Numbered from the stretch's first letter, positions 1-64,000 are shown. The stretch is 64,000 bases of DNA from an uncultured virus (IMG/VR IMGVR_UViG_3300044491_001439) (IMGVR_UViG_3300044491_001439); one strand, 5' to 3'. Numbers and translations are program-made. The notes: generated by a model not told the origin, from the sequence alone.

Positions 1-154
1 CTTTTGTAAGCGTATCTCTACATCATCAAAGAATTCAGTGATCTTTTCATGCTTCTCTGATCCGGGACGCTTATACATGAGTTGAGGAGATTTTAGACGC
101 TCAACCTCTTGCTTTAGCACATTGATCTCCTCTAATGCATACTCAAGCACTTGT

Positions 155-334
155 TCAACTGTCAGATTGCTCTTCACTGGGTTCGACGATTTCTTTGAGT
201 AGTTCAAATCTTGCATCCTCTTTCTTTGGGTTCTTAAAGTTCTCGGCAGCTCGCTGCTCAAACTGCTCGCAGAAATCATCGAACTCATTCAATACTTCTG
301 CTTGCTTATTCAGATAGTTATCGTAATCTTTCAT
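155..334 (-). CDS. hypothetical protein (59 aa, below ORF-track cutoff)
   Basis: Read by eye: ATG at 334, MKDYDNYLNKQAEVLNEFDDFCEQFEQRAA..., TGA at 155-157. Confidence 0.6.
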   Translation of the reverse strand: MKDYDNYLNKQAEVLNEFDDFCEQFEQRAAENFKNPKKEDARFELLKEIVEPSEEQSDS

Positions 335-508
335 AACTCGACTATTTTGACCTATTTTTTCTGGCGGAAATTTTTTTGATTTCCTTGAAATATTTATCTC
401 GTTTGGGTAACACTTTGTAGGTTAGGAAGAAGGTACTTTTTTGGTACGGCGGGACGCCTAGGGGGCATAGGGGGGCATAATACAGTCCGCCCCCGGTGTG
501 GTATACTG

Positions 509-1078
509 TCAGATTGCAGCGTCAACCCAACGGGCGAACGCTTGCAGTGCCATCATGTCGAGCGGGTCGGCAGTCTCAAAGATCGGCGCTGTGCTTCTGC
601 GTTGCTTGGTCTGGTTGACGACAAAGACTTGATGCTCTGTCTCATCAGCAAACCAAGCGGCAGAGTCTGGGTCGGTGGCGTCCTGTCCTGTGAAGACAGC
701 GGCAGGGATGCCAGGGTAGACACGGCGGATCTTGTCAAACTCACTGCAGGCACGGTCCAGCATGGAGGAGTCTAGATAGGTCTTGCCCTCTACAATAAAG
801 ATCAGTTCGCCGTCCTTATAGGCATGGATGTCCACCTGTGTTTTCTTATATGACTTGCCGCCCCTGCTCTCAATCATGATGTAATCGTTGTGCTTGCACA
901 CGATGGATGGATCGACTGCATAGATCACTGCCTGTGCCACGTCCTCATAGAGGTCGCCCATGGATGCTCTCATCTTGCCTCCTGCATTGTCTTCTGACAG
1001 GTAGCGAGCATGAAGAGGGGCGATCCTCTCATCATAGATCCGAACGGCGTTGTCGAGATTAAAAGCGGTGGCGTTCAT
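509..1078 (-). CDS. PD-(D/E)XK restriction-endonuclease-like protein
   Basis: Catalytic pattern GDLYE...QVDIHAYKDGELIFIVEGKTY (E...D...ExK); own extended -10 promoter (TGCTACAAT) at about 1102-1110. Confidence 0.65.
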   Translation of the reverse strand: MNATAFNLDNAVRIYDERIAPLHARYLSEDNAGGKMRASMGDLYEDVAQAVIYAVDPSIVCKHNDYIMIESRGGKSYKKTQVDIHAYKDGELIFIVEGKTYLDSSMLDRACSEFDKIRRVYPGIPAAVFTGQDATDPDSAAWFADETEHQVFVVNQTKQRRSTAPIFETADPLDMMALQAFARWVDAAI

Positions 1079-1127
1079 GGTGTGGGGTTGTGTTCTTGTT
1101 TATTGTAGCATGGAAGGGGTCGCCCCC

Positions 1128-1349
1128 TTACAGTTCAGCGAGCATGGCATCCATCTCATCTTGGTCGATGTCGTCATGCAACCATGCCACGCCGTCGCCC
1201 GTGATGTACTCGCCGTACTCGTCAATCCAACGCTTTGCCCACTTGCGATACCCTAAATTCTTGTTTTGTTTGGCGTGACGGTAGATCGTCTCATCGTTGC
1301 CGATCCACAGTGCAGCGTTCCAAGTTTCGTAAGTTGCCCAACCGTTCAT
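1128..1349 (-). CDS. conserved phage hypothetical protein (NGWxxYETWNxxLWI family)
   Basis: Start moved to MNGWATYETW, which lies downstream of the promoter at 1377-1382. Confidence 0.7.
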   Translation of the reverse strand: MNGWATYETWNAALWIGNDETIYRHAKQNKNLGYRKWAKRWIDEYGEYITGDGVAWLHDDIDQDEMDAMLAEL

Positions 1350-1404
1350 GCTGTGTCCTGTGTTGTGTTCTCTTGTATTGTAGTCGGTAGAGGGGCGTTG
1401 CCTA

Positions 1405-1659
1405 TCAAAGCAGTGCCAGTGCCTCATCCGTCACAGCGTCAACAGATTCGTCAGCGTAGACCCGAACCCAAGCGATAGGGTTTCCACCTGGATAGATCTT
1501 GAAAATCATCATGTCTTCTCCCTGCCCATGCCGCTCATTCATCGAACGCCAGATGCCAGCGATCTTGTAAGCGTGGGAGATGTTGACGGCATAGTCACAA
1601 CCCCATCCATCGAAGTTGCCCCATGCTGCAGGTTGGACGGCGTAGGTTGGTTGATCCAT
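1405..1659 (-). CDS. hypothetical protein
   Basis: ORF preceded by a -10 element and palindromic box. Confidence 0.65.
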   Translation of the reverse strand: MDQPTYAVQPAAWGNFDGWGCDYAVNISHAYKIAGIWRSMNERHGQGEDMMIFKIYPGGNPIAWVRVYADESVDAVTDEALALL

Positions 1660-1700
1660 TGTTTGTTTTGTTTCTTGAGTTTAGTCTACAGGGTCAGGGT

Positions 1701-1913
1701 CTAATGTCTGTCGCTGATGTTCCAGTGTCCCCACTGTCCCATAGCAGGTCCCCATGATGGGAAATCTGACTCTGCCTCGCGACACTCCCGAACTGCCTTG
1801 CGACGTGCTGCCTCTGCCTGGTGTTGGCGTTGGATGTCTTCCATGACCTTCTGCATCAGGGGGGAGGGGTCACCAGTAGTGATGAACATGCCGTGGCGTT
1901 GAATGTTTTTCAT
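1701..1913 (-). CDS. hypothetical protein, probably leaderless
   Basis: TATAAT ends 6 nt before the ATG. Confidence 0.65.
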   Translation of the reverse strand: MKNIQRHGMFITTGDPSPLMQKVMEDIQRQHQAEAARRKAVRECREAESDFPSWGPAMGQWGHWNISDRH

Positions 1914-1961
1914 GTCCTTATTATAGGGGTTGTGAGGGGCATCGCCTGCCCCTATGTGACA

Positions 1962-2159
1962 CTAAACCAAGTGGTCTGAAACCGCTTGCATAATGTCACC
2001 ATACTCGCCTACGATGTCACCGAATGAATCACGAATGAAAGCGTATGAATCTGACTCATCGTGCATTGAGAAACAAAGGTCCATCGCACGATCCAGGTCG
2101 GTCGTGGTCTCGGTCTCCCCAAGGGCAGGGCAGGTGATCTCGTAAGTTGTTTTGTTCAT
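1962..2159 (-). CDS. hypothetical protein, probably leaderless
   Basis: Start moved to MNKTTYEITCP; same CCTATAATAAGGACATG junction as at 1911-1927. Confidence 0.65.
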   Translation of the reverse strand: MNKTTYEITCPALGETETTTDLDRAMDLCFSMHDESDSYAFIRDSFGDIVGEYGDIMQAVSDHLV

Positions 2160-2241
2160 GTCCTTATTATAGGTGCTGTGAGAGGCAGTGCCAAAACCTT
2201 GTGCCACTAGGTCGATCGTCCATCGGCAGCTGACCTGGGTA

Positions 2242-2415
2242 TCATTTAGTGGGAAAGTTCTTGCAGACAGCATCACATAAGGCACGAGTTAAATCATCTC
2301 TAGTATCATAATCTATATTCCAAGGGATCCATTTCAGGTGAAACTCTTCAACGATAGCGTCAATGTCTTCCATCAACTGTTCTCTACTCATTAACATGTC
2401 AAGTTGATTGTTCAT
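2242..2415 (-). CDS. cyanophage hypothetical protein
   Basis: MNNQLDMLMSREQLMEDIDAIV...LCDAVCKNFP. Confidence 0.65.
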   Translation of the reverse strand: MNNQLDMLMSREQLMEDIDAIVEEFHLKWIPWNIDYDTRDDLTRALCDAVCKNFPTK

Positions 2416-2438
2416 TGATGTTAGATAGTAGGGACAAT

Positions 2439-2462
2439 AAAAAAGAGGGGATATACCCCTCT
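2439..2462 (-). terminator. rho-independent terminator
   Basis: Minus strand AGAGGGGTATATCCCCTCT hairpin followed by a T-run, directly after the 2466-2792 stop. Confidence 0.7.
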
Positions 2463-2465
2463 CAC

Positions 2466-2792
2466 TCAAGCAAACTCGGCAAAGGTGTAACCGTTGACGA
2501 AATCATTCACGACTTTGTTATCACGAACGAACCACTGATAATCTTTTTGAAAGACACCATCAGTGAATGCATTGCAGAATTCGTTGATGATAGCATTCAA
2601 ACGAGACTTTGTGGTGACAGACTGCCAACCTCCATCAAATACAGTGACAAAATCATCACCAACCTTTGCAATCAAGTTACCATGCAAACGCACTTCAGAA
2701 ACACCATCGGTGGTGGTAACAGATGTGTTTGCTTTAGACCAGTTGGCGTTGCCGTGGATGGCGGCGTTCATCTCGAATTCGATCTTACGCAT
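2466..2792 (-). CDS. conserved cyanophage hypothetical protein (MRKIE...GGWQSxTTKSRLNA family)
   Basis: Recognisable family motif; upstream promoter and box. Confidence 0.75.
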   Translation of the reverse strand: MRKIEFEMNAAIHGNANWSKANTSVTTTDGVSEVRLHGNLIAKVGDDFVTVFDGGWQSVTTKSRLNAIINEFCNAFTDGVFQKDYQWFVRDNKVVNDFVNGYTFAEFA

Positions 2793-2852
2793 GATTGGTG
2801 TCGGTTGTTTGACTTGTTAATACAATACAGGAACGAGAGGAGAAATCAACCC

Positions 2853-3077
2853 CTACCGTGCCACCTTGTCAACCGTCACACGGCAACCCTCGATTTCACT
2901 TATGTTATGGGCAACAATCATTGCTGCTCCAAAGTTATCAACCAATGTACGTTGATCAACATCCTGTGTGCGATGTTTGGTCACTATGTAACCCGAACGT
3001 TGTGTTGGAGTAGTGATAACTCTCATTGGATTTTGTTTGAACTGTCTATACAATACACGATACAGTTTAAAATGCAA
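2853..3077 (-). CDS. hypothetical protein (real start probably MRVITT near 3026)
   Basis: ORF track; a -10 element at 3050-3055 lies inside the annotated 5' part. Confidence 0.5.
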   Translation of the reverse strand: MHFKLYRVLYRQFKQNPMRVITTPTQRSGYIVTKHRTQDVDQRTLVDNFGAAMIVAHNISEIEGCRVTVDKVAR

Positions 3078-3121
3078 GTAATAATGGACAGTTCAACTAG
3101 TGTCCACTACCTATTGACAAA

Positions 3122-3280
3122 TCAATCATATTCATCGTAGTTTCTGAACTTGGCATTACGTTTGTTCTTACTTTTCAAACGCTTTGCATTCTTAACATCG
3201 TATCCGAAGTCTTCGTAATCATTTTCAAACGCTTCTTGGCGGTTGATTGTTTCTGGATTGAACTTACGATTGTTTTTCAT
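3122..3280 (-). CDS. small basic hypothetical protein (52 aa)
   Basis: Read by eye: MKNNRKFNPETINRQEAFENDYEDFGY... Confidence 0.55.
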   Translation of the reverse strand: MKNNRKFNPETINRQEAFENDYEDFGYDVKNAKRLKSKNKRNAKFRNYDEYD

Positions 3281-3315
3281 TGTTTATTGGGACTTTTACC
3301 TAATAATAAGTGATA

Positions 3316-3561
3316 TTATTTAGAATCAGTTGAGATTAGTTCGATATTCTTTGCTTTCAAAGAAGAATTGACTAGTTTACCAACACTTTCACCTTGTTTG
3401 ATTGTTTTATCGAGCAATTCTACGAAGTTACTATCATTAATAGTGTAACTATATTGTTTATCACTAGAACTAAACACAATTATCAAAGATTTACCATTAA
3501 TATCAATTTCTTTGATAGCTGTTGATTTGATATCAGTATATTTCAATGTTTTGAGAATCAT
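3316..3561 (-). CDS. KTSC-like small protein
   Basis: STAIKEIDI...LIIVFSSS.KQYSY...SVGKLVN pattern. Confidence 0.5.
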   Translation of the reverse strand: MILKTLKYTDIKSTAIKEIDINGKSLIIVFSSSDKQYSYTINDSNFVELLDKTIKQGESVGKLVNSSLKAKNIELISTDSK

Positions 3562-3670
3562 TATAGTATAGAATAGGTTAAATCTTAACTATTGAAAAAT
3601 GTTAAAATTTAAGATTTTTAAAAAAGTCAAAAAACTCAAAAAGTCAAGTTTCTGTCTTTTCTATATTTCT

Positions 3671-3729
3671 ATAATAACAGAAAACCCAGTGGTTGTCAAG
3701 GGTCTGGGGGACACTTGGAGAACTGTCAT
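3671..3729 (-). promoter_or_regulatory. sigma70-type early promoter with upstream palindromic box
   Basis: TTGACA (3699-3694), 17 bp, TATTAT (3676-3671); GGGACA-N10-TGTCAC at 3708-3729. Confidence 0.7.
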
Positions 3730-3851
3730 ACATCGGGTTGACTTTTGAGTGTTGGGGCGCTAAGCCAACAAGACCTCCGCACATTACCAAACATTACCGC
3801 ACAATATCACACAATACCTATGTTTTTTAATACATTAAGAATAGTTAGAGT

Positions 3852-3874
3852 TTTTCCACAGGAGTTGTGGAAAA
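3852..3874. promoter_or_regulatory. inverted pair of cyanobacterial-type DnaA boxes
   Basis: TTTTCCACA-ggagt-TGTGGAAAA in a long non-coding interval. Confidence 0.5.
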
Positions 3875-3949
3875 CTACTAAAGAGATTCTTAAGATATGT
3901 TGGTATCACTGTGGAGCTACTGTATAGTAACTGTGGAGTACCTGTATAG

Positions 3950-4162
3950 TTACTTATCACCTAGTATAGTAGTATCATGTTGATAAGCAAGAGGATATAA
4001 CATGTCTAGTATGTCTGATAGTTCAGTATAACTATTAGATGTTTTCATTACAGACTGTTGTTTATCTGTGACTATAGAATGAATGAGTTGCCATTGTCTA
4101 GTTGTCAGTTTACCCATCAGTACATCAGTATAGGGAGAGTATAGTGGTAAGTCATAGTTCAT
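3950..4162 (-). CDS. hypothetical protein
   Basis: ORF in a tightly overlapping minus-strand run. Confidence 0.55.
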   Translation of the reverse strand: MNYDLPLYSPYTDVLMGKLTTRQWQLIHSIVTDKQQSVMKTSNSYTELSDILDMLYPLAYQHDTTILGDK

Positions 4163-4349
4163 TGTATTGTTTTTTTGTTTTGAAGTATAACTTGTAGTAG
4201 TATTGTTTCATTGTATTAATTGTATGCATGTCATCTTCAAACCCCATGTACTTAAGCAACTGTGATGATCCTTCGAGTTCTGATATGAGACGTAGTATGT
4301 TAGCGGGTAGACGTTCTAGACCATTGAAGTCATAGATTGAAGAAGTCAT
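4152..4349 (-). CDS. cyanophage hypothetical protein
   Basis: YDFNGLER...ILRLISELEGSSQLLKYMGFEDDM. Confidence 0.65.
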   Translation of the reverse strand: MTSSIYDFNGLERLPANILRLISELEGSSQLLKYMGFEDDMHTINTMKQYYYKLYFKTKKQYNEL

Positions 4350-4632
4350 TTAGAGTAGAGAAGAGTTTATTCTTTTTGTATTTCTTTGGGAGAGTATGCT
4401 TATAATCTGGGTAGATATCTACTCTAGAGTTTTTAGGGTTAAGGTTGTATCGTTTAAGGTGTTTATCGAGATGCTCTTGACATTCAAAGTGAGCAATAAT
4501 CTTATCGTTTTTATCAATGTATTCCAGACGATAAGGGAAGGTAACAGCATGTGTAGGCCAATCAGTGATAGGTTTACGTCTATCGTAGATCTTTTGTTTT
4601 TTGGATGTAGAGGTCTTCGAGTTCTTTGGCAT
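4330..4632 (-). CDS. cyanophage hypothetical protein
   Basis: FPYRLE...HFECQEHLDKHLKRY. Confidence 0.65.
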   Translation of the reverse strand: MPKNSKTSTSKKQKIYDRRKPITDWPTHAVTFPYRLEYIDKNDKIIAHFECQEHLDKHLKRYNLNPKNSRVDIYPDYKHTLPKKYKKNKLFSTLNDFFNL

Positions 4633-4810
4633 TATAGAATACGATTAGGTCATCATCATCTTTATGATCAGGGTGTAACCATTCATAGAACTCATCAGCA
4701 AGAGCAAAGGCATCATCTAGACGTTCTTTACGAATAAGGAACTTAAAGCGTCGTGTTCTGTTCTCCATGATGATATCAAAGCGTCTGGAGATAAGTTCTT
4801 GATCAGTCAT
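4580..4810 (-). CDS. hypothetical protein
   Basis: ORF with ATGA overlap to the upstream gene. Confidence 0.6.
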   Translation of the reverse strand: MTDQELISRRFDIIMENRTRRFKFLIRKERLDDAFALADEFYEWLHPDHKDDDDLIVFYNAKELEDLYIQKTKDLR

Positions 4811-5028
4811 TTGATTGTGAGTTTGTTTTGGAGGTGATCGTAGGAGAGAAACTCTTGTTGTTGTTCCTTTAGTTTAAGTGCAAGACCGGATGCAAACTCA
4901 TTAGGGAACTTTGAGAAGTAACGCCAGTATTTCTCTGGGTCAACATCATTAGGTTGAGGATGATAAGTAGTAGGAGTGAGTGAGATAAGTTGAACTAACT
5001 CTTGTACATGTGATGAGATAAGATTCAT
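4807..5028 (-). CDS. hypothetical protein
   Basis: ORF with ATGA overlaps at both ends. Confidence 0.6.
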   Translation of the reverse strand: MNLISSHVQELVQLISLTPTTYHPQPNDVDPEKYWRYFSKFPNEFASGLALKLKEQQQEFLSYDHLQNKLTIK

Positions 5029-5261
5029 TTAACAAATACCTTGATGTCTTTGGTGTGTTCTTCAGTGAGTTTAGCGATTTGTTGCATGTGATAAGCAAGA
5101 TGTGCAAGATACTCTTGTTCATCTTCATCAAGTTCATCATAAGCAATATCGTATGCATCATCGATATCAACCGTGTTATCATCATAACAGGTCATACCAT
5201 ACATTGTATCAGTAGAAGAATCCATCGCGTAAGCATTACCAGCAGCAACGAGGTAGAACAT
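5025..5261 (-). CDS. acidic hypothetical protein
   Basis: ORF with an upstream TTGACA-17-TAAATT promoter (5314-5286). Confidence 0.6.
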   Translation of the reverse strand: MFYLVAAGNAYAMDSSTDTMYGMTCYDDNTVDIDDAYDIAYDELDEDEQEYLAHLAYHMQQIAKLTEEHTKDIKVFVK

Positions 5262-5310
5262 GATTGGTGATGAAAGAACTATAGTAATTTAGCACGGTTG
5301 TGCTGTGTTG

Positions 5311-6030
5311 TCAACCTCTACGGTAGAGATAACCGCCAGCCCAGTCAGCATTCTCCAATAACCATTCACGATCAGTGATGATGAGCAAGTTAAAACGTAC
5401 TCCCTTTGCAGGTGCTTTGATAGATGCTGGTTTGTATACATCACCTGTTTTCATGTCAACAAAAGCATGAATAGAACGTGAACCACCATCGGTAGTCATC
5501 ATGATTTTGTGATACTTACGTCCAGACTCTACAGTAAACTTGTACTCGGGAGCAGGACGACCAGCGAGAGCACCACGGTTACGTGACTTGAAGTTGTCTT
5601 CAAGAGCATCACAGAGCATCAAGGAATACTCACGTACCTTCAGTTGGATGCTGTTACGAGCATCCTGTTGTGCTTGAAAGTCAGTGAAGGTGGTGGTCAA
5701 GGTGGTGTCCTTTGTTGATGAATCAATCATAGCAGGTACTGATGCGTCATCAGTGGTGTCGAGTGCCAGTTTGAGGAGTGGCATAGCACTGTATGCGGAA
5801 GTTTTATCTAATGTTACGATCTTACCGGGACGTTTATGATTGATTGGCGCAATGTAGCATCGTTTTTTGGTGTTGTAGAATCCCCAAATTGATTTGATAG
5901 GATCATTAGTGTAACTATACCGAGAGTGATTCCTAATCCAAATGCCAATGATATTTGTTTTAAACTCTTTCGTTTCATAACTATAACCCTCTGGTGGAAT
6001 ATGTGGAAAATCAGTTGGTAGTTCGATCAT
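5311..6030 (-). CDS. apparent in-frame fusion of two cyanophage hypothetical proteins
   Basis: Two distinct modules joined by a Thr-rich linker that contains an internal promoter and box. Confidence 0.6.
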   Translation of the reverse strand: MIELPTDFPHIPPEGYSYETKEFKTNIIGIWIRNHSRYSYTNDPIKSIWGFYNTKKRCYIAPINHKRPGKIVTLDKTSAYSAMPLLKLALDTTDDASVPAMIDSSTKDTTLTTTFTDFQAQQDARNSIQLKVREYSLMLCDALEDNFKSRNRGALAGRPAPEYKFTVESGRKYHKIMMTTDGGSRSIHAFVDMKTGDVYKPASIKAPAKGVRFNLLIITDREWLLENADWAGGYLYRRG

Positions 6031-6221
6031 TTACCAATACCCATAGGATCAACGGCAGTTGATTCTAATGCAGAAATACTTCCTGTTTGAATCATCAGAT
6101 AAGCCTCAATGATGTCTAGAATCTCACCGCAATCATCAGCAGTATCCTCATCAGTTAATACTGCATAATCTTCAACTGCATCAAGAATGATACGGAGTTG
6201 TTTGTCGGTGAGATTAATCAT
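6027..6221 (-). CDS. hypothetical protein
   Basis: ORF track; ATGA overlap. Confidence 0.55.
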   Translation of the reverse strand: MINLTDKQLRIILDAVEDYAVLTDEDTADDCGEILDIIEAYLMIQTGSISALESTAVDPMGIGK

Positions 6222-6344
6222 TTTTTTTGTTGAATGGTTGATTCGTAGTAGTTCAGCATTTTGGTGTCACGTTCTGCTAGGAAGTTAAGATAACTCCCAA
6301 GAGCAAAGACAACAATAATACCCGAGAGACCAAATTGCGTGACT

Positions 6345-6557
6345 TTACTCATAGGTTTGTGCGATAGCTTGAGACTTGAAACGGCGACATAACTTGAACA
6401 ATAGTTTCAGGTCATCTTCAATGACATAACGAAACGAGTCTGATTCGATGATGAACTTACCATCTTCCATCCAGATTTGTGGGAGTTGTTTCTTGTAAAC
6501 TGGGAGATCGAAGATCATGATGTTAGATAAGAGTTTGCAGTGAGTGAGGGGAATCAA
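6345..6557 (-). CDS. hypothetical protein
   Basis: ORF track. Confidence 0.55.
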   Translation of the reverse strand: MIPLTHCKLLSNIMIFDLPVYKKQLPQIWMEDGKFIIESDSFRYVIEDDLKLLFKLCRRFKSQAIAQTYE

Positions 6558-6808
6558 CCTACTGCCATTGGAGCATACTCGGAGCGTGGCATTTGCTCTA
6601 CGTTGTAACCTGTAACCGTAGCACCGCTAGCGATACGCTCATTCCACTCATTACGTGCTGTGAGTGCTGTGACAGTGCTGTAGGACTTCTGACCGTTAGC
6701 GTTGAAGATGACACGTTTCTGGAAACGCTTAACAACTGTGCCAGACTCTTCAGCGATGAATGCCTCGGGAAAGAAGTCAACAGTGACGATGGTGTTGGTG
6801 AGTTGCAT
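6554..6808 (-). CDS. cyanophage hypothetical protein
   Basis: VDFFP...KRV.F.G..SY motif; own promoter and box. Confidence 0.65.
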   Translation of the reverse strand: MQLTNTIVTVDFFPEAFIAEESGTVVKRFQKRVIFNANGQKSYSTVTALTARNEWNERIASGATVTGYNVEQMPRSEYAPMAVG

Positions 6809-6862
6809 TTGAGTGGGTTGGTTGCTGATGAATTAAGTATAGGGCATCTGGTGCCCTGTGGG

Positions 6863-7093
6863 TCAGTTAGTGGGCACTTCGTCTGCTGGCACACGGGAGA
6901 CAGTGAAACTCTTGATCTCATAGGCTCTCCATGCATCACATGCCTCTTGCACCATACGCTCCATCTGCCTCTCCATGCCCTTGGCAGTCGTACACTTGCC
7001 ACACTTGCGGAAGTACGTGATAGGGTGCTGTGGGGACGCGAGAGGCTTGACGACGATCTTGTAGTGAGAGTGCTTGACTGCTGTGACTGTCAT
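6863..7093 (-). CDS. cyanophage hypothetical protein (CxxC)
   Basis: HPITYFRKCGKCTTAKGMERQ; own promoter and box. Confidence 0.65.
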   Translation of the reverse strand: MTVTAVKHSHYKIVVKPLASPQHPITYFRKCGKCTTAKGMERQMERMVQEACDAWRAYEIKSFTVSRVPADEVPTN

Positions 7094-7134
7094 GGGTGCC
7101 TTGCTGATGAATATAGTATAGCGTATGGAGAGCG

Positions 7135-7299
7135 TTAGCCCTTACTGACTGTGACACTATGCGTACCGTCCTTATTCAGTTGACGGCAGAGCAATTCAGA
7201 ATGTAGGCTACGTGCGAACTGCTGATCAAGAGTCTCATAAGATACTTCACCATCTTCAGGAGTGACAGCACTGACCTTGTAGTATTCAGAGACGAGCAT
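7135..7299 (-). CDS. hypothetical protein
   Basis: Start moved to MLVSEYY, downstream of the promoter at 7324-7352. Confidence 0.55.
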   Translation of the reverse strand: MLVSEYYKVSAVTPEDGEVSYETLDQQFARSLHSELLCRQLNKDGTHSVTVSKG

Positions 7300-7366
7300 T
7301 GGTGTGGTTCCTTTGACTCTCTTAATATACACGGTTTTGGGGTGCTGTGCCACAATAGTGGACAGT

Positions 7367-8221
7367 TTAGACTAGTGTCACACGGTCTGTCTTGTGTAGT
7401 AGGATTTCTCTTGCTTTTTTAGCAGCATATCCGTCCTCTGTTTTCTTTCTACGCCCCGCAGTGTATGTTATGTTGAAGTAATGAACTGATAAAGACTTTG
7501 ATTTACCATCAAACCAGTCATCATCCGCACGGTTGGCAACAAAAACTCTTTTTTGTGCATCGGCAAAGTCGATCAGGTCCAATAGGGCATCCTCACCAAA
7601 TGCATTGCCATAATCAGCAAAACTATCACGATAGGGTGGATCAAAGAAGAAGAAACCATTAGGATCAGTATCAACTACAGTCTTCCAATCACCAGTCTTG
7701 ATATCAACAACTTGAAGAGTATTATGCCACCAGTTGAGCACATCACGATCATATACTTTATCCTTCTGGTTCAGCAATCCAGCAGGAGTTCCGTACCTAC
7801 CGTTGGTATTCTTGTTGATCTGCCATATACCGTTGAACCCAGTCTTCATCAAGAAGTATAATGTTGCTGCCTCATATGTTGTATCCCAACTCTCATAATC
7901 ATAGGCATGTTGATACCTCACCTCCATGTAATACTTCTTCCTATCTTCCTTGGTCTTGGGAAGATATATTGCTTCAAGTGCATCTAGACGTGAGGTGAAT
8001 GCATCGTAGTCATCACGAATGCTACGATAAATGTTCATCACGCTGGGGTTGATGTCATTGATCACAGCATTCTTTGGTCGGTATCTGTTCATCACATGGA
8101 CAAACATAGCACCACCACCAAAGAATGGTTCGTAGTAAGTTTCAAAGGATGATGGCATAAAAGGTGCATAATGTTTTAGCACCTTTGTTTTACCACCTGC
8201 CCAAATAAACAGAGGTTTCAT
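7367..8221 (-). CDS. dam: N6-adenine DNA methyltransferase, Dam/D12 (alpha) family
   Basis: WAGGK, YEPFFGGGA (motif I), INDIN, FFDPPY (motif IV). Confidence 0.9.
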   Translation of the reverse strand: MKPLFIWAGGKTKVLKHYAPFMPSSFETYYEPFFGGGAMFVHVMNRYRPKNAVINDINPSVMNIYRSIRDDYDAFTSRLDALEAIYLPKTKEDRKKYYMEVRYQHAYDYESWDTTYEAATLYFLMKTGFNGIWQINKNTNGRYGTPAGLLNQKDKVYDRDVLNWWHNTLQVVDIKTGDWKTVVDTDPNGFFFFDPPYRDSFADYGNAFGEDALLDLIDFADAQKRVFVANRADDDWFDGKSKSLSVHYFNITYTAGRRKKTEDGYAAKKAREILLHKTDRVTLV

Positions 8222-9237
8222 TCAGAATCTTCTTCGGTTTTATTGTTTGCAGTCTTAACTTTAGATGGATCTCCTAAACCATAGTTACCGAGTGTATCTT
8301 CCCCTATTGGAGCACCTTCAATCGCACCATATGCAAGAGCAGAACGATACTCATCAACAAAACGACGGGCAATCAACACAAATTGAGTGTTTCCTGCGGT
8401 TTTATCTGCAAGTTCTTTGGGAGTGAGTTTATTTGCAATGAGTTCAGATTCCATAAAGTTCACTAACCCAGTGCGTCTTGATGTACCTTTATTCAATGAA
8501 TTTTTGAGATAAATGACAGCAGAGAGACCTCCAATCATTGAACCCTGAAGATCAACACTCTTTTTAGTTTTCCACTTGCTTGCTGATTTAGTGGAAGTAA
8601 GAAGTTGATTGTAGTAATCGATTGCTTCTTTTACTGTTGAAAGTTCATAAGTATTCACTGCTTCCATCAGTTTAGCATAACCTTTTACAGAAAATCCTTC
8701 TGGATGACCAATTTTTTCAACATGAACACCCAGTTCATCTAGAGTATTACGAACTTCCAGTGCTTCTTTAACACTAGCAGCAATATCTGTGCGAAGTTGA
8801 GCAACCTGACTTACTGTTGTGCGGTTGACATTAACTCCTTTGAATAGTTTTGCCTCTACTTCCACACATTCTTCGTTACTAGCATTTGAATCATGCTCAA
8901 ATACTTGTGCTTGAAGTGCCATCATCTCTGGATTCATGCAGTAAATTGCTGCTAATACACTCTCGTGTTGTCCATCAACAATAGCAAATTTTCCGTCTGG
9001 ACGATGATAAAGACGTAAAGGACTATAAAGTTCAGGTTTGAACTGTCCTGCCTTTTTAATCATAGATTCATTGAGAAGTCGTTGATATTTCTCATCAATG
9101 TGGAGTTCACTTAACATCACATCTTCGATGGGAGGAAAATCATCTGGTTTTATTTCTTTTCTTATTCCAACAATACCAAGATTATTTGCAAAGTCCAGCA
9201 AGTTTACCAGACCATCATTTTGGGAATCGTAGTTCAT
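8218..9237 (-). CDS. ParB/Srx-like DGQH(R)-domain protein
   Basis: LHIDEKYQR...FAIVDGQHE; ATGA-coupled to the methylase. Confidence 0.7.
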   Translation of the reverse strand: MNYDSQNDGLVNLLDFANNLGIVGIRKEIKPDDFPPIEDVMLSELHIDEKYQRLLNESMIKKAGQFKPELYSPLRLYHRPDGKFAIVDGQHESVLAAIYCMNPEMMALQAQVFEHDSNASNEECVEVEAKLFKGVNVNRTTVSQVAQLRTDIAASVKEALEVRNTLDELGVHVEKIGHPEGFSVKGYAKLMEAVNTYELSTVKEAIDYYNQLLTSTKSASKWKTKKSVDLQGSMIGGLSAVIYLKNSLNKGTSRRTGLVNFMESELIANKLTPKELADKTAGNTQFVLIARRFVDEYRSALAYGAIEGAPIGEDTLGNYGLGDPSKVKTANNKTEEDSE

Positions 9238-9290
9238 TTTGTTCTCCTTTGTTTAGTGTTGGTAAATGCCATTGCGGCACCAACATAATA

Positions 9291-9319
9291 ATTATACAAC
9301 TTTTTTAGTCAGTTGTCAA
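9291..9319 (-). promoter_or_regulatory. consensus sigma70 promoter for the DGQH-dam pair
   Basis: TTGACA (9319-9314), 17 bp, TATAAT (9296-9291). Confidence 0.8.
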
Positions 9320-9494
9320 CCTTTTCGTGCCAGACTCGCAAACCTGGATAACCTTGATTGTCAATAATCATTTCAGTTTTGATTGTCCACCCAGGTTTGT
9401 GTGTGAAAGTTACATCAAGTCCTTTCATTCCTACATGATAATCTGTACCAGAAGACCAGGACTTTTTATTAATACGAAGAACAGTTTGGTGCAT
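9309..9494 (-). CDS. hypothetical protein
   Basis: ORF immediately downstream of the EcoRI-like gene. Confidence 0.55.
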   Translation of the reverse strand: MHQTVLRINKKSWSSGTDYHVGMKGLDVTFTHKPGWTIKTEMIIDNQGYPGLRVWHEKVDN

Positions 9495-9496
9495 AA

Positions 9497-10048
9497 TCAG
9501 AGAGTGTTTTGAGGGAACAGAGTATTGATTCGTTCAGTTATAGTTTCAACCATTATATCACTGATGAACTGTTTTGTAAATCCATATTCAGTTGTAAGAT
9601 ATACACTATTATCACCTGGATTATATTGATTGATACCAGTAAGGTGAGCAACATTCAGTGCTTTACCTATCTGTCCATTATGATAAGCACCTTCACCAGT
9701 GCAAAACGTAACATAGGAAACATCAGGATTGATCATACGACAGATATAGTTATTCTTGAACCAACGCTCGATAGCATTACCTTTGTCCTGCTGTTTCTTA
9801 CCTTCAAACACTGCAATCAGCACATCATTGTAGAACCATGCACCACCATCAGGAGCACAACCACCAATCCCACCAGGAATCTGATCCTGACGCAGCTTTG
9901 CTTGCATCTTCAGTTGAGGATAAGCATGTTTCAACTCCTTGAAGATTTCTCTTTTTAGTTGTTTGCATTGATCATCAAGTTTACGAGCTCGGGGATCAGT
10001 GGCTACAGTGCCTTGCTGAATACCGCCGTTGAATCTAGTCATAATCAA
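9497..10048 (-). CDS. EcoRI-family restriction endonuclease-like protein
   Basis: PDGG...FEGKKQ...GNAIERWFKN matches the EcoRI pattern PDGG...EAKHQ...GNAIERSHKN. Confidence 0.75.
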   Translation of the reverse strand: MIMTRFNGGIQQGTVATDPRARKLDDQCKQLKREIFKELKHAYPQLKMQAKLRQDQIPGGIGGCAPDGGAWFYNDVLIAVFEGKKQQDKGNAIERWFKNNYICRMINPDVSYVTFCTGEGAYHNGQIGKALNVAHLTGINQYNPGDNSVYLTTEYGFTKQFISDIMVETITERINTLFPQNTL

Positions 10049-10227
10049 TAAGAATAGGTGGAGAGATTGCGAGCAGGGACATGATAACCATTCTTGACAT
10101 TGTTCACGTCATATACCCACACCAACTCATCATCAGATGCTCTGTAAACATCCATGCAAAACATAGGAACAAGTTTGACCATAAGAGCACCCCAGTGATA
10201 CTCGGTTTCAAAGTCGAAGGTAGTCAT
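10045..10227 (-). CDS. hypothetical protein
   Basis: ORF with own promoter and box; ATGA overlap with the nuclease gene. Confidence 0.6.
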   Translation of the reverse strand: MTTFDFETEYHWGALMVKLVPMFCMDVYRASDDELVWVYDVNNVKNGYHVPARNLSTYSY

Positions 10228-10308
10228 GGGTTGCTCGGATTGCTTTGACTCTACTAATATACACGAAAACCACTCCCCATGGGGGAATGGTATACACTTC
10301 TTAAACTG

Positions 10309-10572
10309 TCACCCGTGGTTCTCCATGAACTCATCGAGTGTGTAACCTTCACCAGTTGATGTTTCTTCGATCAGATCTTCCAATGAATAACACTCTAACT
10401 TCAGACGATACTCTTCAGGTGTGTCATCATCAGGATCAGGATCATCGTGACAAAGATAGTCCCACTCGTGGCAAAGTGCATCAATCAGTTGTTCTTTTGT
10501 GTATTTGTTCATGATGTAAGTTTGGTTAGACTGATGACTAACAAGAATGATAGAGCGATGACTACATCCCAA
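10309..10572 (-). CDS. acidic cyanophage hypothetical protein (real start probably MNKYTKEQ)
   Basis: KEQLIDAL..EWDYLCHDD. Confidence 0.6.
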   Translation of the reverse strand: MGCSHRSIILVSHQSNQTYIMNKYTKEQLIDALCHEWDYLCHDDPDPDDDTPEEYRLKLECYSLEDLIEETSTGEGYTLDEFMENHG

Positions 10573-10721
10573 GACTTTGTTCGGATGAAGTATGGAATAC
10601 TGATGGTGTCAGATATGAGGTTGATGATCACCCCAAGTAATACATTAACGTGCAAGACACAAAAATAGGCAGTGATGACACCAACACTACCTAACACTCT
10701 TGCTTTACTATCAAGTCGCAT
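10509..10721 (-). CDS. small membrane protein
   Basis: Hydrophobic segments; IPYFIRTKSWDVV. Confidence 0.6.
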   Translation of the reverse strand: MRLDSKARVLGSVGVITAYFCVLHVNVLLGVIINLISDTISIPYFIRTKSWDVVIALSFLLVISLTKLTS

Positions 10722-10971
10722 TGATCAGTTGAGTACGAATAGTTTCGAGTGAAAATACCGCAGATTTGATGCTAGAAGAAGTCCATCCATATGCATATGC
10801 GTATGAAGGAGCAGGAGAGTCGTCTAGAAAGTCCTTCAGAGCGTTTCCATCAGAGTCTACAGGGGAATCACTGTCAGTAGCGTTCTCGCCCACTTGCAGG
10901 GCATTCTGGAGGGACTCGATGATGGAGAGCAGTTGGGTGTCGATCAGCATTTGTTCTGGTGTTGATAGCAT
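10711..10971 (-). CDS. hypothetical protein
   Basis: ORF with a -10 at 10973-10978 and box at 11009-11030. Confidence 0.55.
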   Translation of the reverse strand: MLSTPEQMLIDTQLLSIIESLQNALQVGENATDSDSPVDSDGNALKDFLDDSPAPSYAYAYGWTSSSIKSAVFSLETIRTQLINAT

Positions 10972-11121
10972 CAGTATAGTCTGTGGTCAGAAGTCGTCCA
11001 GTTCTGGTGGTACAGTTTCCTCACTGTCCCACAGAATCTCCTGCGATGCCTCTCGTAAGATAGCATCACGGATTGCAGGATCGTCAGCCCAGTTGTCAAA
11101 GTTAATTTCGTTCATAATAAA

Positions 11122-11403
11122 TCAGTTGTGTGTGTTGTTTCCGATTACAAGTTTTACATCATCAAACTGGTGCTTGTATATCACCCGACATACATTTCTT
11201 ACTGGTTCATCGGGAAATACCTTGGTGCAAATAGTCATACATTCACCCGTTGGATCTACAAATTTTACAAATCCCAACACCCCATCAAATTCTACTTGTG
11301 TGCCTACAGGTAACATTGGTTCATCGTTTGGTGTAACTTTGTCTGGTGATTGGTTGATCATTAATGATGAGGAAGTCAGTGTCAGGGTACAATTTGTGAG
11401 CAA
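11122..11403 (-). CDS. hypothetical protein (real start probably internal)
   Basis: GTQVEFDGVLGFVKFV segment. Confidence 0.5.
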   Translation of the reverse strand: MLTNCTLTLTSSSLMINQSPDKVTPNDEPMLPVGTQVEFDGVLGFVKFVDPTGECMTICTKVFPDEPVRNVCRVIYKHQFDDVKLVIGNNTHN

Positions 11404-11569
11404 TGTACTGTGCTAGATCTCTATCAGGTGCGATGAGATATGTTTCAACATTATACACACCATTAGGTGGTTCTGCTTGATCATCTTGCCATGGTTGTTC
11501 AAGTTCAACTTTCCACACATGACCACTATCTAAATGTGATTCAAGGTCATGTATAATATCAGCAGTCAT
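11321..11569 (-). CDS. hypothetical protein
   Basis: ORF track. Confidence 0.55.
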   Translation of the reverse strand: MTADIIHDLESHLDSGHVWKVELEQPWQDDQAEPPNGVYNVETYLIAPDRDLAQYIAHKLYPDTDFLIINDQPITRQSYTKR

Positions 11570-12030
11570 AGTATCTATCGTGCATGTCGGACATTTGCTG
11601 TTTCAACTCTTCAATGTAAGCATCTTGGACACAAATCATTTCGTTTTGATCTTTAATGAGAGCTTTCATCTCATTAACCATTGAAGTTTCTATGTCAGTC
11701 ATAGTAGAAAAGTAAGGTCTACGTGATTATGTAGTATTACATGAATTCTTCCATGTAATAATCTACGGTAACCTCCAGTAGTTTAGCGCGTTCTTCGATT
11801 GCTGCAACAAATGCGGCGTCCAAACTGTCCTCATTGTCAGCATCTTCAAACATTTTGTTCAACTGTGACTGTTTTGACATCGTTAAATGTACCATTGTTG
11901 TTGATGTAGGAGCACATTGTATCTGCTACGTTGCGCGACACAATGTGCTCTTGTACGAATTTACCACTATCAGACGTGATAGTGATCTTGAACTTGGTGG
12001 TCATTGGCGCATCTCTCGATTACTTTGTAA

Positions 12031-12237
12031 TCATAGCGCATCCATATCGCCCCCGTGTCGTGGAGTGGACAGATCATCAACTGTCCTATTTTCTCGCAAT
12101 GACGCCAGTTTATTGTATAGTGGCGCGATTGCACCCATTTCTTCCTCAATACGCATTTGTGCGGTGCGTTCGAGATACTGTAGTGAGCATGTAAGCATGA
12201 ACAACTCACTATCAGTCAGTGTTACTTGAATGGACAT
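12031..12237 (-). CDS. hypothetical protein
   Basis: ORF track. Confidence 0.5.
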   Translation of the reverse strand: MSIQVTLTDSELFMLTCSLQYLERTAQMRIEEEMGAIAPLYNKLASLRENRTVDDLSTPRHGGDMDAL

Positions 12238-12404
12238 GTCCAGGTTTCGCGGTCATTACGATCAATATACCCTGAATCTGCCATAATGTCAAGGAAATAC
12301 TCCCAGTATTCTTGCTTTGCTGACATATCTCCGCGCATGTCTTTATGCCAGATCTTCATCATGCGCCGACAAATCCACACTGCTTGTCGTTTAGTTAGTC
12401 CCAT
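12222..12404 (-). CDS. hypothetical protein
   Basis: ORF track; ends WTCPFK. Confidence 0.55.
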   Translation of the reverse strand: MGLTKRQAVWICRRMMKIWHKDMRGDMSAKQEYWEYFLDIMADSGYIDRNDRETWTCPFK

Positions 12405-12423
12405 TAGATTCTTTATTTACTAT

Positions 12424-12645
12424 TTAATCAATGAGTGGTCCCCACGTACCACTATCTCCCTCCTGTCTACTCTCCAGCTTATCAAATATACTATCCATAG
12501 TCTTCATTGACTCAATCTTACTCATAAGTTCAGCAATACCGCTACAAATGAATGGTTTCTCTTGTCTCGCAGCATATGCTAATGCATTACGCAGACTTGC
12601 TTCTGCATCCTCTAATGAGTCGTTAACTGATTTTGATAGTGCCAT
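12424..12645 (-). CDS. conserved cyanophage hypothetical protein
   Basis: MALSKSV..SL.DAE.SLRNALAYAARQEKP. Confidence 0.7.
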   Translation of the reverse strand: MALSKSVNDSLEDAEASLRNALAYAARQEKPFICSGIAELMSKIESMKTMDSIFDKLESRQEGDSGTWGPLID

Positions 12646-12830
12646 TAGTTTTGTTTCTTTAGTGAAAATGATCCGTCTTTGTTGTCAATCCATTCTAATA
12701 CATCCCCTTCATGCCAATCCAATGCATCCATCAATTCATCTGGGAATGTAAGCACACCCTCATCATCGACAGGAACAATGTATCTTTGTTTATCAGGAGT
12801 AGTCCAGAAGTCTGTAATGGCATCTTTCAT
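12645..12830 (-). CDS. AbrB/SpoVT-like swapped-hairpin DNA-binding protein
   Basis: VDDEGVLTFPDELMDALDWHEGDVLEW. Confidence 0.65.
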   Translation of the reverse strand: MKDAITDFWTTPDKQRYIVPVDDEGVLTFPDELMDALDWHEGDVLEWIDNKDGSFSLKKQN

Positions 12831-12831
12831 A

Positions 12832-13359
12832 TTAGATCCAGTATGGTTTACGTTGTGGCATACGAAGGTAGTTATCTTTTACCCACGGTTTAGATGCAAT
12901 ATACATTTTATATGCTGTAAATGTATCTATACTATCGTCAAACTTGAATTCGTCAGGCATTGCTCTGACAAATGGAGTGACACTATTCACACTGCCCTCC
13001 GGAAAGAGATAATATGCATGAACTAAAGTATTATAGCACGAATGTTGCTTATCGTATCGTAATGTGTACTCATCACATAGATTCATACCATGCTTGATTA
13101 ACCACCACGCATTGTCGATAGTTTCCCTTGCCCATATAGTACAAGGATGATTCCTGAATGCTCCCTTCTCTGTTTTGTATGGTGTACCATCTGTTTTGGG
13201 TAGAGTGCCATAACCATGACCCCACTTGTCTGATGCTACGATAGCAAGCATTTGACAGCATTCTAACGGCATCTTGACAATGTGCTTGTCAGGCAAACAT
13301 ATGGCACTCTCGGCTGGATATTCATTGGTGACAAAGATGTTCATATCACATGTGCTCAC
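12832..13359 (-). CDS. pyrimidine-dimer DNA glycosylase (DenV-like family)
   Basis: MNIF...DKHIVKMPLECCQML...NHPCTIW...EYTLRY.K.H; real start probably the second Met (MNIFVT). Confidence 0.7.
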   Translation of the reverse strand: MSTCDMNIFVTNEYPAESAICLPDKHIVKMPLECCQMLAIVASDKWGHGYGTLPKTDGTPYKTEKGAFRNHPCTIWARETIDNAWWLIKHGMNLCDEYTLRYDKQHSCYNTLVHAYYLFPEGSVNSVTPFVRAMPDEFKFDDSIDTFTAYKMYIASKPWVKDNYLRMPQRKPYWI

Positions 13360-13364
13360 ATACT

Positions 13365-13676
13365 CTACAGTTTACCACTGACGATGGCACTTCCAACCAC
13401 TCTCGTATACAAATGTAATGTACCCTCTTGTTCACATTTAAGATGCCAGCGTGTCATAACAGTGACACCATCTTTAGTAGCACCAGTCATCATCTGACGA
13501 CCTTCCTTTGTCATTGTAGAATACAATCCATACCTGGTTTCCCAGACGTAGAAACATTCATCGATGAGTTCTGCACCTTTAGGTACAATAACCTCTGTTA
13601 CTTCTTCAGTCACTTGCTCTCCATTGATTTGATGTTGGTGCATGTCGATGATTAAACTCTTCCTTGCGTCGAACAT
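13365..13676 (-). CDS. cyanophage hypothetical protein
   Basis: IDECFYVWETRYGL...VSGKL. Confidence 0.6.
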   Translation of the reverse strand: MFDARKSLIIDMHQHQINGEQVTEEVTEVIVPKGAELIDECFYVWETRYGLYSTMTKEGRQMMTGATKDGVTVMTRWHLKCEQEGTLHLYTRVVGSAIVSGKL

Positions 13677-13816
13677 TTAAATATTCTAACACTTCCTCTC
13701 TCCACTCCATCAGTTCATGATAACATTCCTGATTGTGAGCACAGTCACGTAGATCATGATCTGCTTTGAGTACGCTCTCGTAGAATAACCCAAGAGCATC
13801 TATTCGCTTTTGTTCT

Positions 13817-14047
13817 TTAGTCATCGAATACCTTACACATAGGTGAACCAGGGTGATCATCACAGAACTTATCTAACACCTTATCTTGGTGGCGATTCTT
13901 TGGATCAGCAATCTTACCTTCTGTCTTTGGATCCCACTCATCAGATGAATGTGATTCATTAGCGTGAAAGTCTACCTTGTATTCATTCCACTTATCATTA
14001 GGATCATAAAGTGGATCTTGTGGGTCGCGTTGACGTGGTTGTGACAT
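13817..14047 (-). CDS. CP12-like protein (C-terminal CP12 motif only)
   Basis: C-terminus LDKFCDDHPGSPMCKVFDD matches the CP12 C-x8-C...DD tail. Confidence 0.55.
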   Translation of the reverse strand: MSQPRQRDPQDPLYDPNDKWNEYKVDFHANESHSSDEWDPKTEGKIADPKNRHQDKVLDKFCDDHPGSPMCKVFDD

Positions 14048-14234
14048 GATTCAGCACTCCTTATTTTTGAATTGTTTACGACATAATTTAACTTCTTTGA
14101 GTTCATCCTTAATCATCCGATAGGCATCTTCAGGTGATATTTTCTTTGCCATTTCCATGGCAGTGATGATCTCTACTCTTGTTCCAAAGTGCTTAAGTGC
14201 CTCTTCAAAACAGTTGAGTTCCTTATACATTATA

Positions 14235-15485
14235 TCAATCAGTAACGTGAATAGCAGGCAATCCTTTGACGAAAATAGTATCCACCAAATTCTGCAACCG
14301 CTTAATAGTATTTACACCGTAATTTTTGAACACAGGTACAGTTACGAATCCTGTAGTCTTACGATACATCTGACACGCACCAGGTGTAAGTTTGCCTGTT
14401 GCCATATCAGCAGCATCATCACGATTAACACGGATGACACGACCAATAGTCTGTGCCATCTCAATCACATTCAGATTGCGAAGGAAGATAGTCTGGGTGA
14501 GACCGTGGACGTTGATACCTTCAGACAGAATAGAATAGTGGAAGATGATGAACTTTTTGTTAGGGTCACGACCCCACTGATCAAACTGGTGAAAGAACTG
14601 CTCACGATTGACCTTGAGTGTGTTGACATAAGCACCATACTTGCTGGTGATATGCATCACTTCAAACCCACGATCCTTACACTGATCGATGATATCAGTC
14701 TTGGTGAGAAGATTATACATGATACGACTGTTAGGTGCTGCCACAAGGATCTTGTGTGCTGTTGTATCGTTCAGTTTATCAAGTATGCCCACCAGGGTCT
14801 CACGGTCGCCCTCACACGCCTGTACGCCCTTCTGACGCTCGAAGTCAACCTCATAGGCATCAACAGTAGGAGGAAGAATAGAACCGTTGTTAATCAGTTC
14901 AGGAGCAGGACACTGTTCAATGATGTCACCGAACACCACATAGTTGTTCATACCATTAGCATAGGGAGAACGTGTATGCTTTGGTGTTGCAGTGAAATAG
15001 TAATAACGCTTGGCGTTGCAGTTACCTACTTCCTCGAAGAAGTTCTTCTTGGTAGCATTGTGTGCTTCATCAAAGTATGCTACATCAAACTCAATACCTG
15101 CCTCATTGAGACGACGCAAGGAGTTGTATGTAGTGAAGAAGATACGATGTGCTTGCATAGCATCACACATATCATTGAAGAGACCGATACGATCTACCTT
15201 GGTAGTATGAAAGTGTACTGTCTCGCCACTATGAATGTGAGCAGGAACTACATCAGGACGATTGATACCAGCATCAGCAAAAAACTCCTCACACAGTTGT
15301 GTAGCGAGGAGAATGCGCGGAGCAACAACAGCAATAGTCATAGGACGCTCTGCATTAGCAAAGCGATCCGCAAGGTCTTTGATCATAATCATAGTCTTAC
15401 CACCGCCAGTAGGGACAATGATCTGCCCGAACTTGTTACGCTGCATAGCAGCGAGAGCGCGGGTCTGATGAGGGCGGAGTTGCAT
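14235..15485 (-). CDS. superfamily 2 (DEAH, ResIII-like) helicase
   Basis: LRPHQ, PTGGGKT, FDEAH, TATP, LSEGINV, QTIGRVIR; start moved to MQLRPHQ downstream of the promoter. Confidence 0.85.
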   Translation of the reverse strand: MQLRPHQTRALAAMQRNKFGQIIVPTGGGKTMIMIKDLADRFANAERPMTIAVVAPRILLATQLCEEFFADAGINRPDVVPAHIHSGETVHFHTTKVDRIGLFNDMCDAMQAHRIFFTTYNSLRRLNEAGIEFDVAYFDEAHNATKKNFFEEVGNCNAKRYYYFTATPKHTRSPYANGMNNYVVFGDIIEQCPAPELINNGSILPPTVDAYEVDFERQKGVQACEGDRETLVGILDKLNDTTAHKILVAAPNSRIMYNLLTKTDIIDQCKDRGFEVMHITSKYGAYVNTLKVNREQFFHQFDQWGRDPNKKFIIFHYSILSEGINVHGLTQTIFLRNLNVIEMAQTIGRVIRVNRDDAADMATGKLTPGACQMYRKTTGFVTVPVFKNYGVNTIKRLQNLVDTIFVKGLPAIHVTD

Positions 15486-15563
15486 GCTGTACGTCTGATA
15501 TGAATACAGTATGACACAAAAAAAGCACCCCGTCAAGAGTGCTGTGACAGTTTGCTGACTGAC

Positions 15564-16508
15564 TCACCAAATTGGATTCCCATTTTCATCATATGTAATA
15601 TACCACATCTTTTCACCACTAGTATTCTCAAACTCATTGTACTTTACCACATTGAGAATGACATCGATCAGTTCCGATCCTTTGAATACATGCTCTACCT
15701 GCAATCTCAACTCTTTGCGAGTATCAGTTACCGCTTCTAACGAGTTTATCACATCGACTTGCTCAATCGTAAGAATATTATTAGCCAAATACGCACCAAT
15801 ATGATTTCTAGTTGCCAATCTATTAGAAACTTTCTTTTTATAGGTCGGACTAGCAACTTTTAATATATTACTATGAAAGTCCTCATTAGGAATTTCAGTT
15901 ATATATTTTGGATAAACAAATGAAGAGTAGAAAGATACTTCATCATTTTGTTTGATTGTTAAAATGCCCTTACAATAGTTTGGTATCAGTTTTGAGTGTC
16001 TAACAACTTTCTCAAGTAAAGGATTATTATATGATGATACATCATAGTTTCTACTCTGAAACGATAACCCAGTTATCTCTCCATTTAAACTATGTTCGGC
16101 ACCAATAATCGAAGTGTGATCATCATGCTTTTCTAGAATAACATCATCGATCTTCTGATAGATATCAGTCATTTCCAAAGTTGCTGTTTTTATCTTGAAA
16201 TCTCTTAAGTACTTTTTAACTGTAGCGTACTGAAGCATCAAAATACTATTATATGACTGTATTTGATCATCAACTGAATATACACCGAGATGTTTAATCT
16301 CGTCCATAATCGAATTCACATCAGCAATGAAGTAATCATATTCAAACACTCTATTGAGAGTATTTTTTACTGACACTGGAATGACAGGTTTGTATTGACT
16401 ATCAACCAACGATGTGTATAACCACGGCATCATAGAGTAGTCAGATAAACGTTCGCCGCTTATCAAACTATATCTTTCGTGTACTGTATAGATATCGGAG
16501 AATATCAT
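15564..16508 (-). CDS. hypothetical protein
   Basis: 314-aa ORF in a coupled operon. Confidence 0.7.
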   Translation of the reverse strand: MIFSDIYTVHERYSLISGERLSDYSMMPWLYTSLVDSQYKPVIPVSVKNTLNRVFEYDYFIADVNSIMDEIKHLGVYSVDDQIQSYNSILMLQYATVKKYLRDFKIKTATLEMTDIYQKIDDVILEKHDDHTSIIGAEHSLNGEITGLSFQSRNYDVSSYNNPLLEKVVRHSKLIPNYCKGILTIKQNDEVSFYSSFVYPKYITEIPNEDFHSNILKVASPTYKKKVSNRLATRNHIGAYLANNILTIEQVDVINSLEAVTDTRKELRLQVEHVFKGSELIDVILNVVKYNEFENTSGEKMWYITYDENGNPIW

Positions 16509-16852
16509 TCGTTATCCATAATAACTTGACCCTGATCATTATATAAAGCATAGAAAATATACTGTTCTTTAGGAGTTCCTTCCTGTGTTAATGGGAAATT
16601 ATCTAAAAGAAACTTCTCTGCTTCTAAAATAGATTCCATTTCCACAACTAGATATTCACTATCTCTGAAAAGAGTAGTAAAATCTAAAGGAAGCATACCT
16701 GTATATAATTCAATAGACGAGTTAATAGCATCTACATCAGTGCTATTGTTCCATCCATATACTCGAAAGAAAATTAGAGGTTTACCTGCTAATGCAGCGT
16801 ATCTACCAATAAATGTCTGCAAGTCATAAATTTGATATTCTGTGTTATTCAT
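16505..16852 (-). CDS. hypothetical protein
   Basis: Coupled ORF. Confidence 0.7.
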   Translation of the reverse strand: MNNTEYQIYDLQTFIGRYAALAGKPLIFFRVYGWNNSTDVDAINSSIELYTGMLPLDFTTLFRDSEYLVVEMESILEAEKFLLDNFPLTQEGTPKEQYIFYALYNDQGQVIMDNE

Positions 16853-17390
16853 TCTTTGTTAGTTTCCAGGCGACAGTAATACGAAGATCATTGAATAAAC
16901 GTGTTGTTGGTGCTGCGGAATGATATACAACACCAGGAAATAACATTCCTCTGTTAGGTTGAAACATTACGGTGCGAAGTTCGGTAGTATCAGTATAAAA
17001 CTGTGTTCCCCCTCCCCATTCATTTGCCCATTGAGAGTTTGCACATAACAAAAATGTTCTTCCATATTCATCATAACAATCTTGATGAAAGATGCCATCT
17101 AAACCATAAGTATGTCCGTTGGCATAAACATATTCGAGAGTAAAAGACTGTTGCGTCTTTTCCTGTATCTTATTTAGAAGATAATCAGTGAAGAACAGAT
17201 TATCACTCAAATCCCTCTTCCAAAACTTGTAACACCGTTTATGGTTAGGGTCACTGGGATGATATGATGTATGCCCGAACTCCCATTTAGGTTCTTGCAG
17301 TATATTGATGATCTTAATAAAAGTATCTTGATCAAACATATGATCATATACTACCAGATTATCACTCAATAGTTCATCAACGGTTTTCAT
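16845..17390 (-). CDS. 2OG-Fe(II) oxygenase (prolyl-hydroxylase-like)
   Basis: HQD...WGGGT.F...H...R.TVAW. Confidence 0.85.
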   Translation of the reverse strand: MKTVDELLSDNLVVYDHMFDQDTFIKIINILQEPKWEFGHTSYHPSDPNHKRCYKFWKRDLSDNLFFTDYLLNKIQEKTQQSFTLEYVYANGHTYGLDGIFHQDCYDEYGRTFLLCANSQWANEWGGGTQFYTDTTELRTVMFQPNRGMLFPGVVYHSAAPTTRLFNDLRITVAWKLTKNE

Positions 17391-18012
17391 ATTGTCTAAT
17401 CAAATTCAATCTCAACTGTTCTAACTGCACCAGGTGTGGATTATCAGCATCCATAGCATCCACAACTTCAGAATATTCTATAAGATGAGAACGCATAAAA
17501 CTATCTTGCACATCAGATTCTATCCAACCAACAATTACTTTCCTATCTCCTTTGGTTACCGGGTTTATCTTATGCATTAACCCTGTATTATACAAAATAA
17601 CAGTTCCTGCCTTTGGTTTATGAGTTGTCTCTATATTACCCACTTTGATTACTAGTTCACCACCTTCATAGTCATCATTTAAGAAAATAGTCATACTCAT
17701 ATCAGCATTTACACCACCACAAGGATATTCATCCATATGCCAGTTATAAAAATGTCCCTGCTTATACCATAGAAAGTATAACTGGGACATTTGCTTGATT
17801 AAGTATATCTTGGTGAAGTTATCCTTTTTCTTTATTTCGGACCATACACCATTAACTAATCTATTATAAGGATCAGTCCACTTCATCATCAAACTCTGTT
17901 TTACAGATGTATCAGGATTACTGATATTACCACTCTGGAAGTTATTATCTTTATAGTATGATGTAATATATTCTACAATATCGGGAGATAGTAGATCACT
18001 CTGCCATATCAT
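17377..18012 (-). CDS. PKHD-type 2OG-Fe(II) oxygenase
   Basis: YNWHMD...SMTIFLNDDYEGGEL...H...V..GDRKVIVGWIES. Confidence 0.85.
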   Translation of the reverse strand: MIWQSDLLSPDIVEYITSYYKDNNFQSGNISNPDTSVKQSLMMKWTDPYNRLVNGVWSEIKKKDNFTKIYLIKQMSQLYFLWYKQGHFYNWHMDEYPCGGVNADMSMTIFLNDDYEGGELVIKVGNIETTHKPKAGTVILYNTGLMHKINPVTKGDRKVIVGWIESDVQDSFMRSHLIEYSEVVDAMDADNPHLVQLEQLRLNLIRQYENR

Positions 18013-18967
18013 TTAATTCCTCTATGGTATAAATCTTATTGTAATCAATGCCGCCTTCGACAAAATCTTCAATGCGTAGTAGTTTCATCATTTCTTTAAC
18101 AGCAGTAGTTGTTGTCCTTTCTGATTTAGCGTAATCCTGTCGCATTGCAATGATATTTGATAGTCTAGACTCAATCAAATCTCTTGATGAATCAGTATCT
18201 CTTTCTACCCATTGATTATCCGTTCCCAAGTATTCTACCACATTTCCATTAACATCTACACCATCAGGATATAAATCTTTAAAGTTTTTGGGATCAATAG
18301 GCCATCTTAACGTTTTGATGGCTTTGAAGAAATCTAAAGAAGATGGATGTTCATCAAGAGATGGAACTACTAAAGATCTAACTTTTTGACGATATGAAAT
18401 CCATCTATCTTTTTCACCAGGATAAGAATCAACAACATCAGGAAGAATACGCCAATCAGTTGCTGCTAGAATAGCATTCTTTTCTGAAATTCTTTTTAGA
18501 TATGTTTTCTCAAAAAAGAGGATATTTTCATCAACTTTGGTTACATACTTATTAACTTTGAGTTCCCTTACAACATTGTGTGCATCAAGGAAAGCTAGAA
18601 CTTTATCATATAAATCAGAGACTTGCTCTTCAGTAAATCCAGTGAATGTATAAGTTGAATACACTTGTTGTGCATTTGCAAAATCATATTTGTATTTTTT
18701 TCTTTGACAAAATAAAGTATTGTCATTAAAAAATGAAAGATATTGAAGTTGATCTTTTTCATCATGCCAAAATACATCCAGAGATTCTAAAAATCTAGTT
18801 AAAATCTCTTTATCGTATTTTTGGGCAGAATTAGCGATCTTGGTTCCGTTATCTAAAGTGATAACATTAGACATATTCAAAACCATACAGTTGAGAAAAT
18901 CTACCTCTAGTTTACATGTCTTATCTACGTATTCCGCCATTAAGTTGACCCCGATTTGATATACCAA
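17996..18967 (-). CDS. tail fibre assembly chaperone-like protein
   Basis: LAATDWRILPD...WISYRQKVR...WPIDP motif. Confidence 0.6.
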   Translation of the reverse strand: MVYQIGVNLMAEYVDKTCKLEVDFLNCMVLNMSNVITLDNGTKIANSAQKYDKEILTRFLESLDVFWHDEKDQLQYLSFFNDNTLFCQRKKYKYDFANAQQVYSTYTFTGFTEEQVSDLYDKVLAFLDAHNVVRELKVNKYVTKVDENILFFEKTYLKRISEKNAILAATDWRILPDVVDSYPGEKDRWISYRQKVRSLVVPSLDEHPSSLDFFKAIKTLRWPIDPKNFKDLYPDGVDVNGNVVEYLGTDNQWVERDTDSSRDLIESRLSNIIAMRQDYAKSERTTTTAVKEMMKLLRIEDFVEGGIDYNKIYTIEELNDMAE

Positions 18968-19602
18968 CCTGTTACTATGTATTTATTCTGCTCACCCATA
19001 ACTAAATTGCCTTTATGCACATGAGTCATTCCCGCAGGGAATATAACTACTGTCCCAGTGGTAGGTTTAATCCTACGCAGTTGATATTGAAACTCCGTTT
19101 CTCCCCCATCTTCTATGTCATTTAGATAAATCATCCAAGTAAGTTCTCTATGAGAATACGATGATGATGCATTTTCATAATGCCACAAGTGATATCCACC
19201 GCCAGGAGGTGTACGTTGAAATTTGATATCATTTGATACTAACCCAACTTTCTTTAGTTGAGAATACTCTTGAACATAATGAAGAGCACACGATTTTAAA
19301 AACTGATTTACTTGAGTGCCCCATTTGCTACTATGATAGTTTAGCATAAATGCCCTATCATGACGATTTTGTTTTCCATTATATCCGCTCGATCCATCCA
19401 TAATATCAAGAGCTCCTGTACCAATACTATGAGCTACTGTATCATCTAAAACATCATTACCATACTTAATAAGTTGATCACAGAATGCTTTGGGAACAAA
19501 TCCTTTCCATACTCCAATAAAATCTTCAAAATCTGATGATGTCAGATTAGAATCTAACATCAATTCAAGTGGCCTATAAGGCGCAAGTTCATTAGTTGAC
19601 AT
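18940..19602 (-). CDS. 2OG-Fe(II) oxygenase
   Basis: GGYHLWHYE...WMIYLNDIEDGGETEF...THVHKG...KYIVTGW. Confidence 0.85.
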   Translation of the reverse strand: MSTNELAPYRPLELMLDSNLTSSDFEDFIGVWKGFVPKAFCDQLIKYGNDVLDDTVAHSIGTGALDIMDGSSGYNGKQNRHDRAFMLNYHSSKWGTQVNQFLKSCALHYVQEYSQLKKVGLVSNDIKFQRTPPGGGYHLWHYENASSSYSHRELTWMIYLNDIEDGGETEFQYQLRRIKPTTGTVVIFPAGMTHVHKGNLVMGEQNKYIVTGWYIKSGST

Positions 19603-19606
19603 AAAT

Positions 19607-22600
19607 CTAGAATGCTTTAATAATATACTTTGCTTTATGAAACTCTGGTGCTAATGGCACTGTCCTGTTAGGAGAAAATACTACGTCAGGAATAGGTTTC
19701 TTAACTGATGTATTTAGTGTAAATAATCCAGGATTTAATTCCATGCCAACATCACTCTGATTAAATGTGATGTTAAGTGTAGTCTGCGCTGCTCCTAAAC
19801 CTTCTTTACCATTGCCAGCACCTGACGTATTTCCGTATGTATAATCTTCGGTTGGATCAAGAACTGGTTGTAGCGTAATTAAATGAGCATGAGTTTGTAT
19901 ACTTCCGTCGTCACCATCAAGAACAGGTGGAGAATAAGGGTCTATTCTTGTAAAATACTGATTAGTATCAATAATACATGAAACGTCACGAGCACCAGTT
20001 CCAGGTGTGCCATTGACGTCATAGAAGGGGCCAGGTGCATCTGCAGCGACCTCAAAGTAACGATCATCAACAACAGAATATGGTGATGGCCACCAGGTAT
20101 TTGCCGAAATTACTAAAGCAGCTCTGTCACTAGACTCGATATTATTTGGGTTAAGTGATTGAATCATCTCCGTAACTAAAGTTATTAAATCAGGTTGATT
20201 GGCGATTTGATTCCATTCAGTTTCAAACTGTCCAGCACCGCCAACATCGCTCAATCGTGCGATCCACGCATTTGCAATTGTTCCGGCGTCAAATGCGTCC
20301 GGAGCATCAGGTACGATAGCGTGCGTTCCCTGACCAACACCTCCACCAGAAACGGTGTGATTGCCTAATTTAGATGATCCTCTAGTGCCCCATTGGATTA
20401 GAGGATCTCCAGTTATTCCATCAGAAAGTGCAGCGACATATAAGTGACTATGAATAGGAACATTAACCGAAGTATCTAAAAGTGGTCCAACTAGAGCAGT
20501 TACACTACTGCTAGCAGCAACAGTAAAGTCAACATCTTGAGTAAGATCTTGTGCAAATACTGTTTTTACTGTACCAATAGAGAAGAAGTTACTCTCAATT
20601 CCTGTTGTATCATCAGTATCATCAGATACAATGATTTCATATGGATTATCTCCAGCAACATCAACATCATCAACATACCACCAACCACCAGTTCCGCCTG
20701 GTTCGTATATACTACTACCGCCATCAATAGGAAGAAATGCTGATGATGCTTTATTTCCATCAACTACACCAGTTCCCGAAAGTTTTCTATTTCTGTAATC
20801 TGGTAACTTAAAACTACTACCAGCACCACCATAATCATAACCAATGACATCAAATAAGAATGGATAATCATCTTTATCTAATGTTTGGCCCGCACACTCA
20901 TAATATCCTGGATATCGCGATTGTCTAGTACCATCTAATAAACCATAAGAACCATTAGGTTGCTTGAGAATAGTGAGAACAGTACCGATAGCATGACCAT
21001 CTTCTTTGCTTTCTTTAATATCACCGTTGCTATCAACAAAAGCACCTTTCTTACTATACCAGGCACCTTTTAATTCTGGTGGAGGTGGAGCAACAGAATA
21101 GTTACTTACTTGCCAAATAAATTGATTTGGCGATCCAGTACCAACAGTAACTGTTACTTGCTTTGATTCAGACAATGCACTGCCGGTAGTAACAAAAATA
21201 CGGAATGAAGTATGAATAGTAGGATCAAATGTAACCGGACCTGCAACTGGAGTAGCAAAGTCAATAGAAATAAGACCACCATTTGTTGCATTGATGGTGA
21301 TTGGTCTATTGATACCCGCAACACTGACAATACTACTCAATACTTCTGTATTAGGAACTTGATTAGTAAGATTAGTAGGTACTGAAAATAAAGCATCAGT
21401 ATCTGGTCCAGAATTAGTAGTAATACTCCAAGGATTAATAACTCTCTGACCGACTTTAATAGTAGTTGATACTACTGATGGCGTTAAAGAAGTTGAAAAT
21501 GTTTCTGAAGACCTATTGTATAGTACAATCTTATCTCCATTATTTGCTTTTGTTGGGAACAATCCGATAGAACTCTCACCTCCCTCTGCATACTGAATCT
21601 TAATTCTTGGTTCATCTCCACCAGAATCATTAGAAGAAGTACTGCTTACTAACACAACATCAACTTCAGTACCTGTACCCAAACCGGTGATACCATTAGG
21701 AAGTGGAGTAGGATCAGAGGCAATTAATGCATCTTCTAATACATCAGTTTTATTAACAAAACTAAAATTATCTGGCGTAGTTGATGGAAAATTTCCATTG
21801 GTTACACTCCAGATAGATCCACTTGCCTCATCACCAATAGATAGTGGATTTGACGACACAGCACCTGCAGTATTTTCAGTTACAATATACAACTGCAAAT
21901 ATTGACCGTTATTAATTGTTGGTGCAGGAACGTCGGATACTAATTCAAAAACAGTATTACTTAAAATCTCATAACCATTTGTATCAGTGAAAAATGTATT
22001 AGTATCAGATACTCCTACGTATAAATTAGAGTTTGTTGATGCAATTATTGCAGTATCATTTAATCCCTGAACTTGTATAATATTACTGTAAACAGCCGTA
22101 TTTAATGGTTGATTAGTAAGATCATCGAAGTCTGGAAATGGTACAGGAACATTAGGAGGTGTTACTTTCGCATTAATAGTCCAACGTTCTGACCTTGCTC
22201 CAATAGTAAGATCAACATATGACGATAATCCAGGAATAGAATTAGATTTTAACCTAGTTTGGATTTGATCTGTATTCTTTACAGTAAGTGCTCCTGGAGC
22301 AGGCAGCTGCCAATCACTAAATTCTGTTTCTCCATCTGATACTTTCTTATATCTGATAGAGAAGTTTTCGGATAATGCAGGAGCAGATCCAGTAACAGTA
22401 ACGCTTGCTTCTGTAGACGTAGTTAAACCAACAATAGTGAGAATGCTTTCTCCGGGTCTACTTCCATCTCCATAGACATACATGATACCTGCATCTGCAT
22501 CATCAAGAGTCTGAAATGGATATGGATCAGGAGCAAAATCTTCTGGTATCGTAGTGATATACCAGACCGTTGTTTGCTCACCAATCTGAATAGTTACACT

Positions 22601-22696
22601 TTGAGTAGTGTTCCACTGCGAGGGTGCTTTAAATTTAAAGCGAACTGTTTGTCCTTCGCTTACATATACTGGTGTATTAGAAAAAGAATATGTCAT
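19607..22696 (-). CDS. tail fibre protein with Ig-like repeats and phage tail collar domain
   Basis: IGTV...GYYECAGQ.L....YPFLF.VIG..YGG....FKLPDYR collar; HxH motifs; C-terminal YIIKAF. Confidence 0.75.
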   Translation of the reverse strand: MTYSFSNTPVYVSEGQTVRFKFKAPSQWNTTQSVTIQIGEQTTVWYITTIPEDFAPDPYPFQTLDDADAGIMYVYGDGSRPGESILTIVGLTTSTEASVTVTGSAPALSENFSIRYKKVSDGETEFSDWQLPAPGALTVKNTDQIQTRLKSNSIPGLSSYVDLTIGARSERWTINAKVTPPNVPVPFPDFDDLTNQPLNTAVYSNIIQVQGLNDTAIIASTNSNLYVGVSDTNTFFTDTNGYEILSNTVFELVSDVPAPTINNGQYLQLYIVTENTAGAVSSNPLSIGDEASGSIWSVTNGNFPSTTPDNFSFVNKTDVLEDALIASDPTPLPNGITGLGTGTEVDVVLVSSTSSNDSGGDEPRIKIQYAEGGESSIGLFPTKANNGDKIVLYNRSSETFSTSLTPSVVSTTIKVGQRVINPWSITTNSGPDTDALFSVPTNLTNQVPNTEVLSSIVSVAGINRPITINATNGGLISIDFATPVAGPVTFDPTIHTSFRIFVTTGSALSESKQVTVTVGTGSPNQFIWQVSNYSVAPPPPELKGAWYSKKGAFVDSNGDIKESKEDGHAIGTVLTILKQPNGSYGLLDGTRQSRYPGYYECAGQTLDKDDYPFLFDVIGYDYGGAGSSFKLPDYRNRKLSGTGVVDGNKASSAFLPIDGGSSIYEPGGTGGWWYVDDVDVAGDNPYEIIVSDDTDDTTGIESNFFSIGTVKTVFAQDLTQDVDFTVAASSSVTALVGPLLDTSVNVPIHSHLYVAALSDGITGDPLIQWGTRGSSKLGNHTVSGGGVGQGTHAIVPDAPDAFDAGTIANAWIARLSDVGGAGQFETEWNQIANQPDLITLVTEMIQSLNPNNIESSDRAALVISANTWWPSPYSVVDDRYFEVAADAPGPFYDVNGTPGTGARDVSCIIDTNQYFTRIDPYSPPVLDGDDGSIQTHAHLITLQPVLDPTEDYTYGNTSGAGNGKEGLGAAQTTLNITFNQSDVGMELNPGLFTLNTSVKKPIPDVVFSPNRTVPLAPEFHKAKYIIKAF

Positions 22697-22756
22697 GGAC
22701 TAAAGTTACTGCTTTCCACGTAATGGATTATCCTAATCTTATTTAGGGGCAATGGT

Positions 22757-24310
22757 TTATACGTTCTCTACGTCAATCCACACACCATTATTGTCAATCT
22801 GTACCTGAATAGGATAATCCGATTTGATTTCCACAGGAATATCAATATCAGTAACTAATAGTTCTTCTGTTGTTAACTGTATGTCAGGAGTTACCACGGG
22901 TACTTCAGATTTAATTTTATCATCCGATTCTGGTACTGTAATAGCATCCGGAAGTTGATCTATTATAGCAGGAACTATTTCAACATCTTCAGATGTTAAT
23001 GAACCAACTCCCTCTGCAAGTAACTTGTACTCGATTCTCGTAGGTCCTCGATTATCCCATACAGGAGTATGCGTAATAGTACCACTAACATCATCCCCTA
23101 TTGGTAATACCACATCCGCACCAATAGTTTCTACACCATCTAACGAGTAGTAATATGGTACTATCTTTAGTGATACCGTAGCATTAATAGATGTATACCC
23201 CAACTCTAAACTATTCCCATAACTAACATTTAAAGGAACTGTTAAATCAACTTCTGGTGGAGGAAATACAGTCAAGGTAATCTCATCACTATCGGTTCCC
23301 CCCAAACCAGACACAGTTGCAGTATATGTTGTAGTTACAGTTGGAGAAACTGTTACCTGGGATACTAAATTAGAAGAACCAATTCCAGGTTGTATGTTAT
23401 TAGTTGAGGCGTCACCAGTAGTAGTCCAAGACAATATAGTAGACTGACCCAAATTAATAGATTGCGAATCTAGTGATAATGTAATATTTGGGGGGACATA
23501 AACTACTAAAGTTTCAGTACTAGTATTACTAGTGATGCCATAATAAGATGCGCTTATAGTATATGTCGTATCATCATTAGGAGATACAACAGTAGAATCA
23601 CTAGCAACAATAGCACCTACACCACTTAATGATCTACTAGTAGCATTACTAATAGACCAAGATAATGTAGCATTTTGTCCTTGAATAATAGATGATGGTG
23701 ATATCGAAAAACTAATACTGGGAGTAGGATAGGAACATCCACTATTAACATTAGCACTTGGATTGTAGTTACTAGCACGACTATCAGTGCATCCATAGAC
23801 ATTATATGTACATCCTGTGCTGACCTGATTTGCATATGGGTTAAAATTATTAGCACTAGAGTCTTTACAACCATATACAAATACAGGAGAATACCACGCA
23901 ACACCTACAAAGCTGTATCCCGATGGCGCAGAAGAACTGGTCTCAAACTTATGATCTACCAGTTGAGCATTATAAAATCTATAAACTGGTACACGATATG
24001 CTCCAGGACCAGTATATGCATAACCAATAACACCTTCATAAACATAACCAGAAGGAGTGCCGGAATTAGTTTTGTAAAAGTGATTATATTGAGTGGGATT
24101 CCAAAATCTGTATACAGGTGAAACACTCCCAACGATTCCAGGAACGCTACCAGACATAAAAAGATTCCAAACACGAGTGGCTACAGGAGAATATGCGGTG
24201 ATTGATTCACCACCTGGGTTTGAAGTATAGAAAGTATCCGCTCTATAATAACCAGGATTGAAAACGCCGTAAAAAGAATCGAATGTATGTAAATTGCCTG
24301 AAGTTCCCAT
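22757..24310 (-). CDS. virion/tail-fibre-associated protein (YRF..H.Y repeats, GCTD-NYN repeats, PKD/Ig-like repeats, shared C-terminal domain)
   Basis: Repeat motifs visible; C-terminus paralogous to the next two genes. Confidence 0.65.
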   Translation of the reverse strand: MGTSGNLHTFDSFYGVFNPGYYRADTFYTSNPGGESITAYSPVATRVWNLFMSGSVPGIVGSVSPVYRFWNPTQYNHFYKTNSGTPSGYVYEGVIGYAYTGPGAYRVPVYRFYNAQLVDHKFETSSSAPSGYSFVGVAWYSPVFVYGCKDSSANNFNPYANQVSTGCTYNVYGCTDSRASNYNPSANVNSGCSYPTPSISFSISPSSIIQGQNATLSWSISNATSRSLSGVGAIVASDSTVVSPNDDTTYTISASYYGITSNTSTETLVVYVPPNITLSLDSQSINLGQSTILSWTTTGDASTNNIQPGIGSSNLVSQVTVSPTVTTTYTATVSGLGGTDSDEITLTVFPPPEVDLTVPLNVSYGNSLELGYTSINATVSLKIVPYYYSLDGVETIGADVVLPIGDDVSGTITHTPVWDNRGPTRIEYKLLAEGVGSLTSEDVEIVPAIIDQLPDAITVPESDDKIKSEVPVVTPDIQLTTEELLVTDIDIPVEIKSDYPIQVQIDNNGVWIDVENV

Positions 24311-24312
24311 AT

Positions 24313-26004
24313 CTAAATCTCCCTGATATCTACGTAGATTCCACTATCACCAATCTCAATCTGTATTGGATAATCTGCTTTAACTTCAACAGGTATATCA
24401 ATACCATCAACAAGAAGTCGCTGACTAGTAACTGCGATATCAGGTGTTACAACAGGTTCTTCATTCTTAAAAGTATCATCAGTTTCTGGAATGTCAATGG
24501 CATCAGGCATTCTGTCAATGTTGATTGATACTTGTTCAATATCTTCCGCAGTCAATGAACCCTCACCTATAGCATATAATTTATATTCTATAATAGTAGG
24601 TCCAAGATTATTATAAGTTGGTGTGTGTATCACATCTCGATCAACTACATCTGCAATAGGAAGATCTTCCACAAGTTCATAGTCAGTATATGTATTGTCA
24701 GCGTAATAATATCTTACTAATAATTGTAGAGATGTGGTAGCATTTTCGGATTGTACATTGAGATTAATATCTTCACCATAATCAACAGATAAAGGATACG
24801 TTAATGTTATTACAGGAGGTGTAATAACAGTAACAGTAACTTGATTAGAACCTTGACCTGCTAATGGATGAGAAGCAGTTATTGTATATGTCGTAGTTAC
24901 AGTTGGAGATATTTGGATTGGAGTTGACTGAATATTAATAGGACCAATGCCAGGAGAAATTTGTGCTGAAGAAACATCTCCAGTAATAGTATATTCTAAA
25001 AAGGTAGATTGCCCTTGTATTATTGTATTATCAGTAGCAGTTGTTGTAAGAGTAGCGGTTGGTGGAATAAGAACATCAACACTTACGGATTGCGAAGTAG
25101 TTCCTCCAGGTCCAAATGCACTTAACGTATATGTTCTATCATTAACAGGTGATATTGTAACACCAGGAGGTGACTGATTTTGTGGTTGATTGCCACTAAA
25201 ATCAGTCAAAGAAACATTAGTTACATAACCATTAATTTGATATGTTAGTTGAGCACTGCCGCCTCGAACAATTTGATCAGGACTAATTGTAAAATACTGA
25301 ATATTTGGTCTAGCATAATCAAACGACAACGTATAGAATCCGTCACCAAAATTACTATATCCACTATTATAAGTCCATTGATAATAACTTCCATTGCTAT
25401 ACCAAGCAGAATTTCCTCCAATACCAGCATATCCATTGGTGGTTGTTGCACCACCTAACCCACCGGCACCGCCAGTAGAAGATCCTCCACCGCCACCACC
25501 ACGGTGACCTGCAGGAGCATTCCCACCATTTCTTCCACCTATTCCACTTGTTGTACCTCCGCCACCAATACCACGACCGGCAGTATAATATCCACCATAA
25601 CCAGTATTGTTATCAAATCTACCAGCGCCGCCACCACCACCAACAATGACAGTATATCTGTTCAATCCACCGTCATATACTCCTGATGCTCCACCTCCAC
25701 CGCCACCAGAACGGTAACCATTACCACCGCTTGCAATCGGGGAACTGCCACCATATCCACCAGGGTTAGCTGGTCCTTGTCCTTTTGATCCTTCTCGACC
25801 CATGTAAAACGTCAGATTATATGTATAGTCACGACTAGTTAATCTAAAATCACCAGATCTACCAAAACCACCACGAGAATAATTCCATGTAGTAGATGCT
25901 GATCCACCACCTGATGCAGCTCCTATACTAAATCTTACATTCGTAGATCCTGCTGGTATTTGAATAGTTCTCTGTCCATATCCCCTTCCCGAATAACTTG
26001 GCAT
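24313..26004 (-). CDS. virion/tail-fibre-associated protein (Gly-rich N-terminus, PKD/Ig-like repeats)
   Basis: Polyglycine-rich N-domain; SPTVTTTYT repeats; shared C-terminus. Confidence 0.65.
   Translation of the reverse strand: MPSYSGRGYGQRTIQIPAGSTNVRFSIGAASGGGSASTTWNYSRGGFGRSGDFRLTSRDYTYNLTFYMGREGSKGQGPANPGGYGGSSPIASGGNGYRSGGGGGGASGVYDGGLNRYTVIVGGGGGAGRFDNNTGYGGYYTAGRGIGGGGTTSGIGGRNGGNAPAGHRGGGGGGSSTGGAGGLGGATTTNGYAGIGGNSAWYSNGSYYQWTYNSGYSNFGDGFYTLSFDYARPNIQYFTISPDQIVRGGSAQLTYQINGYVTNVSLTDFSGNQPQNQSPPGVTISPVNDRTYTLSAFGPGGTTSQSVSVDVLIPPTATLTTTATDNTIIQGQSTFLEYTITGDVSSAQISPGIGPINIQSTPIQISPTVTTTYTITASHPLAGQGSNQVTVTVITPPVITLTYPLSVDYGEDINLNVQSENATTSLQLLVRYYYADNTYTDYELVEDLPIADVVDRDVIHTPTYNNLGPTIIEYKLYAIGEGSLTAEDIEQVSINIDRMPDAIDIPETDDTFKNEEPVVTPDIAVTSQRLLVDGIDIPVEVKADYPIQIEIGDSGIYVDIREI
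24351..24509. repeat. near-identical direct repeat, copy 1 (partner 26042-26200)
   Basis: 53-bp identical block plus 70-bp block with 1 mismatch, offset 1691 bp. Confidence 0.85.
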
Positions 26005-27596
26005 TAGATTTCCCTCACATTAATGAATGTTCCGCTGTCATCAATCTCAATCTGTATTGGATAATCTGCTTTAACTTCAACAGGTATATCAATATCATCA
26101 ATAACAATTTGATCTGTCGTAACTTCAACATCAGGTGTTACGACAGGTTCTTCATTCTTAAAAGTATCATCAGTTTCTGGAATGTCAATGGCATCAGGCA
26201 GTTGGTCGATAATGACAGGAACTTCAATAGTATCAGTTGCTGCCAAACTACCATATCCATCTACAGTAAACACTAGTCGCACTTTAAATGGACCAAAATC
26301 ATTATATTCAATAGGAATATTATATGGATCTACTTCTACTTCATCTCCAGTAGTATTAGGTATTGCTACAGAAGGTTTAAACTCGTTAGTTCCATCTAGA
26401 TATAGATATTCAGCAATGTAACTAATACCACCATCAGAATTTGTAGCGGTAATAGTTATTGGTACATTTTCTCCATACAATATATTAATAGGTCCACTTA
26501 CATTGATAGATGATGGTTGCAAAACTGTTATTAGTAATTCAGAAGAACCAGTTCCTCCTAATCCTGAAGCAGTAGCAGTATATGTTGTCGTTATGGTCGG
26601 AGATACTACCGTTTGACTATTAAGAACAGAAGACCCAACACCAGGTGAAATATTTAATGAGGAAGCATCGCCAGTTACGCTCCAAGACAATATAATACTG
26701 TTTCCTTGTACTATCGTATAAGTTGGTGGGTTGGATCCTGGGTCCTGATTACCAGAGGATGCTGAAAATGTTACTACCGGTTCTACATAAACGTTAACAA
26801 TAACTGAATCTGACCTACTATATGCAGGGTTTGAAGCGGTTAATCTAAATTCACTAGTTTCTGTAGGAGCAACGACAAACGAGTTATTAGTCCTATTTAC
26901 TTGTCCATATGATTCAACAACAGAGCCATTTCGCAGTCTTTCCAATACTTCTGATGTAGAATCCCCACCACCAACCGTCCAAGATAACGTTGTTCGAGCA
27001 TTATTTCCATCAGTTCCATTTAATCGAAAAGCACCAGGATTAGCACTGATTGATGGTAACGGTGCATCATATGTACAAACACACCCAAAAAATCCTCCAG
27101 AAGCACCATATCTACAGTTACCACTTCCTCCTTGTGTTCCTCCGTATCCTATACGAACATAAATCTGTTGTCCTGCTACAGCACCACTAGTTCCTCTAGA
27201 TTTTGTACAGCAAGATGCACCACCGCCTCCTCCACCATATGAACTAGATGTTCCTCTCCACTGACCAGATCCACCAGATCCATAACTCGAATATCCAGAG
27301 GCAGCTCTATTCCACGGACCACCACCGAATCTACCTGATTGACCACTACGCCAGTTACCACTACCACCATATCCAGGACTGTATAAACTACCTCCTCCAC
27401 CACCATAAGATATAACTCCACCGGCACAAGTATATCCACCTGCCGATGGTGCCGTGAATCCAGGTCTAGGTAAATTAGGAATGTTAGGATAACCACCACC
27501 GCCACCACCAGCTACAGTGATATAAGTCATGGTCTTTACATCTGATGGTACACTAATGTAACCACTACCAGATCTACCTATAGAATACCGTCCCAT
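26004..27596 (-). CDS. virion/tail-fibre-associated protein (Gly-rich N-terminus, PKD/Ig-like repeats)
   Basis: VAGGGGGG...; SPTITTTYTATASGLGG; shared C-terminus. Confidence 0.65.
   Translation of the reverse strand: MGRYSIGRSGSGYISVPSDVKTMTYITVAGGGGGGYPNIPNLPRPGFTAPSAGGYTCAGGVISYGGGGGSLYSPGYGGSGNWRSGQSGRFGGGPWNRAASGYSSYGSGGSGQWRGTSSSYGGGGGGASCCTKSRGTSGAVAGQQIYVRIGYGGTQGGSGNCRYGASGGFFGCVCTYDAPLPSISANPGAFRLNGTDGNNARTTLSWTVGGGDSTSEVLERLRNGSVVESYGQVNRTNNSFVVAPTETSEFRLTASNPAYSRSDSVIVNVYVEPVVTFSASSGNQDPGSNPPTYTIVQGNSIILSWSVTGDASSLNISPGVGSSVLNSQTVVSPTITTTYTATASGLGGTGSSELLITVLQPSSINVSGPINILYGENVPITITATNSDGGISYIAEYLYLDGTNEFKPSVAIPNTTGDEVEVDPYNIPIEYNDFGPFKVRLVFTVDGYGSLAATDTIEVPVIIDQLPDAIDIPETDDTFKNEEPVVTPDVEVTTDQIVIDDIDIPVEVKADYPIQIEIDDSGTFINVREI
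26042..26200. repeat. near-identical direct repeat, copy 2
   Basis: See 24351-24509. Confidence 0.85.
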
Positions 27597-27608
27597 AAAA
27601 TATTACCG

Positions 27609-28508
27609 CTAAAATTTGATAATATAATGAACTAAAATAAATGGCGTAACGACTTGATTCAATACATTTAAATTTTCAACATCCACATCTACATAAGATT
27701 CCATATCATCTAGAGGAACATCAATATTGTTATACGTATATGTAAAATCACTAGTATATGTATAGGGTCTTGTAATTGTGTGATCGTGTCCCGGTTCACC
27801 TGTAGGAACATTTAAAGAAGTTTCTTCTAGACTATTTCCCGCAGAAGCATTTGCGGTGTTAGCTCTAGGTCCTTTACCGTCACCACCAGTAGCATGAGTA
27901 ACTGTTTTATTTAAAACTGTAAATCCACCGCCGCCACCAGCATTATGATAATGACCTTGAAATTCATCAATAGAAAGAGTGGTTGAACTGGTATTTCTAG
28001 GAATAGTAAACCTAGGACTTCCATTAAAGTTAGCAATATCAGAGGCGATTACCATATTTCCGATATAGTTTACTGTTGCTCTATCTCCAATATTGGTGAG
28101 AGGTTCTACTTCAACACCGACTTTACTAACACCAGCATCATCTTCCAAAGTTGTAGAAAAATACTCTCCCGATCCTCTACTACCAATAATTACTTTTGAT
28201 CCTAAATCGGGAAGTTGAAACTGACCAAGATCATTTGTTGCAATATCAGGATTTCTCACAAGAACCGAATCTTTTTTGAATCTAGAGTTGTCTCCTACTC
28301 CCAAAATTTGTGATAACAAGTAAAAATCTTTTGCATTCTTTACGGTTCCATCACATTTTAAAAATCCCCCAGGCATGGTATTTTTAAATATTGCAGTAGT
28401 TGGATCATTGTTAAATCCCAAACCATGAACGGTATGCATTTGAATGGTTCCGGGAATTCCGCCCCAGTTAGATTTGTTGTGAGTATAGTTACTAGTTCTC
28501 GTTACCAT
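27609..28508 (-). CDS. tail collar domain / short tail fibre protein
   Basis: PGTIQ...PGGFLKCDG...FQLPDL; HYH and HDH; C-terminal YIIKF. Confidence 0.75.
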   Translation of the reverse strand: MVTRTSNYTHNKSNWGGIPGTIQMHTVHGLGFNNDPTTAIFKNTMPGGFLKCDGTVKNAKDFYLLSQILGVGDNSRFKKDSVLVRNPDIATNDLGQFQLPDLGSKVIIGSRGSGEYFSTTLEDDAGVSKVGVEVEPLTNIGDRATVNYIGNMVIASDIANFNGSPRFTIPRNTSSTTLSIDEFQGHYHNAGGGGGFTVLNKTVTHATGGDGKGPRANTANASAGNSLEETSLNVPTGEPGHDHTITRPYTYTSDFTYTYNNIDVPLDDMESYVDVDVENLNVLNQVVTPFILVHYIIKF

Positions 28509-28509
28509 T

Positions 28510-29991
28510 TTAGTATGCCCTGATAATGTATATTGAAGTTACTCTTGGTTGTTGAATATTAAAATCAATTTGTAATGCATTTCGATTTGCCACATTATCA
28601 AGGGTAGCATTTGGCATGCTAACACTTGCAGTTAAGTTGCTTTGAGGTCTCATTCTACTACTATCAAATGATACATCAAACTCGTCATGAGTATGTGCAA
28701 CAATCGGAGCACCAGGAGATTCATTATTTCCAATAAAACCAAGTCCAGGATTACTCACAAGTGTATCACCAACGGTAGTGTCAGATGTTGTATAATAATT
28801 TGTAAATCCTTCAGGAATGCTAACAGTATTTCCTCCGATACCCGCAGGAACCCTGTCCGAAATATACTTATCAAATCCATCATAGTCAATAAATTCGTCA
28901 GTTAGGGGAGTTCCAGTTACGTATCTTGGTTTCATATTAATAGGCGGTTGCTCTGAACGTGCTTTTGCAAGAACTTTACCAGGTTGACCTTCACCAAAAC
29001 CACTAGGAATATCATTGCCAATGGGCCATTGTAAAGTCCATGTATCAACAACATTAGCATCTTGTGGTGCAGGGCTGTTTGCACCGGTCGAGCCAGCACT
29101 CGTCAATCTACCAGCTACGATACCACCATATATGTTAGAGTCTTCGTTACCGTCGGTATCGGTGGAAGGGACAAGACGAGGTAGAGATGCAGATATGTTA
29201 GAGGTATCTGTACCCGTGCCAGCTGGGGAATCATTTTGCCAACCTTCGTCGTCAGACCAACCAAAGTAAAAAGCAACTCCTTTTGCTTCATCAGTACTGA
29301 CGTCATCATCACTATCTGCCGATTGTCCATCGTTATCAGTACCTTGAGCAAAAAGAGTATAATAAACCGGATCATAAGGAATTACTCCTTGTCCAGGTTT
29401 AGTTTTATTACGACTATCAACAGTTTCTAAAGATCCTAAATGAGTATGTCTCTTAATATGCGCTCTACCTAACTTTCTTGGTCCAGGGTAAATAGTTATA
29501 AATCCTTCCCCATCAATTTTTGTATTTCCTTGTATTCTACCTAGATATCCAGATCTGTCATCATTATTAATATTAAAAACTAAATCAACAAAAACATCAG
29601 TAAAAATAGTAGTTACTCCAGCATCTTCATTTGTTCCGATGATAGGGTCCATTAAGATCAACGCTTTTGGATCTACATCCGCAAGACGACCAGTACCACC
29701 AGCACTAAAATCGGCAAAATACGATGACTCAATATCAATCAACGTTTTACCGTTGAGGTTAGGCATTTTAATGTTACCCACATAACCAGGAAAATTACCA
29801 TCAAAATCGCTGTTGCCAGCATTATAAGTGTCTCCAATTGCTTGTGCTAATAACGGAAAATCATTAGCAGAGATACTCTGACCATCACAAATAATCCATC
29901 CAGAGGGGATTGATGTCAATCCCCCAGTCCATGGCATAATCGTGCCAATAGCAGCACCTCTTGCAGTTTTAGTTTCTTGATAGAAAGGCAT
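28510..29991 (-). CDS. tail collar domain / short tail fibre protein
   Basis: IGTIMPWTG...IPSGWIICDGQ...LAQAIGDTY; two HTH (His-Thr-His) motifs; C-terminal YIIRAY. Confidence 0.8.
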   Translation of the reverse strand: MPFYQETKTARGAAIGTIMPWTGGLTSIPSGWIICDGQSISANDFPLLAQAIGDTYNAGNSDFDGNFPGYVGNIKMPNLNGKTLIDIESSYFADFSAGGTGRLADVDPKALILMDPIIGTNEDAGVTTIFTDVFVDLVFNINNDDRSGYLGRIQGNTKIDGEGFITIYPGPRKLGRAHIKRHTHLGSLETVDSRNKTKPGQGVIPYDPVYYTLFAQGTDNDGQSADSDDDVSTDEAKGVAFYFGWSDDEGWQNDSPAGTGTDTSNISASLPRLVPSTDTDGNEDSNIYGGIVAGRLTSAGSTGANSPAPQDANVVDTWTLQWPIGNDIPSGFGEGQPGKVLAKARSEQPPINMKPRYVTGTPLTDEFIDYDGFDKYISDRVPAGIGGNTVSIPEGFTNYYTTSDTTVGDTLVSNPGLGFIGNNESPGAPIVAHTHDEFDVSFDSSRMRPQSNLTASVSMPNATLDNVANRNALQIDFNIQQPRVTSIYIIRAY

Positions 29992-29995
29992 TTTT

Positions 29996-32900
29996 TTATA
30001 CTTCGATTAGATACCAACCAACTTTGGAGGTAGAAACAGCGGTATTTCCGTCAGGATCAGATGCTCCTGCATACACAAGAGCAAATCCTGCATAAGGTGT
30101 TTGAACAATAAGTTCACCACCATTCCATCCAGAAAGATTTGCGGAGTTACCAGAAAGCATTATAGATCCTGTGTTACTAGCAGAATTCTGAACTCTAACA
30201 TTACTTGGTGCTCTAACAACAAGTGATAAGTTATAGGTCAGGATACCACCAATATCTATAATCCTAATCATGTCGCCCAATTTTGCATTATCAGGAAGTT
30301 TAACAACCGTGTTCTGACTTACATTTAAGAAGTAATTTACGTTTGCGTCGGCTTCAACAACAAAGGAATCGGAATAATCCCATCTGCGGCCACCTGTAGG
30401 TGAGAAGTAGTTAGTAATTCCACCAAGTGTAATCGCTTTATCAGCACGAATAGCGAAGGATTGGTTTCCTCCAGAGTTAATAGTTAGGTCACCACCATTG
30501 ATCGTAACATCACCAGCAATTGCTAATGATCCGCCAAATGTACTTGTTCCTGTTCCTAAAGCAGAGAATGAACCGTATGTGGTAAAATCTCCAGAAGAAT
30601 TATCAAAGGTAAGTCTCGGTGTAGTTCCATCAACACTATAGATATTGAAGTTACCACCATTCAAGATCAAATCACCTGTTGCAGTATCAATCTGGAATGT
30701 TTTTCTGAACGGAACCGCAACAGTTGTTCCATCAGATAGGTAAGAAGGACCACCGTTGGTGATTGTAAAGAACTGCTGACCTTCGATTGTAGAACCGTTG
30801 ATCGTAAGTGTGTTCTCGGTAGTAAGTGTTCCTGCAATAGCAGTATTACCTGTAGGACCATCAACAACTAACTTATTAAATCCTTGACCGAAGTTAAGAT
30901 CTCCGCTACCGAATGTATTACCGGTTGTAGATTCAATCTTAAAGTTAACAGACTCTGGCGTACCACCATCAGTAACAATGAATGATTGAATGTCTGTAGA
31001 TACTAGTTCAACAACTTTAACAATCTCACTATTAGAAAGAAGTAAGTAATCACTAGTTGTTAAAACTCCACCGAATTCAGAAATACCAATACGAACATTA
31101 GCAGTATCAGCAAGAAGACCAGATGCACTCTGCAGTCTAACTTCTGCATCAGAAGATTGATCAGACCAGAGATATTCAGCAGCAGCAAGTGTATTAGAAA
31201 GTCTAACTTCTACCGTACTAGCATTAGCAACAATGCTTGATTGTACAGGCCAATCACCATTCAGTTCACTTACGTTTGTGCCAGAGATTCTGATAAACTC
31301 ACCATAATCAACATTAAGTGTAGAGTTTGTTTCACTCTGCCAATGAATCGTAACAATGTCAGTGCCGTCAGAAACAATCTTCTGAACTTGTGCATCAGTA
31401 ATGAGTACACTTGATACAGGATCTAATTCACCGTTGTAATCGAAGTCAAATCCAGTAATAAATGAAGCATTTGTTTGCTTATCTAACTTATTGATTACAC
31501 AACCATCAGGGTGATCCGTTCTTGCTGTTGTGCCAGAGTCAGCACGAGAAACCGAGATACGGAAACCACTAGGATCATTCGGGTTGGTGATATTAGTTAG
31601 TCCAACAACCTGAACAATTTCCGTTTGTGATTGATCCTTTGGTAAAGTAGCACCAGTGCCATCAATACTATCAGGAGATAGGGGATCTGCTCTATCAATC
31701 AGAAGCAAATCACCAATCTGGAAATCACTAACAGATGGTTGAGTGATCGGTAAGTTGTAAAGATTACCAGCAGCATTAACTCCAGAAACCTGGAAAGTTA
31801 AATCATCGCCAGCTGGATTACCTAAAACAGCAGCAGGAATAGTAAGAAGATCATTGTTGCTATAACCAGAACCAGGAGATACTAATTCAACAACGGCAGT
31901 ACCATCACTCAATACTTGAATAGTGAACAATCCACCTTCACCAGTTCCACCAGTTGCTTCGATGAAAGAATATGTGGTGTTAGCAACCCAAGTTGCACTT
32001 TGAGTAGGATTGATGTTATCAATAGCAGCAATCTGACCACCACCAAGTAAGAAAGAAGAACCACCCCAAAGACCAACACCAGCAGTATCAATTACTTTTC
32101 CTGTTTGTGAGAACTTAAGGAATGTAACATTTGGATTTTCCAGTGAACCAACAATGTGATCGGATGGGCTAGTCGCGAATCTTGCTCTTTCAAGTTCGAC
32201 AATACCAGCACTCAATCCACCATCAAGTTTAAGGTTACCAAAAACAGTGGCAGTTGCAAGAACATCAAGAGAGTTTCTAATAGTAGTCTTACCACCCAAC
32301 GATGCAATAGTAACTTGGGAAGCGTTAACTCCAAGTTTTAATGCAGTTGTTGACTGACCATCACCGATATTAAGTGTTGCTGCAGGAGTAAAGATACGAG
32401 CAGAAGATGTGCCAGCAAAAGCAGCAACTTCAAGTGTGCCAGCAAGTTTAGTCTGATATGTACCAATATATGTGCTAGAAGCAAGGTTAGGTGCTCCACC
32501 GCCAAGTCTGACATCACAGTTACTAGTAACATCATCCTCAACTGTAGCAATATCAACTACCGCATTCTGCGATCTTTCATGAATTTTAAGGTTAGTTGAT
32601 CCCGCATTAGAACCAATTCTGACAGTTTGAGTTGATGAACTACCGACAGAATCACCGATACTGATCGATTGAGAATTTGCAGTAGAGTTACCAAGAATAA
32701 TCGACTCTGCTTGATTTAAACCGACGAAGAAATCAACATTATTTGTTAAGAACTGGAATGATTCTGCAGTAGAGTTAAGATCTCCACCATCCACACTCAA
32801 GTCATCTTGAATCTGCACGTTTCCAGTAAATCTGGAATCACCGATAACAACGAAGTTCTTATCGAGTTCAGTTGAAGGATCTAATCCGATGCTGGTGTTA

Positions 32901-35900
32901 ACACCAACGCGACCACCTACTCTATAAGTAGCGGATTGATCAACAACCGCGAGATCTGTTGTAGAAACACGTAATGTTGCGAAGTCATCTCCATCAGAAC
33001 TATCACCACCAACCAAGAATGCATTAGTAAGTGGGAAGTATACCTTATTGTTAGAAGGTTCGCCCAGATAGTTATTAGCGGAAACTGCACCAAGAGCATC
33101 ATATGTTACTAAATTCTTACCACTGATGAACGCATTACCAACAACATCCAAGTTAGCACGAGGATCTGAATCAGAAGATACATTAGCGGTCAATGATGCT
33201 TCTTGATTAGTTCTACCAACTGTATTGATGCCTAACTTATAGTCACCAGGGATATTAGTGTATGTACGTAATGCTTCTGCTCCAAGTACACCAGTTTCTT
33301 TCCAGATGGATTCAGAAACTTCAATCTTCGCACCAGGACCTTCGTCTTCCCAGTTGTATGTATTTGCAGCAATCTCGTTAAAGAGTCTGATCTGACATGT
33401 ATTTTCTACATCTACTGCACTAATTACATTCCAAGTTCCGTCAAAGAAGTTGTTACTGAAAGAAGAAATACGAAGTTTCTCACCAACTTTAACCTTCAGG
33501 TCTTGGTTAGTAACACCAACAGCCCACTGAATTGTAACAGCAGTAGAATTGTCAGTAGTAATAGTAAAGATTTGACCATCTCCAATCTCGGTAAAGAAGT
33601 TTGAGTAAATCCAACCCAAAGATCCAGAATAACCAACTTCCTCGCCTTTCCAAATAATATCACCAGCATTAGGAATGATAGAAGAACCGTAAGTAATATT
33701 CTGCAAAGAATACCAAGCAGAACCGCCATTAGCAACTAAACCAGTATTATTTGGTGTTACATTAGAAGGAGTACCACCAGTATAATGTGTTCTAATACTA
33801 TAAACCTGACCTTGAGCACCTACATTACCGCGAGGATTAAGTTTAAATACACCTGCTTTAACTTCGTTCTTGGTTAGAACAATGTCGCCGTCTTTATTGT
33901 CTCTGAAAGAAGATCTATCAAGAGTTGGGTCATCACCAGCACCAACCAATGATAGGATGCGAAGTGAATCTCCCTCGAATGGGTCAACATTAATTGTTAC
34001 TGGGTTGTTGAGGAACAAATCTCCTTCAACTGTTACTTTGTCATTAAATGTAACTGCAGTGTCAAATGTAGTGACAAGTGCTCCAATAGTATCACTATCA
34101 TCACCGCTATCACCTAGAACTGCCTGCTCAAGGAACGTCTCTTCGCCTGTGATAGCGTTGATCTTACGATTACCAATATAGAGGTCACCGTTAGAGTTTA
34201 GACCCGTGTAGAAGACAATACCGCCGTCTTCACGTTTTGCTTGTGCGTAGAAGTCTTGCTTATCAGATAGAACAACTTCCTGACGAAGTGGGAAACCAGT
34301 TGAGTAGTTACCAGGACCGAAACCAAGATATTCAAAGGTGTGGTTACCAGATCTTGCAATCGATGGACGACGCAACTCAACATAGTATCTACCATCTAGA
34401 GGATATACAGAGTCACCATTGATGGGGATCTTTCTGTTTTCTGAACCGATAGAAGCATTACCTTCTTGTGCTCTCAATCTGTTATCAACAATATTTCCAT
34501 CAACATTTGATGTAGTGTTCGTAAATTGATAGGAAAGAAGTGGATCAGTAGCAAGAAGATCTGAAACTGATTCTTTTGTCTCACTATACTTGTAATCATT
34601 AAGTGTTACAAGACCATGAACATAGTTATCTGCCGCAGCTGATGATGCAGGAGGATCAACAATGGATACATCTCTGGTTCCGTCATCTTGAACCTGGAAC
34701 CACAGTGGATCATTCTTGTAATCTAATGGATACAGATTGGAGATTGGTTGAGAGAACTTATAGTTTCTAAAGTTATCACCAACACCAGCACCAGTTGGAT
34801 ATGGAGAGATGTTACCACGGACAGCGGTTAGATAGTAGATACCATCCTGTTGTGCAGGAATAACTTCTTGAATCTGTTCAACGTCAAAAATATAGAAACT
34901 ATCTTCAATTTCAGGAACATCAGAAATATTTGATACTGTATAAGTATCACCGCCAGGAGTTGTTACTCTATCACCAGGAACAACTGTATAAAGATTTGCT
35001 CCCTCAATTCTATAGAGGAAGTTATCTCTAGTAGATCTAGATGCTCCTTGATAAGGAGTTGTGTTATTCCAACTATCAGGTTCACCTAATAATTCCCAGA
35101 AAGTTCCATTCGATTGTGTGAATGTTGTAACAGTATTGCCAACGTATCCCGCACCAGCAGTGTTGAAATCAAGTTTGCCAGTGACATTCTTAAGAATAAC
35201 AAATGCTGTTGCTTCAATAGCTGCTGGGAAATATGCATGAACATATGCAGAACCAGTGCAATAACCACTCCAAGTTACGTAGTTGTCATCATCACTATTG
35301 AATAAATCTTCTTCAATACCAGCACCTTGAGGAGCAGAAATTTCAATAATAGTAAAGATTTCGTTCTTTAAACTCTGATTAGTAATAGTATGATCAAATA
35401 CAGTTAATTCTAATCTGCTTTCGCCAAGATCATTCGTGACAGTTCTTGCACTTTGAATGGTAGTTGCAATCTTTGATTGGAACTCAATCTGAAGAGGATT
35501 TTCATATGGATCATATAGATCCTCGGGCGAACCGATATCAATACCAGCAGTATTCAAATCTGCTAAAGAAGCACCAAGTTGTTCTGTAGGTTGTGATGGG
35601 TTGAAGAATTGTGCTACAGCAGGAGCTCCACTGCTATATGGTTCCAGAGTTAACTTTTGTGGGCGAAGTCTTCTTCTATCATCAGTTCTAGTCTTAATAA
35701 CATAACCATTAAGAGGTTCACGGACGTTATCAAGATATTGTGGAACAACATAACGCAAACGATAGATTCTATCGAGTTCGTTTCTATCATCAGAATATCT
35801 CTCATACCATGTATCTGGGGTGAATAGATTACCGGTTCCATCAACAAAATCAGGATCATGGAATCTTGTAAGAATACCGTTTTGATTTTGACCACCCGAA

Positions 35901-38900
35901 GATTCATCGATAACGTTAAGATACCATCTATTGAAGTTAGAAGCATCAAACTTCAACGGAGATGTTTTCTTATCTCCATATACAATGAAGTCACTACCAC
36001 TGTTAGCAGTAAAGATAACTGCGTTTACACCTGCTTGTGCATCTGCTTGAGATGTATGAACCGAGAACTTCGTCTTGGTTACATAGCGAGGATAGTAATA
36101 AACATCAGTTTCTACTGGTCCACCACCAGCAATATCAGGAAGTGATGAGTTAGCATCAGAAGAAGTTCTGAAGAAAATAGTTTGTGCGGGTACGTTAGGT
36201 AGGGGAACATCAAAGACGTGAGGAATATCTGTCTCAAGATATATTCCACTCACATTAGTGACATAGCGATGCAAGTCATATGACTCGTCAAGAACATACT
36301 GCTGTAGAACAATCTCTACTCCAGGATCAATTGCTTCAGTTTCTGGCGAGTAGATGTAAATACCAGCAGCTGCGTTTTCTTTAGTGGCAGCAAGTAATAA
36401 ACCTGTTCCAGCAGTTGTATCAAACTCACTAGTATTATTGAATGAATATGGATATGTATCTCTACCAGGAGCGATTACATAGTAAGGTCTATTGGTTTCA
36501 AATCCACGAGGCAATCTAACAAGACGCTTATCAGTGTCAACTGTCAATGCTCTTGGAACAAGTCTTACCGGTGTACCAGTTTGTAATCCATGGGGATCAG
36601 ATTGTAATCCACCCGTATTAATAGAAAATAAAGTTGCACGTCCAGTTAAAGAGCGAGACTCGATAGGTGCTTCTACTCTTACTGCTTGACTACCGTTACC
36701 AGACAAAACCAGGTTAACATTATCAAAGTATCCTTCAATTGCTGTAGCAATGTTGGCACACTCTGGATAATTTGTATCCTGGGTAATATCATTATTGGCA
36801 TACTGGAATGTTTGAGCATATTGGGAAAGATTCTCAAAATACAACCATGCAGTATTAGTTGTTCCAACTGCATTATATGCTACACCTGTTGCCTGATCTA
36901 CCAATGTGATTGTAGTTGAGTTTACAATCTCGCCAATGATAGCAGTATTAACGTTAATGTTGTCAGGAAGCGAAACCGCTCCGTCATCAAGAAGACCATT
37001 TGTATAATCGTCTTGATCATATTCAATAACTCTCATACCAGGAACAAGACCTGAAGTATCTCCAACTACAACAGTTGCACTACCATCGGTTGTTGTACAA
37101 TTTTTAATCAAGAAGTTGAAGTTACGCATTGCGCCGATCATCAGGCGCTTCAGGTAATCATATGCTTCTAAAGTTTCAGTCAGTTCGTTGTCGATGAAGT
37201 CTAACTGACCACCAACTAGATAACCTTCGGCAGCAAGAATTGTATTGATGTTACCACCAAGACGCAAGTCCTTGACAGTTGCATCAACAAAGTATCCGAT
37301 GTCTCTTTCACACTTACCAATCGTGATATTAGGATTAGTTAATAGTGCGGGATACTTGGCAGTAATATGACCATAGGTCTCTTGCTGTAACCATACTCTA
37401 TTCCTTTCAATTTGATTTGCCGCATCTTGTGCGTAATTAAAATCGTCATTACCATCACCATCAACATCAAGATTGATGTTAAGTCCTGCTGGAGTTAACG
37501 TAGAGAGTGATGTAGTAAATGTCTGGAATCCACTTGGAGATAGTTCAGCAGAATAAGTTTGCTTACCACCTACGCCACCAGAAGGCAGTTTAACATATAA
37601 TCTATCTCCAGTTTTGGCACCAATACGATATCCACCAATAGTAGCTGCAGGTCTGTCTGCAGGATCTTGATTAGTGTCTCCGGCAAGATACAGACTAGTA
37701 TTATTACCTTGATCGTTAGATGCTTCAATATCAATCGTATAGTATTGCTGCTTAACAATTGCTGTGGCAGAAGTATTAACAACTTTTGGAGGAATGATAG
37801 CATCAATATAACCACCTTTATCTTGGTTGAAGGAGAATCCTTTAAAACCAATTGCGTGAAGTGATGTATTACCGAAGTTGGAGTTCGAGTTGGTGATAGA
37901 CATGTCACCACCACTTTCCATCAGGAAGTGATCGTGGAAACCAACAGCGAAGACCGAGACGCACTGAATGAAAGAGTCATCCGTTGCACGAATGTGGAAG
38001 TTTCTCCAATCATCCTTCCAGTATGCATCACCTTTAGTGTGATAAGGAATGGTAGCAAATGCATCAGTGAGTGCTGCTTGATTCCAAGTGTTAGTAAATC
38101 TATCGTAACGAATGAACGCTCTGTCATCTTTCTGTAGCGAAACACCCGTGTACTGTGCAACAACCATCGACTTGAATCCAGTTGCCTTGGATCCATCTGC
38201 CCACATACCACACTGTCCCCAGGTGGATCTAATAGAGCAGTTAAAGACATATGGTGATGCAGACTCAACCGAGTCAATTTCTGCTTGGATAACACCGTTA
38301 GTGCCAAGACCATTAGCAGCTGTGTATGTTGTACCAGAAACTAATCCCAGACCAGCAGCATTGATGGGAATAGTATAGGAGAATACTTTGGGATTATCCT
38401 GATCAACTGTGTCAACCTTGAATGTACCGTTGACATTCTCTGATAATCCACTATTGATAACAGCGATGTACTGACCCCTAAAATATCCGTGGTCAATCTT
38501 TGTGGATACAGTAATTCGAGCAGAAGATCCAGGAGCAATGTCTACAATCTCGATACTCTCGATTGTTCTGGTATCAGATAGAGGACCAACAATCCTATTC
38601 TCTTGTACCAGTGCTTCTAAATCGCCATCATCGATGGTGGGTTGGAACTGTGCGAATGCTCTACCAACTTTCTCGTAATAACGATCGAGTTCAGCATTAT
38701 CCGCATAAGTCATGATAGTGATCTTATGGTGCGAATACTCGGGAATCGCTAATGAAGAGAAATCGGATGGATTGTTGTATACCTTACCAACACGATCTGC
38801 CTGATCATACAAAGGAGAGTTCTCGGAAAGATCACCATCCTTGATAGTGAACTGCCACAGATAACAACCACCGGTCAAGTTAAAGATAGAAGTTCTTCCA

Positions 38901-40441
38901 TAAGCACCATCTACGGGATCAGGAACAAACAGAGGTCTGACAATCGTGCGTCGAAGGTCATAACCAATCAGCGAACAACCTCTGGGAACGATAGTGCCAC
39001 CAGTCGTGGAGTTAAACTTGTAGAGAACGTTGTCTGGATTGGAAAGATCAAGAATCGAATCATCCTGCCATTCTTCCAGTGCTCTGTTGTAATCAAATAC
39101 AGGCACAGTACCAGTAACCTGAACTGCAGCGAGACCTGTAAGCGTACCTGCAGTGAGGGTATCAGTGAGAATAGCAACAAGTGTTGTGATGGATGACTGA
39201 ACATCAACGCAGGTAGCGATATTGCCTGATGCGTTGTATTCAATAGTCGGCGTTGCCTGACCTGCAATTGCAGGACCTGGAGATATAGTAAGATCCTTCT
39301 CATACAGCGAGTTAGTTACAGCAAGTTTCATCATGTCTCTTGCTTTGTTGAAGGAAGTTACTGATTCAGTAATTTCCCCAACTAATCCGTCAGCAACAGG
39401 ATTACCATCACGGTCGAAATAATTTTTGGTAGCAGAAATAGTATTAGCATTACCACCGTTACGAATGTCAGCAATGACAGCTTCTACAACATATCCAAGG
39501 TCGCGCTTACACTTCTGCTCACCAGCAGTTTCGTGATCCGATACTGTTTCTGCAGGAAGATTTGATAGATTTTCATCAGACAATACAGTTGTGACAACTG
39601 TGGTCAAATTATTGATAAAAGTCTGAACATCTGCACAGGAAGCAGGATCTTCGTTATCACCAGTTGCAGGATCAGCAGTGATAGTAAGATCTTTTACAGT
39701 CAGTTGGTTGGTGATAGCAAGAAGCATATTGTCTCTTGCCGACTCAAATGCAGCAATAGACTCTGTTACTTCACCTTCTAAACTATCATCAATCCAAGCA
39801 GTTCCTGCTTCATTGAAGTAATTTTGAAGAAGTTTACGGGTATATACGTTACCACCAGCCTGTGCTACATCAAGAGAAACAGCGTCGATGAAGCGTCCAA
39901 TGTCAATCTTACACTTGTTCTCAAGATCAGGAGGTGCAGGAACAGGAGGATTTGCTGCTACTACAGCATATGCATTGTCAATAATTTCTTGTCTGTTTAA
40001 CTGAATCAGACGATATGAATCAGCATATCTAGATCCATCATCAGTTTGATTATCACCAGGATAGTAAAAATCGGGGTGCTGAACAGCAATTTCAGCAGCA
40101 GCACGGTCAATAATTTCTTGTGTATTGGCCTCAATCAGGTTACCAGCGTCAAAATTACGTGATACTGGGGTTGCTGCATCTACAAGACCAGGACGGTTAT
40201 CAATAAAGTGATTACCAGGCATCAGCATTACACTGAACTGGTCAAACCTATCATTATCCTTACCAGGCAGGTAAGAGTAACGTGATACCTCAATAAATGC
40301 TCTCTGGATCGTCTTGAATGGACGTAGTGGGGAGTTACCTCTATTGTCTAACTCATCAGTCGCATTAAAGTCATCTGGAGATACATATAGATACTTACCC
40401 GTTTTACTTGAGTAAAGATTATCAAGTCTTGTAAGAGGCAT
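29996..40441 (-). CDS. giant virion structural protein (3481 aa) with phycobiliprotein-like units
   Basis: YVSP...GNS..RPFKTIQRA N-terminus typical of cyanomyovirus fibre-like proteins; TATAAATA late promoter upstream; KCxRDxGY repeats. Confidence 0.8.
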   Translation of the reverse strand: MPLTRLDNLYSSKTGKYLYVSPDDFNATDELDNRGNSPLRPFKTIQRAFIEVSRYSYLPGKDNDRFDQFSVMLMPGNHFIDNRPGLVDAATPVSRNFDAGNLIEANTQEIIDRAAAEIAVQHPDFYYPGDNQTDDGSRYADSYRLIQLNRQEIIDNAYAVVAANPPVPAPPDLENKCKIDIGRFIDAVSLDVAQAGGNVYTRKLLQNYFNEAGTAWIDDSLEGEVTESIAAFESARDNMLLAITNQLTVKDLTITADPATGDNEDPASCADVQTFINNLTTVVTTVLSDENLSNLPAETVSDHETAGEQKCKRDLGYVVEAVIADIRNGGNANTISATKNYFDRDGNPVADGLVGEITESVTSFNKARDMMKLAVTNSLYEKDLTISPGPAIAGQATPTIEYNASGNIATCVDVQSSITTLVAILTDTLTAGTLTGLAAVQVTGTVPVFDYNRALEEWQDDSILDLSNPDNVLYKFNSTTGGTIVPRGCSLIGYDLRRTIVRPLFVPDPVDGAYGRTSIFNLTGGCYLWQFTIKDGDLSENSPLYDQADRVGKVYNNPSDFSSLAIPEYSHHKITIMTYADNAELDRYYEKVGRAFAQFQPTIDDGDLEALVQENRIVGPLSDTRTIESIEIVDIAPGSSARITVSTKIDHGYFRGQYIAVINSGLSENVNGTFKVDTVDQDNPKVFSYTIPINAAGLGLVSGTTYTAANGLGTNGVIQAEIDSVESASPYVFNCSIRSTWGQCGMWADGSKATGFKSMVVAQYTGVSLQKDDRAFIRYDRFTNTWNQAALTDAFATIPYHTKGDAYWKDDWRNFHIRATDDSFIQCVSVFAVGFHDHFLMESGGDMSITNSNSNFGNTSLHAIGFKGFSFNQDKGGYIDAIIPPKVVNTSATAIVKQQYYTIDIEASNDQGNNTSLYLAGDTNQDPADRPAATIGGYRIGAKTGDRLYVKLPSGGVGGKQTYSAELSPSGFQTFTTSLSTLTPAGLNINLDVDGDGNDDFNYAQDAANQIERNRVWLQQETYGHITAKYPALLTNPNITIGKCERDIGYFVDATVKDLRLGGNINTILAAEGYLVGGQLDFIDNELTETLEAYDYLKRLMIGAMRNFNFLIKNCTTTDGSATVVVGDTSGLVPGMRVIEYDQDDYTNGLLDDGAVSLPDNINVNTAIIGEIVNSTTITLVDQATGVAYNAVGTTNTAWLYFENLSQYAQTFQYANNDITQDTNYPECANIATAIEGYFDNVNLVLSGNGSQAVRVEAPIESRSLTGRATLFSINTGGLQSDPHGLQTGTPVRLVPRALTVDTDKRLVRLPRGFETNRPYYVIAPGRDTYPYSFNNTSEFDTTAGTGLLLAATKENAAAGIYIYSPETEAIDPGVEIVLQQYVLDESYDLHRYVTNVSGIYLETDIPHVFDVPLPNVPAQTIFFRTSSDANSSLPDIAGGGPVETDVYYYPRYVTKTKFSVHTSQADAQAGVNAVIFTANSGSDFIVYGDKKTSPLKFDASNFNRWYLNVIDESSGGQNQNGILTRFHDPDFVDGTGNLFTPDTWYERYSDDRNELDRIYRLRYVVPQYLDNVREPLNGYVIKTRTDDRRRLRPQKLTLEPYSSGAPAVAQFFNPSQPTEQLGASLADLNTAGIDIGSPEDLYDPYENPLQIEFQSKIATTIQSARTVTNDLGESRLELTVFDHTITNQSLKNEIFTIIEISAPQGAGIEEDLFNSDDDNYVTWSGYCTGSAYVHAYFPAAIEATAFVILKNVTGKLDFNTAGAGYVGNTVTTFTQSNGTFWELLGEPDSWNNTTPYQGASRSTRDNFLYRIEGANLYTVVPGDRVTTPGGDTYTVSNISDVPEIEDSFYIFDVEQIQEVIPAQQDGIYYLTAVRGNISPYPTGAGVGDNFRNYKFSQPISNLYPLDYKNDPLWFQVQDDGTRDVSIVDPPASSAAADNYVHGLVTLNDYKYSETKESVSDLLATDPLLSYQFTNTTSNVDGNIVDNRLRAQEGNASIGSENRKIPINGDSVYPLDGRYYVELRRPSIARSGNHTFEYLGFGPGNYSTGFPLRQEVVLSDKQDFYAQAKREDGGIVFYTGLNSNGDLYIGNRKINAITGEETFLEQAVLGDSGDDSDTIGALVTTFDTAVTFNDKVTVEGDLFLNNPVTINVDPFEGDSLRILSLVGAGDDPTLDRSSFRDNKDGDIVLTKNEVKAGVFKLNPRGNVGAQGQVYSIRTHYTGGTPSNVTPNNTGLVANGGSAWYSLQNITYGSSIIPNAGDIIWKGEEVGYSGSLGWIYSNFFTEIGDGQIFTITTDNSTAVTIQWAVGVTNQDLKVKVGEKLRISSFSNNFFDGTWNVISAVDVENTCQIRLFNEIAANTYNWEDEGPGAKIEVSESIWKETGVLGAEALRTYTNIPGDYKLGINTVGRTNQEASLTANVSSDSDPRANLDVVGNAFISGKNLVTYDALGAVSANNYLGEPSNNKVYFPLTNAFLVGGDSSDGDDFATLRVSTTDLAVVDQSATYRVGGRVGVNTSIGLDPSTELDKNFVVIGDSRFTGNVQIQDDLSVDGGDLNSTAESFQFLTNNVDFFVGLNQAESIILGNSTANSQSISIGDSVGSSSTQTVRIGSNAGSTNLKIHERSQNAVVDIATVEDDVTSNCDVRLGGGAPNLASSTYIGTYQTKLAGTLEVAAFAGTSSARIFTPAATLNIGDGQSTTALKLGVNASQVTIASLGGKTTIRNSLDVLATATVFGNLKLDGGLSAGIVELERARFATSPSDHIVGSLENPNVTFLKFSQTGKVIDTAGVGLWGGSSFLLGGGQIAAIDNINPTQSATWVANTTYSFIEATGGTGEGGLFTIQVLSDGTAVVELVSPGSGYSNNDLLTIPAAVLGNPAGDDLTFQVSGVNAAGNLYNLPITQPSVSDFQIGDLLLIDRADPLSPDSIDGTGATLPKDQSQTEIVQVVGLTNITNPNDPSGFRISVSRADSGTTARTDHPDGCVINKLDKQTNASFITGFDFDYNGELDPVSSVLITDAQVQKIVSDGTDIVTIHWQSETNSTLNVDYGEFIRISGTNVSELNGDWPVQSSIVANASTVEVRLSNTLAAAEYLWSDQSSDAEVRLQSASGLLADTANVRIGISEFGGVLTTSDYLLLSNSEIVKVVELVSTDIQSFIVTDGGTPESVNFKIESTTGNTFGSGDLNFGQGFNKLVVDGPTGNTAIAGTLTTENTLTINGSTIEGQQFFTITNGGPSYLSDGTTVAVPFRKTFQIDTATGDLILNGGNFNIYSVDGTTPRLTFDNSSGDFTTYGSFSALGTGTSTFGGSLAIAGDVTINGGDLTINSGGNQSFAIRADKAITLGGITNYFSPTGGRRWDYSDSFVVEADANVNYFLNVSQNTVVKLPDNAKLGDMIRIIDIGGILTYNLSLVVRAPSNVRVQNSASNTGSIMLSGNSANLSGWNGGELIVQTPYAGFALVYAGASDPDGNTAVSTSKVGWYLIEV

Positions 40442-40479
40442 AATTAACCCGTTCCTTCTAGGACTATTTCTTCTTGGAT

Positions 40480-40487
40480 TATTTATA
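40480..40487 (-). promoter_or_regulatory. T4-type late promoter TATAAATA
   Basis: Exact T4 late consensus about 40 bp upstream of the giant gene. Confidence 0.8.
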
Positions 40488-40491
40488 CAAT

Positions 40492-40517
40492 AAAACCTCC
40501 CCTTGTGAGGGAGGTTT
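40492..40517 (-). terminator. rho-independent terminator after tRNA-Asn
   Basis: Minus strand AAACCTCCCTCACAAGGGGAGGTTTT hairpin with T-tail. Confidence 0.7.
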
Positions 40518-40558
40518 CAAGCACACGGAAGGGGTTTTGATTTGACGATAATCGCCAA

Positions 40559-40630
40559 CTGGCGTGGCAAGACTCGAACTTGCAACCTAGGAGTTAACAG
40601 CTCCTCGCACTGCCATTGTGCTACACGCCA
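40559..40630 (-). tRNA. tRNA-Asn (GTT)
   Basis: TGGCGTG/CACGCCA acceptor stem, anticodon loop ctGTTaa, GTTCGAG T-loop; CCA not encoded. Confidence 0.9.
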
Positions 40631-41142
40631 CCAAAGTAATTAATATTAATTACATATCTCGATCTAGTATCAGTAGTTGTTGTACTTGTATGCCTCAAAT
40701 CACTGGGAAATGATACCAAGCGATTACCAACACTATTAACTTTCTCACCACTTTCAAATCCAGTATATCCATCACATGTATTGATATAATATACTGCTGT
40801 CTTACAGTATTTCATATAATCATTATCAATATAATTGTCAATATGGTAACCATATTCACGTATTTTTGGAGTACATAATGTCATGTTAAGTTGAGATCTA
40901 TAGATCATATCGACCTTGAGTTTTCTAAACAATGGTTCAAAAAACTCAAAAGCATAACTCTTAACTTGCATTTCTTTATATAAGATATGCACAAAATGTT
41001 GATTATACTTATCTTCAACCGCAGATTCTTTTTCTAAAACGGTACTATCAAACCATTGAAACATTGGATTTTTGATAACCATCTCACACAGTTCGGAATG
41101 CCAACCTGCAGGCATATAGTTGTCAAAAATTTGATATTTCAT
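40621..41142 (-). CDS. 2OG-Fe(II) oxygenase
   Basis: GYHID...TAVYYINTCDGYT.F...NRLVSF....H.......R..ININYF. Confidence 0.8.
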   Translation of the reverse strand: MKYQIFDNYMPAGWHSELCEMVIKNPMFQWFDSTVLEKESAVEDKYNQHFVHILYKEMQVKSYAFEFFEPLFRKLKVDMIYRSQLNMTLCTPKIREYGYHIDNYIDNDYMKYCKTAVYYINTCDGYTGFESGEKVNSVGNRLVSFPSDLRHTSTTTTDTRSRYVININYFGGV

Positions 41143-41163
41143 TATTTTAAATAGAGGATCGAG

Positions 41164-41235
41164 AGCCCCCGAACAGATTTGAACTGATGACCTTTGCTTT
41201 ACAAAAGCACTGCTCTACCGCTGAGCTACAGGGGC
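41164..41235 (-). tRNA. tRNA-Thr (TGT)
   Basis: GCCCCTG/CGGGGGC acceptor stem, TAGCTCAG..GGTAGAGC D-arm, ttTGTaa, GTTCAAAT. Confidence 0.9.
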
Positions 41236-41750
41236 GTCTTTAAAAATTTGAAGTGACCGTGTTTGCCACCCCAAACTTGTTTGTCGGTATCCACCAAATA
41301 ACCTCTATCAACTACATTATATTGTTCTTTCGATAGAAAGATATCATTTTTGATATAGGTTATTTGATCTTGCCATTCGACGTAACAACTACATCCTTGG
41401 AGTGAACCTTGGAATGAATCACCGTCGAATGTAAACATTATATCACAAGACTCTTTATGAGTCAACCCTTCAGGACGAGATTCTAAATTTTTAAACCCCA
41501 GATGGAAGTTTTTATCAAAATCATAGTTTTTTACTCGTATTGACCCATTATCTTCTAGTGCTTCCACAATAAATTGACGATAAGGTGCATCTATCGAATA
41601 GTTATATGCTTGCTCACCATAGTACATTGATTCTGTACCTTGGATTTTTTTATGGACCAGACGGACCATAGCAAACTTTGAAGGATATGAAAATGCTTGA
41701 ACTTTATTCTCCCACGTTCCCTCAAACCATTCATTAAATATATCAATCAT
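41226..41750 (-). CDS. cpeT: T-type phycobilin lyase CpeT/CpcT
   Basis: FEGTWENKVQAFSYPSKFA.VRL.H...YGEQAY.Y...PYRQ...DRGY......VWG...G.FKF; start moved to MIDIF. Confidence 0.85.
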   Translation of the reverse strand: MIDIFNEWFEGTWENKVQAFSYPSKFAMVRLVHKKIQGTESMYYGEQAYNYSIDAPYRQFIVEALEDNGSIRVKNYDFDKNFHLGFKNLESRPEGLTHKESCDIMFTFDGDSFQGSLQGCSCYVEWQDQITYIKNDIFLSKEQYNVVDRGYLVDTDKQVWGGKHGHFKFLKTPL

Positions 41751-42021
41751 CTTTGGGTAATAGTTCAGGATCATTAACTTCAATATCAAACATTAGAGGA
41801 TGACACTCCTCTTCAGCAAGATATGAAGACCACTTATATAATTCTTCATCATCCCAATCACAACCTTGCAATGCTTCGGTTTGTACTGATGGGTGATCTT
41901 GAATGATTTGCGGTAGTTCATCAAAGGTATATGGAATACCTTGTATGAAATACATTCTTACCACTTGTCCCATAAAGAAACAATATGATTGGGAAAGTTC
42001 GTATTTCATGACTTTTTCCAC
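41743..42021 (-). CDS. conserved cyanophage hypothetical protein
   Basis: VVRMYFIQGIPYTFDEL...YL.EEECHPLMF. Confidence 0.7.
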   Translation of the reverse strand: MEKVMKYELSQSYCFFMGQVVRMYFIQGIPYTFDELPQIIQDHPSVQTEALQGCDWDDEELYKWSSYLAEEECHPLMFDIEVNDPELLPKDD

Positions 42022-42028
42022 TACGGAT

Positions 42029-42035
42029 TATTTAG
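42029..42035 (-). promoter_or_regulatory. late-promoter-like CTAAATA upstream of the hypothetical-cpeT unit
   Basis: Same TAAATA core precedes structural genes at about 22740, 52101 and 55848. Confidence 0.55.
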
Positions 42036-42044
42036 TAATGGACA

Positions 42045-42129
42045 TGGGGCGAGAGAGACTTGAACTCTCACAGGCATAATGCCCAACTGATTTTAAGTCA
42101 GGTGCGTCTACCGATTCCGCCACCGCCCC
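42045..42129 (-). tRNA. tRNA-Leu (TAA)
   Basis: GGGGCGG acceptor, ctTAAaa anticodon loop, long variable arm, GTTCAAG. Confidence 0.9.
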
Positions 42130-42142
42130 TTGGGACCCTCAT

Positions 42143-42171
42143 ATTATAACGTATGTGCCCTGATCTGTCAA
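42143..42171 (-). promoter_or_regulatory. consensus sigma70 promoter for tRNA-Leu
   Basis: TTGACA, 17 bp, TATAAT. Confidence 0.8.
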
Positions 42172-42434
42172 CTTTCGTCGAGCAGACCCATATTTTTTAG
42201 ATATTCCAGTGTATCATGCATATTACCTACGTGAAAGTTGCCTATTGCAACCTGTGGATATGTTGCATCTGGACCAAATTCCATTCTAAATTGATGATCA
42301 TCAAAATCAAAATCTAAAACATATTCGTGAAATTCACCACCAAGAGATCTCAAAAGCATTGCAATACGCTCACACTCTTGATTTCCGTTACTATAAATTA
42401 CTGATGTCTTCATTTTCGGTGTAGTTGATAACAA
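42168..42434 (-). CDS. glutaredoxin-like protein (single Cys)
   Basis: VIYSNGNQECER...EFG.DATYPQV.IG..HVG. Confidence 0.7.
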   Translation of the reverse strand: MLSTTPKMKTSVIYSNGNQECERIAMLLRSLGGEFHEYVLDFDFDDHQFRMEFGPDATYPQVAIGNFHVGNMHDTLEYLKNMGLLDES

Positions 42435-42594
42435 TTTGCTTGGATACTTCTCCCTTGCTATTTACAAGGATTTTCTTTTCTAATGTCCCATTTAACACGT
42501 TACGAACATTTTCCAGTTGCCATTCTACAATATATTTTTTAAAACCTTCATCCATCCAACTTTTATTGGACCCTGGAGTATTGAAGTCTTTCAT
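42391..42594 (-). CDS. hypothetical protein
   Basis: ORF track. Confidence 0.6.
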   Translation of the reverse strand: MKDFNTPGSNKSWMDEGFKKYIVEWQLENVRNVLNGTLEKKILVNSKGEVSKQIVINYTENEDISNL

Positions 42595-42824
42595 AAATCA
42601 AGTTCTAATTGTAGTTTGCGTTCTTCTTCTATTCTATTATGCTCTGCCCACATATCAGCAACCATATCAACGTTATGTCTTACTGGTTGAGGGATAGGAG
42701 TAGCATTTTGCCACTTATCAATCGTTTCCTGTGTAGGAATGGTAATAGTAAAAGCAAGTCCTTCTTCTCGGAACTCATCTTCCATCTTTTGATAAGTTTC
42801 GGGAGTAATCTTAACTTTTTTCAC
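42591..42824 (-). CDS. hypothetical protein
   Basis: ORF track; coupled overlaps. Confidence 0.6.
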   Translation of the reverse strand: MKKVKITPETYQKMEDEFREEGLAFTITIPTQETIDKWQNATPIPQPVRHNVDMVADMWAEHNRIEEERKLQLELDL

Positions 42825-43183
42825 AATACTCTTTCCAGTCTTTCGGTTGGTTGGTCAGGAAAGTCTCTGGGACGACTATCCAAAGCATTATCAGTTCTAG
42901 GAGAACCTTCGTTTGCTTTCACAGTATGTTGATAGTTCACTCTCTTGTATCTTAATCCTAATGGATCAGGCATCCAGTATGTTACTTGCCAATCTTGATC
43001 AGGACATAATTCAAGATGCTTCTCTACAGAATGATTGAAGCTACCCATTTGAACGTGTCCATCATGAGTGATACATCTATCATCACCAGTGGGAACTAGG
43101 AACAGTTGTCTCATAGCACTTCTTGCTCTGGGTTGAGGCTTTTTACGAATTGCACAGGATCCTTTTCGGACTTGTGTACCCAA
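42821..43183 (-). CDS. hypothetical protein (real start probably MRQLFLV)
   Basis: ORF track. Confidence 0.55.
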   Translation of the reverse strand: MGTQVRKGSCAIRKKPQPRARSAMRQLFLVPTGDDRCITHDGHVQMGSFNHSVEKHLELCPDQDWQVTYWMPDPLGLRYKRVNYQHTVKANEGSPRTDNALDSRPRDFPDQPTERLERVL

Positions 43184-43511
43184 TGATAGCGCATCATATC
43201 AAAAATAGGATCCCATGTCGCGATACAGACATAATCCGTCATGTGTGTCTCGCAGCAAGTTCCTTGAGTTCTTTTGCTGTCAATTTATCCAACTGCTCTG
43301 TGAAGTGATCCAGCAGTAATTGTTTATATTGTTTTTTAGTCATGATATTCTTTAATCAAGCGTTCAACTTGCTTCTTGTCGCAACCACAAGGAGCATTCC
43401 TTAAACATCTGCGTATTAACTCATTATCGCTGATAGAGGGTTTGATCGTAAATCCCCATTTATCAACTTCACCTTCAGTAGGTGCTTCGACGTAATCAAA
43501 TTCGCTAGGCA

Positions 43512-43826
43512 TTAATCTCTCTGTCGCCAGTCATCAGGTTTGTCTTGGCGAAACCATTCTAACATATCATCAGCAGATGTAAACCCCTTTTTATGATTGG
43601 ATGGATCGGGATCTCCTAAACCCATCCTATTCAGAAAATCGTCTGTACTGCCCTCTTCGATGTTTTGAGAATGTTGGCGTCGTGCTTTTTGTAACCAATC
43701 CCTAGCAAGTGTGTGCGATTTGGCAAGTTTTTCTGCCCAGATCATATCAGATAACTTGACATCTTCACCAGCAACAATACATTTGCAAATAAATTGAAGT
43801 CGTAGTCTATATTGCGTAGATAACAT
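43512..43826 (-). CDS. conserved cyanophage hypothetical protein
   Basis: MLSTQYRLRL..IC..I..GEDV.L.DMIWAEKLAK...DWRQRD. Confidence 0.75.
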   Translation of the reverse strand: MLSTQYRLRLQFICKCIVAGEDVKLSDMIWAEKLAKSHTLARDWLQKARRQHSQNIEEGSTDDFLNRMGLGDPDPSNHKKGFTSADDMLEWFRQDKPDDWRQRD

Positions 43827-43909
43827 TAAAGAATCCGTTCCACCACTGTTATTTAGAGCGACTTTTTCTGCTATTTTTTACAGGCGATTTTTTTTCGGTA
43901 TTTATGTAT

Positions 43910-45037
43910 TCAATTCAAGAAAATCGTAATCGCTTTTACAGTAAGTGTACCAGCAAACGTTGCGGATGTTACCCCCGCCATAGTAATCTTGTTCACACCA
44001 AGAGTAGAAAGAATTTGAACACCGCTTGCCATCTTTGCCGAGAATGATTGCTTGCCTGGTCCTAGTTTTAAGTCCCAACATGCACCTACAACAGGTGGTT
44101 TGTCTCCAATAGCAGGAACAATACCAGCAATCTCTTCCGTCTTTGTTCCTCCTGCAAAAAGATAGTGATTGCCAGTGGTCGATAAACCATATCCACCTGT
44201 AGTTGACTTTAAGTTGATATTAGAAAGTGCCTGAAGGTTGTAGTGACCCGCCACACCAAGATAATAGTTACCCTTAATAGTACGGTTGATAGTTCCAATA
44301 CTATTGGTAGCTTCAACTGATCCTGGTTGCGTAGTATTCAGTGTTTTTTCGCCAGCACCATCAGTGTAGTCAGCACTACCAATAGTTTTGTTGTTGAATG
44401 ATGTATTAAGATTGTAGTCACCCGTGAAGATGCTCATCTTACCGTTACCATCACCAACTTCGATGTTAACTGCTTCTCCTGCTTTAAGTGTTAATGTTTT
44501 AAGAGCATTAATAGTGATGTTATCACCTTTTAAGTCACAAGATTCTCCCTGTGCTTCAATAGCAACCTTTCCCTCTGCATAAACAGAATACGCATGAGAT
44601 TCTTTAGTAGATTCACCTCTACTACTGCTATCAGCAGACCTTGTAGCATCTTTTGGACCTTTAGACTGAATAGAGATTGGTCCTGATACGTTGTGCATTT
44701 GTCCTGCACTACTGAATATCAGTTTACCACCACAACCTGCTTGAGAGGGAAGTCCTGTGGTGAATACCATATTACCGGTTTCATCAAAGAACAAAGCACT
44801 CTGACCATTGGTAACAGTGTATCCACCAGGAGTGTTGTCATCACCTTCCCAATCCATACAAGTCCAACCATTGGAAACCCAATGCACTGTTGGTTTTACT
44901 GCACAAAACTGTTCTGTATCTGCAGTATCCTTCCTTGCTTGAGGTTCTGCAGCACCACCCTCGGCAGCAACACCAGCAGCACCAGCGGATGGTTTAACAG
45001 TATCTGTTTTATTGTGTACGTTACTCATTATGGGCAA
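43910..45037 (-). CDS. gp5 C-terminal-like baseplate spike (beta-helix) protein
   Basis: Beta-rich periodic repeats (ITINALKTLTLKAGEAVNI); follows the gp5-N gene. Confidence 0.55.
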   Translation of the reverse strand: MPIMSNVHNKTDTVKPSAGAAGVAAEGGAAEPQARKDTADTEQFCAVKPTVHWVSNGWTCMDWEGDDNTPGGYTVTNGQSALFFDETGNMVFTTGLPSQAGCGGKLIFSSAGQMHNVSGPISIQSKGPKDATRSADSSSRGESTKESHAYSVYAEGKVAIEAQGESCDLKGDNITINALKTLTLKAGEAVNIEVGDGNGKMSIFTGDYNLNTSFNNKTIGSADYTDGAGEKTLNTTQPGSVEATNSIGTINRTIKGNYYLGVAGHYNLQALSNINLKSTTGGYGLSTTGNHYLFAGGTKTEEIAGIVPAIGDKPPVVGACWDLKLGPGKQSFSAKMASGVQILSTLGVNKITMAGVTSATFAGTLTVKAITIFLN

Positions 45038-48000
45038 TCAATATATTTACCGGTTCCAATCTTAACAGATCCTACTGTAGTGAGGTCATCAGGATCAAGA
45101 CACACCATATTCGGTAGAGCAACTGCTCCACTTCCGCCACCACCAATAATTTTTACTTTGGGCGCTTCTGTGTATTTTACAGTTCTGTCGAGGATCTGTA
45201 TACTAATCACATATCCTCTCGGATCAATAATTGCTTGAGCAATTCCTTCCTCACCATTTATGTATACGGTTGGAGTTTTACTATATCTAATGCCAGGAGC
45301 AATCAAAGTGAATGAATCAATAATGCATTGAAGTCCATTAGATTCAGGAGTGTTTACTTTGTACCCAAGTCCTTTTCTAGTAACTCTAATCTCTGATACA
45401 TATCCTCTAGTATCTAATAGTGCAATAGCAGTTGCACCAAAACCATTTCCAGAACTAATAATAACTTTTGGTGCTTCTAAATAAGAATCGCCAGAATCCT
45501 TGACGGGAATACTAATAATACCGCCACTAACATCAGTAATAGGAGGATATACTGTTGGTTTCGTTAACTCAACTCGGACTTCTTCTGTTGATGTACCATC
45601 ATCAACAACAGCAGTTCCTACAATAGTTGCATCAGTGAACGCATCGTAACCTACTACTTTGAAGTACACTTTCTCGTCAAATTCTTCTTGAAGATCTTCA
45701 ATAATACCAACTGTAACTTTAGAAGCATTATCTCTGATAACAAATGAACCGGATGTAGAATCTTGAACAATATCATCTGGAGAGATGTCTCCATACAGAA
45801 TATATTCTAACACCGTGCCATCAGGAATATTTTCTGACGTGATAGTGTAAACAATATCTTCACCTTCATAATATAGTTCTTTGTCTGATACTACAGAAAC
45901 AGTCTCTCTAGGTACTGTATTTGGATTGTAGAATGGATTGATTAAACCATATGCATCATAAGTAATAGTAACTTGTGCAACAGCATCAGTATCTACATCA
46001 GAGGCATCAATGACAGTGAAGAACATTTCTTGATAGGTAGATGTCAACACATCATCCGCAGCAAGTTGTACTGTTATTACACCAATACCAAGAGGGATTT
46101 CTACTGGTACAAGATTACCATCATCATCAACAACATCTTCAGTGACAGTTTCAATTTCGTTGATAACAAAATCTCCAGTTAAAGACTCACCAACAATATA
46201 TTCAGGAACAATAGTATCGCCAGACAATCTATACTTAAGAATAGTACCAATAGGTACGTTAGATGTTCTAACAGTATACGTGATGATATCACTTTCAGTA
46301 ACAAACGTTGGGTCAGCTACTACAGTGTAATATGGGGTGCCACCAGCATCTCTTGGCAGATCAGGTTCACCATCTTCACCAACTATATCATTAGCGTCAT
46401 CATCATCAGGAAAAGTACCATCTGGCACCGTGCCAGGTCCGTCAGGGAAGAAGTCATCATCATCATCATCATCAGGAAACTGCGGAATGATATTAGGATC
46501 GTTTGCAGGATCGTCTGCTGTTGACGGGAAGAAGTTATCAGGAGTCTCTTCGCCAGGGAATTGATTTCCAGGTGGTTTAGAACCACCGGTAGGAATCTCC
46601 GGAGGATTCCAAGTAGGAACACCACCAACAAAAATAACTTTAGTTGGTTCCGGATCCAAATAATCTAAAGATTCTGGACAATTCAAACGCTCTCCAGTAT
46701 CACCGTCTTCAATTTGACCTATTAACTTATCAAGGAAATCTTCCTCGTCATCATCAGTACCACAATCATTACATTCTTTAGTGGATTCAGCACACTTTGA
46801 ACTCGGTCCACTACAGTTGATGCCAAGGAAAGACATTACTTTTTGGATTGCTGATGATACTAGGTCAACAGAACCACCAATAAGAGATAAAATTTGTTGT
46901 ATAGGTCCTAGAACTGTTGATATCAACCCATCAATCAACGACAAGATTTGATTAAGAATACCATCAATCAAGTTTTTGATTGCACATGCTGCTGGAGAGA
47001 AAATCTCCATAATGAAATCAAATAATAAGTTCGTCAACCAACTTACTAACTTATCAATCAAATCCTCAATAGCACAACCTAATGCTTGCAAGATTTTATC
47101 GAGTACTTTCTTGATTCTTTTTAAGATATTACCTTTAGGTTTAACAGTATCAAAATCTGATTTTGGATCTACAGGTACTTTTTCTTTCTGCTCTTCTGGT
47201 ACGTTGAGACCCAGTGCTGCTTTAACTAAAAATTCAATACCTTCACGAATTTTTCTAATGATTTCTGACTGAATCCTACCGACAAGACTTCTTACAAGTC
47301 TTGTAACTCTACCAATATGATAACGAGCAATCGCTACTTTATCATACAAGAATCCATTTACTTTACTGACATAAAAACTTCCAAGTTGACCACCAGATGC
47401 CTGGTTTGCTGCCAACATATCACCCACGATGTTAGTCAGTTGCTTGCCGAAGTTACTCTCCGTACCGCAAGTAGGGTTAGCGAGGGTAACACAAGTCTTC
47501 ATTCCAATAGGGTTTGCTTCACTGTGCTTACCACGTAATGCAGCGATGATAGCGGGAGCACCATCCTCTAGATTAGCACGACAAGCATCAGGTTCACCAC
47601 CATCACAATTCCCCCCAGTTTCTTCGTCTACACCACCTTGTCTATCTTGTGAACGATGTGTCTGTGATTTAGTTTTTGGATCTGTATAGGTAACTAATCC
47701 TTTACCTTCACCGGAGTCTTGTGGTTCATCAAGTTTTACTTCAGTCGCACCAGCAGTGTGACCAATCGATCCCATAATGATTGGCTTTTGCTTATCATTA
47801 TCAAGGAAGAATCCGGTTACCCAGTTACCTGCACGTAGTTCTACGGACGCACCCGTAACGCCACCGTCACTAAATGGTGTCGTAACCGGCAACATTACCT
47901 GTGCCCAAGGCAAATCCTTGGTAGGAGTAGCGTCCTTTAGGTTATGTCCTATAATTCTAACACGATACCTTCCAGACTCTTTTGGGTCATCAGTATTAGA

Positions 48001-48084
48001 TGTTTCAACCTGACCAATCCACCAATGAAATCCATCTTCACCAACCTGGTGAGTCTGCATTAATGATGATAATACGGGATCCAT
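45028..48084 (-). CDS. gp5: baseplate hub subunit gp5-like (OB-fold N-terminus; no lysozyme domain seen)
   Basis: GFHWWIGQVE...GRYRVRIIG...LPWA.V..P.T...GNWVTGFFLD...QKPIIMGSI. Confidence 0.8.
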   Translation of the reverse strand: MDPVLSSLMQTHQVGEDGFHWWIGQVETSNTDDPKESGRYRVRIIGHNLKDATPTKDLPWAQVMLPVTTPFSDGGVTGASVELRAGNWVTGFFLDNDKQKPIIMGSIGHTAGATEVKLDEPQDSGEGKGLVTYTDPKTKSQTHRSQDRQGGVDEETGGNCDGGEPDACRANLEDGAPAIIAALRGKHSEANPIGMKTCVTLANPTCGTESNFGKQLTNIVGDMLAANQASGGQLGSFYVSKVNGFLYDKVAIARYHIGRVTRLVRSLVGRIQSEIIRKIREGIEFLVKAALGLNVPEEQKEKVPVDPKSDFDTVKPKGNILKRIKKVLDKILQALGCAIEDLIDKLVSWLTNLLFDFIMEIFSPAACAIKNLIDGILNQILSLIDGLISTVLGPIQQILSLIGGSVDLVSSAIQKVMSFLGINCSGPSSKCAESTKECNDCGTDDDEEDFLDKLIGQIEDGDTGERLNCPESLDYLDPEPTKVIFVGGVPTWNPPEIPTGGSKPPGNQFPGEETPDNFFPSTADDPANDPNIIPQFPDDDDDDDFFPDGPGTVPDGTFPDDDDANDIVGEDGEPDLPRDAGGTPYYTVVADPTFVTESDIITYTVRTSNVPIGTILKYRLSGDTIVPEYIVGESLTGDFVINEIETVTEDVVDDDGNLVPVEIPLGIGVITVQLAADDVLTSTYQEMFFTVIDASDVDTDAVAQVTITYDAYGLINPFYNPNTVPRETVSVVSDKELYYEGEDIVYTITSENIPDGTVLEYILYGDISPDDIVQDSTSGSFVIRDNASKVTVGIIEDLQEEFDEKVYFKVVGYDAFTDATIVGTAVVDDGTSTEEVRVELTKPTVYPPITDVSGGIISIPVKDSGDSYLEAPKVIISSGNGFGATAIALLDTRGYVSEIRVTRKGLGYKVNTPESNGLQCIIDSFTLIAPGIRYSKTPTVYINGEEGIAQAIIDPRGYVISIQILDRTVKYTEAPKVKIIGGGGSGAVALPNMVCLDPDDLTTVGSVKIGTGKYIDCP

Positions 48085-48110
48085 ATCAAACAGCAGTTAC
48101 GTATTATTTA

Positions 48111-49523
48111 TTAGGCAGTTTCTGCCTTTGAATCTTCATCTCTTCGACCATAAGAATCACGAATCAACGTAAGATGGGTATTACCTTTAATATTCTTGAA
48201 ATCATAAGCGTGATTCAGTTTAGAAATCAGATACACACCACTATGTTCTGGATCATATGGTTCTTCTTTTCTGTCAGGTGTGGCAATCATATTAGGAATA
48301 AAAATCTCAACTGTTTGTCCTACCTTGAGTTCAGGATGCAATGGAATAGTAATCTTTGCTTCTTGATTATTAATACTATTCATCCGAGAAATAGACTGGG
48401 AAATATAACTCTTCTGCCAGTCAGGGAACTCGGCAGCATTACTACCACCATCTTTTTTCTCTGGAGATGCGATTTCTTTTTCATTAAACCAAGTTTCATG
48501 ATCAATCAATGCTGACATGATTCTTGTTGGTTTAGATGCTAAATCAGATTGACCTTTCAACAAACCAGATTGAGAACCAAGATGACTCTGATCTTTAAAC
48601 GAATCTTTTAATGAAAATGCAAACTCTTCATAAGAACCTGTGCTGTAGTTATAGAAACATACTACGGAAGAGAATGTTCCCATTCTCAACTTGGTGAGCA
48701 TATCAATCTCTTGTTTAAAATCAATAGATAAAATCTTATTTAATTTAGATTGTCCAAGTTCATTATTCTCTTGATAGAGTTGTATAACTGGAGGATTTTT
48801 CTCAAGAGAGTTTAATCTATCAATAGAGTTAAAATTATATCCATCATAGTTCTCATAGAATAAGTATCCGGCACTGCCACTCATCTTACCGTAAGAACCA
48901 GAGTCTATGTCAGCAACACCACCTTGTCCATCCGTTCCACCACCAGCACCACCGCCTGATGCAGTACTACTATTATTTGCATCTTGTGCTACTGTTTTTT
49001 GTAACAGTCCGCTGATGATTGAAAAAGGAGTCTTCTTTCCTGGATGAAATCTAACTTTAAATAGTGTCGGATCTGTCTTAATTTCTTTCTCTGTAGATAA
49101 GTTTTCTTTCAACAAACTACTAACAATAGCATCAGGTTTACCTGTCAGTAGTTTAGGTAATCTGATTGTCTCATTAATCAATGCCTCTTTGGATATCATA
49201 CCAAGTTTGTATACTTGTACTCTATCAGCACTGAATCTATCAAAGACTCTAAACACCTTAAAGTTATATACAATCTCTTCTTCATCTTGTCCTTCAAGAA
49301 CAATCTCGATATCTTCATACCCCTGAATAGGAAGACTTGCAATCAGGTTTCCACCAGAGTCAGAAATAACAGCAATAGCCTCAAGAGTAGGCATTGCGAT
49401 ATTCTCAAAGTAATAAAAGTTCTGCACCAAATCAGTGATGACTTTCTCATCACCACTGACAGAAGTAATAGTTACTTTCTTTGGTTTAAAACTAGAAGCG
49501 TATTGTAAATCTTCTTGTGCCAT
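48111..49523 (-). CDS. baseplate hub / tail protein (gp27-like position)
   Basis: FYYFENI...GYLFYEN.DGYNF.SID.L...SGVYLISKLNH. Confidence 0.6.
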   Translation of the reverse strand: MAQEDLQYASSFKPKKVTITSVSGDEKVITDLVQNFYYFENIAMPTLEAIAVISDSGGNLIASLPIQGYEDIEIVLEGQDEEEIVYNFKVFRVFDRFSADRVQVYKLGMISKEALINETIRLPKLLTGKPDAIVSSLLKENLSTEKEIKTDPTLFKVRFHPGKKTPFSIISGLLQKTVAQDANNSSTASGGGAGGGTDGQGGVADIDSGSYGKMSGSAGYLFYENYDGYNFNSIDRLNSLEKNPPVIQLYQENNELGQSKLNKILSIDFKQEIDMLTKLRMGTFSSVVCFYNYSTGSYEEFAFSLKDSFKDQSHLGSQSGLLKGQSDLASKPTRIMSALIDHETWFNEKEIASPEKKDGGSNAAEFPDWQKSYISQSISRMNSINNQEAKITIPLHPELKVGQTVEIFIPNMIATPDRKEEPYDPEHSGVYLISKLNHAYDFKNIKGNTHLTLIRDSYGRRDEDSKAETA

Positions 49524-49524
49524 A

Positions 49525-52080
49525 TTATCCTACTAGTGGTGATGCAAACATGGATGTTAAATTATTAGTGTCACCCTCTTTAACAACAGTTTGTTGTGGT
49601 GTTGGAGGTTTATTCGTGCCTGCAGATTGTTGCTGCCCCGCAGAAGTATTTAACATAGCAACTTGAGTTGCACCCGACCCACCAGTATTTTTATCTGGTT
49701 TCTGTAGTGCTGCTTGTGTCTGACCAGGTGTTTCTGATGAAGTTGGAGAACTAATTGCTGATCGTCTTTTACCTTCTTTAATAAAAGATTTAACTACAGC
49801 AGCATTTTTACCATTGCTTGTATCAATAGGCATCTTATGGTAAAACAACGCAAAACCTTTAGTAGTTTTATATGCATTATGCATTTTGCCATTATGCATA
49901 AAGTGTATTCTATCTCCTGTCTTTGCTCCGAAGTTCTGGGTAATTAATTGTGAATCTGTAGGTATCATAGATTCCGGAGAATCTGTAGAATCTACGATAT
50001 CGTCTTCTGTACTTGATGGGGGAGTTTGACCCATCTTACTAACAGTTTCATACCAGTCTCTACTTCTTTGTATCGAAATACCTTTATTATAAACAAAGTA
50101 TTGATCTTTAAATAGTTTTCTTACCTTATCTTTTTCTGCATCGGTAAGATTTGGTTTCTTAAGTAAATCTAACAGTTCTGTATGCCCTCTGGCAGCAATT
50201 TCTTTAATCATCGCCGCTGCATTTGCGCGAAGACCTTCGTCTCCACTACCTTGAAGTCCTGCTACTGTTGGATCAATCCCCCTTGCTTTTAACTCATCCA
50301 ACAATACTTTTTCCCGACCGCCTTGCCAACTAACAGCACCATATGCAGTCTTGCCGCCATCATCATGAGTACCAAGAATAAGAGATCTACTTAAACTATT
50401 CTCTCGTCCTATTTCTGCCAAGGCAAGTTTTGCACCTTCTTCAGATAATCCTTGTTTTTCAAACTCTGCTCCCATCACATCGGCCACTTCCTTTTGAGAA
50501 GCACTACCACCACTGCCGCCACCACCAGTAGTAGATCCACCACCGCCGCCTCCGCCGCCGCCACCGCCACCAGAAACTTTCTTTAACTTTTCAAATAAGT
50601 TACTAAAGAATCCTTTCTTCTTTGCTTCAGTTTTATCTTTATTTTTAGTATCAGAATCACCCTTACTACTCTTTTGTCCAGTTACTTTATTAGCAAGACT
50701 ATTAGGCAACCCAAATACATCAGCGATAGGTCTTGCTACCTTGGCAATTTCACCCGCAAAAGAATCACCCTCTGGTCCCAGTTGATTCATCAAGTTAGTG
50801 ACGGATGATAGTATTGTACCACCAGCAACCATCATAGGCAGTGACATTGCATCCATTAATGGTTGTGTCATAGCATCAGAACCACTACTAGATTTCGATG
50901 CCATACCAAGATTTAAATCAGTAAATCCTACCTTACCACCAAGGTTAGATGTTCCCTTCTCAAATGATTGTGGTTTAGATGACACTGCAGAAGTTTTGGG
51001 CGTCATAGCAGGAGTTTCTGGTACAGGTCTTACCTTACCATCCATCGCACTTGGTTCACCTTGAGTATAGTTGTTGTCTAATGGAACAACCATCTCATCG
51101 CCATGCAACTTGGCAAGATAACCACTATCAGGACCAGAAACAATACCACCAGTCTCTGCTTCTGGCGGTTTGTTGGGGTCGTCAGCATCAGGTTCTTGTC
51201 TAGGTGTATCTGCTATATTATCTGTATCTAAATCTGATTCTTCACCTTCATCTTCAGGAGTCATCACATTATCAACGACATTACTATCAGCAGCATTTTT
51301 AACTGCTGCTCCACCACTCATTTTTTGAGCACCTTGTTTATCATCAGTGGTTTTCTTTTGTAATGCTGTCTGTGCATTAATAGCAGCAGCAATAGCATCT
51401 AACTTTGCTTCAATAGTATCAGTTCTTTCACTCAATTGAGCAATAACATCAGTCTTGATTGCCTGTACGTCACTGGCAATATTCTTTGTCTCGCCAAGTG
51501 TATTATTGATAGACTGTGCAGTCTGTTCAAGTGATGATGCAATGGCACTTACTGCAGTAAGAATATCTTCTCGTGATACTCTACTCTTACCAGTTCCTGA
51601 TGCTGATGATGCAGTTTCTTCTGCCGTATCAGGTATCATCTCTTCGGATGATTCTACCTTTTCAGGAGCTCTCTTGGCACTTACAAATGCATAGTTATCA
51701 AACTGTTCTCGAAATCTTTCAACTTCAGACAGTTTCTTTATCTCTTTACCGTCAGCGCCTCTATTGTCTACAAAGTTCCAGAACTGTGCCTTGGGATTCT
51801 TCAGCAGTTTGACACGATCAACTGTCTGTTGAATGTCTTGCTTCTTACCACTGATGTATGATCCACCGAACTTACTCTTCAGTGCTGCCTTGAAAAAGAA
51901 TCCTTTTTCTACACCAAGTTCATCTAAACTATCATATCCTGCTTTCTTTGCCTTTTCTTCTGCTGCCTCTCGCTCTTCTCTGGCAAATTTACGCGCAGCA
52001 ATAACCTTGGAGATCATTGCCCCAATATGGTCCTTTCCTGGTTGAGAAGTGTCGTTAAAGCCGACTGTTCCTGCTGCCAT
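49525..52080 (-). CDS. tape-measure-like tail protein with lysozyme-like domain
   Basis: Helical Ala-rich; ETGG...LHGDE..VP; LSEEGAKLALAEIGREN...YGAVSWQGGR. Confidence 0.55.
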   Translation of the reverse strand: MAAGTVGFNDTSQPGKDHIGAMISKVIAARKFAREEREAAEEKAKKAGYDSLDELGVEKGFFFKAALKSKFGGSYISGKKQDIQQTVDRVKLLKNPKAQFWNFVDNRGADGKEIKKLSEVERFREQFDNYAFVSAKRAPEKVESSEEMIPDTAEETASSASGTGKSRVSREDILTAVSAIASSLEQTAQSINNTLGETKNIASDVQAIKTDVIAQLSERTDTIEAKLDAIAAAINAQTALQKKTTDDKQGAQKMSGGAAVKNAADSNVVDNVMTPEDEGEESDLDTDNIADTPRQEPDADDPNKPPEAETGGIVSGPDSGYLAKLHGDEMVVPLDNNYTQGEPSAMDGKVRPVPETPAMTPKTSAVSSKPQSFEKGTSNLGGKVGFTDLNLGMASKSSSGSDAMTQPLMDAMSLPMMVAGGTILSSVTNLMNQLGPEGDSFAGEIAKVARPIADVFGLPNSLANKVTGQKSSKGDSDTKNKDKTEAKKKGFFSNLFEKLKKVSGGGGGGGGGGGGSTTGGGGSGGSASQKEVADVMGAEFEKQGLSEEGAKLALAEIGRENSLSRSLILGTHDDGGKTAYGAVSWQGGREKVLLDELKARGIDPTVAGLQGSGDEGLRANAAAMIKEIAARGHTELLDLLKKPNLTDAEKDKVRKLFKDQYFVYNKGISIQRSRDWYETVSKMGQTPPSSTEDDIVDSTDSPESMIPTDSQLITQNFGAKTGDRIHFMHNGKMHNAYKTTKGFALFYHKMPIDTSNGKNAAVVKSFIKEGKRRSAISSPTSSETPGQTQAALQKPDKNTGGSGATQVAMLNTSAGQQQSAGTNKPPTPQQTVVKEGDTNNLTSMFASPLVG

Positions 52081-52109
52081 TAGTTATGCCTCTATGCCTT
52101 TATTTATTT

Positions 52110-54926
52110 TCAAGCAAATAGTTTTTGCATCAGTAAAGTTTTTGATGCTGATGTAGTAGGTTTTCTTGTTACTATAGTACCACCACCACCCATAGGCATC
52201 GGTGCCATAGGTGGTGTATTATTTACCACAATAATCTGTTGTCCCATCCCACCCTCTTCATCATCATCATACATAAGAACTTCAGGAGCATATGCTCTAG
52301 TGGCAGCAATCACCTCATCTGTTGACTGTGCTGCGTTAAATGCATCAAGCATATCAGATACTGGTTTAAAAGAAGCAACCAGGTTTTTCATAACCTTTTC
52401 TTTTCCTCTATCACCAACGACAATCTGTGTTGGTACTGATGGAGTATCCCCACCTTCACCATATACTACACTGTCTTCTTGTGGTGCTTGCTTACCATTT
52501 TCATCATACAGTCCATGTGCTACAAATGCATTTGAACCAGAAACTTTAGCAGTTACACCAAAACCTCCAGTACGATACTTAAGACCTTCAGTTTTTAATG
52601 GGAAAGGAACTTTTGCTCCAGGATATGATGCACCACCAATCTGCAAGTCAATACCACCTTGTGACCCACGACCAGAACTATGTACCTCCTGTCCTCGTTT
52701 TACTTTCTCTTTGATAATCGCTGGGGTATCAGATTCTTTAACAGTGTACCCCAATCTACCAATGTAGATACTCTTTTTACCTTGGAAATGCTTAACTACT
52801 TTTTCTGCTACTGCTCTTGCATCAGCATTACCAGCTGAAGAGGTAATATTTCCATCTTGATAACTACCAGGACCAATATGATAATGTATGCCACCAGACG
52901 CTCCAGAGTTGCCCTGAATAAACTTACCATTTCCTCCAAATTTACCACCATTACCATCATCATCATTAACGTCAACTTCGGGTGGCATTCTTATGCCAAA
53001 TAACTTTAGCATACCACCAAAGAATCCGGTCACCCCACCCTTCATTTTATCGAGCATTTTTTCTTCTGCTATTCCACCTTCAGGTCCAAACTCATCTGGA
53101 TTTATATTCTCTTCATCATCACTCTTCTTTTTAGCATCTTTTATCGTAGTATCAATACCAGCAAATGATCCACCAACATTTGTCTGTGCGAGTGTTGCAG
53201 GTACATCAAAGAACTTTGTCAATGCGTTGGCAGATTGCTTAAACATAGGAGCAACTAAAGATGCTGCTGGTCCTGCTTGTGTCAAGAAGTTAGCAGATGC
53301 TCCAATCAATGCTCCACCAATAGGCGACAGTGCGTTGCCTGTCATATCTTGATTCTTTGTACCAGATTCATACCGATCTGCAGGAATAATTGCTTCAGTA
53401 CCATGTAATACTGCAGGTCCAGGTTTTGTTAAACCACCAGTTTCTTTCTGTTGTGGGGTTTCTTGTTTTTTAGGTGTAGAACCACCCCCGCCAGTCAGTG
53501 CATCATACAAGAATCCACCCACCATATCTCCAAGAACACCACCAATAACAGTTCCAACAAATGGAATGGGGATGAACGTTCCTAAAACTCCACCAAGAGT
53601 AGCACCCACTGCTTTTGCTGCTGCTCTACCTACAGGTTCTCCTAACATCAGTGAGACAGCAAAATCAATCAATCCACCAAAGATAGGGATGCGTTTTATA
53701 ATAGGACGCATCAATCCTAATGCTGCTTTCTTAACAAATGCTTGAGTTGCTTTAACAGCACCTGCTTGGGCTAATTTCTTACCTCCTATCTGTAATGCAC
53801 TTCTAGTTACAACTCTTTGAGCACCACGTCTACCAGCATCAGCACTAATACCAAGTGCTTTTTTTGTTACAGATTGTATAAGTTTTTTAGGAGCAAATTT
53901 TGCTAACTTATTTCTAAAAAGTCTAACAATCGCTCGTACTTTTTTAGGAGCAAATTTTTTCCATAGTTTACCAAGAGCTTTCTTAATCCACCCAGTAATA
54001 TAACCAGGTGATCCCGCTTTTCTAGGATCAAAACCTTTTATATCTTCTGTTCCTGCAGCATCAATAACATCGTCTTGTTCATCAATAGCAGCATCAATTT
54101 CTGCATCATCAAGTTCTTTTTTCTTTAATGCGGTCTGTGCTTCAAATGCTTCTAGAATACCATCGAATCTATCATTAAGACCATCATGACTGGTCTCAAT
54201 CTGATTAAGATTGCTTACAGTGGTCCCTAACGCAGCACCAATAAGAGCATTCTGCTTTTTCAGTTCATTATCAATACTACCAAGTTGTCCTTGGATTTTT
54301 TGTAATGATCCAACAAGTGTTGATAAAATCTTGGTGTTTGATACCCCAGTAGATTTCTTTGTCTTTTGATAATCTGTTCCTTGCTTTTGATTTACTGCAT
54401 CGATAAATGATTGCGGTAAAATATCTGTAATGTCTGATATATCGCCCGTTTCTTCCGATACATCTGCTTCTTCTATTACTTCGTCTACTACCTCAACTGC
54501 TTCTTCAATGTTCTCTTTTACTTCTTCTTCTGCTTCCTCTACAATCTCTTCTGCTTCTTCTTCTACTTCTTCTTCTTTCTTTTCTTCAGCAACAGATGTA
54601 TCAGTAAATCCTTCCGTACCAGCCGTTTTTAAATATCTCTCAACAATCCATTCTTGATATGTTCTCTCATCCTGACCACTGGTACTACCAGTCTCAAACA
54701 TAGGATATCCATCGATATCCTTCTTCATATTCTTGATAATTATATCAGCATCTTTATCGGAGAGTTTCTTCTCCAACATAGAAAAGTAACTGGTGCCACT
54801 ATCATCCGTGCCGCCAGTTAACTTTGCTTTTAATCTATCAAAGATGCGATCCTTCTGTCCACCACCAGGCACACCTTTCCTATACCATCTTACGATATCT
54901 TTTGGTGCTGGGGTGTTGAAGTTCAT
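52110..54926 (-). CDS. tape-measure-like tail protein with M23-like elements
   Basis: KRIPIFGGLIDF...GATLGG.LG..IP.P.VGT..GG; ETGG...LHGTE.IIP; GNSG.SGGIHYH. Confidence 0.55.
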   Translation of the reverse strand: MNFNTPAPKDIVRWYRKGVPGGGQKDRIFDRLKAKLTGGTDDSGTSYFSMLEKKLSDKDADIIIKNMKKDIDGYPMFETGSTSGQDERTYQEWIVERYLKTAGTEGFTDTSVAEEKKEEEVEEEAEEIVEEAEEEVKENIEEAVEVVDEVIEEADVSEETGDISDITDILPQSFIDAVNQKQGTDYQKTKKSTGVSNTKILSTLVGSLQKIQGQLGSIDNELKKQNALIGAALGTTVSNLNQIETSHDGLNDRFDGILEAFEAQTALKKKELDDAEIDAAIDEQDDVIDAAGTEDIKGFDPRKAGSPGYITGWIKKALGKLWKKFAPKKVRAIVRLFRNKLAKFAPKKLIQSVTKKALGISADAGRRGAQRVVTRSALQIGGKKLAQAGAVKATQAFVKKAALGLMRPIIKRIPIFGGLIDFAVSLMLGEPVGRAAAKAVGATLGGVLGTFIPIPFVGTVIGGVLGDMVGGFLYDALTGGGGSTPKKQETPQQKETGGLTKPGPAVLHGTEAIIPADRYESGTKNQDMTGNALSPIGGALIGASANFLTQAGPAASLVAPMFKQSANALTKFFDVPATLAQTNVGGSFAGIDTTIKDAKKKSDDEENINPDEFGPEGGIAEEKMLDKMKGGVTGFFGGMLKLFGIRMPPEVDVNDDDGNGGKFGGNGKFIQGNSGASGGIHYHIGPGSYQDGNITSSAGNADARAVAEKVVKHFQGKKSIYIGRLGYTVKESDTPAIIKEKVKRGQEVHSSGRGSQGGIDLQIGGASYPGAKVPFPLKTEGLKYRTGGFGVTAKVSGSNAFVAHGLYDENGKQAPQEDSVVYGEGGDTPSVPTQIVVGDRGKEKVMKNLVASFKPVSDMLDAFNAAQSTDEVIAATRAYAPEVLMYDDDEEGGMGQQIIVVNNTPPMAPMPMGGGGTIVTRKPTTSASKTLLMQKLFA

Positions 54927-55057
54927 CTACGAGCCTTTGCTTCCTCTGCTTTTTTCTTTTCCTCTTGAATATGTTGAATTAGAAGAGCAGTATAAACTTC
55001 TCTTTCCCACGGCATGAGGTGTTCAATCTCCGTCAAAGAGTATTTATGGTACTGCAT
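54923..55057 (-). CDS. gp51: gp51-like baseplate hub assembly protein (44 aa; possibly a -1 frameshift extension of gp26)
   Basis: Read by eye: MQYHKYSLTEIEHLMPWEREVYTALL; not in the ORF track. Confidence 0.75.
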   Translation of the reverse strand: MQYHKYSLTEIEHLMPWEREVYTALLIQHIQEEKKKAEEAKARR

Positions 55058-55107
55058 CAAAGCAAAGTTAGTTTTGTAATAGCCCTCCAAACTATTCTGG
55101 AAGACCG

Positions 55108-55821
55108 CTATGCGAAAAAACTTTGCAATCCCTCAATAGTATACTCACATTCATTACCAGTATTAGGATTCAACACCTTAAATGTGTGTAGTAAGCGAGG
55201 CATAGTCTCATAAAAGTTTTGAATTGCTTCAAACTGTTTGCTGGTCAACCCCTCAACAAACTCACGAAACTCTTTCTTTGTGGTAGTTGTAGAATCATAT
55301 ACATCTTCACCATCAAAAATTTGCTCAATATGTTCAGCAATAAAGTTGAAAATATGCTCTGGATCTAAATCTTTGTTGAGAAACTGCGATTCAATAAATC
55401 TATCCATACTTGGATAATTGAGCATAATCCCCATATCGTCTGTAAGCATAATCTTTCTACTATGCTTATCATCTTTCTTTACCTCAACCTCATCAATATT
55501 GATTGATGCTTTTGCTTGAGTTTCGTTATCATCAGTACAAGTTACCGTCATTTCGATAACTTCACCGACAGCAGCAGCACGAATCTTAAGAAATAGGTAC
55601 TCCAGATCGAATGATGGTAGTTGATCAACTTTTACTCTAGATAATACACATGCTCGCAATGTGTTTTTTACAGCAGTAATTACTTCTTTCTCATTATCAG
55701 ATTCTAATGCTAAAAGTAGTACTTTTTCTTCTTTAACAAGAAATGGTCTATATTTTACAGTTTTCCCGGTAGAAGGCAACGTAAGTTCATACGTAGGTAC
55801 GCCAAGTTTAGGTAATGCCAT
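55108..55821 (-). CDS. gp26: baseplate hub assembly protein gp26-like
   Basis: MALPKL..PTYELTLPSTGK.VKYRPFLVKEEK.LL...FDLEYLFL.IRA..VGE...EGLQSFF. Confidence 0.85.
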   Translation of the reverse strand: MALPKLGVPTYELTLPSTGKTVKYRPFLVKEEKVLLLALESDNEKEVITAVKNTLRACVLSRVKVDQLPSFDLEYLFLKIRAAAVGEVIEMTVTCTDDNETQAKASINIDEVEVKKDDKHSRKIMLTDDMGIMLNYPSMDRFIESQFLNKDLDPEHIFNFIAEHIEQIFDGEDVYDSTTTTKKEFREFVEGLTSKQFEAIQNFYETMPRLLHTFKVLNPNTGNECEYTIEGLQSFFA

Positions 55822-55929
55822 TGATATGTGAGTTCAAATCGTATATTTATTTAGTTCGACTTTTTGAGTCAATTTTTGGTGGCGATTTTTTTTCGACTTT
55901 TTTGTAACTGAAAAGTCAAATTTGCCTTA

Positions 55930-56676
55930 CTAGTGTTGATCAGTACCATCGTTAAGAACAACAGTATGTTTTTGATAGTAAAAGTTAGCAGTTACCTTGG
56001 TGATCTGTGAAGTACCATAGGACAACGGAATAGAATCAATAGAATATGGATAAACATTTTCCAAGATGTAACTAATCGGTACTCGGGAGTTAGGAGCGGA
56101 TCTACCCTTTTCAGTTTTGGTAATTTTTACCTTCTGACACATATATTGTTCAGGATATTTCAGTCGTATCGCTCTGGTTATTGGATTGGGTTGTGTATTC
56201 TTTACTGCCTCTAAATTACTTTTCTCCTTATTGATAGGAGAATCATTTTGATTACCATCAAAGATATAGTTATGCCAACCCGTAATAAATTTGAGTGGTA
56301 TCATATTAGCATCACACATCCATGTGAGTGACAAATCACTGTAAAATCTGGCATATGGATAACTAATCTGACTTTCTCCCATAACTCTACCACTCAACTG
56401 TCCTACTGCTGCCTGTACATTAGGAAGTTGTGCTTCATCACAAAGCATCTGAACTAATCCACCCATATTAGTTGCATTAGTGGACCCACCAATGCCTTCA
56501 ATACCACATTTTTCTTTAAGGTAGTCGGTTAACCCTAACCCACTACCTTTTTTCTCATCCTTATTCGGAAGATTAAACTCAACATCATAACCATTAGAGA
56601 AGGACATCCCCCCCTGTTTAGCAATAGATTGTATGAAAGTATCTAATGACACGCTAAATAAAAATAGTTGGTCCAT
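55930..56676 (-). CDS. tail-tube-fold baseplate protein (gp54/gp19-like)
   Basis: LCDEAQLPN...YPY.R.Y.D...W...I...LENVYPYSI.SIPLSY. Confidence 0.65.
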   Translation of the reverse strand: MDQLFLFSVSLDTFIQSIAKQGGMSFSNGYDVEFNLPNKDEKKGSGLGLTDYLKEKCGIEGIGGSTNATNMGGLVQMLCDEAQLPNVQAAVGQLSGRVMGESQISYPYARFYSDLSLTWMCDANMIPLKFITGWHNYIFDGNQNDSPINKEKSNLEAVKNTQPNPITRAIRLKYPEQYMCQKVKITKTEKGRSAPNSRVPISYILENVYPYSIDSIPLSYGTSQITKVTANFYYQKHTVVLNDGTDQH

Positions 56677-56687
56677 CTATATTTAGC

Positions 56688-57152
56688 ATGGCATATTCAG
56701 GCATTTATAAGCCAACTAACCCACGGAAGTACAAAGGAAATCCAACCAGAATAATTTATCGCTCGCTATGGGAGCGTAAATTTATGTTCTTCTGTGATCA
56801 TAATGGTAGCATCATCGAGTGGGGTAGTGAGGAAATAATTATTCCTTACAAGTGTCCTACTGACGGAAGAGTACATAGATATTATCCAGACTTTTACATC
56901 AAAGTAAAAGATAAGAGTGGTAAATATCAAAAGTATATTATTGAAGTGAAACCTAAAAAACAAACACAACCACCTAATGAAAAACCCAAACGCAAAACTG
57001 TCGCTTGGAAAAAAGAAGTCTTTACATTTATGAAGAACCGTGCCAAATGGGACGCTGCTGAAGACTTTTGTGAGGATAGACAGATGAAATTTTTAATCCT
57101 TACCGAAGATCATTTAGGAGTAGGAAGATCTAATGGCAAAAACAAAAAGTAA
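56688..57152 (+). CDS. gp4: head completion nuclease gp4
   Basis: Y.P.NP.KYKGNP..IIYRSLWERKFM...WGSEE..IPY...HRYYPDF...EVKP. Confidence 0.9.
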   Translation: MAYSGIYKPTNPRKYKGNPTRIIYRSLWERKFMFFCDHNGSIIEWGSEEIIIPYKCPTDGRVHRYYPDFYIKVKDKSGKYQKYIIEVKPKKQTQPPNEKPKRKTVAWKKEVFTFMKNRAKWDAAEDFCEDRQMKFLILTEDHLGVGRSNGKNKK

Positions 57153-57804
57153 AGGGTTCGGAGGAACTGCTAATACATATAAAACTATCTTTGAAAAAGT
57201 TAGTGATGCAACGAACGGAGAAAAAAAATCCGTGTCCTGGTATAGGGACAAGGTAAAGTCACTTTCATCTACATATAAAACAGAACCACAAAGAGTATTA
57301 GAAATCGAAAAACGTGATCGATATGATACTCAACAAGATGAAAATATTTTACGGACCACAGTAAGAGATGGTCACTTATATTTGTTTGAGTACGAAGCAA
57401 AAACAAAGAGTCTACCATACTACGATAAGTTTCCATTAGTCTATGTAATAAAAGACTTTGGCAATGAATTTTATGGTGCTAATTTACATTACTTAAGACC
57501 CAAAGCAAGAGTTAAAGTAATTCAGAAACTAGAACGTGGATTCATTGACCTACCCAAGATAATCATACATAAATATATAAAGACACATTGTAAAAGTCCT
57601 TTCTTGGATCTTGCTATAGATGAGTGGGAGACATCTATCTTCTTACCTGTTGAAGACTTCGTTATTACAAAAGGATCTGGTAACATTGCATACGATAAAG
57701 AATCTGTATGGGATGAAATTTCTAAAAAAGATCAGGATCGTATCAAAGCACAACGAGTTATCAAAGGTTATGGTAAACAGTCAGACAAGGAGATGGTACA
57801 GTAA
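57133..57804 (+). CDS. gp2: DNA end protector protein gp2-like
   Basis: YLFEY.AKTKSLPYYDKFPLV...GANLHYL. Confidence 0.8.
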   Translation: MAKTKSKGFGGTANTYKTIFEKVSDATNGEKKSVSWYRDKVKSLSSTYKTEPQRVLEIEKRDRYDTQQDENILRTTVRDGHLYLFEYEAKTKSLPYYDKFPLVYVIKDFGNEFYGANLHYLRPKARVKVIQKLERGFIDLPKIIIHKYIKTHCKSPFLDLAIDEWETSIFLPVEDFVITKGSGNIAYDKESVWDEISKKDQDRIKAQRVIKGYGKQSDKEMVQ

Positions 57805-58796
57805 TGGGTAGGTCCGAGCAAAAGAGAAAAGAAAGAGACGCTGCTGCTGCAAGAGCTGCTAAAAAACGTCAAGAGGAAGTGGCAGAAGCGGCTTCGGAAG
57901 CAGTAGCAGCAGTAAAAAAACTTAAGCTTAAACCCTCTAAATTCGGCAGTTTAAATTTAGAATCTTCTACTTATAGATACCCATATAGTAACGCACGAAT
58001 CGAAGGAGACACTGACTACGTTACATTTGAATTCTTTAAATACAAGCCACCGTTTAAAACTGGAGGTGCGTCAGGTAACGCAGAAGAATATTCAGAATCT
58101 ATAGATTTTAATGACAGCGAGAATATTTTAGGAGACAAATCTGGCAAGAATATTATAATGTATATGCCTGAAGATGTTCAGTCAGAATATGGTGCAAACT
58201 GGTCTGGTGCTGGTTTTGGGTTTCTTGCTGGTCGTTTGATGAAAGCAATGAGTGGAGACTTCAATTTAGGAGACACTATTACAGATCTTGGCGACGAGGC
58301 AAGAAAAAAAGCAGCAGACTTCCTCGTAAGTAATGCTAACAAGGCATTAGGTTCTGGAGTGACTCTCAACCAAGCATTAGGAGGAATTGGTGGTACGATT
58401 GTGAATCCTAATGTAGAAATGATGTATGAATCTCCAGAGATGAGAACATTTTCATTGACTTACAAAATGTTTGCGTCTAACGTAGAAGAAACAAATCAAA
58501 TTCGTGCGATTTGCAACACCTTTAAAAAAAATATACTTCCATCATTTGGAGGTGGTGCTTTTATTAATGTCCCAAATGTAGTACGGGTAACTTTTATGAC
58601 AGGCAGCAGTCCGAATCCATTTGTATCACAGTTTAAACCTTGTGCTATCACTAATGTATCCATTAACTATACACCTGATGGTTCATGGTCTTCATATGAA
58701 GGAGGAGCACCAGTTGCTACTAACATAACAATCAACTTTGCAGAGTTGAAGATGCTGTTTGCAGAAGATATCACTATTGGAGCAGCGTCTTTCTAA
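57804..58796 (+). CDS. gp48: baseplate tail tube cap gp48
   Basis: YMP...Y.ANW...NPN.EMMYESP..RTF...CAITNVSINYTPDG. Confidence 0.85.
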   Translation: MGRSEQKRKERDAAAARAAKKRQEEVAEAASEAVAAVKKLKLKPSKFGSLNLESSTYRYPYSNARIEGDTDYVTFEFFKYKPPFKTGGASGNAEEYSESIDFNDSENILGDKSGKNIIMYMPEDVQSEYGANWSGAGFGFLAGRLMKAMSGDFNLGDTITDLGDEARKKAADFLVSNANKALGSGVTLNQALGGIGGTIVNPNVEMMYESPEMRTFSLTYKMFASNVEETNQIRAICNTFKKNILPSFGGGAFINVPNVVRVTFMTGSSPNPFVSQFKPCAITNVSINYTPDGSWSSYEGGAPVATNITINFAELKMLFAEDITIGAASF

Positions 58797-59476
58797 TGTA
58801 CTTTAATCTCATTCCTAACATAGAATACGATACTAAACCTATCGGATATCCTTTTACAAGTTCAGACTTTGTAACTGCAAAGAATTTCTTCAGAAGATAT
58901 GAAATAGTTCCGGAGATCTTTAGTTCTTCTGTTTACTACAACAAGTATGCAGTAGAAGATGGAGAAACTCCAGCAACTATTTCTAATGCTGCTTACGACA
59001 CACCATTCTACGACTGGGTTGTGATACTTACCAACAATATTATTAACCCACTATTTGACTGGCCGATATCATCTTATGCTCTGCAAAAGTACTGCGAAAA
59101 GAAGTATGAGAATCCTTATGCTCCACTATATTACAAGACCAGAGAAGTAAAAACTAATCAATCATTAACTGGTGATGCTACGCCCAGAAAAGTACCTGTT
59201 ATTGTGTTGGAAGCGGGTTTAAAAGTAGATGAATCTTTTTATAATAAATCTTTCAACTATTGGGATGGAACTAATACTGTAACCGTTCCTGGTTCATCAG
59301 TATCATATCCAGTGAGTGCGTTTGATCATGAAGAAGATTTAAATAATAGTCACAGAGAAATCTACTTATTAAAATCAAGATACCTTACACAGTTTGTATC
59401 TGAATTTAGAAAAGAAAATAACTATAAACAATCATCAGATTTTATTTCAAAACGTCTGAAGAAAACAGGGGTATAA
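58796..59476 (+). CDS. gp53: baseplate wedge subunit gp53
   Basis: YF..IPNIEY...KNFFRR...GETP..I....Y....YDWVVILTNNIINP.FDWP. Confidence 0.9.
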   Translation: MYFNLIPNIEYDTKPIGYPFTSSDFVTAKNFFRRYEIVPEIFSSSVYYNKYAVEDGETPATISNAAYDTPFYDWVVILTNNIINPLFDWPISSYALQKYCEKKYENPYAPLYYKTREVKTNQSLTGDATPRKVPVIVLEAGLKVDESFYNKSFNYWDGTNTVTVPGSSVSYPVSAFDHEEDLNNSHREIYLLKSRYLTQFVSEFRKENNYKQSSDFISKRLKKTGV

Positions 59477-59500
59477 AAAAAGGGGGTCATAGACCCCCTT
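59475..59500. terminator. terminator between convergent gp53 and gp32
   Basis: A7-GGGGGTC-ATA-GACCCCC-TT hairpin. Confidence 0.75.
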
Positions 59501-59507
59501 CGCTGTA

Positions 59508-60401
59508 TCATTCTTCAGCAAGTTTTTGGAAGTAAGATAGAGCATCGTCATCATCAGTAGATGATGCGGTGATATCTGGTGAGTTGAAATCATTACTACC
59601 AATAGTAGTGGTAGCAACTGGTTCAAACTCTTCTTCCTGTTGTTCTTGTGCTACTGCACGAGGAGTCGAAAGACCAAGCACAGCATTCAAACGGTTCTCA
59701 ATAGCTCCATACTCTTTGAACTCGCTAGAAGCAGTGAATGCTTCCAGACTGTATGCTTGCTTCCACAATGATTCCATCTCGTCATCATCAGTAGAGAGTG
59801 CAGCAGGTGCAGTGAACTCCGAAGCATCATAGTTCCAGTAACCAGCAATGGTACGGATCTTCAGCTTGAAGTTAGCACCTTCCCAAAAGTCAAATACATT
59901 TACAGGAGATTCGTCTTGGAATTCAGGTTGCATAGCACCGATGATCTTATCATGAATCTTCTTGCCATACTTATAAAGAAATACTTTACCTTCATTTTCA
60001 GGGTGCTTGGGGTCACTCACAACCAGAACGTTGGAATAGTATTCCAGTTTACGCTTCTGTTTACGAGCAACATCTTTGTCACTCTCAACCCCACTGTTCC
60101 ACAACTTGTTATTGTGAGCACAGACGGGACACTGATCACCATTAGTAGTGAGACAGTTTTCAATCAACCAACCGCCTGGTCCTTGGAAGGCGTGACGGTA
60201 TAGTTTCGCCCAGGGAAGGGTTTCCCCTTCAGGAGCGGGAAGGAAACGCAATACTGCATAACCGTTACCGCTAGCGTCAAGTTCGGGCTTCCAGAGACGT
60301 TCATCGGCACCACCAGAGGAAGTGCTGGATTTAGTGAGTTCCTTTTGAAGGAAGTCAAAGTTGGTCTGGGACTTGCGCTTAAGTTCTGCGAAATTAGACA
60401 T
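59508..60401 (-). CDS. gp32: single-stranded DNA binding protein gp32
   Basis: DERLWKPELDASGNGYAVLRFLPAP...HAFQGPGGW.IEN...CPVC...NEGKVFLYKYGKKI; acidic tail. Confidence 0.95.
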   Translation of the reverse strand: MSNFAELKRKSQTNFDFLQKELTKSSTSSGGADERLWKPELDASGNGYAVLRFLPAPEGETLPWAKLYRHAFQGPGGWLIENCLTTNGDQCPVCAHNNKLWNSGVESDKDVARKQKRKLEYYSNVLVVSDPKHPENEGKVFLYKYGKKIHDKIIGAMQPEFQDESPVNVFDFWEGANFKLKIRTIAGYWNYDASEFTAPAALSTDDDEMESLWKQAYSLEAFTASSEFKEYGAIENRLNAVLGLSTPRAVAQEQQEEEFEPVATTTIGSNDFNSPDITASSTDDDDALSYFQKLAEE

Positions 60402-60443
60402 GGATGTTTAGGATAGTTCGGATTTGGCTTGTATGATCAGGAG

Positions 60444-60485
60444 AGAGCGTATGCTTTAGAGCGTATTCTTTAGAGCGTATGCTTT
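60444..60485. repeat. three tandem 14-bp repeats
   Basis: AGAGCGTATGCTTT / AGAGCGTATTCTTT / AGAGCGTATGCTTT. Confidence 0.9.
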
Positions 60486-60686
60486 CTCGATCACAGATGT
60501 GTAGTCTTTCTTACAGATAGGGAACAGAATTGATCCCATACCCATCATCTCCATGAGCTTATCAAGAACACTAGCACAGTAACCACGTTCGGTTACAGTA
60601 GCTTCGGTAACTTGAAACTTACGTACCAAGTCGTAAAGCTCTTCAGTTTCGTCCATAGAAAGACTGGACAGATCGAATGTTTTCAT
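60456..60686 (-). CDS. hypothetical protein
   Basis: ORF with own TTGACC-17-TATAAT promoter (60756-60728). Confidence 0.6.
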   Translation of the reverse strand: MKTFDLSSLSMDETEELYDLVRKFQVTEATVTERGYCASVLDKLMEMMGMGSILFPICKKDYTSVIEKAYALKNTL

Positions 60687-60752
60687 GATGTTTCTGTTCT
60701 GTTTACGTGACCCCGCGTCACCAACGTATTATAACACAGGCAGAAGGAGGGG

Positions 60753-61100
60753 TCAAGACCCTTCTGCCTCTAATGCTTTCTTCATCATCTCAACTTTGCT
60801 GATGAGATCATCAAAGATCACGTTCGCGTCCTCATGTTCGCTGGCACCATACATCATAGCAGCCTGCTTAATGCTGTCTGCCATGTCTTGTGCCTCTTGG
60901 TTATCTGGTCCACTCAACTTGAGTCGGGCGTAGAAAACCTTCTGCTTTTCGATCATCTCTTGGAGCACGTTGAAGTATTCCATCTTCTTTTCAGGAGACA
61001 GTGCAGGGAATACCACCATCGATTTCATGCAATACTCTTGCATCTTTGCAAGTTCTTGTAGGTCTCCCTGGACCATTTCAGATGTAAAGAAGTCACTCAT
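60753..61100 (-). CDS. conserved cyanophage protein (DUF1825-like)
   Basis: FFTSEMVQ...IEKQKVFYARLKLS. Confidence 0.7.
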   Translation of the reverse strand: MSDFFTSEMVQGDLQELAKMQEYCMKSMVVFPALSPEKKMEYFNVLQEMIEKQKVFYARLKLSGPDNQEAQDMADSIKQAAMMYGASEHEDANVIFDDLISKVEMMKKALEAEGS

Positions 61101-61342
61101 ACCAACAATAGTTTAGCTCTACTAGTTTTCTTGATGTAGTTTAGTTTTTGTGCGTCGTACTTTAACTTTTCTTTTAGAGGTTTGCTAATCAGTTTAGATA
61201 CTGATTCGATTTCAATCTCATTTGTTTCACAGTAATGAACAATCGCATCAATATAATTCATATTGTTTTCGTATGCAATTTTTTCAACATCCTGCGAGAA
61301 TTTCGCAGTTGTCATAAATTTATCCTCCAGTTTTTCTAGCAT
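61097..61342 (-). CDS. gp33: late transcription coactivator gp33
   Basis: KFSQDVE.I.....MNYIDAIVHYCE.NEIEIESVSKLISKPLKEKLKYDA; start moved to MLEKLEDKF. Confidence 0.9.
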   Translation of the reverse strand: MLEKLEDKFMTTAKFSQDVEKIAYENNMNYIDAIVHYCETNEIEIESVSKLISKPLKEKLKYDAQKLNYIKKTSRAKLLLV

Positions 61343-62015
61343 GTTTTTCTTGATACTCCTTGATATATGCTTGCAATGATAAAAGATATTCTTTTTTTGG
61401 CGGAACAACACTTACTTGAGTGTCACCATTCTCACAAGCAACAATCGTCACTAATTTCTTTACAGTCAACCCGTACACTTCACGCAACATACATGCGTAT
61501 CCACATTCTTGCACGTAGTAATCGTAAAGATATCGTTCTCTTTTTGGTTCTGCTGCTGTCTTAAAGTCGATGATAGCCAGTTCCCCTTTATACTCTGCAA
61601 TGCAGTCCACTCGTCCTGCAATTTGTAAATAATCAGAGTATAACGCTGCCTCTTGTAAGTATACCCTATTTATATTATCTAGTTCTTTACGAGAAGAGTG
61701 GAACATTGTCCACGGCAGTGGCATATCTTTGTACTTTTTTGTATCAAGTTCGTTGTTGATGTAGTCTTCAACGAGTTTATGATATCGTGTACCTCTACCA
61801 GCAGCACGAGAAGTCTTTGCTTGTGCTGCTTCTTTACCGACTCTTGCTCTCCACTTGGCAAGACCTGCTTGCTTTGCAGAATTGTTACTGATCACAGTAG
61901 TGATTGATGGGTACTGCCCACCGGTTGGGGTAAGGTAGTAACGTTTACCATCAATCATCTCTGCGTTCATTTCAATCGGTATGATACCATCTACATGATT
62001 AAAGATATGCATCAC
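61320..62015 (-). CDS. PD-(D/E)XK exonuclease (T4-like cyanophage core)
   Basis: YPSITTV...RGT.YH...AGRVDCIAEY.GELAIIDFKT. Confidence 0.85.
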   Translation of the reverse strand: MMHIFNHVDGIIPIEMNAEMIDGKRYYLTPTGGQYPSITTVISNNSAKQAGLAKWRARVGKEAAQAKTSRAAGRGTRYHKLVEDYINNELDTKKYKDMPLPWTMFHSSRKELDNINRVYLQEAALYSDYLQIAGRVDCIAEYKGELAIIDFKTAAEPKRERYLYDYYVQECGYACMLREVYGLTVKKLVTIVACENGDTQVSVVPPKKEYLLSLQAYIKEYQEKHARKTGG

Positions 62016-62773
62016 AGACCCAGGTTAAGTTTACTAATCAAGTAAGACTTAACGAGACCCGAACGAACAATATCTTCAATACCATACTCAACCATAGAGA
62101 ACTCTTTCATGTTCTCAAGGATTTTTTGGAAGTCAATGATACCTGTACGCTCATTAGATTTCTGCAAGTCAGACTGTCTTGCATCACCACAGAACATGAT
62201 CTTTGTATCTTGACCACAACGTGTCATGATTGAATCAAGTTCGTGGAAGTTGAGGTTCTGACACTCATCGATAATAACAATAGCATTATCAAGTGTAGTA
62301 CCGCGCAAGAATGATGTGGACCAGAACGATACTGTCTCTTGTGCTTTCAGATTCTCATACAACATCTCGAATGATGCATCATCAGGCATCTCGAACATGT
62401 ATTTTACCATATTCTTGTATGGAATCTGGTAAAGAGATGCTTTATCTTCATGTGTACCAGGAAGAAAACCAATCTCCCTTGTAGCAACTAATGATCTAAC
62501 GATATACACCTTATCATATGGTGTATACTCATGCAATACATCACGAAGAGCTAGATACAAAGCAACAAATGTTTTGCCTGTACCAGCACACCCATAAGCA
62601 AAGATGTTTTGTCCTTTATCATACTCCTCAAACATAATCTTTTGATTATCTGTTAGAGGTTCTACAGGTAACAGATAAGAAGAATCAATAGGTTTCTTCC
62701 TCTTCATCTGTTTGTTTGACATACCATTGATGTCAGGTTGATTACGCTTTCTAGATCTTGGCATAGTTACCAC
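62012..62773 (-). CDS. phoH: PhoH-like ATPase
   Basis: GCAGTGKT, REIGFLPG, FLRGTTL, IIDECQN, GDARQSD, DIVRSGLVK. Confidence 0.95.
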   Translation of the reverse strand: MVTMPRSRKRNQPDINGMSNKQMKRKKPIDSSYLLPVEPLTDNQKIMFEEYDKGQNIFAYGCAGTGKTFVALYLALRDVLHEYTPYDKVYIVRSLVATREIGFLPGTHEDKASLYQIPYKNMVKYMFEMPDDASFEMLYENLKAQETVSFWSTSFLRGTTLDNAIVIIDECQNLNFHELDSIMTRCGQDTKIMFCGDARQSDLQKSNERTGIIDFQKILENMKEFSMVEYGIEDIVRSGLVKSYLISKLNLGL

Positions 62774-63006
62774 TCAATAGTTGAACCACGGACTTTAGAT
62801 GCACGAGTCATGATATCGTTCCATCCAGGATGAGTCTTACTCATCTTATGTTTCCATTCACCGACTTCTTGGGCAGAAGCACATCCTGCTGACCAGTCTT
62901 TATCCCACTCGGGATTTTCTTCTCGCCACTTTGAATACTCGATCATGGACATAGAGAGTTCTTTAGTCTCTCCAGTCTCTTTATGTTTAACAGGATATGT
63001 AGGCAT
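62767..63006 (-). CDS. conserved hypothetical protein (FmdB-like MPTY start)
   Basis: MPTYPVKHKETGETKE...W..ENP.W. Confidence 0.7.
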   Translation of the reverse strand: MPTYPVKHKETGETKELSMSMIEYSKWREENPEWDKDWSAGCASAQEVGEWKHKMSKTHPGWNDIMTRASKVRGSTIEW

Positions 63007-63227
63007 TATTCTTCCTCTTGGGTCTTTTTATTGAATCCGAATGGACCGATTTTATTTTTAACTCGTTCTTTAATAACTTGTGCGCTTAATGCTTCCATGA
63101 CTTTCAAAACATCTTCTGCTTTATTAGGTCCTGGTCCCATACGTTCTACAACGTAGTTATATTTACCAAAGAACTCTTCGGATACATTTTTGTAATCATC
63201 TACTGTGATTGGTTCATTCATTGCCAT
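63006..63227 (-). CDS. conserved cyanophage hypothetical protein
   Basis: EDVLKVMEAL....IK.R......GPFGFNK. Confidence 0.7.
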   Translation of the reverse strand: MAMNEPITVDDYKNVSEEFFGKYNYVVERMGPGPNKAEDVLKVMEALSAQVIKERVKNKIGPFGFNKKTQEEE

Positions 63228-63859
63228 TCTAATGCCGCTGATACGGTTGGAAATTGTTCAATAAAAACTTGCTTACATTCATTAGCGATATCCATATGCT
63301 CTTTCTGTGTGCCATTAGCAGAACGCAGTTGGATATAATGGATCCATGAGCGACATGAGCCACTCATGTATAATTTTGTGGGTACGGCAAGGGGAAGCAC
63401 AAAACGAGCACACTCCTTTGCAATACCATACTCAAGCATCTCTTGATAGAGTTTCATTCCTTCTTCAAAGTGCCGCTGCATTTTGATCTGAAACTCTTGA
63501 CGGATAAACGGGTCAACATTATCAATAGAGTTTTGACGATTCTTTGTGTCTTGCCTACGAAGTTCTGGAAGTGGAATAGTTTCTGCCAACATAGAACTAT
63601 CAGCATACCTTTGAGAGAACTCTTGATATGTGAATGATCTATGTCTCAAAATTTGAGCTGCCAGTCCCCTGGTAGTCTCGATCTCAAGAGTCATGAATGC
63701 TTGCTCAAAAACAGACCAGTGTTGATGATTGACACAGTATTTAAGCAGACCAGAGACTTTAGGATTCTCCTGGTTGTTCGGGTTGCTGACTCTCGCTACG
63801 TACCCCATCATCTTCTCTGCTTCTGGGGTCACTGAAATCAGTTTTACGCTCATAACCAA
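63218..63859 (-). CDS. thyX: FAD-dependent thymidylate synthase ThyX
   Basis: H.SVFE, QILRHRSFTYQEFSQRY, AKECARFVLP. Confidence 0.95.
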   Translation of the reverse strand: MVMSVKLISVTPEAEKMMGYVARVSNPNNQENPKVSGLLKYCVNHQHWSVFEQAFMTLEIETTRGLAAQILRHRSFTYQEFSQRYADSSMLAETIPLPELRRQDTKNRQNSIDNVDPFIRQEFQIKMQRHFEEGMKLYQEMLEYGIAKECARFVLPLAVPTKLYMSGSCRSWIHYIQLRSANGTQKEHMDIANECKQVFIEQFPTVSAALEWQ

Positions 63860-64000
63860 ATCCTTTTCTCTTGATAGTTTGTTTTTGTAGTGCTTCCTTT
63901 AGAAGTTGATCTGTATAGATACCAACAAGATTGTTAATATCTTCTCCGCTCTTGACTGCTCTAGTAAGTGCTTTTTTAATAAGTCTAGATCTTTTCATAA

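What the first reader, a model, noticed from the sequence alone, without database searches (positions are those of the whole stretch)
29996..42035. cpeT lyase next to the phycobiliprotein-like virion gene: a candidate enzyme-substrate pair
Seen: cpeT (41226-41750) lies under 1 kb upstream of the giant gene on the same strand, behind a late-promoter-like CTAAATA (42029-42035). Knowledge: T-type lyases attach bilin specifically to the beta-Cys153/155 site, and to my knowledge the natural acceptor of phage CpeT is unresolved and usually assumed to be host phycoerythrin. Inference: the acceptor may be the phage's own structural protein, whose ECANIATAIEGYFD segment resembles the T-lyase target helix. 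If so, this cpeT is a virion maturation enzyme rather than a photosynthesis auxiliary gene.
Basis: inference. Interest (0 to 1): 0.88.

Follow-up and report, generated by a model that had tools for sequence, protein, structure and literature searches.

The report
Phage bilin lyase beside pigment-protein-like fibre
A marine cyanophage carries a pigment-attaching enzyme gene (cpeT) next to a giant tail-fibre gene whose domains look like the host's light-harvesting pigment proteins, which gives the enzyme a plausible but unproven target on the virus particle.

Summary
cpeT (41226-41750, minus strand; Pfam PF06206, E 3e-33) ends 784 nt upstream of a 3481-aa tail-fibre gene (29996-40441). A CTAAATA lies at 42029-42035.

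The fibre protein has three helical modules. Two AlphaFold models (pLDDT 91 and 93) match phycobiliproteins best. For unit 1, the top 8 of 48,161 PDB clusters are all phycobiliproteins or phycobilisome chains (Z 15.5-12.3). The modules keep the bilin-binding CxRD motif (Cys and Asp invariant) and a second Cys capping the last helix, where T-type lyases act on beta subunits.

cpeT and the module co-occur in 22 of 22 phage genomes tested (17 with both, 5 with neither). In all 17 they lie at least 30 kb apart, so adjacency is specific to this clade.

Weak points:
- Sequence similarity to phycobiliproteins is sub-threshold.
- P-HM2 cpeT is a middle gene.
- A Cys-Cys disulfide could not be excluded.
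- No pigment binding has been shown.

The enzyme-substrate idea is partly supported, at about 0.35. This scan reached the same idea on other DNA (e1-5645404). My four literature searches found nothing in print.

The parts
42143..42171 (-). Perfect sigma-70-type promoter consensus (TTGACA-17-TATAAT) ahead of tRNA-Leu. It is a possible early or host-polymerase start for the tRNA-cpeT islet.
   Evidence: 12 of 12 matches
42045..42129 (-). tRNA-Leu (TAA)
42029..42035 (-). CTAAATA, late-promoter-like. The octamer ACTAAATA differs from NATAAATA at one base. It lies 7 nt before the GTG at 42021 and 19 nt before the ATG at 42009 of the small ORF that overlaps cpeT.
   Evidence: The NATAAATA consensus comes from a passage in PMC2984593.
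41743..42021 (-). Conserved small ORF (92 aa, phrog_4134) whose end overlaps the cpeT start. Likely translated together with cpeT.
   Evidence: The same arrangement is annotated in S-CAM3 and under most cpeT hits.
41226..41750 (-). cpeT, T-type phycobiliprotein lyase homologue (174 aa from the ATG)
41163..41235 (-). tRNA-Thr (TGT), overlapping the 3' end of cpeT
40621..41142 (-). 173-aa ORF. PHROG 274 labels it 'DNA endonuclease V'. There is a weak 2OG-Fe(II) oxygenase-like Pfam hit below the cut-off.
40559..40630 (-). tRNA-Asn (GTT)
40499..40512 (-). Terminator-like hairpin followed by a T run. It separates the cpeT islet from the giant gene.
40480..40487 (-). TATAAATA, the exact T4 late-promoter octamer, 39 nt upstream of the giant gene's ATG
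29996..40441 (-). Giant tail-fibre gene (3481 aa). Its start resembles, from recall and untested here, the N-terminus of beta-helix tailspike proteins. It carries three phycobiliprotein-like modules followed by a long fibre region.
39527..40174 (-). Module 1 with its N-terminal helices (aa 90-305). It forms a full phycobiliprotein-like globin domain with Cys177 (KCKID) and Cys269.
39092..39553 (-). Module 2 (aa 297-450), with Cys311 (KCKRD) and Cys411
36656..37345 (-). Module 3 (aa about 1033-1262), with Cys1044 (KCERD). An insertion of about 100 aa precedes the last helix, which starts at Cys1228.
36722..36763 (-). The ECANIATAIEGYFD segment (aa 1227-1240). It is the start of module 3's last helix. 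Cys1228 aligns to the module's second conserved Cys.
   Evidence: negative sequence search

Best explanation
The window comes from a T4-like cyanomyovirus.

Shown:
- cpeT is a genuine T-type bilin-lyase homologue, placed inside the baseplate and tail-fibre gene block.
- The neighbouring 3481-aa fibre protein carries three domains with the phycobiliprotein (beta-type globin) fold.
- These domains keep the CxRD chromophore motif and a second cysteine at the start of the last helix.
- cpeT and such modules are present or absent together in every genome tested.

Inferred:
- The modules are biliproteins.
- The CxRD cysteine takes up a bilin, possibly without a lyase, as ApcE (recalled) and BBAG globins do.
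- Phage CpeT delivers a bilin, probably phycoerythrobilin, to the second cysteine. That cysteine is the structural counterpart of beta-Cys153/155, the only site T-type lyases serve.

On this reading cpeT is a virion-maturation enzyme rather than, or as well as, a helper of host light harvesting.
For: Fold:
- The unit 1 model has pLDDT 92.9 and pTM 0.90.
- In VIA-align against 48,161 PDB clusters, the top 8 are all phycobiliprotein or phycobilisome-core chains. The best is phycoerythrin 5aqd_M (Z 15.5, rmsd 2.5 A, 141 residues, model 43-199 against chain 28-184). ApcE 4xxi follows at Z 14.2, and the eighth hit scores 12.3. The first other family, a stressosome globin, scores 11.0, and haemoglobins score about 6.
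- In Foldseek against the PDB, 34 of the 35 listed rows are phycobiliprotein chains (E 4.6e-4 to 3.6e-3, probability 1.00). Most are 172-184 residues long, as beta chains are.
- Unit 2 alone also has phycoerythrin as its top hit (Z 8.7), and 8 of the top 14 rows are phycobiliprotein or phycobilisome chains.

Motif:
- In 80 non-redundant units, the Cys is present in 80 of 80, Asp at +3 in 80 of 80, and Arg at +2 in 69 of 80.
- In the larger set, Asp is present in 364 of 364 and Arg in 321 of 364.
- CXRD is the phycobiliprotein chromophore motif (passages of PMC10151467).
- The module profile searched against PDB sequences gives 34 phycobiliproteins among 40 hits, aligned on the Cys84 helix, with best E 0.03.

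Second Cys:
- It is present in 72 of 80 units.
- It lies at the N-cap of the last helix in both models.
- The first Cys survives in units that have lost the second: 33 'Cx' units against 0 'xC', including about 11 units with a single Cys in total. This argues against an obligatory disulfide.

Linkage:
- In cpeT-centred IMG/VR loci, 55 of 55 with at least 4.4 kb downstream have a module-bearing ORF on the same strand, starting 10-2176 nt after cpeT. These 79 loci come from the best 80 of 249 hits.
- Among 22 complete genomes, 17 have both, 5 have neither and 0 are discordant.
- The gp32 tree needs at least 2 joint changes among cyanophages, because ACG-2014f (both present) is nested among P-SSM2, S-SM2 and S-SSM7 (both absent).

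Other:
- The CTAAATA position is promoter-like.
- Print sources call the role of phage cpeT 'unresolved' (PMC3037559 passage).
Against: - No bilin binding and no CpeT-module contact has been shown by anything here.
- Sequence similarity to phycobiliproteins is below threshold. PF00502 scores 18.9 bits against a cut-off of 22.2. Only 1 of 80 units hits it singly, at E 0.012. The best profile E against the PDB is 0.03. The ECANIATAIEGYFD piece finds no phycobiliprotein. The protein atlas gave only pilin-like leads below 0.9.
- I could not read model coordinates, so the distance between the two cysteines is unknown. A structural disulfide in an extracellular protein remains possible.
- In all 17 tested genomes that have both, cpeT lies at least 30 kb from the modules. 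In Syn9 it sits between a tail protein and the gp5-like hub. The adjacency is therefore clade-specific and could reflect conserved gene order.
- Both genes are near-universal in cyanomyoviruses, and the three cyanophages lacking both fall in one clade. The concordance therefore rests on few independent events.
- Three module loci with at least 3 kb upstream lack a nearby cpeT: L022, L030 and L031.
- Here a terminator-like hairpin and a separate TATAAATA split cpeT from the fibre gene, and a sigma-70 consensus could drive early expression.
- In P-HM2, cpeT is in the 'Mid' cluster (PMC5082946, supplementary file 6, one row).
- Many modules in 6000-aa relatives keep CxRD but mostly seem to lack a second Cys. 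P0011 has 29 CxRD among 48 Cys.
- P-SSM2 makes bilins (pebS, ho1) yet has neither cpeT nor modules.
Confidence: 0.35

Rival explanations
1. cpeT is an ordinary host-directed auxiliary gene. It acts on, or regulates, host phycoerythrin during infection. The fibre modules are pigment-free descendants of a captured phycobiliprotein gene, used as structural or adhesin domains. Co-occurrence and synteny reflect shared ancestry and conserved gene order in T4-like cyanophages.
For: - This is the standard view in print (passages of PMC10452541, and PMC2984593).
- P-HM2 cpeT is a middle gene, as many metabolic genes are.
- cpeT is far from the modules in the 17 tested genomes that have both.
- The genomes lacking both cluster in one clade.
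- cpeT and the fibre gene are separate transcription units here.
- A sigma-70 consensus lies upstream.
Against: - It gives no reason for zero discordant genomes among 22, nor for the joint reappearance of both genes in ACG-2014f.
- cpeT sits among baseplate and fibre genes, not with photosynthesis genes.
- Phages of Prochlorococcus MED4 (P-HM1, P-HM2) keep cpeT and have five module matches each.
- Invariance of the Cys and Asp of CxRD over hundreds of diverged units is hard to explain for a pigment-free scaffold.
- Recalled, not seen here: Gasper et al. 2017 found that the P-HM1 CpeT-PEB complex did not pass PEB directly to the host beta subunit.
Confidence: 0.3
2. The modules are biliproteins that self-attach a bilin at the CxRD cysteine, as ApcE and BBAG globins do. 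CpeT is not their lyase. It may only hold or buffer phycoerythrobilin, or it may serve the host.
For: - CxRD is the invariant feature, while the second Cys is dispensable in some units and apparently in most units of the 36-module relatives.
- BBAGs with CXRD bind bilins without lyases (PMC10151467 passages).
- The ApcE bilin-binding domain is the second-best structural match (Z 14.2).
- T-type lyases are not known to serve the Cys82-type site (established knowledge, recalled).
Against: - The second Cys is kept in 253 of 286 fully aligned distinct units.
- cpeT tracks the module in 22 of 22 genomes.
Confidence: 0.15
3. The two conserved cysteines form a stabilising disulfide in a helical spacer domain of an extracellular fibre. 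The resemblance to phycobiliproteins is fold convergence within globin-like bundles and has no link to bilins.
For: - Nearly every unit has exactly two Cys.
- Sequence evidence for homology is sub-threshold.
- Helical models can reach middling Z by chance, according to the tool's own note.
Against: - The top 8 of 48,161 clusters are all phycobiliprotein or phycobilisome chains, standing above other globins. Foldseek independently agrees.
- The first Cys is never lost, while the second is lost in some units that then hold a single Cys.
- Asp at +3 is invariant and Arg at +2 is common, reproducing CXRD.
- In phycobiliproteins the two equivalent cysteines carry separate bilins and are far apart (recalled, not measured here).
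Confidence: 0.1

Closest known systems
Phycobiliprotein beta subunits (CpeB, CpcB, cryptophyte beta; Pfam PF00502)
   Same: - The same globin-type fold over helices A/B to H (Z 15.5, rmsd 2.5 A over 141 residues; Foldseek probability 1.00).
- A CxRD motif early in the long central helix.
- A second Cys capping the last helix, as at beta-153/155.
   Different: - The modules are embedded as 3 (up to 36 in relatives) tandem units in giant phage fibre proteins rather than being free 170-aa subunits.
- The Pfam score is below the cut-off, with 13-18% identity.
- The X-Y hairpin region (chain residues 1-27) is not matched.
- There are long loops with short strands, and module 3 has a 100-aa insertion.
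- No pigment has been shown.
ApcE (core-membrane linker) phycobiliprotein-like domain, and BBAG bilin-binding globins
   Same: - A phycobiliprotein-type globin domain placed inside a larger multidomain protein (ApcE: Z 14.2, rmsd 2.0 A).
- A CXRD-type site that can take a bilin without a lyase. For BBAGs this is from PMC10151467 passages. For ApcE, autocatalysis is recalled.
   Different: - Those are cellular proteins of cyanobacteria or heterotrophs.
- They are not virion parts and are not repeated in tandem.
- No T-type site is described for them here.
CpcT/CpeT T-type bilin lyases, including cyanophage PhiCpeT of P-HM1 (Gasper et al. 2017, recalled; paper not held)
   Same: The window's CpeT matches PF06206 end to end (residues 19-184 against profile positions 3-181 of 181). 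Its relatives include the cpeT of P-HM1 and P-HM2.
   Different: - Host enzymes sit in phycoerythrin operons with cpeE, cpeS and cpeR (PMC3037559 passage).
- The phage gene stands alone among baseplate and fibre genes.
- Its acceptor is unknown.
Cyanobacteriochrome-like GAF folds in cyanosiphophages (PMC12481020, passages)
   Same: Another predicted bilin-binding fold found in cyanophage proteomes by structure prediction, also without a binding test.
   Different: A different fold (GAF, not globin), different phages (siphoviruses CrV-01T and P-SS2), not reported as a fibre or virion domain, and with no lyase partner.

Membership tests
CpeT/CpcT T-type lyase (Pfam PF06206) | Profile match over the curated cut-off along the whole domain | tested here: met
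   115.5 bits against a cut-off of 21, E 3.3e-33, profile positions 3-181 of 181; PHROG 488 at E 1e-44
CpeT/CpcT T-type lyase (Pfam PF06206) | Attaches a bilin to the Cys153/155-type site of a beta-type phycobiliprotein | not testable with these tools
   Needs co-expression and in vitro assays.
Phycobiliprotein (Pfam PF00502) | Profile match over the curated cut-off | tested here: not met
   - 18.9 bits against 22.2, E 0.0015, helix-B region only.
- 13.4 bits in the own-genome search.
- 1 of 80 single units hits, at E 0.012.
Phycobiliprotein (Pfam PF00502) | Phycobiliprotein-type globin fold | tested here: met
   - VIA-align: the top 8 of 48,161 clusters are phycobiliprotein or phycobilisome chains, Z 15.5-12.3.
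- Foldseek: 34 of 35 listed rows are phycobiliproteins, probability 1.00.
- These are predicted models, not solved structures.
Phycobiliprotein (Pfam PF00502) | CXRD chromophore motif in the central (E) helix | tested here: met
   - Cys 80 of 80, Asp 80 of 80, Arg 69 of 80; Asp 364 of 364.
- Cys88 lies in helix 84-104 of the model.
- The profile aligns it to Cys84 of phycocyanin alpha.
- The motif definition comes from PMC10151467.
Phycobiliprotein (Pfam PF00502) | Second Cys equivalent to beta-153/155 | tested here: inconclusive
   The Cys sits at the N-cap of the last helix, and the aligned ranges fit. No residue-by-residue structural alignment or coordinates were available. The short-segment sequence search was negative.
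Phycobiliprotein (Pfam PF00502) | Covalently bound bilin | not testable with these tools
   No experiment was possible. No bilin reductase or haem oxygenase gene is present in the 91.7-kb fragment, which is 47% complete.
Phycobiliprotein (Pfam PF00502) | N-terminal X-Y hairpin used for alpha/beta pairing | tested here: inconclusive
   The structural alignment starts at chain residue 28. The model has two earlier helices (3-16 and 18-32) that were not matched.
T4-type late promoter (TATAAATA; NATAAATA in S-PM2) | Octamer in a short spacer upstream of the gene | tested here: met
   For the giant gene, TATAAATA lies 39 nt before the ATG. For the cpeT operon there is only ACTAAATA, one base off NATAAATA. 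That is suggestive but not a strict match.

The most novel reading that the evidence does not exclude
Cyanomyovirus particles are biliproteins. The phycobiliprotein-like modules of their fibres carry covalently bound bilins, installed in part by phage CpeT. These bilins act as a photoreceptor on the virion that gates adsorption.

This would explain light-dependent adsorption. P-HM1, P-HM2 and S-PM2 have both cpeT and modules and adsorb only in the light. P-SSM2 and P-SSP7 have neither and adsorb in the dark.
Probability: 0.13. Interest if true: 0.95.

Novelty: new variant of a known kind. Interest (0 to 1): 0.82.

Why it matters
Two long-standing puzzles become directly testable.

First, the role of cpeT. 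It is one of the commonest 'photosynthesis' genes of marine cyanomyoviruses, yet print sources still call its role unresolved (PMC3037559 passage).

If the fibre modules are biliproteins matured by CpeT, a gene counted as an auxiliary metabolic gene is really a virion-maturation gene. Virus particles would then carry a pigment, perhaps a light sensor.

Even without pigment, the capture and tandem multiplication of a host antenna-protein fold into phage fibres is a new case of host-gene exaptation. About 1,320 representative proteins carry the module, with up to 36 copies in one protein.

Tried and rejected
- Complex prediction of CpeT with module 1 (collected) returned 'no answer' (score 0.01, controls not run). 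It counts neither for nor against binding.
- Foldseek with the short unit 2 model found nothing at E <= 0.001. The longer unit 1 model was needed.
- The protein atlas gave only pilin-like leads below 0.9.
- A single-unit Pfam scan showed noise: 34 families, with PF00502 hit once.
- phmmer of the ECANIATAIEGYFD piece found one ankyrin at E 1.2.
The scan with cpeT found one locus only, in a 'Verrucomicrobiales MAG' contig. I therefore obtained no cyanobacterial phycobiliprotein sequences, ran no profile-profile comparison, and did not test whether the module occurs in cellular genomes.
- The representatives search lists only the best 150 of 1,320 hits, all giant or fragmentary module proteins. 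Whether true phycobiliproteins appear among the weaker hits is unknown.
- Model coordinates are not exposed, so the Cys-Cys distance could not be measured.
- Gasper et al. 2017 is not held.
- Own-genome notes of this scan: none.
- I considered and dropped the idea that CTAAATA is over-represented. It is not. Only its placement is telling.

Full report
**What the window is.** The closest phage records are Synechococcus phages S-CAM3 and S-CAM1, at about 81% nucleotide identity over the cpeT islet. The window's own record is a 91.7-kb viral fragment judged 47% complete. PHROG annotation of 69 ORFs places the finding inside the structural block of a T4-like cyanomyovirus. Baseplate-hub and tail genes run from 43.9 to 55.8 kb. 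A small islet of tRNAs and short ORFs occupies 40.5-43.8 kb. The giant fibre gene follows, and then collar, fibre, 'virion structural' and fibre-assembly genes down to about 15.5 kb. All are on the minus strand.

**The observation.** cpeT is real. It matches PF06206 at E 3.3e-33, well over the cut-off, and PHROG 488 at E 1e-44. The giant gene is 29996-40441, 3481 aa, and matches phrog_4527 'short tail fiber protein'. The two genes are 784 nt apart on the same strand.

- tRNA-Thr, overlapping the cpeT stop, and tRNA-Asn.
- A 173-aa ORF.
- A terminator-like hairpin at 40499-40512.
- An exact TATAAATA at 40480-40487, 39 nt before the fibre gene's ATG.

The fibre gene therefore has its own late promoter and is a separate transcription unit.

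The CTAAATA at 42029-42035 is present. Its count in the window (10) is not above the shuffle mean (12.9). However, six of the ten copies lie 3-43 nt before a start codon in short spacers, mostly before structural genes. That placement is what a late-promoter core would show. S-PM2's late promoter is given as NATAAATA in a passage of PMC2984593, and ACTAAATA is one base off it. A perfect sigma-70 consensus lies at 42171..42143, ahead of tRNA-Leu. Early transcription of the islet is therefore equally possible.

**The fibre modules.** KCx[RI]D occurs at residues 176, 310 and 1043. The nearby Cys pairs are 177/269, 311/411 and 1044/1228. A local jackhmmer search over ORFs of 65 IMG/VR loci found 424 such units in 67 ORFs. 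In the window only the giant gene has them, and the same holds for the whole 91.7-kb record.

Eighty non-redundant units (under 60% identity) were aligned as A1. In this set:
- The first Cys is present in 80 of 80.
- Asp three residues later is present in 80 of 80.
- Arg at +2 is present in 69 of 80.
- The second Cys is present in 72 of 80.

In a larger set of 433 distinct units:
- 253 have both Cys.
- 33 have the first Cys only.
- None has the second Cys only, and none lacks both.
- 147 were only partly aligned.
- Asp at +3 is present in 364 of 364 and Arg at +2 in 321 of 364.

Several 'first only' cases are artefacts of insertions, and the window's own unit 3 is one of them. About 11 are real single-Cys units. 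Cys1228 of ECANIATAIEGYFD aligns to the module's second Cys, after an insertion of about 100 residues.

**Is the module phycobiliprotein-like?** By sequence, only weakly.
- PF00502 hits residues 97-132 at E 0.0015, 18.9 bits, below the 22.2 cut-off. It scores E 0.0033 in the own-genome search.
- The A1 profile searched against PDB sequences gives 34 phycobiliproteins among 40 hits. All align on the Cys84 helix ('GKAKCARDIGYY..GG'), but the best E is 0.03.
- Single units hit PF00502 in 1 of 80 cases.
- The ECANIATAIEGYFD piece finds no phycobiliprotein.
- The protein atlas was uninformative.

By structure, the evidence is strong.
- Unit 2 alone (pLDDT 91.0, pTM 0.84) gave nothing significant in Foldseek. 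In the all-against-all VIA search its top hit was phycoerythrin (Z 8.7), with 8 phycobiliprotein or phycobilisome chains among the top 14.
- Unit 1 with its N-terminal helices (aa 90-305; 68-row alignment A3) gave an eight-helix model with pLDDT 92.9 and pTM 0.90.
- For that model, the top eight of 48,161 PDB clusters are all phycobiliprotein or phycobilisome chains. The best is phycoerythrin 5aqd_M at Z 15.5 (rmsd 2.5 A, 141 residues, model 43-199 on chain 28-184). ApcE's bilin domain scores 14.2, allophycocyanin 13.0, and the eighth hit 12.3.
- Below these come stressosome and sensor globins at 11.0-8, and haemoglobins near 6.
- Foldseek independently lists 35 rows. Of these, 34 are phycobiliprotein chains (E 4.6e-4 to 3.6e-3, probability 1.00), mostly 172-184 residues long, which fits beta chains.

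In the model, the CxRD Cys (Cys88 of the piece) lies early in the long helix 84-104, and the second Cys (180) caps helix 181-200. Passages of PMC10151467 state that phycobiliproteins use a CXRD motif. [quoted passage not shown] The same passages state that related BBAG globins attach bilins without lyases.

I conclude that the modules have the phycobiliprotein fold and keep its chromophore motif. They do not pass the Pfam membership test, so I do not file them as family members.

**Where the module occurs.**
- tblastn against 50,697 phage records found it in 271 records, all named Synechococcus, Prochlorococcus, Cyanophage or one marine virus.
- In the BFVD fold search, the named significant hits are Synechococcus-phage tail or structural proteins and uncultured Caudovirales.
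- A profile search of 1.84 billion representatives found 1,320 proteins at E <= 0.001. The best 150 are mostly 1,000-7,900 aa long, with 2-36 matched stretches.
- Two of these have 29 and 31 CxRD motifs among 48 and 50 cysteines, against under 0.25 expected from shuffles.
- Whether cellular genomes encode the module was not tested.

**Link between cpeT and the module: synteny.** In 79 cpeT-centred IMG/VR loci examined, every one of the 55 with at least 4.4 kb downstream has a module-bearing ORF on the same strand, starting 10-2176 nt after cpeT. These loci come from the best 80 of 249 hits, all at least 41% identical to the window's CpeT. The 17 loci without units all have under 3.9 kb downstream, and 7 shorter loci already show units.

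In the 65 module-centred loci:
- 31 have cpeT just upstream.
- 7 have too little upstream sequence to judge.
- 24 carry the module in another gene, with no cpeT within 10 kb.
- 3 (L022, L030, L031) have the fibre gene's N-terminus and at least 3 kb upstream but no cpeT.

The same order is seen in S-CAM3. By coordinates it also holds in S-PM2, S-CAM1, S-CAM4, S-RIM32, S-RIM44, Syn1, S-RSM4 and S-WAM2.

**Link between cpeT and the module: co-occurrence.** I searched 22 complete phage records with both profiles.
- Both present (17): P-SSM4, P-HM1, P-HM2, Syn9, S-WAM1, P-TIM40, P-RSM6, S-RIM2, P-RSM1, P-RSM3, S-RIM12, S-RIM8, ACG-2014a, ACG-2014b, ACG-2014d, ACG-2014f and MS29.
- Both absent (5): P-SSM2, S-SM2, S-SSM7, Pelagibacter phage HTVC008M and the podovirus P-SSP7.
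- Discordant: none.

The choice of records was not blind. Five were well-known phages. Two were picked because Table 3 of PMC3037559 shows them without cpeT. Three were picked for odd module positions. Eleven came from an even-step sample of gp32 hits. One was picked for the adsorption comparison.

In all 17 genomes with both, cpeT is at least 30 kb from the nearest module. In Syn9 it lies between a tail protein and the gp5-like hub. It is therefore still in the baseplate block, but not next to a module gene.

A gp32 tree puts S-SSM7, S-SM2 and P-SSM2 in one well-supported clade (99/94). That clade also holds ACG-2014f, which has both genes, as sister of P-SSM2 (100/98). At least two joint changes are therefore needed among cyanophages. 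This is a single-gene tree with few events, so the result is suggestive but not conclusive.

**Timing and literature.**
- In P-HM2, cpeT (PHM2_031) is listed as 'Mid (B)' in light and 'Mid (C)' in dark (PMC5082946, supplementary file 6, one row seen). This is neither strictly early nor late.
- PMC3037559 passages report cpeT in 12 of 16 cyanomyoviruses and call its role unresolved.
- PMC10452541 and PMC2984593 passages give the host-antenna reading.
- PMC6628666 passages report that P-HM1 and P-HM2 do not adsorb in the dark. P-SSM2 and P-SSP7 do. S-PM2's light-dependent adsorption does not depend on photosynthesis. The authors name host receptors and/or tail fibres as the possible light-sensitive part.
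- Set against my genotype calls, the three light-dependent phages have cpeT and modules (S-PM2). The two dark-adsorbing phages I tested have neither. That is five phages and an anecdote, but it points to a clear experiment.
- Four text searches found no paper describing a phycobiliprotein-like domain in a phage fibre. The nearest is a 2025 report of GAF folds in siphophages (PMC12481020 passages).
- Supplements of bioRxiv papers, and the proteomics tables of PMC3037559, were not seen and may bear on whether these proteins are confirmed virion parts.
- An earlier report of this scan on another genome (e1-5645404) reached the same reading. I read it after my own tests.

**Verdict.** The phycobiliprotein-like nature of the fibre modules is well supported by fold and motif, though not by family membership. 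The enzyme-substrate idea passes the one check it could have failed here, co-occurrence, and it fits the site logic of T-type lyases. It remains an inference, which I put at about 0.35.

The main rivals are:
- A host-directed cpeT whose link to the modules reflects lineage history (0.30).
- Lyase-independent bilin uptake at CxRD (0.15).
- A plain disulfide in a convergent helical domain (0.10).

Noticed in passing
window 16848-17390, 17380-18012, 18943-19602, 40621-41142 (all minus strand): Four ORFs with 2OG-Fe(II) oxygenase or 'endonuclease V'-type PHROG hits are interleaved with tail-fibre and fibre-assembly genes. Like cpeT, they might modify virion proteins rather than host metabolism.
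   Followed up: no
window 41743-42021 (minus strand): A conserved 92-aa ORF (phrog_4134, no Pfam hit) overlaps the cpeT start. A hypothetical protein is annotated in the same place in S-CAM3, and under the cpeT hits in S-PM2 ('T4-like GC 730') and most other records. Syn9 gp17 sits likewise. It could be a CpeT partner.
   Followed up: partly
window 42171-42413 (minus strand): A thioredoxin-fold ORF (phrog_22; annotated as glutaredoxin in S-CAM3) lies just upstream of the tRNA-Leu/cpeT islet. A thiol-redox protein next to a Cys-directed lyase may be worth testing together with it.
   Followed up: no
window 41163-41235 against the cpeT stop at 41226-41228: tRNA-Thr overlaps the last codons of cpeT by 10 nt. 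The same overlap is annotated in S-CAM3 and S-CAM1.
   Followed up: no
P0011 (6382 aa), P0012 (5984 aa), P0004 (2927 aa) from the representatives library: Relatives carry up to 36 matched stretches of the module profile, with 29-31 CxRD motifs. Most units there seem to lack the second Cys. P0004 also multiplies the helix-A/B-like 'SRFxDSYRLIQxN..EI.D...A.I....PDFYFPGD' hairpin about ten times.
   Followed up: partly
L208 (contig NYWG01000192.1, 'Verrucomicrobiales bacterium' MAG): This was the only genome-contig hit to the phage-type CpeT pattern, at 33% identity on a 25.9-kb contig. It is probably a cyanophage contig binned into a bacterial MAG.
   Followed up: no
window 42143-42171 (minus strand): A perfect 12-of-12 sigma-70 promoter consensus lies directly ahead of tRNA-Leu. 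The tRNA/cpeT islet may therefore have both an early and a late start.
   Followed up: no
ACG-2014f record KJ019155.1 (cpeT near 149.6 kb; modules at 180-190 kb): Both genes are present in a clade that otherwise lacks them. They sit at unusual positions and score weakly (module best E 6e-12). The cpeT match covers only profile positions 2-76, in a 139-aa frame. This could be a separate acquisition or a decaying pair.
   Followed up: no
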